DNA from: Mytilus trossulus
Taxonomy: Eukaryota
Direction: 5' to 3'
Length of the DNA: 64,000 nucleotides
Assembly (NCBI RefSeq): GCF_036588685.1
Contig: NC_086375.1
Span: forward strand, 15,934,001-15,998,000
Below are positions 1 to 64,000 of this stretch, piece after piece. A program made the position numbers and the translations under genes. Below the pieces are notes generated by a model that ran no database searches, was not told where the DNA came from, and was given only the letters and a program-made list of their open reading frames with translations. Numbering within the stretch: the first letter of the stretch is position 1; every line of letters begins with the position of its first letter.

Positions 1-479
1 TTGTCAGACACTTTTCTTTTTTTTATTTGATTTTTATAATATGCCAAAAATCTGTATATTTGATAGAGTTTAACATTAAATTGTGCGTTTGACTCTTAAG
101 AGACGTATAGCCAACCCGATTAACAGATCCACTGACGATATAGCCGCATACTCAATATAGATTAACTGACCAATCTCTCGGTTACATAGGTCCCTATTAA
201 TATGAAACAATGATATTATTGTTTCTCTCTTGATACATGTAAAAGGAGCTTAACATAGTATACGACAAGACATTTAGCAAGCGTTTTACTTGACAGGCAA
301 CAAACCTGTCTAATTCGACCGTCCCGCTAATTTCTCATTCTGAGTAGATTTAGAAGAATTGATATATTATGTAAAAAAAAAAACATATGCATATGCACGT
401 TCACTACCTTTATAAAAGATTAAAATAATGATTCAGTGTTAAAAATTGAAAAAAAAATCTTTGAGGTTCACATCTTCGT

Positions 480-910
480 TACAAAATTGAACATGCAGTT
501 TTAAAAAAAAGAGCTATTACTTGGCAATCCCCGATATTTTCCTTCTGGTTTTAAAACATTAAATGCATTTTATTTGCGTCAAGTATTTGTCTTAACCTCA
601 GAAATCTGTCATCAGACTCGTTCAAAAAGTTAAGATTCAAAACACCTTGTAACCGCCAAAAAGTAGTGTTTTCGCTGGATATTTCTCTCCATTCATTTTT
701 TGAACTTTTACTACAAGTTTTCCTAAAATGCTGTTAATATCTTGAACAGACAAATCCTTCAGGTTTGGTATAATTAAACCACTACCAATTTTAGAATTCT
801 TCCAGTCTTCAATTACATTAACTGCCCATTTTGTGGCTTTCTTTGCATTTTTGTTCTCATCAGCTTCAATAAGTGTATCAATTTCATTGTCTGTCATTTC
901 TGCAAACCTT
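480..910 (-). mobile_element. Decayed Crypton-like (DUF3504/ZMYM-KCTD1-type tyrosine recombinase-related) coding remnant
   Basis: ORF 637-897 reads IDTLIEADENKNAKKATKWAVNVIEDW...INSILGKLVVKVQKMNGEKYPAKTL. This resembles the NT.K.T.WAV..F..W / RK.DG..YP..TL pattern upstream of DUF3504. The frame breaks downstream. Assignment is by motif recall only. Confidence 0.6.
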
Positions 911-1755
911 GATTCGACTCATTGTCCCTGTTCTTTATGTTTTTCATCCTGAAATAAGATAATATCACATAATTTAACACATGGCAGAGGCAAAAATCCG
1001 GCAGTGGCAAATATTTCATGAATATTCCGGATGAGAACAATTAAACGATAAATCTAGTCAGAAGTTTCCGCAAATGATAATATCTCAGGTCCAAGTAGCG
1101 GATCAAGAACTTGTTATTAAAGATGAGGGCTAACTGACCAAAAAGGAGGGGACGCTCGTCGTGCTTCAGTGATTCCCTATATAATTAACCAATGTTTTCC
1201 CACAAAAGAGGGACCCGGGACCCCATCCCTTGTGTCCGTCTACGGGTCCATACCTCAAACTATGCAATAATGGGTCTGTGCGTGGCAGATAATTCTAAAA
1301 CAAAGACGTACCTTGACGTTGTTGATCTATCTGTTTTCTCAAGGATCTTGCAACCATAGATCTAAGTCTAGTCCTAGGTCAAATGAAACAGCTGAGGTGT
1401 CGATTAAATCTACAGATGCATTCTCATCCATCAAATTACTAGGAAACTCTCCAAAAAGTCCTCTATATTTTTTTAATTTCTCAGTTCCATTTCATCCTCC
1501 AATGTTTCTAATACTTGGGATAAAATCATATCGTCCTCCGATATTTCATGACGAAATCCGTCCATTTCAGTCTCTTGTTGGGCGGATGTGATTTATGCGG
1601 GAAAATTGTTGACGTCATTTGTTAAAACAGTTATTGGCCGATCAAATCGGTATATCATGTAATTTAATTTGCGCAGCACGAGATGACACAATAACCCGAA
1701 CTCCTTCGTCGTTCGAATTAAACAGGGTCACTCGACCTGTGCAGATTAAATCCCA

Positions 1756-2027
1756 TTTATCGCTATTTTGTGCATTTTTCATTTGATCTTTTTTTGTGAT
1801 AATTTTCATATCATGCTTCTCGTTTGAGATGAAAAAATTATCACTAGAAACTAAGGAGGCCACGTGGCGTTGCTAACGAAATTGACATTGAAATTGACGA
1901 CGTCGTCATAGGTAAAATAGCGATAAACAGATTATCATTGGTCATCTCAACTCGATTGCTTTTCTCACTTTCGCTGTTCCAGCTCAAGCGAGAAAATCAA
2001 TCTCGTTGAGATAATCAACGATAATCT
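1756..2027 (+). mobile_element. Non-autonomous element with inverted repeat plus terminal palindrome (element C)
   Basis: TTTATCGCTATTTT (1756-1769) is inverted at AAAATAGCGATAAA (1914-1927), directly followed by an imperfect palindrome 1929-2027. Its centre reads GA-GCTG-GAA-CAGC-GA on the - strand. The element may extend further left. Confidence 0.6.
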
Positions 2028-2095
2028 ATAAATATCGACTTTCTTGGTCAATAACTATAACTTATTTTGACAGATAAGGCGAAAGGAGAATAAGC

Positions 2096-2267
2096 AGTCT
2101 TACTAAAGCTAACCCCATAATCTTATTACAAATGCATATCACACAGGTGGTGTTTTCACGTTGGTAATTGTAGGCTTATTCTCATTCTCTACAATTGCCA
2201 ATGTGAAAACCTCCAGCTGTGTGAAATGCATTTGTAATAAGATTATGGGGTTAGCTTTAGTAAGACT
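2096..2267. mobile_element. Palindromic MITE (foldback)
   Basis: Arms of ~77 bp (AGTCTTACTAAAGCTAACCCCATAATCTTATTACAAATGCAT... / ...ATGCATTTGTAATAAGATTATGGGGTTAGCTTTAGTAAGACT) are near-perfect inverted repeats around a ~16 nt loop. AGC flanks both ends (possible 3-bp TSD). Confidence 0.8.
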
Positions 2268-2955
2268 AGCCAATTAGTTCAGTCATTTTTTTAAAGTTTT
2301 TAACGATAGGTATATATAAATCTTTGTTATCATGTGAAATGTTTTATTAAAAAGTAGATGTGGTATGATTGCAAATGAGACAACACCTCTCAGGAGACCA
2401 AATTACACAGAAATTAACAACTATATGTCACCGTATGGTCTTCAAAAATGAGCAAGGCCCATACCGCATAGTCAACTATAAAAAGCCCCGAAATCACAAA
2501 TGCAAACAAGTAAAACGAGAAACTAGTGATCTAATTAATGTACAAATAATGAACGAAAGACAAATATCTAATAAAGCAACGACTGACAAACACTTTATAA
2601 CATGCTCTTGACAGGCACATACATACAAAATATGACGGGGTTAAACATGTTGTCTTTTTGTCTTAATATTTTCGTGAAACAAAAACCGCAACAAACAGTT
2701 GTGACCATCAAACCATTCTATACCGGTGGATAACAATTATGGTTTGATGGTTACGAACTTGTGATGTTTGGTATAACTTTCAGATGTTAAAGCGAGGAAC
2801 ATAACAGTAAAAAATGTTTTATGAATAATTTCCTTTTAGAATTAATAGAGTATTCGAAAAGAAAACTGCAAAAAAATGACATACTTAGTTTTTATTGTCC
2901 ATTTGTAAATCAGGTATTAAAGGCCTGTCATTAGATATTAAATATGTTAATGCAC

Positions 2956-3211
2956 TATTTACGGGCATTATGTTTTCTGGTATGTGCGTCCGTTCACCCG
3001 TTTGTGCGTCTGTCCCATTTTTTTTTGGTTCAAGTAGTTTTTAATGAAGTTGAAGTCCAATCAACTTGTAACTTAGTACACATGTTTCCTATGATATGAT
3101 CTTTCTTATTTTAATGCCAAATTAGAGTTTTGACCCCAGTTTAACGGTCCACTGAACTTAGAAAAAGATAGTGCGAGTGGGGCATCCGTGTACTATGGAC
3201 ACATTCTTGTT
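2956..3211 (+). mobile_element. Helentron-associated/DINE-like non-autonomous element
   Basis: GGGCATTATGTTTTCTGG followed by degenerate CCGT microsatellite, a subterminal GGGGCATCCGTG...GGACAC motif and a CTTGTT end. A related 5' part recurs at ~41895-41975. Confidence 0.55.
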
Positions 3212-4284
3212 ATTCACTATTTCTGTTTTATAAGGGACGATTGAATAGGATAAATACACTTTTATTTTATTTCATACTTAATATGAAGAGCTGGATTTCT
3301 TTTTGAAAGGGGAATTGGGGTCATTAATTTTTGATATCTGTTTTATTTGTTAGGTCCTTAATCTTTGGTTTGTGTTATTTATGCACACTATCCTCTAATA
3401 AAACATCATCTTTTCATTACGTTTATGTCCTATTTTTCTCTATTCTTAATTAGATGGGTCCTGTTTTTCTGAAGATTCGGTCTATTAATCGGTATTCTGT
3501 AAACCCCGTCCAAACCTTTTAAATTGACCTCTAGTTCACTTTATGATTTCTTTTTCGTTAAATTGTTGTCTCATAGAAGTTTATCGCGTATTTTTGTTCT
3601 TTCGTAATAAATCTAATCAAGTGTGAATGCCTCTGTCCTTAGTTAATTATACAAACTTCTGTTTATTTTAGATACGAAAAAGATAATGTTAGATATGATA
3701 AAATTATAAATCGAAATATTCCGATGAAGTTGAATCTAATGTATACAATTAATGCTGTTGTAAATGCAAAATATAAATGCCTTTTTAGAGGCAAATCATC
3801 AATTTCAGGTCAATAATAAATATCAGAGAGCACTGTTGGTCTAGCTATCTAAAATATCATTCTCTTTTCTATAATCAGGTAAAATTTATTTCTCAAACTT
3901 ACAATTTCGGTGCTTTTATTGTTTTTTCTAATCATCTTGTGCCTCGTTATTTTGCAAGCAGTTGTATAAGTTTTTATCAGCTTTTTTATGTACCAATACA
4001 ATTAAATGTTTATCCGATTTCCTTTATCAGTTGAAGAGTTGAGACCATATAGTCTTTTGATAATTTCGAGATGTATCAATAGAGAAGTAAAAAAGCTTAA
4101 TGATAAAGTCAATATGACTGCAGCATGTCCAAAATATACCATTTTATTGATTAATTGATGTTTGCTTAGCGTCCAGTGGCAAATATTTCAAGCATTTTTT
4201 ATGACGTCTCTTACTTGAAAAATATCATTTTGTTAAATGGTACCTCACTTTTGGTCAAATATCATTAAATAGAACATAATAATT

Positions 4285-4467
4285 AAAAGAGAGTGACGAA
4301 AGATACCAGAGGGAGAGTCAAACTCATAGACAAAAATCCAAATGACAACGCAATGGCCAAAATTAAAATAACAAACACAGACAAATAATAGTACAGAAGA
4401 CACAACATAGAAAACTAAAGACTAAGCAACACGAACCCCACCAAAAACTGGGGGTGATCTCAGGTGT
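4285..4467 (-). repeat. 3'-terminal fragment of the Penelope-like element seen at 46270-47185
   Basis: Reverse complement matches ~47005-47185 (CACCTGAGATCA...CTCTGGTATCTTTCGT). Shorter related copies lie at ~13397-13523, ~29057-29130 and ~31216-31290. Confidence 0.7.
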
Positions 4468-4839
4468 AAAACATCTTTTTCTACCATTAATATATTTTCA
4501 GATTTATAACAATAAAGTTGACAATGCAGTTGAATCAACTAAGAAGATAAGTTCTTCAATGATTTTTTTTTATTTATTTGTGCCTACAAATTTTTTTTCT
4601 TACTTTATTCCGACGAAAAATTCCTTTGATTGTCTAAAATAAATTGAAGTGAATTAGAAATGGTTGTGCAACATTATAATTGAACTTTCTATTGACATTT
4701 GACCAATGATTACGAAAGATATAATTGATAACTTTTAATGAACCAAACAAAGTACAGATAATTATTAATTATAGATCTACTATCGAGGAATTTACCCTGC
4801 ACCCCTATCTCTGTCAGCAACTTGTTATCACATATTTAG

Positions 4840-4846
4840 TATAAAA
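4840..4846 (+). promoter_or_regulatory. TATA box of the apolipophorin/apoB-like gene
   Basis: TATAAAA lies 63 nt upstream of the signal-peptide ATG at 4903. GATA-type sites (AGATAA ~4757, TTATCA ~4825) are just upstream. Confidence 0.65.
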
Positions 4847-4902
4847 GACACAGTCCAATTGGAACACCTCAATTAGAAACGAGATATTACACAAGCTCCA
4901 TA

Positions 4903-7900
4903 ATGGGGCTAAAGTTACTTATATTATGTGCCCTTGTGGTACTTAATCAAGCAGGTTTGTTATAGGCTAATTATATATTACTAATTTTGATTCAAATAAG
5001 TAACGATAAAAACGAATAATTTATTATTCAAACACACATGTGTATTTCGTAATAATTTATTATCCAAAAACACATGTGTATTTTGTAATATTGAATGATA
5101 ATGAGAAACTGATTATGATTATTGTAAAAATCGTGAAAAAACCCAATTCTGTGTATCGCATTTTTACTTCATATTATACTTGTTTTTTCGTTTATTGTTT
5201 TGTTCGTAAAACTATATAAGATCGTTCGTTTTCTTGCTTGAATTGTTTTGCATCTGTTATTTTGGGCTTAATAATTCTTCAAGTTCGTACTATGAAATAC
5301 TCGTGTCTGGTTGAGAGATGTTTCATTGTCAGTTATACCACATCTTCTTATTTTTATTATTAACTATGATATTCGTTTTCAGCTAAACTACCTAAATCAC
5401 AGACTGCCACATGTTCAAGACAATGTACAGGTAAGTCAAGTGAAACAATATTCATCCCAGCTCCTTTGTTCTACCAAGGGTAATCCGTCTCAGATCATCC
5501 TAGTTTGAGTTTCTTTGTTTTGCATCCTTTCCTTTTTTTTGTAACATTTTGACGGGAATGCCTAATCTAGCGTTATTTTATAATATAAACATCAATGTAT
5601 TCTTAAGATAATGGAGCTTTAAAGCCCACAAATAGAAATCCACATGCATTTTGATAAGATGCATTTCTTTATTTGCTATATAATAGCTGTATCTTTTACA
5701 GTCATGACAATAATCCCTTTTCCATAAAACCGAAATAATTCAAACGATCTATTAATAAAAGGTTTTCCCCATTACTTCGAACAGGGACAGTCTATATTTA
5801 TCCTTGTATTTTAAAAAATATAAACTTCCGTTGATATAAGTTCACTGTGTAACAGCATATATTGTCTTTTATGAAAAGGAGGATTTATTATGGTAATTTT
5901 CTTATTTTGCAGAATCGAAAAAATTTGGATACGAAACCGGAAAGACATACGACTATGACTACACATCAAAGGTGTCAACGACAATACAAGGGGCTTCCGA
6001 AGATAAAGCGGGAATTGACATGGCTGCAAAAGTTCACATCGAGGTTCAGTCAAAATGCGATCTTGTGCTTAAGGTAATAAAGAAGAAAACAAGTTAATTT
6101 AAATTCAATTACTAATCGTCATTAATTTTGTTGTTGTTAAAACTATAAGTAAACATTGTGTCATTAATATTATAAGTCTCGATAGATTGAATTCATATCG
6201 ATACATTTTCGTATTCAGAATCCAAATGATCTTTCCATTTTCAGGTTTCTGATGTAGTACTTACTGAATCAGACCCTAAATCACCAAACACAAGACGCAA
6301 TGCTGACGTCACAGGCGAATTCAAGAAAAGTCTTGAACAGAACCCATTGATGTTCTCCTTCCAAGATGGCCGTGTTGATGAACTATGTCCTTCTAACGAC
6401 GAACAGACATGGGCTCTTAATATCAAACGAGCAATCATCTCTGCTTTCCAGAACTCTATGGATGATTTCAGTCAAGAACAGAAAACCAAAGAGGTAAAAT
6501 TGTGTAGCACAATAATCTATGGAAAACCGATCATTCAGTTTTAAAATAACTCTATTCGTGTTTTTGTGTAGCTATTCGTTTTGCTCTATTTTGATTTTTT
6601 TTTTCTATTTTTCGATTATAACAAATAAGTCACCTCCTCCCGTAAGTGGGGCCAAGTCGTTATTCTTAACATTAAAAAAGAAAGTTATCATAAAATCTAT
6701 TATTATTCTAACTATTTCAATTTTTAACATTTACCGTATGTGATGAAATAAGAAAAAAATGAAATACTTTTCAGATGGATGTAACCGGAAGTTGTGATGT
6801 AAATTACTCTCTGGCTTCCAATGGGTGGTACACAATGACAATCAAGAAGACAAAAGACACATTAGGATGTGTAGATCGTCATGGTTACAAAACAGCCATG
6901 CAAGGAACACCATATAGAGTACCGTCTGTAAGTTATTATTCTATATGCCATTTTTTTTTAAATTAAGGGTATCGCAAATTATACATATTCTATAGTTGGA
7001 TTCACTTTCAAAACAATATTGTATCATGTTAAACAAATAGAGTAGATTAAAAACCAATGACTATGTTTAACTAAAACGGTTTTCATTATTTTTGTATTAT
7101 TGTTGTAGGAAATCCAGTCAATGCCATTGGTTAAAAGCACTCACGAATGTCAACAGGGAATCAGTAAAACTGGTATCCTTCAGAGCAGCAGTTGTGAGGA
7201 ACAACATGTTCTCCGACCATTCTCCAGAGAATCCAGAGGAGCTGTTACAGAAACAAAACAGACATTGAAATATATTACAGAGAGTCAAAGCAGATCTACA
7301 AAAGGTGAAATTGAATCAACAGAAACTATTATTATACTTCATGTCAAAATGCCAGATTTTGATTGGCTAATACGAGGGTGTCAATTTACTCTATTACCCT
7401 TCATGGAGACGCTTGATCAAGTGTGCGCTTTATTAAATACGACTCTATCCTATGACAAATACTTTATCACCCTTCACAGAGACGCTTGATCAAGTGTGCG
7501 CTTTATTAAATACGACTCTATTCTATGGCAAATACTCTATTACCCTTCACGGAGATGTTTGATCAAGTGTGCGCTTCATTAAATACGGATGTTTATGTAC
7601 AATTGTCATAGTTTATTACTTTGAATTTTAAAATTAATCGACAGTAATAACAGAACATTCAGTATAATAAATTAAATAACACATATCTGAGAGGGTGATA
7701 GAGCAGATTGTTACCCCTCGAAAAAACATTGTCAACCTTGGCTTCGCCTCAGTTGACAATGTTTTCTCGGGGTAACAATCTGCTCTATCACCCTCTCAGC
7801 TATGTGTTATTTATACGTTGATATATGCATCGCGAATCAAATAAATACTATTTAGAACTTTTTATCTACAAAACTCTTCCAAATATAGACGAAGTCCACA

Positions 7901-10900
7901 CGTCATTTGTTTCCTTGTAAAAAAAATTTAATACTACAGCTTATATGACCCGTTGTTCACTACTTAATGGCAAAGTTGACAATAGATGAATTTGTCTGTT
8001 GTGTTTACGTTCCCGATCAAGATAAGACCATAAGAGATATTACGCAAATTAATAACAATTTTGTGTATCACATTAACGTTCAAACGATATATAGATAATT
8101 TCCTAATTTAGTATTTCATGTTCAATTTTAGTGTCTACTGAAAAGAGAACAACACTGGCATTTGAGCATGCTTTTGACAACTCCAATTCTGCAAACGCAC
8201 AGAAGGAGGTTCTGAACAAACTGACAGAATTTTGCGAATTATCTAAAGATGCCGTGAAAGTATCCACAGCCAAACAATTTACTGAGCTTGTCAGACTTAT
8301 GAAAACGTTAGACAGTGATAGCATGGAAAGTGTCCACAAGAAAGTACATTCAGGAAAAGTATGTCCAAAGAATACAAAAGTCAGGTATGTATAATATATA
8401 GGAAATATACTATATATGTGATATTTTTTCAGTGCAGCGTTTGCCATTTACGACCTCAGTACTGTATGCCATTTACGACCTCAGTACTGTATGCCATTTA
8501 CGACCTCAGTACTGTACAATATTACATGATCGGCTAAATATTAGGTCAAATAATTCAAATTCTGCTTTCTCGTAGCTTTTATGTTGTTTTTTTTTATCAC
8601 ATTATCTCACATTTAACGTGATTTCAAGCATGACACCGGTCATTTGGTCAGAGTTTTAAACACATTTTCTTTTTCTTCAATACTTTGTAAAAATTTACCT
8701 TTCCAATCTAATGAGAAGTCTTAAATAATTGATACCGTAACTGCAAAAGAGCCTTTGCTTTATTTAAAGTTTAAAGTGTAAAACAATTGTTTTATAATTT
8801 GCAGGAAATTCTTCCTTGACGCCATTCCAATGGTTGGAACTAAAGCTTCTTTGAAAATGATGACACATTTGATTAATACCGACGAAGTTACCGGAGCTGA
8901 AGCTGATATGTGGATGACAAGTCTATCTTTTATTCAACATCCAACAAAAGACATGCTATTGGAACTGAAGGTATACACAACTCTTTAATTATTAACTGGA
9001 AACAAAACATTAAATGAATCGATTTCGTTTTCAAGATGTTAAAATGTAACGGTTCTTTGTAAATATGTAAATATGTGTATACGTAATGATAAAACCGGTT
9101 CTTTCAAATGTGTAAATATCTTTATACATATAGACAGTGACGGCTCTTTTAAATATAAAAGTTAATGTACATATGTTTCATCATAATGTATGGTGTTCAT
9201 GCTTTTCATTTTAGCCTTTGTTGACTAACACAAAGAACGGACAAGCCATGCTTGCAGTTTCATCCCTTGTGTACACCTACTGTAAAACATCTTCCTGTGC
9301 TAACGACATTGATATGGTAAACCTTGTTGCCAGCTTAGAAGACAAGATAGGTGTTGGATGCTATGCAGACAAGAACAATGTTAACAACGTAAGCAGTTTC
9401 ATTCATTTCTTAAAACATGTTGATTGTTCCTCGGAAAATTTACGTTTAAATTGAATTTGTCATATTAGACAACAATATTTTCAATATAGGATAATTCACT
9501 AATCTTTTATGTTTCGTTTCAGATTATCCGTGCCTTACGTGCCTTTGGAAATGCTGGTTTCTCTAGCAGTATCACAATGGTAAACAGTTGTTTGACGAGA
9601 AAAGAAAACCCGACAGAGGTTCGCCTTGCTGCAGCTCAAGCCTTCCGCCGAATGGCATGTGATGCAAACGTAATTAAAAACTTATAAATTATTTCTTATG
9701 ATAAACAAATCTATAATTTGACTTGTTAAATTGACGACATTATATTTTGAACTATTATCAAAATTGCCTTTATATATTTGTGTTGTTATAAGAGTCTGAT
9801 CACTGTTATGCAAAACTGTTAATTTGGATGTTACTGTTATCAAATATCATAATTGATTTATCTTATAATTTAAGGATAGGAAATGAAAAAACAATAATTA
9901 AAAACAGTGTATTTTAGACAAATATCGAATGTATTATTAATGCAAAATAATATACTTACATGCAAGAAATATATCTTCAAAATAGGATTTGTTTTCTTTT
10001 AGAGAAACGAGTTGATGACCATTTACTTGAATCGCGATGAGGATTCCGAAATAAGAATTGCTGCTTACCTAGGACTGATGACATGTCCTTCAAAGTCTAT
10101 CCTCAACAGAATCCAGACAACACTGGAATCAGAAGAAGTAAATCAAGTTGGCTCCTTCGTCTGGACTCACCTTACAAATCTAATGGAAACATCAAGTCCA
10201 CTGAAACAAAGCATAAAATCAATTTTATCTAATGACATACTGAAGAAAGAATTCAACTTAGAAAAAATGAAGTATTCCAGAAACTATGAAGCTTCATTTT
10301 TCCTAGAAAAGATGAACACAGGTGCCGCAATTGACAGCAATCTTATTTGGTCTTCTAAGTCTTTCCTTCCAAGATCAGCCATGACTAACCTCACCGTTGA
10401 TCTTTTTGGTCACTCTGTCAACCTGTTTGAGTTTGGAGGAAGAGTAGAGGGACTAGAGTATTTCCTAGAATCATACTTTGGACCTGAAGGATATTTTGGC
10501 AAGTCAAAGGATGTTGTCAAACAATCTGTAAAAGGAATTAGCAACAAAGCAATGGATAAACTGAACGAAGAGGTTAGCAATAGATTGAAAGAAGTTAATA
10601 GCCGTTCTTTTCATATTGTATTTGAAATCCATTCACATTTGCATTTATTCCTATTTTGTTTGTTATACATTAAGTGCCTACTCGTTTTATTTAAAAAGCA
10701 AAACTTATATAAAATAATCAGAAATGTAGTTCTTAACATAGTTTCGTACTTTTCTTCTTTTTCATCTTATAAATTACAGTATTTTTGATTAATATTAATA
10801 TTCTTTATTTTTGCAATTTCTAGTTTGGATCAACAATGGAAGAGTTCAAAGGAAGCATGTATTTGAGAATATTTGGCAATGAATTACAGTACATCAACAC

Positions 10901-13900
10901 CGACGATATCAAAAGTCTGATTGAAGGACAAAACTTCAACATTCTGGATTTCATCATCAATCTGGCCAAAGAGCAAGACTATTCTTTCACACAGAGCTTC
11001 ATGTTTCTAGATACCAGTATCATAATTCCAACAATGTCTGGTTTCCCACTTAACATCAGTTTAGACGGAAGTGCTACAATTGACGTTCAAGCTTCCGGTA
11101 AAATGGACCTTAGACAAATTCAGTCAAATCCCATGACAGTTTCCATCGATGGAAAAATTCGACCAAGGTAATATTAGATACTCAGATACACAATTTTAGT
11201 ATAAAGATCAACCAAAACAAAAGACCCAAAAACAACCAAACCAAAACCAAATGTCAGCTTGAAATACAACCTAAAACATCAGCAAATAAGCACATATATC
11301 AGTCAACAACAATATTTTGAATGGAGTTTTATGATTGTCTTCGCTGTTCATTCAAACATAAAATTTGCCATAATTTTTCGCAATAAATATCCTGTGGTTG
11401 ATGATATAAAAGAAATGAAAAACTATATCAACCAACAAATTTTCAAACTATAAAGTAATGATAATTGCTTTAAACAGTGAATACATAGAATCAAACAAGT
11501 CTGATGTTAATTTTTTTCTAAACAAAAATAAATAAATGAAAGACTATGCATGCTTATACGCCAAAAAAAAAACAAACCCGTATACCACAGTTGCGAAAGA
11601 ATGTAGATCTGAAAAGATATATATTCATACGCACGATTAAGAAATGCATATTTTCTAGGTAAATTTGTATATTGATCAATAAAGTATCTTTTTAATTCAG
11701 TGCTGCTTTGGAAGTGACAAGTCTAATGAGTGTTGATGCCTTCGTAACTAAAGCTGGAATGAAAATGGTATCTTCAGTGAACTCTGCCTCTGCTGTTGAA
11801 GGTCATCTGGAAATAAAAGGTGGACAACTCTTTAGTGCAGAATGGAAGACACCAGATGCAAAGACAGAAATATTTGAAGCAAAGTAAGTATGAAAATATT
11901 TTCATAATAAAATATTTAGGTCATGAATTTTTTTTTCTTTTACTCTTTAATATAACCAGTCTGGGTTTTTCTTGCACTTGAATGACAACCTTAACTTACC
12001 TCTTTCCATATCAACAGCATGGATTTTTAGAATAATTGACTGTTCTGTTCTTTTCTATCTGTTACATATTTATTAATCTAAAAAGAAGAAAAGGGAATAC
12101 AGTCTCTTATCCATATACATGTTAACTTTGTTACATATAAACCTTGCATAATTTATATAAATCTTTTTGCAGAACTTCATTCTTTACTGTTCATCGTGAT
12201 GAGACCCGTGAACAAAAGATGGTAACACAAAACAGACAAACAAAGAAACTATGCACTGGTGATGACATTGCACACGTGACTGGACTTGAACTATGTGGTG
12301 AAATTTCCTACCCTAATGCTTCTCTAAAGGCTGATTCTCCATATTTCCCCCTAACTGGACCATTGACAGCTGGTGTTACACTCTACAAGAGAGACAGCCA
12401 TACTGGTTACAAAATGGAGTATAAATTTGGAAAGGTAATTACCGCTTTTTACAGCTTACTTCTTTGCTTAAGACTAATGTTTAAAAATTATGGATTTATT
12501 TTTGATCACTGAAAGTAAGTCTTATTTTTCAATTAGGTAATAATACTTCCACCAAACATATCATAACAGGAATATAAATATATATATCATTAATCTTATT
12601 TTTTGTATTTTTTCCGACGTGAGGTATAATGGTTTTATTATTATAATTTATTTTAGACAAAATCTTTAGTGATTGCCAATGTAGGATTTAACACACCAGG
12701 GTCAAAGGTTGATAGAGAAATGAGACTCGGTTTCAATCTGAATATGAAGAAACATGATATTGAAATGATGATGCTGTCACCATGGAAAAAGGCAACCTTC
12801 AATGGTAACTTTTAATATATAAAGAATTATGCATTTTTTTTAATAACTTCAATGTTATTTTTTATTGACAATGCTATCAATTTTCACAGTAAAATTTAAT
12901 TCAGTATTAAGTCATGATTTTAAAGTTTGAAATCTTAGATAACATTATATCTATCAGGTATTATGGACTTCTTCCTTTTTATTATTTAAGTAAGAGATCA
13001 ATACTTTTGTTAATACTTTTTACAAAAAATAATCTATTTTATAGGAGCTGTCGATACCAAACAAAGACAATTAAATGGTAAATTACTTATTGACCAATCA
13101 GAATACTCAGTCAATGCAGCTTTAGCTAGTCAGAAGAAGTCTTCTAAAATGATATATACACCATCTGTAGAAATAGTCATACCAAAGAAGGATAACATTA
13201 AACTTGATGGAACTATTGAATATTTGGCGGGAACAACTTTGGATTCTGCATTTACCATTCGTGGAGTTTCAAAAGAACCAATCAACATGAGATGTGAGTT
13301 ATACATCAATATTCATAGATGTTAAAGTCACATCCCCTTGCAAAGAATACCAAAATAAATAAACAATAAATCAAAACGAATCAGCATGCCAGATTTAAAA
13401 GAGGGACGAACATTACCAGAGGGACAGTCAAATACCCAAAACGAAAATAAACTGACAACGACTGGCTAAAAATGAAAGAAGAAAGACAGACAAACAATAG
13501 AACACATGACACAACATAGAAAAAGTATTACATCTTTTTCATGAAATTCAATGATCCGATATACTTTAAATGTTAAAATAAAAACCAGCAAATGAATGCT
13601 TTGATGTATACAAAACAAATGTATTATAGGCATAGTTTCAATTTATGTTTATTTTCTTCATACTTTACATATACATATTTTTAATTTAAATACTATATTT
13701 AATTCTACATAAAAGAGAAGTTTAAGTGTATGGTTTTTGCTGTTTTTTTTGTAGTGAACATGCTAAACAAGAAGGTTATAAAATCAATCAAGGGCAGTTT
13801 TACAATGGACAAAAAAGAAGAATATAGTTTTGAGACCAGAATGCAGACACTAGTAACTAAACAATCTTTGAGATACAGTCCATTTATCTCAGTTAAAACG

Positions 13901-16900
13901 CCAGCGAAACTGTTGATGGGTCTTGGCGGTTCAGTGGAAATGAAATATAAAAAAGCTGCAAAGGTTGACCTGACTGTTACCGGATTAACACGTTCTCCAA
14001 TGAAATATTTTGGTTAGTAATTATTCTTTTCTAAAGAATAAAATAGAAAGTTTATATGTAAACTGATTTTGTTTTGAAGAACGATGTCTATATGGTACCA
14101 AATATTTTGTTTTCTAGGCAACAGACTTGAAGATAAAGGGAAGTCACATTCATACCAAAAAGGCACTGGATACCAGCATTTCGGTGTCAGTTGGTAAAAA
14201 ACACACCTTGAGCACATCAGTCTTCCTGAAAAATAAATCAAAGAAATTGACATCTGTTTCTGGTGGAATTTCCCTTTCATTGAATGAGAAATCCCTTTCC
14301 ATATCAAATGTCTTCATCCAACAGAACAACCAGAAATATACCAACGACTTCGCTGCCACTATCGGTAAACAAAGAACAACGATAAAATCTGCCATCAAGA
14401 GCATGTCAAATATTGAATTCGAAATATCTAATGATGTAACACTTCCAGAAAGAAAACCTTTTACCATTGCTGGTCAGCTAAACGGGAGCCCTAGGGATTT
14501 CAGAGTAGGAGCACAGATTGGAAAATCATATGTTTTGGCATTTACTTCCCAATACAAACCAAAGACATTGATCAAGATGTCTGGGGATGTGAAGGTTAAC
14601 AGCAGACGCGTGACAGCTGAAATTGAAGCAATGAACAACAATCCTCAGTATACCGGAGCATTTGATGTTAAGTGGGATGCTGATAAAGATGAATCAAAAA
14701 GAATAAAGTTTGTAGGAGATTTGACATACAAAAACTCCATGGATGTAAACGCTAGACTAGAACATGTCAACCCATTCACTAGTGTCTTATCGAGTTATAA
14801 TCATATAGTTGATATAAATACTCAGGGCCATTTTGATATCTTTGTGGGAGGGAAAGAGGAAATAGCTTTGGATCTTAATCTTAAAAACAAAGATGAAGGA
14901 AGAGCTGGAACCCTTAGAATGCAGACACCTGTCACTGGATTAGTACAAATGAATTATGATTTGATGTCAACTACCAAACAATATCAGAACTCAATGGATA
15001 TCACATGGCAGAAATCAAACAAAATTGGAGTTTTAGTAAATTTGGACAAACCATTCAATGCCAATAAATTTCATGGAATAGTTACAGTTAAAACACCATT
15101 CAAGGGTTTCCAAATGTCCTCAGTAGAAGTGGACCATGAATACAGCGGAAAGGTAAAAAGTATGCTGAAAACTGAACTCAACAACGAGAAAGTAAAAGTT
15201 GATATTAACTACAGTAACGATGACCAGGATGTAAACGGTGTAATTAGTGTAAAATCGTCATTATCCAGTTTGAAAACAGCTTCTGTAAACTTCCACCATA
15301 AAACTACAGACAACAAATACCAGAACGCTTTAGCAATGGAGCACAATGGCAAAGTATACCAGTATGAAGGTCAAATGAATCACAGATTTACAAAAGGAGG
15401 ACTGAAGAATAAAGGAAAAATTGTCTTTAATCTACCAAACAACAAATATGATGCAAATTGGGATCACAGCATTACCAGCAATGAACTCATTTCTAAAATG
15501 CAGTCAAATATTAATGGTAAATCTTATGAATTGGACGTAAATGGAAGACAAGCCATAACATTTAGTGAAGGGGGAGTATCATTTAACCTGAAGATTAAAT
15601 CTCCACTTATGGACGATATCCTTCTGCGTGTTGATCATCAACACAGACCATCATTGATAGACAGTTCAGCAACCTTATCTATTAATAGTAACGTTATGAT
15701 GTCTGGTCATTTAGACTACAAGAGAGAAGCTGGCAAGGTGATGTCAAAACAGTCTTTCAAAATGTCTGATATCACTTTTGAAACTTCAATTATATCTGAA
15801 TATGCCCGTTTTCCAATGTCAGGACAAATTAATATGAAGTTGAATGATAATGAAATCGATGCAAGTGGAACCTTTGATCGTCAGCAGAACAGCCAAAACG
15901 GTAAACTTAAATTTAGGTCACCATTTACCAAACCTATTGTATTAAGTATTGATCGAGCAATTGATGGGGAACAGATCATTTCATCATCTATTGAGTATGG
16001 AAAAACTGAAATTATGGCCATGGAAAACAGATTCAGATGGGACAACACAAAAATTGTCAAGATATCAGTTGTAACACCAATAAAGTCAGTCAGGAAATTT
16101 GAAACATTACTCAAGTTTGATGGAGGTATAACTGCTTTCAAAACAGTCGCAAGTTTAGAAATTGAACCTACTTTTAGACCAATCCAGATGACATCAGAAT
16201 GGAACTCTGTCAATGGGCTCAATGGAAAAATTCGTTTGGAAACTCCATTCCAACAAATACCATACAGTCAAATAAGTTTGGTTTCTAAACCCACTTCTAG
16301 AATGACATCATCAGATCTAGTTATTGAATATCTCCCAAGACGAGAAATAATCATGAAATCAAGCTACATGGTGCAGAAAGATCACGTTGAAGGCAGTTTA
16401 GACATAAAAACTCCCTTCCATGACATGCAAACAATGTCAGCATCAGTTAAACATGTAACTCGAAATAACGCCCTAAATTCTGAGATGACCTACACCTGTC
16501 CTAAAGGCACAAAATACGTCGCTGACATCAACTATAAATCTGGTATCAAGAAAGAGGGGTCAGTCAGTCTGAAAATGGATAAGAAAAGAATAAGCGTTAA
16601 TGGTATGGTCGACATGATGTCTGGATACCCAGCTGGTTTCTTGAAGACATCAACACCCTTTACAAAGGACATTATTGTTGATATTAAGCAGACGAATCAA
16701 GCTGAAGTAATTGTGACGTCGGGCTCGGTGAGATACGATAACGGAAAAGAAATATCATTGGAAAACCGATTCCGTTGGAATGATGCCTTTGTGTTCACAA
16801 CAGCTCTTGCTACACCATACGAATCCATGAAAACAATTAACTCTGTAATAGAGGCTAAAGGAGACTTACGATCTTTCTCTCTTTTAAGCAGCATTGAAGC

Positions 16901-19900
16901 AGAACCAATCACAAAGAAGTTCTTAATATCCAGTGCCGTAAATACAAATGGTGGATTCGATGGTAACTTCCGCATTGAAACCCCATTCGAGGCCATTCCA
17001 TTTAGTCAGATAACCGTCTCTAGTCAAAGAAGTAGCGGATCCACAAGAACAGTTGCTAATATAGAATACCTTCCAGCTAAATATATCAGTGTCAAATCAA
17101 GTCACACAATGGATTTGGATAACATTGATGCAACTTTTGAAATTCAGACTCCATTCGCCAAATTTCAACATGCATCTGCTTCAATAAAACACACAAATGA
17201 CGACAAAGGCATTTCATCTTCTGTAGGAATCGAATATCCTAAAGGCAATATATATTCTATAGACACTTCCGTTAAAAACGCCGAAAGGAAAGACGCTTCC
17301 ATCACCGTCAAAAGTCCATACAGCAAACCAGTAAGTCTGTCAGTCTATCATCAAGGAAAATATCCGTCAATGGAGACACACGGTGAACTACAGTACCAGG
17401 GCAACCAGAAACACATATTGGACATAACATTTAATAATAAAGCTAACTTTAAGTCATCTGTGTCATACAAGTGTCCATCTATGGACAAAATATCTTTGGA
17501 GATAAACCATAAAGGAAGCATGAAACAATTCAATTCTCTCGTCAAAGCACAATACAAGAAGGGCGAGCCACATCAAATCGAAATAATCTTTAAAAATCTG
17601 GCTAAAATGCAAGGATCTTTGACAGTCAAATCAGCGTTCATGGATGACTTTAAAGCATCTTTCCATCATATCGGGTCCTTGAGGAATCTTAAATCTCATG
17701 TTCAATATGCTTACGGTAAAATGACTCCAGCCTCTGCTGATGTAGCACTTATTTCTGGAAAACGTATCAAGGGATCCGTGAAATTGTCTGCACCAATGTT
17801 TGAGGATATTACTATGACTCTTATTCACAAGGGAAATCTGAAAAGCTTCAGAAACAAGATGAACCTAATCTACAGCAAGAAACAGAAAATCAGTACCGAT
17901 TTTAATTTCCGTCTGGCTAAAGTAATGAAAGCTACATTTATGTTTGTTTCTCCTTTTAAAGGATATAAGAAAGTCATTGCCAACGTGAAACACGAAGGAA
18001 CATGGAAGAGCTTCAAGTGTGATGCCAATATTAAAAAAGGAAAAGACGTTGTTAAAGCCAACATGAAAACATCAATAGGGTCTAAATTCAATTGGGAAGC
18101 AAGTGTAGAAACTCCAGTTGCCGGTTGGAAGAAAATGAATGCTGCTGTATCGCACGAAGGATCACTTTCTAATTTTAAATGCCATGCCGAGATAGGTCGA
18201 GGTAAACAAGACATGGTCGCTGCAGACATACGATTTGCAATTAATCCATCCATTGATATTCTGTTGGCTGCACAGACACCTTTTGTTGGCTACAGCAATG
18301 TCAAGGCATCTTTGTCACATCAAAAATCAGACAGCAAGATAAAATCTCATGCTGAAATAACATACTTCAAGAAAGATACAATATCTGCAGATATCTTGAT
18401 AAACAAACCAACAAGAAGTGCTGATATTTCCATAAAGACTCCATTCAAGAAATATGAAAAGATGGCAGGTTCCTTCTCACACACTGGTTCATTATCAGAA
18501 TTCAGTACAAAGATGGATTTGGCAGCAAACAAAGATAAATACTCAGCTCAGATCAATTTCAAGACTGTAGGTCAACTGTCAGCAGAGATGAAAATATCAA
18601 CACCCATCGTCGGCTATCAAGAAACCGATCTTTCCTTTACTCATAGTGGAAGCTTAAACAATTTCCGTTCACGAGCAAATATTCTTTTTCACAAGAAGAA
18701 GAGTGTCGCTGATGTCTCATTTAACACTCAGTGGTGTAGAAGGACAATTGACATTGCAGACACCCTATACAGAAACTGTAAAAGCTACAATTATGCATAG
18801 CAATGAGGGAAAAATGAAATCTTCTTCAAACATTGCATATGGTAAACAGACCATTTTTGATTTTGATGCTTTGTTCAGTCAAAGAGGACAAACATTTGGA
18901 ACCGTCTCCATCAAAGCATTGAAGGTGCCAAAAATGGCAGCAACTTTTGAATACCAGGGAGTTATATTCAACAATAAAGCAACCATACAGGCATCACTTG
19001 GGAAAGACAAGATCATGGTTGAGACACAAATGGAAAGCAAATCTGATGTCTCAGGAAGAATTTCCATTTCAACTCCATTTGATTCTGCAAAGACGATGTA
19101 TATGGTATATTCTAAAACTGGACCAATGAATAAAATGAACGGTAACATTGAAGCTGGAATCAACGAACAGAAGATTACGACTGACATAACTATTTCATCT
19201 GATGACGTAACAAAGGCATCTGTCACACTCCGAACACCATTTTCTGAACTACGAAATGCTGATGTATCCATTAGATTTTCTGGCACCGCTAAAAACTTTG
19301 ATAGCCACAGCGAAGTGACTGTTAACGAAAAAATGGCTGAAGCTGATCTGACAGTCATTGTGAATGATCGTCTTGACATAAGAGGGTCTATGAAAACTCC
19401 ATTTACTAAAGACTTTGTCATCCGAATGAACCATGATGGTGCATTGAACAGTTTCAAATCTTCTTCTGATGTATCATACGGATATGATAAAATTAGTGGA
19501 CAAATAACAACTGATTTGACCAATGGAGTACAAATTGACATCACCCTCAAAACTCCATTTTCAAATGATGTGATCTTTGCTACATCTTCTAACTACGATT
19601 TCAAAGACTTCCGATCACTTTCTCAGTTAACATACAGTGGAGCTAAACAACACGAATTAGAAGTCACCTTCTCTGCCGTTAAGGAAAGAAAATCTCTGAA
19701 GTCAAATGCACAAGTTACCTACAATGGAAAATCAGTATCAGGAAAGGTTGACTTTGAAGGTGGAATGAGAAACTTCAAATCTGCAGGAGAGGCTAAATAC
19801 AATAACCAGAAAATAATGGCAGAAATCCAATTCCAGTCACTGAGAAGAATAAATGGACAATTTTCATTGAAAACACCATTTTCGTCCGATTTTCTCCTAT

Positions 19901-22900
19901 CCTTCAGCCATCAAGGTCAGATACCAACTGCTTTTACATCAGCTGCTTCGATGTCATACGGAAAGATATCCCATGATATTCAGGCATCATTTAACCATGA
20001 TGGGTCATATAAGAAGTTCTCTACTAATGGTCAGATTAGTTACAATGGCAAGAGAGTATCTTCAGTCATTTCCTTTGATGCTACTAGTGACATAACAGGA
20101 ACAGTGACATTGAAGTCACCCATGACGGATGACATAATTGTTTCTTTCTCCCATAATGGAACACCATTGACATTCAGTAGCATTGCCAAAATTACTTACA
20201 GTGGATCAATGAAACACGATGTTCTCATAACATTCAATCATGCCGGATCAATGATGAATTTTAACACTAAAGGCGCTTTATCATACAATGGCAAAACCAC
20301 ATCAGGGGAAATCGTATTTGATGCTATTAAAGACATTGAAGGTAAATTAGAATTAAAAACTCCTATTACAGATGACATAATTGTAGCAGTTTCTAACGAA
20401 GGATCCTTAAGGAATTTCAAATCTTGTCTCAAAGTCACATACAAAGGACAGTTACAACATGATGCAAGCCTTAAATTTAACTTCGACGGATCAATGATGC
20501 AGTTTGGAACAAAATCATCTTTAATGTGTGACAGCAAAAAAGTATCCTTCGATGTTAATTTTGATGCCACCAAGGATATTGAAGGGAAAATTACATTGAA
20601 ATCGCCATTTACCGAGGATATGATTGTGGCCTTCTCACACGAAAACACGATGAACAATTTCAAAACCTGTCTCAAAGTTACTTACAGTGGAGAACTGCAG
20701 CATGATGCCAGTCTTACCTTTAATATGGATGGAACATTGGTTAAGTTTACAACTAAATCAGTTTTTACCTACAACAACAAAATGGCCTCTACTGCCGTCA
20801 GTTTTGATACAACAAACATTCTTGAAGGCAGAATAACAGTCACAACACCATGGACAAATGAAATCATTGTAGCTTTTTCAAATGAGGGATCTATACAAAA
20901 TTTCAAAACCTGTCTTAAAATTACATACAGTTGTTCTTTGAAGCACGATGCCAGTTTTTCATTCAGTTTGGATGGATCAGTCAGAAAGTTCTTTACACTG
21001 GCTTCAGTGAAGTACAATGACAAAATAGCTTCCGCTGAGGTAACTCTTGATTCTAGAAAAGACATTGTTGGAAAGATCACCTTGAAAACACCAATGTATG
21101 ATGACGTTATCATTGAGATCGCCCGCAACGGTAACTGGAAAAACTGTTTGTCCTTTGTTCAAATCACCTACAATGGCGCTTTGCAACATGACGCAAGAGT
21201 AAGCTTCAAGTTGATCAAGAAACCAACAAGTATCCAGGCAAATACTGAGGCAAGTTACAATGGCGAAACAGTATCCGGAGACATTTCTATTGAGACATCA
21301 TCTGGAATTGATGGAACCATGACTGTTAAATCACCATGGAGCGAGGACATTACCACAATTGTTAAATACAACGGAGAGCCAAAAGATTTCACTGCCCAAC
21401 TTCAGCTGAATCACAAAGGCTCTGGTCAATATGAAGTAAATATAAGACATACAACAACTGGTGAAATGAAGAAACTTTCAACTGCTATCTCTGCGTCCTA
21501 CAACGGCAAAGAAATGTCGTTTGATGGTTCATATGACTTAAAAGACAACAAGAACGCTCAAATGACTTTCAAATCACCATTCACCAAAGATGCATTTGTG
21601 AAAATATCTTCAGAAGGAACAGTTCAAAGATTTAGCTCAAATGTAAAACTATCATATGGCGAGAAGACCCATGTTTTGACTTCAAAATTCAATATGATCA
21701 TGACTGATTCCAAATTAGGTTCTGCAGTTGAAATATCAGTCGACAACCAGAAAGGATCTATTGACCTCCTTGTTGAGTACTCTGATGAATACAAGGTTAA
21801 AGTATCTGCCAGTTCTCCACTTACTGACGACATTGAACTAATGTCTTCTGCAAAAATAAACCGTAACAATCTTATTGGTTCATTACTGATTAAACTCGCA
21901 GGAAAAACCATCCACGACAGCAGTTTCAGCCTGACAAGAAGAATGGGAGAAAACCAATTTGTCGCCAATTTAAATGCTGTATACAACTCTAAAAATGTCA
22001 ATGGGGGATTTTCAATTGTTACATACAATGGAATTGACGCCAAAATGACACTAGAGACTCCAGTTGCAGGATACGAGAAGATTGCAGCCAATTTCTTATA
22101 CGAAACTGACAGGGATACAATTACGGCACAAGTCAATGGAAACGTTGGATCTAACAATGTAGAATTTAATGCAGTTTTTGATAAGACTTCACCATTCAAT
22201 GGAAAAATTAATATCAAAACTCCAGTCAGTGGATTAACCGAAATGTCAATGAACGTAGTTTTCAACAATAATCCTTCAAACTTTCGTCTCACATCTGATT
22301 TCGCTATTGAAGGTCAAAACATGTATGACCTTAGTTTTGAGCATATCTCCTCAACAAGAAATATACAAGGAAGTCTAGAACTGAAAACAACAATTTTAGA
22401 AGACATTGACATCAAGTATGACATCTCTGGAAGTTTAACAAAGTCTTCATCTTCGTTCAGTGCCTCCGTTGGAAGTAAGAACCAAATTTCATTGAACACT
22501 TTGACCAACATTCAAGGCAGGCAAATGGGAGAAGTAAAATCAACCTTAAATATCAACATTGCTGGTTTCACAAAATCAGCTGAATTAGAATTAAAAAGTG
22601 GAAGAAGCTTCAGCGATTTCACTTCTAAAATAAGTGGAAAAATTGATAACGATGAAATCTCTGTAGAAACCATATTTAAAAGTCAACCATCTTATGAGGC
22701 ATCGGTTAAGGTAGAAACACCTTTCAAATCAGCTAAATCAATGTCAGCTACGATCAAGAATGTTCGTAAATCAAATTTTGTCAGCACATCAGCTGTTGTT
22801 GCACTTTCCCCTGAAAAGGTTTACGAAATAAGTCTTAATTATCTCAACCAGAACTTCAGAAAGATGGATATAAAAGCCGAAGTAAAAACTCCAGTGAAAG

Positions 22901-25900
22901 GACACGAGTTGATGAGCTGGGTATACAGGCACGGGACTGACCAGGTTCTATCTGTATTTTCGAACTACGAATGCTCAACTGGAATTCAAATTACTGGTGA
23001 TATTAAACTGTCACCAAGATCGATCAACATGGATGTCAGGACTCCGTTTCAAGCAATTCGATCATTGTCTCTTAAGGGAAACTTAGAAAGACAAAATATG
23101 ATCTATAGTTTAGACACTTCTTTTGAGATAAATAAGAAATCAGTTAAACTATCTGGTTTAGTAGACTTAGAAAGCAGACCAATGACAACTAGAATCGAGC
23201 TGAAGACTCCATTTAAGGGACTTGAATCTTCCGAGATCAATTTGTCATGTACAGGAGACATCAAAGATTTGCGCGCCACAGTCGAAATTGTAACTCCTTT
23301 GATTAAACCAATCAATTCCGAAGTACATATCCGTTACGATTCTCTTTTGGACATGGAAACCACTGCAATTCTTACCACAGGGTTTAAGTCCTTCGAACGA
23401 TTGAGTGTTTCATTGGTCAACAAGAAATACAGAAATGAATACCAAACACATGTTGAAACCTCGTGGAATAGAGAAAAGACCATTTCATTTGATGCTTCAT
23501 GTGATGTTTCGGAGATATCTAGTGGAAAGCATATCAAGACATCCATGTCAATTTCTACACCTTTCGAAGCCCTTAAAACTATAACTGTCAATATGGGACA
23601 TAAATATTCCACTGGTAACTACATGCAATCGGTCTTCTTGGAATACAACGGGAAACCTCTACTAGATATTGACACATCTTATTCAAATATTGAGCATCAC
23701 ACAGTATCCATAGTAACAAGACACCCTAGACCTATGAACTTCAGAATCGGAGGTAACATGGAAGCCGAAAAGATAAACAGCGATATCAGCTTAAACTGGA
23801 ATACAGACAAAACAGACAGCAATATGAATATGGAAGTCTTTTATAGTCATAACAATAATAAGTGTAATTTAGCAGTTAGATTTGTACATCCGTCTAAAAC
23901 CATCGGATTTAGAGGAGAATTAAAACGTTCAACAAGTCATAACTTAGTTTCGCTTGATGTAAACATAGATGAAGCCAATGTATTTGGATATACCTATGAT
24001 TGTAAACACGGCAATGATGACAGAGATACAAGTATGAAATTCCGTTTCCCAAACAGATCTATCATGTTTACAAACGCAATTCAGAACCGTCTTGGATCTA
24101 AAATGGTAACTGGTGCCTTCTTCTGGGATGCTGATGGTGACCAGACAAAGAAAGTATCTGTTAAAGGGGATATAACTCCAAGTGAAAATGGTGTAGATGC
24201 CAATGTTGTTCTAGAAATGCCAAGTATTGGACAGGTAATGCAATATTTTATGTAACTTTCTTGTAACTTAGTCAATGACAAATTGAATTGTTCAATTTCT
24301 GTAATCGTATTTTCCTTACCGCCCCTGATGATCAAGTTGAAAGAAACATTGTATTAAGAATCTTATTCCTATCGATGAATGTTAAAATAAACAACGTTTT
24401 TTCTGGTTATTAAAAAACCCTATTCTATTTAATCTATACTGTATGGATAAGTCTCATAACTTTTTTTTAAACATTAACCGATATTCATTTACTTTTTTTT
24501 ATAAATAGGATGTAAAGCTTGATTCCAAAGTGAAATTCAACAAGGGATCTGTTCTGTTTGATGGTAAAACTGCATTCCAGTATTCTAAAGATTCAAGGAA
24601 GACACTAATTCTTTCCTCACGACTGGAAGATCTTTCATCTGGAACTGACACCAACTACAGCTTTAACCTAGGAATCAAACATCCGTATACTACTGTTGAC
24701 GTTGAGGTAACTTCACTCCTAGAATCATCAGTTTACCAAAAGATGGCTTCTGTCGATGTTAAATACCAAACAGCAAACAAAATGGCAAAGAACTTTGGAA
24801 TAATGGGTGAAATCGATAACTTGAAGAAGAGCATCAAGATGGATGTAAGTTATTATTTTACTAACATGTTTGGGGATGAATCATCAGCAAAAAAGCGTTA
24901 TTTATAATGCCATATAACACCCGAATAATGCCATATAACACCCGAATAATGCCATATAACACCCGAATAATCAGTAGAGCTTGTAGTATGTAGAAGCACA
25001 AATAGAGAATTACTTGAATTAAGAAAGGTGAAAAGAGGTCAACAAAAGGGCGGAACTCGAAGAATAATAAACAGAGAAAACATTTTAATGTCCATGCAAG
25101 ATTACCATTTTAGAGAATAAATATAACAAAATACATTAAATAATAAAAGAAGTAGCTAAAAATCCTGTCAACTAGCTATGTTTTGTTAAGAGAAAAATTT
25201 GAAATGTGTAAGCAAATATAATATAGAAAAGATATGTTTTATCATAATGTATACATGTATTTAAAAACACATATATTTTCATTTACAGCTGACCACACCT
25301 ATTAAATCAATCAATATCCAAGGAAATGTGCAAACTACAGCTCCATACAAAGTGTCAATTAAGAACCTGTATGATAATGCCAAACCAGTCAGTGCAGATA
25401 TTGTTTTTGACCCATCAGATGTCAGTATTGATGTCAACATGAACTATGATATTGGTAAGAATGAAAAGCTGACCCAATTATTTTTAATATTTAAACTAAT
25501 ATGTAAATTTTCTATCAACTAATGTTTCAACTAAGTATGTTTTTAATTACAAAGATTTCTCCTCTTTTTAGGCAAAGTATGTTTTAATAGTAAAGGTTGC
25601 AGCTTCTATAGGCAAAGTTCTTTTCAAAGCAAATGTTGCAACTTTCTCAGACAAAATATGTTTTTGAGTTAAAGTTGCTTCTGCCTCAGGCAAAGTTGCC
25701 CTTCGATGATATTGCCTGCTATTTTTATGGTTAATTGTTTTTGTCTAAACAGAAAAGCCTTCTATGTTTTTTATTACACAAACTTGGATAAAAGTTTTTT
25801 CGAAGACAGTTATTACAAAGCACGTTGTCTGTTCTATTTATCCGGTATACTACATCTGCAAATCTCAGACTTTTATACGACGATTAAAGATAATGATCTG

Positions 25901-28900
25901 TGTACTTATTATAGAAATAGGTCATGATAAAAATATGTAGCATTCGGATTGAGCTCAATATAAGAAAGGTATACTTCTTAAATATCGAAGTAACAAAAAC
26001 TATAAGCATGTACAACATTTTAGTATTTTACCCTGATATTGTTTCAGACAATCCACAAAACATTCTTCATGTGAATGCTAAAATGTCAGACGAAAGTGGA
26101 ATCACAGCCGAAGTTTTCAGAGATGTGGACAGTAAGAGAGTTTCCGATACGCTCATCAACCTGAAACTGAAGACTTCCAAGATACTCCATACACGTGTAC
26201 ATTGGAACCCAGATCTTTTGAAAACCGTAAAGGTTTGTTGTACATTAAAAATTATGGGAAAACATTCATCAGTGTTAAACATGAAATTCCTTAATTACAA
26301 ATTAAGCAAAACATTTATCTTTTTTACATCAGTAACTTGTTAAGGTGGAAATAATAAGATAAACTAATCAAACAAAATAACAACTTCATTAATATTACAA
26401 TTATGAATAGAAATTATATAGAAACAAATTGAATTTAAAAAAAAAGTCTTTTGGTTTTTGCATTATTTTTCTTTTAAATAATACGTCCGTTGTTTAAGCT
26501 AATCATAATGTCTTCTTTTGTAGTCTGTTGGTTTGAACAAGATTCATAAATATGGCAATGGCATTAACAAAGCACTTCAAACATCATGGATTGCTGTAGA
26601 ACAGGAGGTCCAATCAAAACACAGATTGATCATATCTGCTATCAAAGAAGACATGAAACCATACATCAATTTTATGTCAGCTAGAGTTACCGAACTTCAA
26701 AAAATGAGACGCAATAATGATTACTACTTAAATGATATCGTAGGACATTTCCAAACAACACAAACTGTTATCAGGTAGTTAAAACCAAATCATTATCTTT
26801 AATTTTGTTTCGTTAATTTTCACTATTATTGCAATTCAAAGTTTTGTTACTTCTTTAAATATAATACAAAATAAAGATGTTACTATAACAATAAGTAAAA
26901 AATATTCACAGTAATACCGAAAGTTAAATCTTAAACAGTTATGTGTAAAACATGTAGAGAAGTCTAAAAACTAATAGAAGGAGTGTCAACAAATGGTGAA
27001 ATATCAAAACGAGCTTAAGAAGTTAAATACTTTTAATTAAACACTTTTAATTTCTATGAAAATGTTTGACTATAATTCTGACAATTTCCTTTATTATTTT
27101 AGACATCAGATGAAATCACTTGAGAATGAAATCAACAGTCTAACAAAAGATATGGACTGGACACTATTTAATTTGTATCTTGCTGAAATTACTGAATTAG
27201 TAAAGGTATATTTATTTCTGTGATTTTGTTTTAAGTTTTGCACTCATATTGTTTTATAGCGTTTCTATTTGTATATGATTGCTATTCCTTGTCTTAAACA
27301 TTTTACAACAATAACAACTATGAATTATAACATTTTACTACAATAACAATAATGAATTGTAACATTTCACTAAAATAACAACTATGAATTGTAACAGTTT
27401 ATTACAATAACAACTAAACAACTTTGAATTTGAATATTTCACTAGAATAACTACGATTTGTAACATAACACTACAATAACAACCATGAATTGCATCAACA
27501 AACTTTATAATATTTTTTCTTCTTTAAGAAGAATAACACATTAATATTTTATTTACATTACAGTTAATGGAAGACATGTCATTACAGTACTACTCTGAAG
27601 TTTTAGATTTTACACAGTCACAGACAACACAGCTGTCAAACACCATTGAAGGAGTATATACAAAATATGGAAAACAAGTAACAGGTATACATCAATATCA
27701 ATGATTAATTGATACTCAGGATATAAATATCAGATACTACTCCGTAAATAGAAACGATGAATTAAACCTAATATAAAGTACAAAAGTATGTAAAAGGAAA
27801 ACATTAATACTAAAGTCCAATTTAAAAGCTTTTTATTTTGCCATTTAAATTAGGGACTTTCCTTTTAAAACATTTCTCGGAGTTCGGTATTTTTGTTATT
27901 TTACTTTTTTACGATTTGATGTATTTTCAAGTTTAAACTATTTCTTATCTATCTTTCAGATTCAGTTGCATCTATTTCAAGCAATAAAATTTTGGAATCA
28001 GTTCGTTCAAGATTACCAACAATTCCAATGAAACAAATGGCTGACAGATACAACACAGTTATCTACAATGCAAGAGAATCAATCAATACTGGGCTAATAA
28101 AAACACTTCCAACCCCAGTATATCATATGGTGAGTTATACATTTGAAATATACTCCCAACCCCCAGTATATAATATTGTGAGTTCTACATTGGAAATCCA
28201 TCTTTAACTTGTAGACATCTTCAAAGTATATCATTAAAATGCTAAAAAAAAATATCAGCAAAGCAAAATTTGATTATAATTTAAATGAAACCTATTTTTT
28301 GTTGAATTCTATCATTTTTTTTATAAGTTGGTTATCTTTTATTGTGTTCAAAGTTAATTCGATAAACTAAGTGGTATTTGAATGTTTCTTCTGTTCTTTT
28401 CAGGCTTCATCAGCATATAAATACTGGGAGATTGAAGAAAACATCATATCAGTTTTTATCAAATTCGTCAATTTTATTAAAAAAGACATTGGAGACGAAT
28501 TCAGTAATATCAAATACTTAATTACTGATGTTAAGAAAACAAAAGTCACAGTATATGACCCAAAGAAAGGTCACTTTGAAATGGACATTTATCTTCCACT
28601 AGAAATGAAATCTTTAACAGAAGTAAAAAGGATAGCCAATCCAATTGAGAATCTCAGATCTTACATTCCACAATCTAATCCACTCCCATCCTTGGGCGAT
28701 ATTTGGTCTCATGCAGTTATTCCATCGTTTGGTGGTGAGTAAAATAAAGAGATCGACGTACCGTTTGAATGCAAAACCAAACATTTTTTTTTATAATACT
28801 CCTAATTAACGAGTTCAACGTTCTAAATGACTAACCCGTATGCTATTTTTGTAATTTTTGTAATACTATGCACAGCATACATATGAATTTATGTTTGAAC

Positions 28901-30111
28901 TTAAACTTCATTTTTCATGTATATTGCATTCTTTATTCAGATGATTATTTAAGTCAATTTGACGCAGCGATCATTGCATTTGTATCATATTCAGTTCTAT
29001 GATATTATAAAGTTAAAATATATGATAGATAAATAATTATGGAAATTTCACGCTCAAGAGAGCCGAAAGATACCAAAGAAACAATCAAATTCATAAGTCG
29101 ATAATTAATTGACAACGTCATGACAAAAAAACAACAACACCGGAACAAAACAATCACAAAATTTAACTTAAAGCAACAAATAAGAATAGGCAAGTTTGTG
29201 CACAGTATCAAATTCGTATACTACTTGGTTATGAGTATGTTTCCACATCTCCATTTACAAAAATGTGTACCAAATTAATTGAATATATTTCAGCTCATGC
29301 TTACATCAAGGGAGATCATTTCACCACCTTTGATGGACAAGAATTCGATTTCAATGGAAGATGCAGCTATGTCCTTGCACGTGACTTTGGCAAGGACAAG
29401 TTCAGTATCATTCTTAATTACATGGGACGACAGAGCAAAAAATTGGTTGTCATGACCTCCACACAAAATGTTCAAGTTGCTCCAAATGGAAAGGTAAATA
29501 TTCTTCGGATCTTATGTAACTAAGTTTCTTAAAGTTTAAAAGATGCATTTAAATTATCAAACTTCATCTGAGAAAATAAATGAATTTTATAAACTTTGCC
29601 ACAGACGATATATTCTTTTCTGCATGTATTGAATTCATTGTATTGCTAATTCATGATGAGTGCTTTCCGTGTAAAAATTAGGATTTGATGTTCAATAACA
29701 AATATTTATACCAAATTAAATAAACGATTATCTTCCTTTTTAATGTTTTCTGCTTTCTTAAAAACAGCGTATGAATATTCCCTTCGCAATACTATTATTT
29801 ATGTGTTATATTATTTTCAGGTCCGTGTTGATGGAGTAGAGAGCAAGCTTCCATATGCCTCAAACGAGATTAAAATTTCACAAGTAGGAGACAACATTTA
29901 CGTCGATGGAAATGGTTTTGGTGTTGTCAACAATATCAAATCCGCGTCCTATGACATTGAACTCAGCCATTGGTTCCATGGAAGAACAGGTGGTCTGCTT
30001 GGTGTCCATGACAACGAGAGATTTGACGACATGATGATGTCTAACAAACAGATCACATCTGATGCCAACGCTCTGGCCAATTCTTGGAAAGTCCAAGAAA
30101 AATGCCGTTAA
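4903..30111 (+). CDS. Apolipophorin/apoB-like large lipid transfer protein (vitellogenin superfamily), 28 exons, ~5,290 aa, one frameshift in this assembly
   Basis: GT-AG exons in consistent phase: 4903-4954, 5383-5430, 5913-6073, 6245-6493, 6775-6927, 7109-7304, 8132-8384, 8805-8970, 9215-9388, 9523-9669, 10003-10572, 10824-11167, 11701-11883, 12173-12434, 12657-12804, 13045-13293, 13755-14012, 14125 (or 14118)-24234, 24509-24844, 25289-25454, 26048-26232, 26524-26774, 27103-27205, 27564-27684, 27960-28129, 28404-28734, 29294-29493, 29821-30111. Signal peptide MGLKLLILCALVVLNQA. LLTP motifs FGYETGKTYDYDY, EMDVTGSC, LRAFGNAG, DSEIRIAAYLGLM, EEVNQVGSFVWTHL, SFLPRSA, MYLRIFGNEL, PTMSGFPL. VWD motifs HFTTFDG...CSYVLARD and GLLG. 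Confidence 0.93.
7329..7813 (+). mobile_element. Intronic non-autonomous element with inverted repeat, CCAAT motif, 73-bp tandem repeats and terminal palindrome (element A)
   Basis: TTATTATACT (7329) is inverted at AGTATAATAA (7661). ATTTTGATTGG at 7356. 73-bp units start at 7387, 7460 and 7533. Palindrome 7673-7813 is centred on GGC-TTC-GCC (7740-7748). Confidence 0.75.
8442..8516. repeat. 25-bp tandem repeat x3 (intron 7)
   Basis: TGCCATTTACGACCTCAGTACTGTA at 8442, 8467 and 8492. Confidence 0.95.
14125..18730 (+). CDS. Giant exon 18, 5' reading frame (amphipathic beta-strand region)
   Basis: ORF 14127-18800 shows alternating hydrophobic/polar pattern and recurring (K/E)TPF and H.G motifs. 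The pattern ends at ...ADVSFNT. Confidence 0.9.
18730..24234 (+). CDS. Giant exon 18, 3' reading frame (after +1 frameshift)
   Basis: ORF 18703-24255 continues the same pattern from SGVEGQLTLQTPY. Donor CAG|GTAATG at 24234 is in phase with the next exon. Confidence 0.9.
24905..24971. repeat. 21-bp tandem repeat x3 (intron)
   Basis: TAATGCCATATAACACCCGAA at 24905, 24926 and 24947. Confidence 0.95.
27305..27492. repeat. Degenerate ~32-bp AT-rich minisatellite (intron)
   Basis: Repeated ACAATAACAACTATGAATTGTAACATT-like units. Confidence 0.7.
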
Positions 30112-30231
30112 CTATAGAACTTATACCGAGAGAGATTAAGTTTTGTTTATGTTGATTATTTGTTAATTGTTAACTTTTGATTCTTATTTATTTCTTCATT
30201 TATTTATTTTTGTGTATAAACATTCGATTAT

Positions 30232-30237
30232 AATAAA
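30232..30237 (+). terminator. Polyadenylation signal of the LLTP gene
   Basis: AATAAA 121 nt after the stop codon, followed by a T/GT-rich tract. Confidence 0.65.
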
Positions 30238-33200
30238 TTAAGAGCAGCATTTCTTCTGTTTGTATCACTCATAAATGAGCCATTAAGAAAATAACGTTTA
30301 CTGCAGCAATTTAATCTAGACTACTTAAAAAGGTTGAATAAGGATGGCAAACCGAGAAATTCAACAAAAGCACTATCGATACGGTAGTATATCAAATGTC
30401 TAACTTCGTCTAGATATTTTCCAAAAGAAAGTGTAATACAGCTTAATATGTCTTTTTGTTATTGTTGTCTATGGTTTGATGGTACATTGACGTATACCCG
30501 ATATTTCATTTCACTCATACGTTTCATACATATTTTAAACATATGGTTTTTATGCTTTTAACATGATTTGGTCTAGAATTAACTGATTTTAATAATTATG
30601 TGTACCTTTTTGATATTCAGCTAATGACGTAAAAAAGATGAGATGTTTAGGGCTCAAAATTATGTTTAACCCCGACGCATGTTAACTTTACTGTCCAACG
30701 ACAGAAACCTCATCAGTCCTTCAATATTTTCAAAACAATTGTGATAGAAAAACAAAAGTTATGCGGTAACCATTCATTAGACAACATCAGTGCATGTGCT
30801 GCAAAAAAAAAAACCACTTATAGCAAAGGAAAGTTCTTTTATTGCTGTTCTACATCTCAATGTCAAAGTGAGGGCTTCAACACGGAACTAAAAATATCTT
30901 AGCTAATTGAAAGTATAAGACGCCCCTAAACACCTTGTGTCTTGTTTTAACATATGAACATACTGGCGATGACCGACCTTTTAGTAAATTCATACTCTTA
31001 AATACATTCACAACTTGGCGAAATTATTTTCATGTACCATTGTTGATAAAATTAATGTAGCATCCTACCAGTAGTTATGTATGATTCTTCAATCTCGTGT
31101 CAACGAACATGCGTGAAAAAGTTTTTTACACTTAACTGTCGAAATTTGCATATGGTGTAAATTAATAAACTCATCATAGATACCAGGATTAAAATTTTAT
31201 ATTGCTATATAAATGAGAGGCGGCGAGATAACACAAAAGAATTAATATTGAAACTCATAAGTCAAAGAAAAACTGACAAAGCCAAGGTAAAAACGGATGT
31301 TGATTTCTGAATAACGAGACAACTATCCATCAGAGTTTAAATGACGAGTATTAAAGCAATTATAGGTCACTGTACGATTTTATGATTTTTCTTTCCTTTT
31401 AATGAAAAATTGACCGCTTAAGAAGAAAAGTACAAATTGCCAAGTTCGTAACGGCACAGTACCCAAATAGCACCGAGTACCCAAATAGCACCTATTCCAG
31501 AAAAATAGCTGTGGAAATCTTACAAGTTTTCTTTGAGACTAAACATGTATGTTTATGATTCAACATTGTACACGTCTTTTAACAAAGCTTCAATATACAC
31601 AAAATGTTCACAGTAAATACCAACAGATGAAGCTTTGACTCGAGTAAATCTACAGAAACGTCCTCATGGGACGTTTTCAAAAAGTTATCTTTAAAAAATA
31701 AGCAAAATAAACATGTTACAAGCATCCGTTACTTATAAAATGGATAGTTAACATGGACTAATGTCAAATTGTTCTAAATATTTGAAGAAATGGAACAAAA
31801 CATCTGTTGTTCAAATTTAAGGATGTGAATTTAAGCATGGATACATTTTAGGTACTGTTCACTACGGAATCCTAGGTCGTTCGGAGGTCGCTTCAAACGA
31901 TTTTTCGTTTGATTCGATGTGGATTCACATTTAAATCGGTGTAACTATAAAGAATGGAAACTTTTGTCTGGATCATACAAAAACGTAGGTGAAAAAACTG
32001 TCAAAATAGGTGCAACTTCGGTACAACCACGTTATTCTTGAATTATTTTACTTCAGTCTCGATAGGCTTTGAACATTTTTTATGAAGATGTTCTTTATAA
32101 TTAAGGATGTTTTGCAACTTTATTATATCAAATTCGTGTTAGCAAATTATTTTTACTCAAAACTGCTGTCCTGCCTTTTTTTCATACTTTTTTCATTCTA
32201 CCCCCTCCCCCCTCTTTTAAAAATTCAAATGGTAGCTCCATTATTATTTAATTTAAGGCTAGAGCATGGGTAAAGGGTGAATTTGAATTAATAGAGAAAT
32301 ATTCACAAAATAGTCGATTATGGTATTTGAAAATACATGTGGATCTTTTTTTGTGCGTAGTCATAAATTCCGTCAAAAACTCCACAGAAAGATAAAAAAT
32401 TTACAACATTAATTTGCATCTCGAAAAAAAACACTTAAAAAAGTGAATAATCTTATTCAAATGGGAAATCCGTGTACATGTTTTTTTTATGTTCAGACGT
32501 GTTTAAAAATCGACGTTTATGAAAAATTATGAAGCAACTCTACTAGTATTTTATATAATAATCTCGCTTCCGTTCTATAGATTTTCAAGCTTAATTGACA
32601 GCGCGTCATCTCTTCACTGGCTTCTAATTTCATTATTGAAAAAAATAAGTGGCGAAATGGGGAAATATTTTTGTCGAGGTAGAATACTGACTATTTACCT
32701 TTTTTCATATATCATCATTATAATCCTTATAAAGCAATTGTATTTTACCAGACAAAATTTCTATCAGCTATAAAGGCATCATTTCATGTACATGTACTTC
32801 AAGGTCGGCATGGTCAACTTTTCAATATAATAATGTCAACCTGTAGTCTTAACATATAACAATAATTTAGTATTTTCATTTATCTATACTGTAAACGAAT
32901 TTAGAGATCGAAAAAATAAAAATAAAAAAACAGTAAAATCAGTGTTAATTTTTCAATACAAAAAATATTTTATTAAGGTTAAAACTGAACTTATAGTCAT
33001 GAAATATTTGCCACTTGATAATAGACAAACAAATAACTTCCAATCTTGTATAAAATTATAGCCATATCCGTTTACTGTTTACATAAGCAATACTATTTGT
33101 AATTACATATTCATAAAACAGGGGTTTTTTTTGTCTGTAAATAATTACATGTAATTATTTTTATTTGTGGTCTTTGTTGCATCTTTTGATCACAACTTAT

Positions 33201-34734
33201 CGCTTGTATTTTGAACAACACAAGCAAACATGCGACACGAAAAATTACTTTAGCAACCAACACCCCCTCTGTTGGCATTGACACTGTCACAGGAAGGTAC
33301 CATTTTTCACTAATCCGATTTACCAGCAATGTTTGCTGTTGTAAACTTATTCTAACAGATTCATCACAGAGAAAGCGTCAAACTTTACAAAGTTCTATTT
33401 GGGTTACCATGCTGTCTTTTGCGTTCAACGTAATAACTTTAAATAATTCACTCTTCATTTAAGTAGTGTATGAACATTGCTGTATATAGACAAAATAACT
33501 GAATGTTCCTTATAAAATAATTCTGTACACTGAACCAAGCATATCACACACAATGGTCTTGTCAACGTATATTTGTTCCACCTAACAGAAGTTCACATGG
33601 AAACTTAACAGAAGTTCACATGGAAACTTTGTTATAAACAATGTCATAATACCTGTACCTGTTGGAAAAAAATATTCTATACTATTTATTCCGTTAGGAA
33701 CATCTACTGTAATATTTATTCCCCTGGAAATAATATTCCAGAATATTTTTTCCATTTGTAACTTAAATTATGAAGGAACTTTTATTCTGTGACAGTCTAA
33801 GCGGTAAAGCCTTACTGGTGCCTTAACTTTCTAATTTCTCTTCTTTGGGAGAGATACGTAGCTGTATATTGTCATATTAGCTTTTCAATTTCGAGGCTTT
33901 ACTAAGAACTACGAGACCAACCGTTAAACTTTAAAACTTAATAAAAAAACACCAATATTTACACAATTAAACTTTTATCAAAAAGTAGTCTAAAAACTAT
34001 AACATCAAATAATCCTTTATCCTTTCACTGACTCAGAGGTCCTGACTTGATCAACAAAGCTTCAAACCAAAGGTTCCTTAGACAAACTAGTTTTGAAACA
34101 CCAAGTCTCCGAAGCACCTACGTCACCAGATTATTACAAGCTACCTGTTTCAGGAACTGTGACCTATTTCAGAGGAAAATTACAGTTTCATAACAACCCG
34201 GCAGCTTCCAGCAATCGTGAAACACCTAGTCTCCGAAGCTTTGATGTTTTCATTATCCACAGCCAAATAGAAATGACAAACTTGCATGATGATGGAAGTT
34301 TTTAACGACCTAGACTGGCTATACAGCCCTTGTAAGGTCGGGTCACAAACTTGCACAATGAATCGGTGTCTTTATGTATATGAAGAGCACGGACCTGAAG
34401 GAGAGCACCCTAGCATTAACAAGTTTATAGCAACCAAGGATAAAAGGATGATTTTCTATGAAGTTTTCTTAAACGCATTGTTCAAACGGAAATGTATTAT
34501 GGATTGCAATTCAACTGTTACATTGATTAACAAATATTGTCTTATGCTTAAACTGCATTTTTGTCACATTTCAAACTAATACAAAAGACTCCATGGTGGT
34601 TCTATCGTGTATGTCATGCTTAACAAGACCAACAATTAGACTGTTATTTGTTTTTGTTTTACCGTGACCCCAATTTCTATGTCATAAACAAAAAACTCAA
34701 ATCAGAAGATTCTACGTCTATACTATGAATGACA

Positions 34735-35000
34735 AATAAAATCGTCATATATACTAGGATAGAAATTTTTATTTGCATCAGACGCGCGTTTGTCTACATA
34801 AGACTCATCAGTGACTCTCGAATAAAAAAAAGTTAAGAGACCATATAAAGTACGATGTTGGAGAGTAGTAAGCACCAAATATTCATAAAAGTTATGTCAA
34901 ATATAGCTAAAGTAATCTATTACTGGGGTAGTAAAGCCTTAGTATTTAAAAAAATACAAAAAAAAAAAATATAAAAAAAGTTTTGTTAACAGTTTATTCA
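34735..35000 (-). mobile_element. Retrozyme-like repeat with a degenerate minimal type I hammerhead ribozyme (core 34778-34815)
   Basis: The - strand reads GTCA-CTGATGA-GTCT-TATGT-AGAC-AAAC-GCGC-GTC-TGA. This gives the CUGAUGA box, stem II GTCT/AGAC, palindromic stem III ACGCGCGT and a GUC site. The G of the GAAA box is missing. Confidence 0.7.
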
Positions 35001-36838
35001 CCATATCTTTAATGATAATAGTACTGACTACTAAATGAGTTACAGTATCATACTATACACTTTGCAAGAGAGTTAAGGCCTATTTAAAATTTAATAACAC
35101 GCCGAAAATAATTTTTCTTTTTAAATATTTGATGACCTCCTTTTCAAAGTATTTTTCGCCCGAATTGGATTTGAGCTTATAAAATTAAGTAAAGATTATA
35201 AAAGCCAATGAAGGGTCTAGTTCGGCACCATGCAGTAGAGGAAAAAAACTATTTCAAAAGGCGGGAGGGTCATTCCCATAATTTTCATTATCGTTTTGAT
35301 TTTGCATAAATCATGGATGAAGTATATATATTTGAAGTACATACTTATTTGTCTCCCATGTACCATATTTGTTCCGATTTTGTAACAAACAAAATTCAGT
35401 GACCATCTAAATGTTAGAAATCACCGAAAATAAGAAATTTCACTATCAAAATTGATATAAACAACGTTTCAACCGGCTGCATTTGTTTGCACCTGTCTTA
35501 AGTCAGGAACCTGATGGTCAGTGGTTGTCGTTTGTTTATGTGGTTCATAAGTGTTTCTCGTTTCTCGGGTTTTTTTCATTGATCAGACCGTTGGTTTTCC
35601 TGTTTCAATGGTTTTACACAAGTCAGTGTTCGGATCCTTTATAACTTACTGTTAGGAGTGTTGAAGACCTTACTTTGACCTACAATGGTTTACTACTACA
35701 AATTGTTACTTGAATGAACAGTTGTCTCATTTGCAATCCGACTAAAACAGACATTATGTATACGCTCTTGATGAATTAAATACACTGTCGAACGTATGTT
35801 GCTACCCCTTACATGTAAACCTTTTTCAAAGTTCCTGAAATTTTTTTTCGAAGGGAAGTGAAATAAATGATAAATTTGCCTTCCATTGAAATAGTATAAT
35901 TATGATAAAATCAACCTTAGGAAAAAGATGTTTTTCGCTTTACAATGTGTGATTTAAAGTTGAAAAAATTGGGAAAATGGGGACCGCCAGCGGAAACCCT
36001 GTGTGAGGACACCCTATCAAGCTTGTGCTCGTGTTGTGTTAAAACATTTTTAGTATGCTGAAAAATACCAACATTAGAAAAATAAACAAATATTCGATAT
36101 TGTAAAATATCATTGGTTGAAGAGCCAATGATTGACATACATGTATATACATAAATATATTATCCATAAAATACAACTAATTTAATTTACACCACAACTG
36201 TTGGAAAAAACCTTTATGTCTATCATGTATATAACTTATCTCATTCTAGTCCATTCAACTGACAGAATCAGTGTAAATTTCATGAATTCTTTAATATCCT
36301 GTACATGTATAATCAAGGACCTTTTATATAGCAATATCTGTTAGCCATTTAGAGGTCTTTTGCATTTAAAGTTCAGTTTAAGTGGGCTTATTTTGGGAAA
36401 ACGAAGTCAATTTCCAGATCATAGTTTACATTTTCTTTATATTTTGCTGTGTCAAAATAACCTCAATATCAAGGACAATATATAGACCCAAAAACCGTTT
36501 ATCACATTCTACACATGAGATTTTAGCAGGAAAGACTGTGATTGGAGTATTTAACCATTGCAACTTTTTAATTTGATCTCCTCCACTAATTGAATTAGAA
36601 TATTTAATGAAGGTGTGTCCACAATTTAGAATATGTTTATATATGTATAGAAATGATGTTGAACCTGTTTTATAAATTGAAAAGGTTACATTTTCCGCCT
36701 TATTTCAAAATCTAAGCTTGAACCTCTGCGGTCTTACAAAGTTGCCCCCTGCCGGGAATCTGGTTGTAACATGTACAACAATCAAAGATCAACCCACACT
36801 AAACTGAATGTAATTGAAAGACATCTAGTGGTTGATAT

Positions 36839-36985
36839 CAGAGGCGGATTAAGGGGGGGGGGGGCTGCTTTTTGAGAAAAAAATTGGTTGCTTATATCGG
36901 GAATCACTGAATCATGACTTGAGCGAGCCCCCTCTTAGGTCATTCAGTGGGCCCCCACTTAAGAAAATTTCTGGATCCGCCACTG
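36839..36985. mobile_element. MITE with CAG(A/T)GGCGGAT terminal inverted repeats
   Basis: CAGAGGCGGATT...ATCCGCCACTG, with GATAT on both flanks. A more decayed relative in opposite orientation lies at ~1095-1245. Confidence 0.7.
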
Positions 36986-38123
36986 GATATACAGTATCTA
37001 ACAGAAGATGAAAAAGGGAACAATATGGTGAATTTTAGAGATTTATATTATTTCATGTACATGCATTTGAAATATATCAGATATATTGTTTGATTTTTTT
37101 TAGTTCTAAGTTCCATGGTGACTTAGCTTCCATTTTAGAAATCGGATTTAAATGCTAGTCTATCAGAGGGATTTTTCCTTTTAATTGGTTGTAGATATGG
37201 AATCTTATTTTACCATGAAGTCAGATTTGAAAATGACTTTGGGAATGAAGATGTTGTAAAGACTGAATGTCAGTTTTAGTCTTATATACAAACATGTATG
37301 TACTTTATAATTTTAGTCTTGCATGTATATAATTATGTGTACAATACATATATCACTGATTCAGTGGCAATGGTAAAGAGACACTGACAAGTCTTAGATC
37401 TATAATATTTTATAGTTTTGAATGTTTTGTCCATTGACTAAAACTAGGTGGAGGTTTGTGTGTTCTTATTTCCAACAGAGGTACACTCAACATATATCAA
37501 TATGTGCATTAAGCAAATTGATAGTTGCTAGATACGGAATGATTATACAACAAGAAAGTTTTAACCTGTGTATATATATACTTAAAATATGTTAAAAAAA
37601 ATCATGTCTTTTTCAGGACTTCCGAATCCAACCATGTAGTATGGAATGTCGTTGAGATATGGTTTTGGTCAATGGATGTTAATGAAGGACCTGTAGTACA
37701 AAGTATATCACTGGATTTAGCTCTTTGTCTAAGTGTATTATTAAAGTACTTTGCTTTGAGCTCAGTTCATTGTTATGCAATTCATTCTTTGTGAAATAAA
37801 GATTTGACAGAAAACTCTCATGTACAAGGATTTGTCAAAGTAGTACCACCTCTATTTACAATGTAAGTATTGGGGAGATAAAAGCATTCTATTTTGATTT
37901 GAACCAAATATATTATAAAAAAAAAAGAACAAATTTACCCGAGAATGCTACTCCCACTACTAGCAATATGATGCTAGGTTGTTTTAATACATCTGTAGAC
38001 TGTACTGCCTACTTATGACTCGGTCCTGAGTGTAAATGGTCCTTCAACTATGTGGGAAAAAAATTATAAGGCCTATCTAGGCTTATCAATTTTGAAACTA
38101 TATTTCATTGTACATATTTGAAA

Positions 38124-40150
38124 TTTTTATACAACCACAGAAATTTTTGCAGTTGAAATACATGTAGGTATCCTGTCGTCGTCTTCCCAAGACGGATGGT
38201 TTCCAGATAATAACTTCAGTATAAGTAAAAAGGAAGCCATTGAATTATAACATAATATTTATAATCATAAAAGGAAGCTTGGGATTGTTTTGGGGCGGTT
38301 ATATATATATAGTCCTTAAGGTTTATGAATAAGGGTTCTAAAGGTGCCCAAAACAAGCATTAATCTTGTGTCAGTACAAAAAGTTGTGTATAAGTATTTC
38401 AATTGTTCTGAAACTGTACCATAATATTTAATACCATAAGTAGAAGTTTGGGGTCTATTTTGTGGGTTATGGGACAAACAGTCAAGGAATTGAGGGCCAA
38501 AAAGAAACATTTTTGTAGATTCAAGACAATAAATTGGAGTTATCTTTCTTTGTCCAGAATGGTTGTTGAATTAATATTACCTAAAACCATTGCTTTATGA
38601 AATCTTCTTTGAAAATTGGAGTTATCTTTCTCTGTCCAGAATAGTAGTTGAATCGACTTAAAATAATGCTATATATACAATATACAATGCAAAATTCACT
38701 TTACTACCAACTGATAAATTTAAGCAGGCTTTAATAGCCATTCAGTGATTACAAGCACTTTGATTATCATTCTAGGGTTATCCCCTTTCACAAATGGAAA
38801 AATTTCTCAAGTTTGTCTCAACTAAATTTAGTGAAATGTGTATACAATGCTTATTACCGGTACCTCTAAACTTGGTTTAAGTTCAATTTTTAGCAGCTTC
38901 ACTTTTACTGTTCTTGATTTATGTACCTTTATACATTATATGCTAGCGGAGGCATCATCACCATGACTGTATGACATTTACACTTTAATACTTTATGATG
39001 TATTAAAATGAGTAGTTGAATAATTACTGTTGCAAACTCCATTAAAAATTTGATTTGACATCATTTTTATACAACTGCAAAAGTTGAAAACTTTTTGGTT
39101 GTACATTGGTATCGCGTTGGCATCATCGTCTTCATCCAAAGATATTCGGTTTTCGCACTCTAACTTCAGTAAAAGTAAAATGGAAATATATGAAATTTAG
39201 ACAAAAGATTTATGACCATGAAAGGAAGGGTGGGATTGATTTGGGGTATTTTGGTCTCAACAGTTTAGGAATAAGGGGCCAAATTAGCATTGTTTTTTGG
39301 TTTTTGCTCTATAACTTAAGTATTGGTAAACAGAAATCTATGATATTTTAACATAAGGTCTATGGCCACATAAGGAGGGATGGGATAGATTTTGGTAATT
39401 TTAGTTCTAACAGTGTAGGATTTAGGGGCCAAAAACAGGCCCCAAATAAGCATTTTTCTTGGTTTTTGAACAATAACTTTAGTATAAGTTAATAGAAATC
39501 TATAAAGGTTTATGACCACAAAAGGTAGGTTTGGATTAATTTTGGAGTTTTGGTCCCAAGGAATAAGGGGCCAAAATTAAACTTTGTTTGATTTCATCAA
39601 AAAAATGAATTACGGTATTGTGCTTCTTTGATATGCCAAATCTAACCATGTCCAAATTCTTAATTTTAGGTCCTGTTTTCTAATTGGTCTACATTAAAGT
39701 CCAAAGGGTCCAAAATTAAAATAAGCTTGATTTTATTAAAAATTGAATTCTTGGGGTTCTTTGATATGGTGAGTCTTAACATGTACTTAGATTTTGATAA
39801 TGGGCCCAGTTTTCAAGTTGGTCCAAATCGGGGTCAAAAATTATTATACTAAGTATTGTGCAATAGCAAGAAATTTTCAATTGTGCAGTATTCTGCAATA
39901 GCAAGAAATCTTCAATTGCACAGTATTGTTCAATAGCAAGAAATGTTCAATTGCACAGTATTGCACAATAGCAAGAAATCTCCAATTGCACAGTATTGTG
40001 CAATAGCAAGAAATTTTTAATTGCACAGTATTGCACAATAGCAAGAAATATTCAATTGCACAGGATTGCCCCTTTTTCACATTGGTCTACATTAAGATCC
40101 AAAGGGTCAAAAATTGAACTTTGTTTCATTTCAACAAAAATTGAATTCTT
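38124..40150 (+). mobile_element. Helentron-associated satellite-bearing elements (two related starts, ~38124 and ~39064) with ~155-bp internal repeats
   Basis: Both begin TTTTATACAAC... followed by a CGT/CAT microsatellite and repeated TAACTT.AGTA...ATGACCA...AAGGAAG..TGGGATTG...AGGGGCCAAA units (~39150, ~39305, ~39465). Confidence 0.55.
39852..40068. repeat. 35-bp tandem repeat x6
   Basis: AGTATTGTGCAATAGCAAGAAATCTTCAATTGCAC-like units at 39852, 39887, 39922, 39957, 39992 and 40027. Confidence 0.95.
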
Positions 40151-41289
40151 CGGATTCAAACGCATTGATCTCAGGAATTTCTTCACTGTCGTTCCCTCAA
40201 TAACTGCATTAAACAGTTTCTAATCATTATTCATTCGAAACCATTTTATTATACCAATGTCTCACACACAACATAATATAGTATACTGTTGTCTATCAGT
40301 CCATCATCCACACTTCAGAAAATAACTAAAAAACACTTCCCCCTACTTTCAAGAACATTTGTTGAAATGTTTATATCTATTGACATAAGCTCCACATCGA
40401 TTTTATAAATTTTAGAATTTTCATTTCCATGATATGAAGAGAGATTTTATCCTTAAAAAAGAGACAATTTTCCAATTTTGAACAATAACACAAAAATGCA
40501 TCCATCACCTTTAATTAAACTTTGGTGAATTGTTTACACTATTGACCTTAGGTCCCTTTTGATTGTAATAAATTTCAGATTATGCATTTCTGTGTTATGA
40601 ATTTTTATATATGCTAAAAAAAAGAAGGGATTTTATAGTTTTTGGACACCTATAAGTGCAGGAGTTTCTGGATACATTGAAAACCCATTGGAGGCCTTCA
40701 GCTGTTGTCTACTCTATGGTTGGGTTGTTGTCACTTTGACACTTTCCTCATTTCCCATCTCAATTATTCACATAAACAATTCCACATCATTTTATAAAAC
40801 TTTTTCTATGTCTGTTGACTTCAGCTACATTTCAAAATTTAAAACAAGATTAACAACTACAGGTCCCCAAATAGCCTTCAACTATGACAAAAGCTCATAC
40901 AGCACAGTCAGCTATAAAAGACCTTAAAATGACAAATATAAAACAAATGAAATGAGAAAACAAATAGACTAATAATTGTACAAAACAAAATAGTTCAACC
41001 TTTGAGCAAGCTTAAAAGGAATCAAGACATATCATGCGCTTACAGTGCAGCTATTTATTAACAAACTCCATATTCAAACACTCAAACAACTAATCCACAG
41101 AGAGGGGTGGAAGTTGAAGCCCCCTTTTATCAGTCAATGCATTTGAAGGAAGACATGTACACATCAACTCAATTTGTTAATACACATTTCCAGTCTAGCT
41201 TTCTATACATTTGTAACGACCTTTAACCCCACTGACAATTTGCGTCTGTGTCCATACTTGTTTAAAGTTGAGAAAAAAAATGTTTGTCC

Positions 41290-41532
41290 AACAAATCTAC
41301 AAAGGTGTCTTTTACGTGCAAGAGATATGCATAATGGCTCTCTTTTAACACGGATCAGCCATTTATTGTCCCCTTACGACGGACTATCATCGTTTCCTCA
41401 AAATCATACTCGCAATTGGTATCAAGGGAGAGCCTAAAATTCAGTCCCTGAAATTTAAATCCTTGAACGGAAATCGAACCAGGAACATTTGTGTTGGTAT
41501 TCCGATGCACTAATCACTACACCACGTCTCTG
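41290..41532 (-). mobile_element. tRNA-derived SINE (possibly Deu/Nin-type body)
   Basis: The - strand has A box TGGTGTAGTGATT and B box GGTTCGATTTCC in a tRNA-like head (41530-41461). The body contains TCCGTCGTAAGGGGAC and GCACGTAAAAGAC. Confidence 0.7.
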
Positions 41533-42135
41533 GTTATTTTTGTCGTTGGGTTTATGTCTTAATACACACCCTCATCTCTTTTTATTCATACTGTACATGT
41601 AAATTTATACTTTATTATCTCCGTTGAATACACATATATGTTTTCGAAGTACTTTGGTTTTCAATTATCTATAACAAGACAGATAATTAACAACAAAATT
41701 GAAGCCTACACAGCAAACGCTTTTTTCGTGTGTTTATGTCAGTAGACCGTAGAAAGGGGCCCGCTCTTTTTTCTTTTTTTTATGCGTACATGTATAATTC
41801 AAATCGATGACGGGTTTTCAAGTCCAGCAAAGTAGACCTCGGAGAATATCTTTTAATCAATGACGGACGGCACAGAAACTTTGTATTCCCCATTTATGGG
41901 CATTATGTTTTCTGGTCTGTGCCTCCATGCGTCCGTACGTTCTCTCGTCTGTCCCGGTTCAGGTTAAAGTTTTTAAGTTAGAGTTTATGCCAGAAATATT
42001 CAACTGGAACTTTAAAAGCTGTGTATGTAGGCAATTTATCTACCCGTCAAACTTGTGAAGCATTACGTTGCGGTTTGTTTGAAAGTAAGGATTGGTAGTA
42101 ATGCTCAAATGTCTTGATCCGATACGCTTTTGATA

Positions 42136-45100
42136 ATGTCTGGACCACCAAAAAGAAACGTGAACATTATACGGTGCCGATAACAATAAAGCGACGTCAT
42201 TGATACACCAATGACAACACGTTATCGAAGATTCATCGTTGATACATAGAGGCTGGATATTTTGTAAGAAGTCGAAAGATCTAATCGATTAAAGATTTAA
42301 AGAGTGATAGAAAAGTTTGGTGAGTAGTTTGGCTTCTCATTTTCTTCCTATGTCATAGTCATTTAAGGGGAAATGTCTGAAAAGTGAATTTAATACGTTA
42401 ATTCAATGAAAGTAACACTCGTCTGAACAAGACCAAATGGTATTATAATTTTAAATTCAGATAAACATAATTTGTCAGTTTCCATCTAAGAACGACAATG
42501 TTTCATTAAGAAAGGCTATAACAATGGAAATGGGAGAATTGAAAATGAAAAATATATATTCATTTTACCTTCTTCTTGCAATATACTAGTAGCACCACAA
42601 TTATTTAAACATACTTGGCTTTCAAATTTTGAGTTAAGAGCGTTTCGGACGCATCACATTTATAAAGTGTTCAACAGCGCTATATTTCATAACATACGTT
42701 TAAAAATGTTGGTTGATAAACATTCTTTGATTAAAGATTTGTTTGGATTAATTCTTTGTCAGCAATGACGGGAAACAGCGGCTTTCAACAATGAGAAAAT
42801 TGAGAAAAGCATATAAATTCTTTTTTTGATAATTTGTGTACGTTTATGATTAAGAACATTTTTCATAAATGAATTATTATATCATATTCTTTTTTTTTTA
42901 ATTGGTAGGAGAGAATACAGGTTTTCTATGAGAAGCTATCATGCTGTGTGATTCAAAGATTATAACTGGTTGGGAAGGATGGACAGGTTTCGGGGTAAAC
43001 AAGAAAACAACAGCTAACATTGAAGACCTAACAACCATAGCAGGTAATTATCTACAATTATAGAACTCAAGGAATTCAGACTTCGGAACTTTTTAGTTTT
43101 AACTTAAAGAAAAATACGAAGCAAAACTCAACTGGTATAATAGAAATAACTGACAAACTTACGAATTTGAAAACGTTAAGGAAGTACTAAGTCAGATGTT
43201 CATGACTCCTTGGCTTCCCCCCCTACGGTACAGGGTAAATTATTTGGCCCAATAACACCAACTATTTTTTTTTCTTTTCATATAAGACTTCATTAAGTCA
43301 AAAAAAGACTGTAAGTAATTTCCAAAATTTTAGATTCAGGATTTCTTTTCTTTCCATTTAAAACTCAAATAAACAAATGCGAATATAATGTAAAAGTCCG
43401 AGGCAGCCTTTTTCCCTACAATTTCTAAAAAAAATTGAAAAGGAGCTCCATATCCTATCAATATCTTTGAGCTGATTTTGTTCCTTAACAAATGATCTTC
43501 TGACTATTAGTTTCAAATCTAAATACAACATTTTTTTAAAGTTTCACCCATGGATGCAAGAACATCTTTAATATCTGCCAATTAACTTTAAAAATTCTAG
43601 AAATGTCTTCCATTTGCATGCATATAATAGTGACTTAATCTGTCAAAATAAAGAAATGACCATTCGGATACTCACATGCAAGACGGCACTCATATTATAA
43701 AACTCGCAGCTTGTTGTAGATGTTAAACTAATGTGTCAAAAACTAGTACTAGATGCTACAACACTACAACTGACTTTGCTTGATATTTTCGAAGGTACAG
43801 CGTCAGCGTCTGGTGGGAACCAAGCAGATTGCGTAGTAATCAGAAACTCTGTGGGGAACATCATCGGATACATTAAGAAGGTACATTGGACATCAAAAGA
43901 CAATGCTGACGTTTTGTTTAACTTGATATATATATATACTATATGTCTTTATTATATATCTCGCTTTCTGATTGTGTAGTGACTATCTATAATACTTGTC
44001 TTTAGAACACATCTGGCTTTCTATTTTTTTAGTGGTTTTCTCAAGTATCTGTCGTTTCTGTAATATCGCTCGCTAATTTCTTTATTCGATTCTTTTAATT
44101 TATTCTAAAGACCCGATTACTTTCTTTTACAATTTTATCAAAGTTCAACTATAAGATATAGAATGTTGGCTACTACGTACAAGTATCATTACACTGAATT
44201 TCTAGTATAGTATAGAAAGTCGCTGAATAACACGAGGATTCTGTCCCTTATCTATTTTCCCTACAATCGTTATCTGGTTTGTGAGTGTGTTTTTTTTTTT
44301 TACATATTACTGACCATAGTTGCATCTTAATTTAGACACTTGTCAAAATAAAGAACGAACTAGCTTTTATGTGACCGAGCTTTTCAAACAATACATTAAA
44401 ATAAACTTTTAGAATGAGATCAATCATGAGTTTGACACCGAGAAGACAGAAGAACAGAGGAAAAGAGATAAAATGGAGAAAGCAATGGATAGAGAAACAG
44501 AAAAAAACGAAAATAAGCTTGTCAGAGGATTTGAGAAAGTTGTTGCTGGAAAGATGAAGCAACATGCCAAAGACATACAAAAGAGAATCGCAGAACTGAA
44601 AAAGGAACTCAAAGAACACGAAAAGAAACTAGAATTAGATATCAGTAAACGACAGAGAAAACTAGAGATTGATATCAAAGAGAGCAAACAATTCGAGAAA
44701 GGTAAATGGGGAAAAAGTTACTTCAGAACATACAATTTTTAAAAGAATACGGTCATGAAATGTCTGTATCAAATCAGAAAAATTACAGTTCTGTTCCTTT
44801 TGTTTGATGAGTTTGAGCTTTTTGATTTAGCCATTTGATAAGAGAATTTCAGTTTGAATTTTCGTTGAAGTTCGGTATTTTTGTTATTTTATTTTTATTG
44901 TCATACTATGTGTTTTGCAAAACTTGTCAAATGTCAACTTTTCTTAAGCTGGACAGACTATGATATGGATGGCTTTGGATTATTATGAACCCTCCAGCTA
45001 GAATTGTGACGGATGGAAATCAGACTTCGTTCTTACCAACTTCGTTATATCTGTTTGCTAATGTTTCGCCTAATCATTTGATTATATAGCTCAACAATTT

Positions 45101-45232
45101 TATACGGAGACATTTTGTTTTAGATGTTTTGACCATCTAGAAACACGTGTATAATGCAAAATGACTAGTCTGAGCTATTTTCACATTTTAGAATTGAAGA
45201 AAAGAGAAACAAAGAAAGATGGACTTCAACAA
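42136..45232 (+). pseudogene. Decayed multi-exon gene for an unknown coiled-coil protein
   Basis: Phase-compatible GT-AG exons: 42136-42319 (several stops), 42909-43043 (in-frame TGA at 42929), 43720-43880, 44413-44701 (E/K-rich coiled coil) and 45192-45232. No terminal exon was found and TE remnants follow. Confidence 0.55.
43194..43567. mobile_element. Short TIR element (possibly Kolobok-type)
   Basis: AGATGTTCATGACTCCTTGG and CCATGGATGCAAGAACATCT are imperfect inverted termini. TTAA adjoins the right end. Confidence 0.4.
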
Positions 45233-46269
45233 GTAAGTAATAAGAAATAAAATTCATAAGCAAATCAAATTAAAGGTTGGGTCCTTTTTCCACCTTCTCC
45301 AATTTATTAGAAGGAATGTCGAAAAGTTATCATTCAGTGACCTCATTTGTTGTTATCACTGCCCAAGACCAAACGGTTATACCGTCCACCTTTTTAATTA
45401 ATTGGAAGGAATGTCGTAAAGTTATCATGCAGCGAACTATTTTTTTCTCACAGCAGCTTTTTGTGCACATGCTATTTACCATTTTTGTAAAGTTTGAGAA
45501 AGATTGGAGCATTTTAAAAATTTTGAAAATTTTCACATTTTACCCGTTTCCATGGCAACGGAAGCCATCTTGACCATTCCAAAGTGAGAGGGACAACTTC
45601 ACATGGTGGTCAACATTATACCATAGTTCCGTCAATTTTGGTCCTTTCTATTCCAAGAAGTGCTCCGGACAAAAATAGTGGAAGAAAAATAATAATAAAA
45701 AAAAAAGAAAAAAAAGAAACGTAGAATAACAATATGTCACCCCAACTCCGTTGAGGGTGCCATAATTATAATGACATTATTTGTAAGTAAAGGTTATTTT
45801 CATTAATAAGAAAAAAAAATTATCTTCTTCTGTAAAAATGTCTAACATCACCAATAACTTATCCCCTTTTTGTCCATTGCCTTAAAGTCACTGAAGAGTA
45901 TCATCCAAGACCAAAAGTAGAAAATAAGAACTTGACTTTCTCTTTTAACTTTTTCCCTTATTCTCGACCAAGGACCCCTTAAGTTTGTTTTCCTACGGGG
46001 TTAACTTTAACAATTCAAATTAACTTATAAAAGCAAATACATAAAGGTAAATAACTTAAAATTAATTTCGATATCGTGAAAAATGCAACAAAAATTGAAA
46101 AAAAAATTGTAGGTTTCTTAACGTTTTGGAAAGACAAGCTTACAAACTGTTGAATAACATAACACAAATATTTTAGCGACATCTCTCGGAACAAAAGAGT
46201 TGCAGAAGAAATATTAAGATAAGTATACCAACCATCAGCAAATAAAGGTTGATCACATTCATCAAATAG

Positions 46270-47185
46270 AAATTCCAATGGGAACGAATTGTGCCCCTCT
46301 TCTTGTCGACTTGTTTCTTTATTATTATGAAGCTAACTTCATACAGGAACGTCTTAGGAGGAAAGACAAGAAGTTAGAAATATCCTTTAACTCTACTTTC
46401 CGCTATATAGATGATGTTCTTATACTAAATAATTCAAAATTCGGTGGCTGTGTTGAACGCATCTATGCCATTGAACTAGAGATAAAGGATACAACAGATG
46501 CAATTAAGTCGGCCCCATATCTTGACTAACATCTAGAAATTGAGAATGAGGATCGGTTGAAAACAAAACTTTACGACAAAAGAGATTATTTCAGCTTTCC
46601 AATTATGATTTTTCCATTTCTAAGTAGAAACATTCCAGCATCACCTGCATACGCTGCATATCGTGAGTATATATATCCCCCAATTGATACGATATTACCG
46701 TGCTTGCATTTCCTTTCATGATTTACTTGACAGAGGGTTGCTGCTCACAAGGAAGCTATTAAATCAAGAGTTCCGAATGGTAAAGTTGAAATCATCCCTT
46801 CGTAAATTTTACGGACGCCATAACGAGTTGGTGACTGCTATGGAATAACCGTTTCACAAATGATATATATGTTACTTACGTCGTGACTGCAATCCCCTCC
46901 CCTTTTATGAATGTGACCTAATGAATAAGACTAGTTACCGGATTTGTTATCACATAAGCAACACGACGGGTGAAAAATGTGGAGCAGAATCTGCTTACCC
47001 TTCCGGAGCACCTGAGATCATCCCTAGTTTTTTGTGAGGTTCGTGTTGCTTATTCTTCAGTTTTCTATGTTGTGTCATGTGTATTACCGTTTGTTTGTTT
47101 GTCTTTTCATTGTTAGCCATGGCATTGTCAGTTTATTTTCGAAGTATGAGGTTGACTGTCCCTCTGGTATCTTTCGTCCCTCTTT
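46270..47185 (+). mobile_element. Penelope-like retroelement remnant (RT C-terminal half plus 3' region)
   Basis: IPMGTNCAPLLVDLFLY, FRYIDDVL, KTKLYDKRD, FPFLSRNIPASPAY and PQLIRYYRAC are PLE reverse transcriptase motifs. Stops and frameshifts are present. Confidence 0.85.
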
Positions 47186-47241
47186 CTGAAGATCAACACT
47201 TTATTCTTTTTATTATGAATATGTTCACGTAAATTGAATAG

Positions 47242-47717
47242 AACAAGTGAAACTGCGAGCTACTGCTCACTGATGATACCCCCGCCGCAAGTGGATAATA
47301 TAAATAGTGTAAAAATATGCAAGTGTTCGGTAAACAGGAAGTTGTCGAGTGATGAATCTGAAAACGCATCACACGGTATAGCTGACTTATATAAATCCTG
47401 AAACCAAATTTCAGAAATCCTTGTATGGTAGTTCCTGAGAAAAATGTCACGAAAATTTTCAACTTGGCTATCATGTGTAAAATCATACAAGTGTTCGGTT
47501 AACAGGAAGTTGTCAAGTGATCAATCTGAAAACACATCACTTGGTATAGCTAATTTAGATAAACCCTGAAATTAAATATCAGAAATCCTTGTATTGTAGT
47601 TCCTGAGAAAAACGCGACGAAAAATATTCATGGGACGGACGGACGGACTGACGGACTGACGGAAGGACAGACAGAGGTAAAACAGTATACCCCCCTTTTT
47701 TAAAGCGGGGGTATAAA
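47242..47717 (-). mobile_element. Helentron-associated/DINE-like element with two 168-bp repeats
   Basis: AACAAG end, repeats starting 47320 and 47488, GGAC microsatellite at ~47632-47670, and terminal hairpin TATACCCCC...GGGGGTATA. Confidence 0.75.
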
Positions 47718-48202
47718 TAGGGTACATGTTAGTGTTGTCAAATCGTACACTTTTGCCTAATCGGTTACTCGGATAATCGTTGGACCGATTAACCGGTTAA
47801 CCGGTAGATTAAGTTGATGTTTGAAGGCATTTTTAGACCTTTTCAACATCTCTCGACACCTACAGTTGAGAACGACCACGACAGGCAAAATGTGAAGGTC
47901 GTCTCAAAAGAAAATGAGATCATTATTGATTTTATTGCTTTCATTGACAATGCCAAAACTTTCCTACAGAGTCCAAATGTTGTTGTTTTTATTTATTATA
48001 AAAAAAAATGATGAACTTTCAGTCACATTTCATCTTTTAGATGTATAAATTCTAGCTGTCTTGGTTGAATTTGTAAAATGAAAGGAACAAATCATGTTCT
48101 ATTGTAGTTGATATTTAATTAAACAATGAGTATATCGGTTGACACGGGCGGCACATGTCTGTTAGTTTTGACCTTGAATGCCTCCATAATGTACTTGAAA
48201 TC

Positions 48203-48330
48203 GGAGTTTAGTATTTTTGTATTTTTGATTTTCCTTTTTTAATTTTCCTCGGAGTATAGTATTTTTGTATTTTTGATTTTCCTTTTTCAATTTTCCTCGG
48301 AGTTTAGTATTTTTGTGTTTTTACTTTTTG
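48203..48330. repeat. ~48-bp tandem repeat x~2.6 of a short dispersed motif
   Basis: GGAGTTTAGTATTTTTGTATTTTTGATTTTCC...TTTTCCTC units. Single related copies lie at ~27870, ~44860 and (inverted) ~57860. Confidence 0.75.
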
Positions 48331-48875
48331 TATCATTTCAATTCACCACTTTGGTTTTCCACTTGAATTCTGTATTCACCAATCACTGCTTAAATGTTGT
48401 AACATTGAAACAAGGGGTCCATTATATTTTTTTCAAAATTCATCAAGGAAAAACTTTAACTCGAACAAGATATCTTGAAGCCGAGAAGACCGTCGTTGAT
48501 TAATAAAAAAGGAAAAAAAAACGATGTGATATTTTCCTTCGACTTAAAAAATCAATTTGTGATTATCTCTCCAGAAATTGAATATGTTCATCGACTAAGG
48601 TGAAGATCGGTTGAAAAACGCAAAGTTAATCGTGTTCACAAGTGTGATACGGACGGACGGTCCAGTATATTCTTTTACATAAATTTTGAAAAAAAATCAT
48701 AAAGGCTTTTTAAAAACCAACAAATTAAATCGTTATTGGCATGCGGCAAATATTTGGTGAAAGACGCACATAAACACGAAAGTGGGTTAGGCTTCAGAGT
48801 GGTTGGAATATTTGTTTAATCAATTCAACATGAAATGTCCTGCAAAAACATACGAAATAAGAATATGATATGACA

Positions 48876-49080
48876 GAGACGGATGCGATATTTCCCCTTC
48901 GTGTTTTCGGGGAAATCCAGAAATCGAGATTTTCCGATCTTATCTATTTCCCAATTTCGCGATTTCCCTATTTCTCGATTTCCCGATTTCTCAATTTCTC
49001 GATTTTGCGTTCTCGATTTCCCGAATTCCCAAGCCACGAAAACTCGAAAAGGTGAAATAAATAGCCGCATTCGACACCAT
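48876..49080. mobile_element. MITE-like element with internal CGATTTC(C/T) 8-bp repeats
   Basis: Imperfect inverted ends TGCGATATTTCCCCTTCGTGTTTTCG / CGAAAACTCGAAAAGGTGAAATAAATAGCCGCA enclose the repeat array. Confidence 0.6.
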
Positions 49081-49854
49081 ACATATTTTTATTTATTTCG
49101 TTGATATATATTCTTAAGCTATATAGCCAAAACAGTATAAAACCGCCAATCCAATATGTTACGTAATGATAATCATGATGTTATTTTGTCTTTGAGACGA
49201 CCCATCCATTTTATCTGTAAACTGTAGGTGTCATTAGTCGGTGTCGACAGATGTCGAAAAGGTCTATTAATAAAAGTATCCTACACATAGATATAAGAAG
49301 ATGTGGTATGAGTGTCAATGTGACTACATACATTCACGTTTTTATTATAAGATGATTTGAAGTAAGTCCTTTGGTATTATGTAAAGGATTGTTTGTGAAG
49401 ATTCTTGTCGAAGTTTGACTTTTAAGATTGAAAAAATAAAAAAAAATAAATCTTGATCACGTAGAAATAAATATGTCTGAAACCGATGATTTTTTTCATT
49501 TTCTCTAGTTGTCTCCGAAAGTAATGTGGTGTGTTTTAATTTAAATTGATCAATCGTGATACTCGTACCATCGAGTAAGTATACATTGATTACATTCACG
49601 TTGGTTTGCTTTTTACAGTTTTTGAGTTATCATTTCAATAAAAGTATGACAAAGACTTGCACGACGGAGATTGCACATTCAGATTTAGGTCTACACAATT
49701 TTACATCAAAAATGAAATAATGTAGTAAATCTTAAAATTTAATCGTAATACTGATTTAAAATTACTGTTAAAAAACATGTAACTAATTATGTTTCCTTAA
49801 GATATTGCCCACGAGCTGAGAGACAGTTCTAATTAATTTTATATTTTTGGATTT

Positions 49855-51187
49855 TGTGTCTTCCTCCTATTCCCACTTTTTAAAAATACTATTCCTTCTA
49901 TTCCCACTTGCAAATAACAATAGATGTTTTGATAAATAATTTGTTTTTATAACAATCAAGGTCAGTTAGAATTTCACCTAAGATTTACCTGTAGTTTTTT
50001 AAAAAGCATAACATAATTGGTACAATACCTTGTTTATTTGTAATATTTTCCTTTTTCATCAATGAAATACTTAAAAACAGAGAAAAATTATGATAAATAG
50101 ATTGGGGTTAGATTTATTTTAAAAAAAAGATTTTGTACTTAAAAATAAAGAAAAATTGGGATGAAAGATTGGAGTCAGATTTATTTAAAAAAAAAATGTC
50201 TGTTGTACAAATAAATCATGATATAAATAATAACACTATTATAACAGAGTATAAACTTCAGATGTGGAATAAAAGAATTACTCTAAAAATATAATTACTT
50301 GGACCAATAATCAAAGATATAAAATAATGGGTGGAAACAATATTCATCAACTAGTACGCCGTGTCGCTGTACTTCCACGAATACCCTTTGCTGAGGTTGA
50401 GAATTTGTAGTTTAATGCCCTAGCAAACATAGATCAGATTGATACCAACATCAACTACACAGCCTTTAGACTATGTAACAACATACTGGGTTGATCAAAA
50501 CAGTCACCTTTGGGACCACTACTTACATGTAACACAAGGACAAAGGACAACAAAGTCTAGAGGATGGCACAACAACCTGAAGAAAAATCTATTAAATTTC
50601 GGAACTATGAGGAAGCCTTCAACGCCATGACCATGATTTAGTATGCAGCCGATGGGAAGAGAGTGGCCGCCAAAAAGAAGTATGTAGAAATCAACCACAG
50701 ATTAGACGAACTTAAGATTAGACACTGCAACCATGAAGTCACAACAGTAGAATTTGGTGATGCAGCCTCCTACCTTCTTCACGTGGAATAGATTGACAAA
50801 CTTTTTAATAGACTTGTAAACAGTGATTGTCTAAAGTGTGTGCTGCAATGTGTGATTTGATTTAGTGATGTTGTGTAATTTGTGTTACATTATGTTTGCT
50901 TAAATCTACAGTTGAATTTGTGTTATAAAAGTAATTAAATAATTTACTTATATTTATTTTAATTTCTTTTATATTTATTTTGTTTTAAAAAAAAACAGAA
51001 TTCATTCAGATGCAAAAATAACTTTTTACTTCTTGTAACAAAAAAAACACTGGTCAATTAACAGTTGATTAAAAAACGTTTGTACAGTATAATCCTTTGT
51101 TTGCACAAGTTTTCCTCCTATTCCCACATGAAATTGTACCTTTTCTTACCTTATTTTTTAAAAGTGGGAATAGAGGGAATGAACCAT
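49855..51187 (+). mobile_element. MULE (Mutator-like) transposon remnant nested in the hAT-like element
   Basis: 50330-50790 encodes broken IHQLVRRVAVLP.IP..EVE, DYVTTYWVD, LWDHY, RTT...GWHN motifs of a MULE transposase C-terminus. Inverted ends CTATTCCCACTTTT (~49867) and AAAAGTGGGAATAG (~51160). Confidence 0.7.
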
Positions 51188-51426
51188 AGCAATGAATATT
51201 CTGGACAATTGATCCGTCAAATCAATTACCGCGACGACAATTTTAAAAGAAAACAACTATTTAATGATTTCCATACACATATAAATCAAATCTATTAAAT
51301 TAAATTAAATATTAAAATAAAAGTCCGGTTAACTGGTTAGCGTTTTTGGTATTCGGTATTCGGTCGTTCGAACGGTTAACCGTTGACAACACTAGTATAT
51401 ATAAAACAAATGTATGTTTAAAAGAG

Positions 51427-53968
51427 TTAAAGTATTTGCATAATATTGAAAAAAGTATAGCTACAGCCCAAAATATAAAAAGTATTACCGTTACGAAGCT
51501 CAATTTCGTCTCCCATATTCAAATGATAAAGTATTAACGCTGAATGCGTTTGATAATCACTGGTGCTGTGTTTAACTGATATTGCAATATCATTGCCATT
51601 TAAATATAGGTACGTGTAGGCATTAACAGTATCTGATGTGATAACAAATGAAATAAGATAATATCCTTCACTTTCACAAGTAAATTTGCCTGAATTTTGA
51701 TATGATGAAAGGTTGTTGATACCATGAGAGGTCCGAATATTTGGGAATATTATAGTTTTTGCACCTGCATAGGTTCCACTATTGGCACACGCTGATAATA
51801 TTACTCCTGTAAGAAAAAGAAAACAATTTATTTACAAACTAAACCATCAAAACAAAAATACACACTCATGAGACAAAATGTACTAGGAATTGCAATATAT
51901 ACTAGTCAACAAAAGAAATGATACACGACTTTAGAATAAATTTATCAAAAAGTATTAAAACAAAAACAAAATGAGATACACTATTTTAAAAAGCATTTAT
52001 TTGCAATAAATGCAAATATGATAATGAAAATCAAAACCTGTCGGAAAGTAATTTAATTCCGTGTAAACGGTGCAAATTTTTTTTTTTCGGAACACAAAAT
52101 CGACACACAATTTTCTAAGTACTAAATGATTTTTTTTTCTAATTTGTTTAAACATATACAATATGCTTATCAAGTTATGTTCATCTTGTAACTTTTAAGT
52201 TGGAATATTGTTCTTTTTTATTTTTGGTAAAAAAAAAAAAGTGTTGTTTATTTTATAATCCCAAAAAATGCAAAAAAAAAAATGAAAAATGTTTTCGTCT
52301 CTAGTCAAGGTTTTAGATAGAAAAACAACACACTGTAAATGTTTACAAATGTCACTTTACACATACTGTCAATGGTAAATCAATTGATAATGTTTACATT
52401 TTGACGATTTCTTGTTGGGCCGAACGATTTAAAAAAAGAATTGATGGCAAACATTGTCTTTTAAACAGATATATCATGTTAAGGAGGGGTATTTGCGAAA
52501 AATACCAGTCGAGATAATGTTAAATTTCACGAGCCGTAAGGCGAGGGAAATTCATTTTCAAAACTGGTATTTTTCGTAAATACCCCTCAAAAACATGCTA
52601 TATCTGTTTAAATTACACCGAATGATTTTCAATATTCAAAAACGCACTGATGATCATGATGTTACAAGCGTCCAGTCGGATAGAGTATTTTTTGGCATAT
52701 ACCACGGCAGAGAGGGTGAAAATTGCATATCCTTTTGGCAAATACCCCGGCGTCGTTAAAAAATGGACGATATTCATTTTATAATAGTAAATTGGTGAAA
52801 AATACACAGGCTATCAACCAATCAAAATCTAGGATTCTAACAAAAGGTGTAATTAATCTTTAAATGAGAGGTTGACATCATTAGTTGGAACTTCTGTTTT
52901 TGAAATTGTCGTTTTATGATAATTTTGTTAAAATTTTAAATTTCGTCAAATGACGTAATGAAAGCAACAAAGATTTTTTTTATATACGAATTTATATTTC
53001 CATGGTCATTAAATATTACTGCCTTCAATATTGATCCTATAAACGTTTATATTTATTTGGTTTTCAAATATTTTGATCTGAATATCACTGACGAGACATT
53101 TCATTTCAAAATGAGCATCTAGTGCATACAAATTTGTACCGGTAAAGTTAATACGTAATGAGAATAAAGTTAAAATGTTATACTTACTACTATTAGATGT
53201 TGCATTCAGTTTCTGTTGTACGCCTGCAATGGATGTCTGTAAACTTGATTCAAGTGTTTGTAGTCTATTGTTGGTTGAAGTTTCAGAATTGTTTATACTT
53301 CTTGTTATTATATTTGTTGTGTAACTGATATTTTTTCTAATTGTATCTACATTTGAATGAAATTCGCTTTCCATCATTTGGAGTTTTTGAAAAAGAGCTA
53401 TAAAGTCTTGTTTCCTTGCATTTGCCTCAGAAGAAATCACTGACTGCCTAATGTTAGTTTCCTTAATTTCCTGTTCCAGATGATTGGTCTGATTTTGTAA
53501 ATTCACAATCACACGCATGTCTGAAACGCTTTGGAGCTTATTCAAATTGAATATTTCTAATTCCAATCGCTTTGAATTATTTCGCATCTGCTTATTTTCA
53601 AGAAGCAGTTGGCTGTTCTGCAATTTCATCGCATCGAAGTTCTTATATAATTCGTTCAAATAGGTTTCTAAAAAACGAGTCTTATTGTTTAAATCATCAA
53701 TGTGATTTCGTTCGGCAGTGGTACACCGATCCAACGCGTTAATTTTATTTGTTAAATCTGTTTGCGTCGCAAGTAGCTGTTGCTGCAATTGTTTTACCTC
53801 TTTCTGTAATTGAAGTCTAGATTGTCTTTCCTGGATGACAAATTGCATGACAAAATCATAGTGTGCGTCAGTTAGAACTGATCCGGTCGTCGGTGGCGGC
53901 AGCGTCTTACCGTCCAATAAAAATCCATGACAAAAGCAGACAGAAGAAAGGAAAATCAACAGAAGCAT
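51427..53968 (-). CDS. Secreted C1q-domain-containing protein with N-terminal coiled coil, 2 exons, 386 aa
   Basis: Exon 1 is 53968-53188 (signal peptide MLLLIFLSSVCFCHG, long heptad region, donor A|GTAAGT). Exon 2 is 51806-51427 (acceptor TTACAG) and encodes RVILSACANSGTY..KTIIFPNIRTSHG...GKFTCESEGYYLISF...YLYLNGN...LNMGDEIEL...TFFNIMQIL*, a gC1q pattern. Phases match. Exon 2 is absent from the supplied ORF track. Confidence 0.88.
52460..52854 (-). mobile_element. Intronic non-autonomous element with inverted repeat, CCAAT motif and terminal palindrome (element B)
   Basis: Palindrome 52460-52612 is centred on CGA-GCC-GTAA-GGC-GAG (52530-52545). AATTACACC (52611) is inverted at GGTGTAATT (52846). 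CCAATCAAAAT at 52818. Confidence 0.75.
53050..53150 (+). repeat. Degenerate hammerhead/retrozyme-like remnant in the C1q gene intron
   Basis: ATCA-CTGACGA-GAC...TC-AAAA-TGAGC-ATC, with the GAAA box mutated. A more decayed counterpart is at ~56795-56855. Confidence 0.4.
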
Positions 53969-54182
53969 CTTAAATATACATATAAACCATCTAAATACAG
54001 TGTATAGAATATATTGTTTTGATCTAACCTAGATGTTAGTTTGAAAAACAATTGTTATCAACAGAAATATTTCATCTGTTTATTTTAACCAGATTAAACC
54101 GCTATCGCAACCAGGAAGTCACGTTAACAAAAAATATATTAGTTTTAAGCTCAGCTTGTACATTTTGTCAGTTGTGTCAGGT

Positions 54183-54265
54183 TGCTGATGGTGACCAGAC
54201 AAAGAAAGTATTTGTTAAAGGGGATATAACTCCAAGTGAAAATGGTTTAGATGCCAATGTTGTTC
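54183..54265 (+). other. 83-bp copy of LLTP exon 18 sequence 24129-24211
   Basis: 81/83 identical by eye (ADGDQTKKV.VKGDITPSENG.DANVV). Confidence 0.95.
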
Positions 54266-56052
54266 ACGGTCTTAACACGGTGTGTTATTTGAAAAAAAAA
54301 TCAAATTGCTGATCGTGAAGGAACAGTGACAAACTTGTTGCAAATCAATCATAGACTGTGCTTTTCAGCAATCTAATTAAATATGAGTTCATGCAGTTTT
54401 CCATCCAATTTTTTCATTTTCATAGAACGAATTCATAATCAAGTGTAAAATTTAGAGACAAAAATACCGAACTAAAAGGTTATTTCAAATGGGGAGTCCA
54501 TAAATAAAGGAGACAGTAGTATACCGTTGTTCAATAGTCATTAACCGAATGGGAGAAAACAAATTCCGGTTTCTAACTTGAAACATATCAACTATTACAG
54601 GAAAGCAACGGAACAACAGAAACACTAAACTGCAACAATAACCAACACCAACATACAAAGAAATGAATTGACAAGCTGACTAAACCGAACGCGTTGTCAG
54701 TCAAAGTAATATCAATACCAGTCTATGGTTATTAAAGCTTGGACAGGTTAAACAAATACATATAATGCAAACTTTCCTGCAACAGTTTTACCTTAATCAC
54801 AACCTTTGTTCAGTAAAGACCAGATAGCTTGTTGGATCATTTTAAGGAAGACCACTTAACATATTTGTATATGCTATTTTTTATCTTTTCTTACTCACTT
54901 AATTTTGCAAAGTCTTTTTATTTCCTTACACACTTTATCACCATAGGCATGACTAAAACTTTCTTTACAATAGTGTTTGCGATACACCTGCATTTATTAT
55001 ATCTATCACTATCAAAATGCATTTGCAAGTATTAAGACACTTATAACAACTTATTTACTACCAACAGTCACAAATATATCAGAAGCTGATTCCCGTAAAC
55101 TATTAAAAACATCTACCATTAAGACCAAGAGATAATGTAGATCGTAAAGTGATCACTCCAAAATATCTGTTATAAGTCATTAGTTTGTGGTAAGGAAGTT
55201 TCGTACTTTAATCTATTTTGCTCATTTTTGTGCTTTGGGATGACACTGAAATAGATCGAAAATGTAGACAGCGAAAACAATTTTTTTTAATCGGATCAAG
55301 ATCTACGTTTAAGTCAATATAAATGTCAGACTCATTGCAATAGTTATTGTCTTTAGCATTTGATCTTGAAAATAAATGATGGGGCAAGGTTTTTGTCCAG
55401 CACGACACGATTGTTACCAATTCGTTCTAGGTTTAGGTGTTTTGCCAATGAAAGAAATTTTAGTAGATGTTGATTGAACCTTGTCCCAGGGCACCAATGT
55501 CTTGTGTGACGATAATTGGAATGATGTTACTATTTATCAAAATAACTATTGATAATAATTTTTGTGTATGAATGATTCCGCTTTTGATGCACATGACTCA
55601 TAAAAACCATTAGTGGGGCCGAGACCAAAAGTTAACAACAACTTCAAGAACAGGAAACCGAATGTGCCTAATAAAAACACAGGTCAATCTGCTGTTAACT
55701 TTGCCTGAGAGAGTTTTAGTTTAAGTGCAATGATCTGTTTTATTTTTAATATCAATGTGAATCATCACATATAAAATGTATTTTTAACTCTCAAAACTAT
55801 GACTACACAGAAACTTATTTAGACTCCACCAGCAAACATTCATCAAGTTTCAAGACCTATAATCATGATAAAAGGTATGAAAAATTAAGACATATAGTTT
55901 AATGATATGCATCAAATATGCATTTGTTAAATTTATTGTAGAATGTTGAATGGATAAATACAGAAGTCTATTTCTCTGTCTTGGTATGTTTAGGAATTAT
56001 AAATATCATTGAAAAGTCTAACTTAAAGTGTTTTTAAAAATGTCATATGTAA

Positions 56053-57015
56053 TTATAGTATTTGCATAATATTGAAAAAACAAAGTTACAACCCAAAACA
56101 TCAAAATAAGTTTCGGCACGAAAGTCAATCTTGTTTCCAACATTCTAATGATAAAATATCAAAGCTGTATTGATGATCACCTGTGTCATGATTAATTGCT
56201 ATCAAAATTTGATTGTTATTTAAACAAAGGTGTGTGTAGGCTTCAGCAGTATCTGTTGTGATGATAAAAAAAACATATTAAATTACACAATATAAAACAT
56301 AAAAAAGACACTTGTGTGACACAATCTACTGGGAGCGGCGATATTTTTAAGGGTCGACGCTTTCGTTGATTATTTTTCATCTTTCACTAACTTCATATAT
56401 TAAAGCCCATGCTACAGTAAGATAACATTAACTAATAGTTTCAACTTCACGGTACTTTTCAGTAGTTTATAATTGCATTATAAAATAAATATGACGTAGT
56501 ACTTTCCTTTAAATATATATTTTTGGCACAATTGTTTACATGTCACCGTGCAACAGAAATTTTATTCCGATTGTGATATCAAAATGACATGTAAATCGCC
56601 CGAGATCAGGATTTTGCTATACTAGTTTCTCGCTATGTTGAAGGCCAATTGATTGTCATGTGCTGCTTTTTGAACTTTGACCGGATTGTTGTCTCTTTGA
56701 CATATTCCCCGTTTTCATTTGTATTCTATGTAGGTCCTTCTTTATTTCGTTAGTTCTTCAACGTTTGTATATATCTGTTTGTTTTAATGTTTTGACATCA
56801 AGTATCACGGAGAGACATTGATATTGAAATTCGCATCTGTGCAGTGAAATTTGTTTCGTTTATATAAATATGTAGTCAGAATAGAGTTAAAATATGTTAC
56901 TTTCTACAATTTGATATTGCATTCATTTTTTGTTCAACACCTGCAATGTATGTCTGAAAACTGGATTCCTGTATTCGCAGGCTTTAGTTGGTTGTAGTTT
57001 CAGAATTGTTTAATT
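56053..57015 (-). pseudogene. Truncated tandem paralog of the C1q-domain gene
   Basis: 56053-56262 parallels 51427-51642 (…IFYH*NVGNKIDFRAETYFDVLGCNFVFFNIMQIL*, in-frame TAG). 56890-57015 parallels the exon 1 3' end (53175-53297). The rest is deleted. Confidence 0.85.
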
Positions 57016-57334
57016 TGTTTCCTAAAAAGACTTTTTGTCTTATTGTTTAAGTTATCCATGTTCGGCAGCGGTATCTCGGTCTAACGTATCTATTTTGTTT
57101 TTTAAATTGTTTATGTCGAAGGTAGCTGTTGCTGTTACAAGCTGCCTTAACGTTAAGGCCCTTAGCTTCTGGCGATATGTATCCAAACTATATTTAATCA
57201 CAAATAATATTGATCTCAATCCTTACGTAATTAATATTATAACTTTAAACAAAATAATGCCAATCAAATCTTGCAATTTTTTTCACAGGAAAATAAGAAA
57301 AAGGTTTATCTGATCTTCATTAGCAAAATGGCAA

Positions 57335-57685
57335 AACGGACATATTCCTTTTCTGCATTGGCTAGAGGTATATGGGGAGGTTTGAGATCTCACAAACATG
57401 TTTAACCCCGCCGCATTTTTGCGGCTGTCCCAAGTCAGGAGCCTCTGGCCTTTGTTAGTCGTGTATTATTTTAATTTTAGTTTCTTGTGTACAATTTGGA
57501 AATTAGTATGGCGTTCATTATCACTGCTCTAGTATATATTTGTTTAGGAGCCAACTGAAGGACGCCTCCGGGTGCGGGAATTTCTCGCTCATTGAAGACC
57601 TGTTGGCGACCTTCTGTTGTTGTTTTTTTCTATGGTCGGGTTGTTGTCTCTTTGGCACATTCCCCATTTCCATTCTCAATTTTAT
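57335..57685 (+). repeat. Abundant interspersed repeat
   Basis: CATGTTTAACCCCG...CTGTCCCAAGTCAGGAGCCT...TTGAAGACC...GTTGTTGTCTCTTTG.CACATTCCCCATTTCC. Related pieces at ~2350-2650 (-), ~35465-35735, ~40665-40765 and ~56630-56720. Confidence 0.7.
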
Positions 57686-58934
57686 ATTATTTTGTTAATG
57701 CTATCAGTGGTTTCAAAAAAACGACTTTTACAATTATGGTAAAATTCCACATCTAAACAACGGAATGATCATGAAAAGGATTCTTCTTGAAACGCCTTCT
57801 AGTTCCTTGCCAAAGTTAAGTAGAACCCCAACTGTGTATTTTTATTTGATGTCATGTTCAAGTAAAAACACAAAAATACTAAACTCCGAGGAAAATTCAA
57901 AAAGGAAAATCAAAAATCATCCCGGAGTATATTCCGTGGAACATACAAATCAAATGATACAGTGTTCCGTGCAGCAAAAGGCAAACTTGATAACCCGGGC
58001 GACGTCCCAGCCGGTTTGTTCTTAGTATTATTTGTATTCATCATGCATAAAGCTACCAAGTTAATGAGAATATTGGACATTTCCAAGATAACCCAATTTT
58101 TTTATAAAAACTCTGATAGTTTTAAATTACTCACCGAGATATAACTTATTATGACACATGACATCTCGTATGTGTATACTATTAAAATAAATTCTTCATA
58201 ATTTTTTTTTTTTTTTTTTGAAGTTATCAAACTATATTGATAGTTTGACATTTGTTAGTGGGTACATCAAATACCGGTACCTTATCCCGGCCTCGTTAAC
58301 CGTAAGTAGCATATAATCAATTTGGTTAGTCTTTGTTAGTTTATTTAACTGTAATATATACATTTATAAATCATTGTAAATTATCATATATATCAAACAA
58401 AAACATTATCAATATAGAATGATTAATTAATCTGAATAACTAAAAAAATAAAGAATAAATAAATAAAAATCACAGAAATTTTGAATTTTGGAAAAAGCAA
58501 AAAAAAAAAAAAAAAAAAAAAATATTTTACTTAGAATTAAATTCATAACAATGTGGTCGACGGTAAAACGTTTGTTAGTAATTATACTGAAAAAATTCAC
58601 CTATAACTTGTATGTCGTTGGCGTTGATTTTATGCTCACTCAGTCTATCAGAGGCCTTCAAGTGGGGATTTAAATAATCATGTTAACACATTTTGATACA
58701 TAAAATGAAACTTTCTTTTCACAAATCAATTAAGGAATTTGTTTTAAATATTTTTTTCACCATCACTTACTACGGTTTCACTTTTAAGAATGATAATGTT
58801 CAGAGCTAATATCAATAAATAATGATAAAAAAAAGTTTATTCATTTAAAAAAAAAACACTTTTAAGTAACGGGGACCCGCGTTATTTCACAAAATATCTT
58901 AGTGATTAAGAGAACAAAATCATTTAAGAGTGAC

Positions 58935-59148
58935 TGTCGGTGATTAAGAGACAGTTTAACTTACGCGTCAAACGTTAACACTACTTTTAACGCCGTTTCC
59001 ATTCACATTGTTAACGTCATCATTATCTTCTGTTAACGTTGTGCTATTTTTATGTATCATGTTGCTATATTGAGTTCAGATTATACGATCAAACGAACCA
59101 GACGTTGTTTTACTGCCTGTCTAGACTTTAGTTAACCCATCCGTCATA
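58935..59148 (+). repeat. 5' LTR
   Basis: TGTCGG...CCGTCATA, direct repeat of 63674-63887. Confidence 0.95.
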
Positions 59149-59172
59149 TTGGTGCTGTGACCAGAGGATATA

Positions 59173-62100
59173 ATGACGAAAAAGAAAGCCATTCGAGTGG
59201 GCCATCGAGGAGCCGCGAGGAGATTAATGTCAAAGATTGAAGAGGAATTAGAGAAAGAAACAACACAACGCGACGAAATAGAAAGCCTATGTGAAACCTT
59301 GAAGAAAAAGAGGGATATTCTTTCGGAACTTGATAGTGAAATTTTAGAGGAGATTGCAGAGGAAAACATGGAAGCAGAGATAGAAGACTCAGATCGGTAT
59401 GTTTTAGATATAGAACGAATTTTTACAAAAGACGGCAGTTTTTAGTAAAACATCTGTATGTGCAGTAACAGTAGAATGCAATGATGTGGTTAGCTCCAGT
59501 GGCGTTTCCTCTACGGCGGTATGTGCTACGGTCTTTTGTGTACTATACTGGTTTTCTGTTAAGCTCTTTGGTTCTGTGTTATGTACTTGTACATGTATAC
59601 TCCAGTTTGGTCCGAAAATCGATCGATAATGACAAATATTTTACTTGACGAGGGAGCACAGAACTCATTCATAACTGAAGATTTAGCTAGAAAATTAGAA
59701 ATTGAGTCCACCGAAAAGATTGCACTGAAAATATCTGGATTTGGAGGAAACGAAGGACAAGTTCGTCATCTTGATAAAGCAAACATAGCTATTGAAACAG
59801 TTAATAATCAAAGAATTAAAATAGACGTAATAATTGTACCGAAAATTGCCGCTCCTATTCAGACAAAATCACAAAAGGAAATCAAAGCACTGCCATACTT
59901 ACGTGGTTTACGACTCGCACATCCGATATGCGCAGAAGACAAGTTTAACATATCTTTATTGATTGGCGCACACTATTACTGGTCAATAGTTGAAGATGAA
60001 ATAATTAGAGGAAATGGACCGACCGCAGTTAAGTCGAAAATTGGTTACCTCTTGTCGGGACCCGTACTTACTAAGAACGGAAGTACTTCCAAACAGTCAG
60101 CAATGCTGAATATTTTGACTGATCACAGAGCCGTTGTTTGCGACTTGGAAAAGTTTTGGAACTTAGAAGCGTTGGGGGTTTCAGGAAGCGATACCATTAA
60201 AAGTCAGTCTGAAGTTGTACGAGAATACGGAGAAAAGTCTATAATACTAGAAAATGGAAAGTACACAGCTAAGTTACCATGGAAACCAGATTTCTTTCCG
60301 CTGCCGCATAACTTGGAATTGGTTAAACAGAGGACAGGAAGCGTTATTAGACGTCTAGCAAACAAACCTGATTTATTAAAAATATATGGAGAGATCATAA
60401 TGGAGCAGGAGAGAAGACATTTTATTGAAAAGGTTGAGGAAACAAAACTTCCTACCGATCGACCCGTGCACTATATCCCGCATCATCCTGTTTCAAAGGA
60501 ATCATCTACTACGCCAATACGCATTGTTTATGATTGTAGCTGCAAAGATTGAAGAGATAATCCAAGTCTAAATGAATGCTTAGAATCAAACCCACCTGTT
60601 ATGAATGATATTACGGGAATACTTATGAGATTTCGCGCTAAGAAATATGCTACAACATCAGATTTAGAAAAGGCATTTCTACAAATACAGCTCGACGAGA
60701 AAGACCGAGATGCAACGAGGTTCTTATGGCTTAGCGATCCAACAAACACATCAAGTCCGCTAATAACATATCGCTTTAAGTCCGTACTCTTCGGAGCTAC
60801 ATGTTCGCCATTCATTTTGAGCGCCACACTTCTCAAGCACTTTAAAGAAAATCCGGGGAAACTTTCAGATACACTTGAAAATGGGTTATATGTGGACAAC
60901 ATTTTAACTAGCTTTGATAACGAAAATGACGTAATAGATTATTACAGGAGATCGAGAGAATTACTTTCGAAAGGCGGGTTCAACCTACGCTCATGGAATT
61001 CAAACAGTCCAAAATTACAAGAAATCGCTAGCAAAGAAAAAACCTTAGACAAAGATGAGCTCACTAAAATTCTTGGTATGCAATGGAACGCTAAATCGGA
61101 CAAGTTGTTTTACCAAAGTAACACGTTCGAGATGGACAAAAAAGGAAAACTGACAAAACTATATGTTTTACGGCAATCATCCAAGATTTCGATCCGTTAG
61201 GACTATTAAGCCCAGTTACTGTAAAGGCGAAAATCTTTATGCAATCACTTTGGAAGCTAAACTTGGAGTGGGACGAAGTATTACCGGAAGATATCCAATC
61301 AAAATGGATATTAATTTCACGAGATCTGGCATCGAGCTTAGAAACAGAGATTCAGCGAAGTACACAGACACAAAACGAGAATAACAGAAATTTACCAACT
61401 CTACATGTATTTACCGATGCTTCAACTCATGCGTACGGCGCATGCGCGTAAATCTTGTATGACAGAAAACCAACAATAGTAATGGCAAAGAATCGAGTTG
61501 CGCCTATCAAGACTATAACTTTGCCAAAACTAGAGCTTATGGGGGCTGTTATTGGAGCAAGACTTGCTGATCATATCTGCAAAAACTTTCCAGAAACTTT
61601 CAGTGAAATACAATTTTGGAGTGATAGTCAAATCGTACTTAGTTGGCTTTCATCCGTAAAACCACAGAGACAATTTATCAAAAACAGAATTGAAGAAATT
61701 AAAAGTTTGTGTGGAGATAATGTATGGAGATACTGCCCTACGAAAGACAATCCCGCAGATCTACTTACACGTGGTATAACATCTGAAGAACTGCAACAGA
61801 ATGAAATGTGGTTTAGTGGACCTAAATGGTTAAACAGCAAAGAAGATTGGCCGACATGGAACGGAAACAATGTAACGTCTAGTGTATGTACAACAATGTT
61901 GGAGAACGAGGACAAAATTGAAACTATGGAGAATAATCAAAATGTACGTATTGGTATAGGAGAAATCATAGATATCGAACGGTACAATTCTTATAGAAAA
62001 CTAACCCGCATTACCGCATATGTAATGAGATTCGCAACGAACTGCAGAGCAACGGAAACTGAACAAAAGAAAGATTTGTTACGTAGTGATGAAATTGAAA

Positions 62101-63491
62101 ATGCAAAATTCCTATGGATAAGATATACACAAGGTAAAATATTTAGTGACGAAATAAATTGTATAGATAATTCTACGAAACGCAAAACACTTGTGCGACA
62201 ATTAAAGCTCTTTCTAGACGAAAAGCAATTATTACGATGTGGTGGCCGCCGAATAGACAATGCGACAGTAGGAGAAACAGTCAAGTTTCCATATCTGTTA
62301 CCGGCAAAGGACCGTCTCACACATTTGATAGTGTTAGAAGCACATGAGAATACACTACATTCAGGAATAAATATCACTCTAGCATACATACAACAAACAT
62401 TTTGGATTCCGAAATTAAGACAGTGCGTCAAATCTATATTGATGAAATGTGTAACGTGCCGAAAAGTAATCGGAAAATCTTATCCCGCACCAGAAATTCC
62501 ACCATTACCAAAAGAGAGAGTTCAAGATGCCACACCCTTCAGCATAACCGGTGTAGACTTCACAGGTGCGCTAACGACAAGAAACAGACACAACGAAGAA
62601 TCGAAGGTTTACATTTGCCTATTTACATGTGCTGTCACTCGAGCCGTACATTTGGAATTAGTTTACGATCTCAGCGGAGAATCTTTTTTATTGTGTTTCC
62701 GGAGATTTGTAAGTCGACGATCAGTGCCGAAAATAATGATGTCAGATAATGCGCTAACATTTAAAGCTGCTTCAAACGAAATTTCACGACTTTGCAATTC
62801 TAGAAAAGTTAAAGAAAATATTCAGAATTATGGCATTGAATGGAAGTTCATCCCAAATAGAGCTCCATGGTTCGGGGGCATGTGGGAAAGAATGATTGGC
62901 TTAACAAAAATATCACTTAAGAAAGTATTAGGACGTGCACATGTCAACAATGAGACTCTAAGGACTGTATTAACAGAGATCGAAGCCACACTCAACGATC
63001 GACCAGTGACGTATATTTCAACAGATATCAGAGATCCGGAGCCGCTTACACCATCCCATCTTATACATGGACGAAGGATAACAACTTTACCGTATGGATC
63101 GTCAAAAAGTGCTATTGACAATCTAAATATTTGTGAATTAACACACACAAACTTGAACAATCAAGCGATACGACAGAGACAATTGATTGAGAACTTCTGG
63201 ACAAGATGGAAAGGAGAATACCTTACTTCATTGCGAGAATATCACCAAAGAGCTGGAGTCGACGTTCGGAAGATCAAAGAAGGCGATGTTGTTCAGATAC
63301 ACGACGAATCAAAGCGCGTGCATTGGAAACTTGGAGTTGTGCAGGACACTATTAAAGGCAAGGACGGCTTAGTACGCGTCGCTATGGTGCGTACCAAATC
63401 AGGAATTACAAATCGACCCGTGACGAAACTCTACCCATTAGAAGTCAACAGCATGGACTGTTATCTGAGACGAAGTGAACGAAGAAACTAA
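59173..63491 (+). pseudogene. Disrupted gag-pol polyprotein of the BEL/Pao element
   Basis: Gag N-terminus 59173-59430 only, then an inverted segment 59431-59590. In-frame TGA at 60550, 1-nt deletion near 61188 (KIFDPLG), TAA at 61449. ORF 61455-63491 is open. Confidence 0.9.
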
Positions 63492-63673
63492 CGTGTGTGA
63501 ACAGACTTGTTATTTTTTCTTATTTGTGAAAAGACTGTAAATTCAAAGAGTTTTTTACGTAATTTAATAATTTAATCCTTTTTTCATTATTTGTGAGATC
63601 AATCTATTTTTGTTCTTTCCGCATGCCACTACAAATCACAGCTAATGGACATTGCATCTGGTGGCCCCGAGTA

Positions 63674-63887
63674 TGTCGGTGATTTAGAGACAGTTTAACT
63701 TACGCGTCAAACGTTAACACTACTTTTAACGCCGTTTCCATTCACATTGTTAACGTCATCATTATCTTCTGTTAACGTTGTGCTATTGTTATGTATCATG
63801 TTGCTATATTGAGTTCAGATTATACGATCAAACGAACCAGACGTTGTTTTACTGCCTGTCTAGACTTTAGTTAACCCATCCGTCATA
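63674..63887 (+). repeat. 3' LTR
   Basis: Direct repeat of 58935-59148, followed by TSD GTGAC. Confidence 0.95.
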
Positions 63888-64000
63888 GTGACCTTCTATT
63901 TATTCAATGCTAACCATGTGGGCTTTGTTTGTGAAGAGTTCCAGATGACAAAAAAATCCCTCATTTTTTTTGTTATTGTTATAAACCATAAATCGATCCG

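Follow-up and report, generated by a model that had tools for sequence, protein, structure and literature searches.

A giant unspliced exon and its probable apoB-like amphipathic β-region in tandem APO-type lipid transfer protein genes of Mytilus trossulus

The structure of the apoB belt was solved in 2024, and the APOB gene has a 7.6-kb exon. The length of apoB is said to set the circumference of its particle, a claim reportedly made by Spring in 1992. A repeating β-groove fold characterizes the bridge-like lipid transfer proteins (VPS13/ATG2), and dLp and Nereis particles have diameters of 40-60 nm. The apoB belt comprises 120 strands and measures 61 x 4 nm (PMC11839476). Insect apolipophorin-II/I shares the domain order of the APO family (PMC1783640, PMC8545670) and is set apart by its description as a furin-cleaved protein of about 3,300 aa. 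DUF1081 is reported in PMC1783640 as a domain confined to APO members and lacking in vitellogenins, which differ further in their length of 1,600-2,400 aa (PMC1783640, PMC10799875). The protein of the Nereis discoidal lipoprotein is stated to be unknown in PMC8416765, where the reason for lipid binding by HDL-BGBP is likewise open. In the literature covered, which excludes subscription journals, we found nothing on the exon described here, its modules, an invertebrate APO belt model, or bivalve arrays, and the main text of one oyster genome paper (PMC9679249) does not mention lipoprotein genes.

The window is a stretch of 64,000 nucleotides from Mytilus trossulus (contig NC_086375.1). It holds the last of five tandem gene copies, about 99.3% alike, of which the other four encode an APO-type large lipid transfer protein (LLTP) of 5,445 aa. 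The gene model (Table 1) is based on splice motifs up to 11167 and on RNA joints after 11699. Window exons match PF01347 (Vitellogenin_N, LPD_N), the exon at 10003-10572 matches PF09172 (DUF1943, E = 2e-31), and a Pfam scan identifies a VWD domain. DUF1081 (PF06448) is listed for the named Mytilus protein P0002, which is 95% identical and carries the domains in the order Vitellogenin_N, DUF1943, DUF1081, and VWD; it also appears in the scan of paralogue P0016. The presence of LPD_N, DUF1943, and DUF1081 would place the protein, as judged from its sequence, in the APO family of the LLTP superfamily. No furin site (R-x-[KR]-R) occurs in the 5,445 aa.

Table 1. Features of the window copy and its surroundings (positions in the window)
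Feature	Position	Strand	Content and basis
First coding exon	4903-4954	+	ATG; hydrophobic stretch resembling a signal peptide, by visual inspection
Sixteen exons	5383-14012	+	Vitellogenin_N (LPD_N), open β-sheet (DUF1943), DUF1081, first belt strands; Pfam
Remnant intron, 105 nt	14013-14117	+	Left by ~1.1 kb deletion of two exons
Giant exon	14118-24234	+	Amphipathic β-meander; unspliced RNA contig, exon mapping in five copies, models
First block, 52-56-aa four-strand modules	15918-19551	+	Exon residues 601-1812; most opened by [TS]P[FY]
2-bp deletion	18724-18725	+	Private to window copy; frame shift, stop codon 18798-18800
Nine tandem 80-81-aa six-strand repeats	19873-22056	+	Exon residues 1920-2647
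Second block, 51-60-aa modules and 28-29-aa half modules	22717-23556	+	Exon residues 2868-3147
Eight exons	24509-28734	+	End of β region, then α-helical periodicity near residues 5000-5200; RNA joints, moment profile
Last two exons	29294-30111	+	VWD domain, stop codon

RNA and splice motifs confirm the giant exon and show that it is not spliced. It is bordered by AG at 14116-14117 (acceptor) and GT at 24235-24236 (donor), and measures 10,117 nt in the window copy and 10,119 nt in the four intact copies, where it encodes 3,373 aa (residues 1356-4728), or 62% of the protein. Contig 16 of RNA run X8 (16,222 nt) covers 14118-24232 in one piece with the flanking GT..AG introns spliced, contigs of runs X2 and X11 cover 16017-24232 and 18469-24232, and none of the joints listed (15 of 17) falls within the exon. 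The single exon of ~10.1 kb in the original prediction is thereby borne out, and transcripts leave it unspliced, with spliced RNA contigs running through it intact. Its proposed start at 14125 and the proposed total of ~5,290 aa go back to a cryptic acceptor whose use would span a 1.1-kb deletion; RNA joins to 14118. The proposed coding capacity of ~3,370 aa holds for the four intact copies but not for the window copy, where the frame is broken after 18724.

The interval falls into two open frames (14118-18797 and 18658-24252) because two bases after 18724 are missing from the window copy. They are present in the four sister copies and in contigs of all four RNA runs compared, which rules out a short intron or a programmed frameshift at this position. 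The exons deleted from the window copy (235 and 217 nt) are present in copies 1-4 and in mRNA, and RNA contigs of three of the four runs join to 14118 with their 452 letters in between. No RNA contig uses the cryptic acceptor at 14125, which would bridge the deletion, and a frame entered there would in any case end at a stop in codon 2,763. The window copy carries the most private codon changes (41, against 16-32 in the other copies), and we take it for a likely pseudogene next to four copies that are intact. RNA agrees with copies 2 and 3 at 38 of 38 exon sites, which were chosen as differing from the window; RNA contigs drop rare variants, so this comparison cannot tell whether the window copy is silent.

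The lesions might instead be assembly errors in a copy that is intact in the animal, or the array might be inflated by mis-assembled haplotypes. Both missing bases are indeed carried by the contigs of every RNA run compared, and the lesions themselves are seen in the assembled sequence. We regard this as quite improbable, given that the 2-bp loss does not lie in a homopolymer and that the loss of 1.1 kb is independent of it. Moreover, any two of the copies (ten pairs) are separated by 40-77 nt differences within the exon and by distinct intron insertions, and five forms are more than two haplotypes can provide. The frameshift, the loss of two exons, and the five-copy array had escaped the original prediction.

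A search of the exon against Pfam, PDB sequences, and PDB profiles gave no match. The alternation of hydrophobic and polar strands that had been noticed in the sequence is reflected in the β moment, which dominates throughout the exon with a mean of 0.372 (0.259 +/- 0.006 in 30 shuffles). The punctuating TP-aromatic and H.G motifs are also far in excess of shuffled sequence, with 22 occurrences of [KERQT][TS]P[FYW] (0.5 in 500 shuffles, maximum 3) and 15 of H.G (4.1, maximum 11). The exon is composed of 54- and 81-aa modules, and the 81-aa block has 33% identity at lag 81 overall, locally up to 46%. Self-BLAST of the exon resolved no separate repeats, whereas lag analysis and an HMM did.

AlphaFold was run on two segments of the exon, together 1,156 of its 3,373 residues (34%). 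Both the first (44 strands in 589 aa, pLDDT 89) and the second (42 strands in 567 aa, pLDDT 84) form an uninterrupted all-β amphipathic meander in which the turns are short and inserts are lacking. Of the two strand faces, one has 77-78% apolar and 6% charged residues and the other 16-18% apolar residues, as scored strand by strand rather than across neighbouring strands, and a within-strand shuffle halves the difference in apolarity between the faces. The pTM of the models is only 0.47-0.51, and long-range curvature and closure are therefore not predicted.

Only apoB100 entries exceed a TM of 0.2 among the Foldseek matches listed (0.28-0.39 and 0.23-0.26); these values stay below 0.5, and by E-value apoB cannot be told apart from teneurin. 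VIA-align places 505 of 589 residues onto apoB 9bde (Z 8.2, rmsd 22), the longest alignment among the 50 matches listed. Bacterial β-barrels reach a higher Z (up to 16), with half of the model covered and an rmsd of 23-33; the meander is a common fold. We treated Teneurin, DDB1, LRP2, and the β-barrels as unspecific matches between sheets (TM in Foldseek no higher than 0.17, rmsd 25-57), the barrels for their partial coverage as well. An apoB-like amphipathic β-sheet, as originally proposed, is thus supported by the β moment, the two models, the face composition, and Foldseek, with apoB100 the best whole-length match of the two modelled segments (TM 0.23-0.39).

Human apoB-100 (PDB: 9E9R, 9BDT, 9BDE) shares with the mussel protein an LPD_N head, DUF1081, a long amphipathic antiparallel sheet with strands of about 10-11 residues, and a very large internal exon. 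Its 120 strands compare with about 250 in the mussel exon alone, and its nine inserts make up half of its C-terminal part, with interstrand inserts of 30-700 residues, whereas the modelled mussel segments have none. ApoB-100 also has no VWD domain, unlike the mussel protein with its C-terminal VWD, and tandem modules are visible in the mussel belt. No sequence similarity between the mussel exon and apoB was found in the belt. Extrapolation from the models gives an exon sheet of about 250 strands and 127 nm, against 61 nm for apoB, and the mussel belt is likely twice as long as that of human apoB around LDL.

We consider it probable that the exon encodes the amphipathic β-region of a secreted APO-type LLTP, predicted as a single unbroken sheet of ~250 strands and likely to wrap lipid in the manner of apoB100, and that the window copy is a pseudogene. 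The LPD_N head would be lipidated in the secretory pathway, and the hydrophobic face of the belt would cover lipid. Wrapped once around a particle, a belt of 127-151 nm would enclose a diameter of 40-48 nm. The strands have ~10 residues and there are no inserts to cover the faces, so a phospholipid disc would be the likeliest shape.

Alternatively, the sheet may twist into a long groove or tail that shuttles lipid between particles and cells, instead of closing into a ring, much as suggested for the insect lipid transfer particle with its head and tail, or in the way of bridge-like lipid transfer proteins. The curvature is not predicted at this pTM, no inserts are available to cover a spherical particle, the same four Pfam domains occur in the same order in insect apoLTP (Drosophila 4,333 aa; N-terminal identity 31-35%), and LTP particles are described as a lipid head with a hinged tail in PMC4486166. 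VPS13/ATG2-type proteins are absent among the fold matches listed for the two segments. The best whole-length fit is however to apoB, and the named apoLTPs fall in a separate clade (branch support 99, from 30 rows in a fast tree without a root) with half the β span (1,770-2,170 aa) and only 3-9 TP motifs, which makes a groove or tail a poor candidate in our judgment. Both trees used here are quick, unrooted, and without bootstrap, and do not include Vtg, MTP, apoB, or apoLp-II/I.

The mussel protein can also be compared with the dLp/HDL-BGBP precursor of decapods (4,889 aa in Astacus and 4,831 aa in Scylla), likewise of the APO family, which shares 37% identity in the N-terminal region and 19 [TS]P[FYW] motifs (2.5 expected). 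The module profile matches a shrimp member of this group in 17 stretches (E 1e-39); an HMM of one module recovers no more than 1-2 modules in the decapod proteins. These differ in having two furin cuts and no VWD, where R-x-[KR]-R is missing from the mussel protein and VWD is retained, and they form a separate branch of the tree. The description of the mussel belt as oversized is not supported, as the β-like span of the crayfish protein is 3,851 aa against about 4,000 aa and 28 of the 188 homologues listed exceed 5,445 aa, including insect proteins of 6,100-6,600 aa. Nor is its description as lineage-specific supported: proteins of 4,700-6,000 aa with the same architecture form a bivalve clade (support 97, unrooted tree), and it is against these, not the ~3,300-aa insect apolipophorin chosen in the original prediction, that its length should be judged. 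The molluscan "apolipophorin-like" models (Mytilus 5,445 aa, Ostrea 5,435, Saccostrea 5,420, Argopecten 5,998, Mercenaria 5,270, Mya 5,308) are orthologous to the mussel protein and are annotated as uncharacterised, with a β region without Pfam family. The named models of M. edulis and M. galloprovincialis are 97% identical and of equal length.

Three paralogue families in the genome have this exon with the same boundaries at lengths of 1,836, 2,823-2,969, and 3,373 aa. Of 84 long profile matches, 23 are ORFs standing on their own in which the two ends of the exon can both be matched, with lengths among these relatives of 1,592-3,763 aa that often differ by whole modules. Near-identical copies differ by indels of 26 and 78 aa, P0004 has one 81-aa unit more, and separate recent repeat runs of 52, 54, 55, and 81 aa occur in different lineages. 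A first cross-species test for indels of hairpin size gave a borderline result (17 of 45 vs 11.6 expected, p 0.05); indels near multiples of 53.5 were in excess (15 of 27 vs 5.1 expected) in a post hoc count from which events below 40 aa and repeats had been dropped. One copy has a net gap of 146 aa, which fits no multiple. The same exon at differing lengths, the unit-sized indels, and the repeat runs support the growth by intra-exon module duplication that had been suggested. Unequal crossing-over or slippage in the intron-free exon could add or remove hairpins of 26-27 aa or modules of 54 and 81 aa, changes that would leave frame and sidedness unbroken; with gains and losses by whole hairpins or modules, belt length can change in steps.

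The family thus offers a regular, repeat-built, and apparently insert-free apoB-like belt with a more than 2-fold length range within one genome, and a natural length series for the old claim on apoB length and particle circumference. It is a candidate scaffold for invertebrate discoidal lipoproteins, possibly a modular one for large nanodiscs, and offers a reason for the lipid binding of HDL-BGBP. Much more tentatively, and with doubt prevailing, many protostomes may use an insert-free β-belt from one elastic exon, tuned by hairpins, to set particle circumference, with the same belt in crayfish and polychaete discs. If so, nature would provide a β-sheet nanodisc scaffold, for which the exons of the three mussel paralogues would give about 22, 35, and 41 nm, and HDL-BGBP would be a furin-cut piece of the belt, explaining how it carries lipid without an LPD_N domain. 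Should particle data not follow, the protein would be an unusually long but ordinary family member.

Near-identical tandem copies recur in these animals, with five here, eight of a paralogue, and in Ostrea edulis at least nine copies of 5,435 aa with 98.2-99.8% likeness, and such repeated amplification in both mussels and oysters suggests a so far uncharacterised product made at high dose. This product might be a bulk storage or yolk-type lipoprotein, with tandem copies raising the dose and belt length drifting by slippage while particle size is unaffected; copies within one paralogue array differ by 26-146 aa and yet remain open. We find this unlikely, though less so than the groove or tail, in view of the DUF1081 domain noted above and of Biomphalaria, where PMC10799875 reports that Apo genes peak in the digestive gland and that the yolk protein is a true Vtg. 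A storage or yolk role is compatible with the belt model.

A six-frame scan of the giant exon in the window found two long frames, 14118-18797 and 18658-24252, not one. A search of the mussel's own assembly with the junction between them returned five copies on contig C3, four of which are two bases longer, and alignment of the copies places the dinucleotide missing from the window copy after base 18724. Each of copies 1-4 holds an unbroken 3,379-codon stop-to-stop frame, and both missing bases are present in RNA contigs of all four runs compared (two labelled RNA, two guessed to be RNA and showing splicing at GT..AG); the window copy is therefore frameshifted. A single RNA contig of 16,222 nt spans 14118-24232 and is spliced at both flanking introns, and no splice joint falls inside the exon among the 15 joints listed of 17, so the giant exon is real and unspliced. 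The original prediction thus pointed to a real feature and described it wrongly in part: the ~10.1-kb exon is indeed unspliced, but its frame in the window is broken after 18724.

In copies 1-4, coding exons numbering 30 and totalling 16,338 nt encode 5,445 aa with one stop, the intact giant exon being 10,119 nt long and covering residues 1356-4728. Exons upstream of 11699 were placed by splice motifs and identity to named proteins, not by RNA; named proteins of M. edulis and M. galloprovincialis match the product in length and are 97% identical to it. The window copy lacks ~1.1 kb that holds two exons (one of 235 nt, one of 217 nt), and the 452 letters lying between 14012 and 14118 in RNA contigs of three of the four runs are both lost exons. 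The earlier start at 14125 and length of 5,290 aa fit a cryptic acceptor across this gap (5,292 codons), in a frame that would stop at codon 2,763. We also noticed short tandem repeats at 7305-7820, in the intron following exon 7109-7304, whose length varies among copies. The protein terminates at 30108-30111, directly after VWD and without the C8 domain present in many relatives; the oyster orthologue has the same end point.

Gene starts in the array lie 35-46 kb apart, and the giant exon is 99.2-99.6% alike among the five copies (40-77 nt differences between copies). Private codon changes are most numerous in the window copy (16 silent and 25 replacement, against 16-32 in all in the others). 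At the 38 exon sites checked, all of them by construction sites where RNA differs from the window copy, the RNA letter is that of copies 2 and 3 at 38, copy 4 at 35 and copy 1 at 34, as read from 40 rows of the 263 listed and from contigs that drop rare variants. Judged from its sequence, the window copy is likely a pseudogene. We consider an assembly error in this copy an unlikely source of its lesions.

Positions of the features (bare coordinates, window; G000, the mussel's own assembly; L-labels, genome pieces)
Feature	Location	Strand	Remarks
Giant exon, window copy	14118-24234	+	
Five tandem gene copies	G000:C3:15,776,010-15,964,111		fifth is the window copy
Second paralogue array	G000:C3:36.14-36.62 Mb (L028-L039, L045-L055)		eight copies, ~4,960-4,990 aa
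Third paralogue	G000:C1:43,680,441-43,685,981 (L043)		giant exon 1,836 aa; C-terminal part more broken-up
Reverse-transcriptase-like fragment	46218-46845	+	weak RVT_1 match
Secreted-looking gene	51430-54028	-	coiled-coil-like 339-aa frame and C1q domain exon (PF00386, E 8e-10)
Bel/Pao-type LTR retrotransposon	59161-63488	+	several frames; DUF1758, RVT_1, Peptidase_A17, integrase, DUF5641
Reverse-transcriptase-like fragment	L019:831-2075	-	within 2.6-kb insertion, intron of copy 3; no Pfam match

The giant exon, flanked by Vitellogenin_N, DUF1943, DUF1081 and VWD (Pfam), has itself no Pfam match and no PDB sequence match. Between about residues 800 and 4950, past both exon ends, the beta moment is larger than the helix moment; a helical stretch lies near residues 5000-5200. 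The predicted modular amphipathic strands with TP-aromatic and H.G turns are borne out: both motifs are enriched in the exon (22 vs 0.5 and 15 vs 4.1 expected), with a motif spacing of 52-56 or 80-81 residues. There are nine 81-aa units (33% identity at lag 81), and an HMM of the 54-aa module detects 39 modules in the protein; reversed sequences give no hit. The furin site R-x-[KR]-R is absent from the mussel protein.

Two windows of the exon, together about a third of it, were modelled with AlphaFold2 from alignments of 16-17 rows, and both are all-beta meanders (residues 1172-1760: 44 strands, pLDDT 89, pTM 0.51; residues 1920-2486: 42 strands, pLDDT 84, pTM 0.47). In these models the 54-aa module is four strands and the 81-aa module six, and one strand face is 77-78% apolar, the opposite 16-18%. 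In Foldseek, which the original prediction had proposed as a check, apoB100 entries alone exceed TM 0.2 among the rows listed; teneurins come first by E-value, yet with rmsd above 50. VIA-align, which left out chains over 3,000 residues, places bacterial barrels above apoB by Z over half of the model; its alignment to apoB 9bde takes in 505 of 589 residues (Z 8.2, rmsd 22).

We consider it probable that the gene encodes a secreted APO-family apolipoprotein with an apoB-like, longer, insert-free lipid belt, with four copies that work and a fifth that is likely a pseudogene. The belt would wrap lipid as in apoB; an LTP-like sheet shaped as a groove or a tail we think improbable. The apoB belt has 120 strands and is 61 nm long (PMC11839476). 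Extrapolated from the modelled third of the exon and from apoB dimensions, at 13.45 residues a strand, the exon would give ~251 strands and 127 nm; for the beta region as a whole the figures would be ~297 strands and 151 nm. A belt of 127-151 nm would make a 41-48 nm ring if closed, a closure beyond what the models predict. Discoidal lipoproteins of crayfish and Nereis measure 40-60 nm; since the crayfish precursor is cut, the agreement is a lead only. A more tentative idea is that, throughout the protostomes, beta-rimmed lipid discs owe their size to the length of the belt. PMC8416765 reports large discoidal lipoproteins in both animals, with the Nereis disc scaffold unknown and HDL-BGBP lipid binding unexplained. 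The literature searched gave no description of the giant exon or belt, though supplements of bivalve genome papers may contain the arrays; a word search for lipoprotein genes in the main text of the oyster genome paper (PMC9679249) gave no match.

Growth by intra-exon module duplication, also part of the original prediction, agrees with the variation found. This genome holds two further paralogue families, an eight-copy tandem array and one gene on C1, and giant-exon boundaries are identical in all three families, with exon lengths of 1,836 aa in the C1 gene, 2,823-2,969 aa in the open copies of the second array and 3,373 aa in the intact copies of the first. Seven copies of the second array, on the minus strand, have open giant exons of four lengths and differ by in-frame gaps (26, 78 and net 146 aa); the eighth is inverted and has a stop in the exon. 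One relative carries one extra 81-aa unit, and the period of recent repeat runs varies with the lineage (mussels 81 aa, Argopecten 52 aa, two further proteins 54 and 55 aa). Across 33 homologue pairs, 17 of 45 indels fall near multiples of 26.7 (11.6 expected, p 0.05); near multiples of 53.5 it is 15 of 27 (5.1 expected), a post hoc count without events <40 aa and repeated events. A three-module profile matched 273 clusters among 1.84 billion, and of the 84 listed proteins of >=1,500 aa that were examined, 66 are without head, tail and VWD. The mussel exon end coincides with the protein end in 35 of these 66; both ends match in 23 (1,592-3,763 aa), apparently the giant exon of other animals, predicted there as one ORF. 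Two stand-alone ORFs built of the same modules (P0013 and P0253; 4,625 and 4,824 aa) suggest that longer exons, near 14 kb, exist. Support for module-wise growth is good within mussels, and across molluscs the evidence is suggestive. The belt, encoded in an intron-free exon, probably evolves in steps of a hairpin or a module. Neutral length drift in a bulk storage protein, which is compatible with a belt, we hold possible, if rather doubtful.

The supposition that the belt is lineage-specific and oversized finds no support: proteins of the same architecture occur in molluscs, annelids, nemerteans, priapulids, hemichordates, chelicerates, crustaceans and insects, and 28 of 188 homologues listed exceed 5,445 aa. 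In LPD_N trees, both quick, unrooted and without apoB, apoLp-II/I and Vtg, the mussel protein groups with bivalve proteins mostly 4,700-6,000 aa long (support 97); another bivalve clade, of shorter proteins, lies apart, and named apoLTPs and crayfish dLp/HDL-BGBP sit on branches of their own. The crayfish protein has a beta-like span over 3,851 of 3,989 residues after position 900, HDL-BGBP piece included, and 19 TP-aromatic motifs, but only 1-2 modules by the mussel HMM; long insect proteins have 0-2, so conservation of the module sequence is mainly a matter of lophotrochozoans. In Ostrea edulis, one record holds at least nine copies of 5,435 aa, 98.2-99.8% alike (P0008, P0144-P0150, P0153), and tandem amplification thus recurs. 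A 221-aa 'apolipophorins-like' model lies among them. An insect APO-type group of 5,600-6,600 aa (P0109, P0123, P0127, P0128, P0175, P0176, P0190, P0215, P0219), annotated as uncharacterised, has a beta span of 3,850-4,280 aa in the members measured, and the four members included in the tree are distinct from apoLTP.
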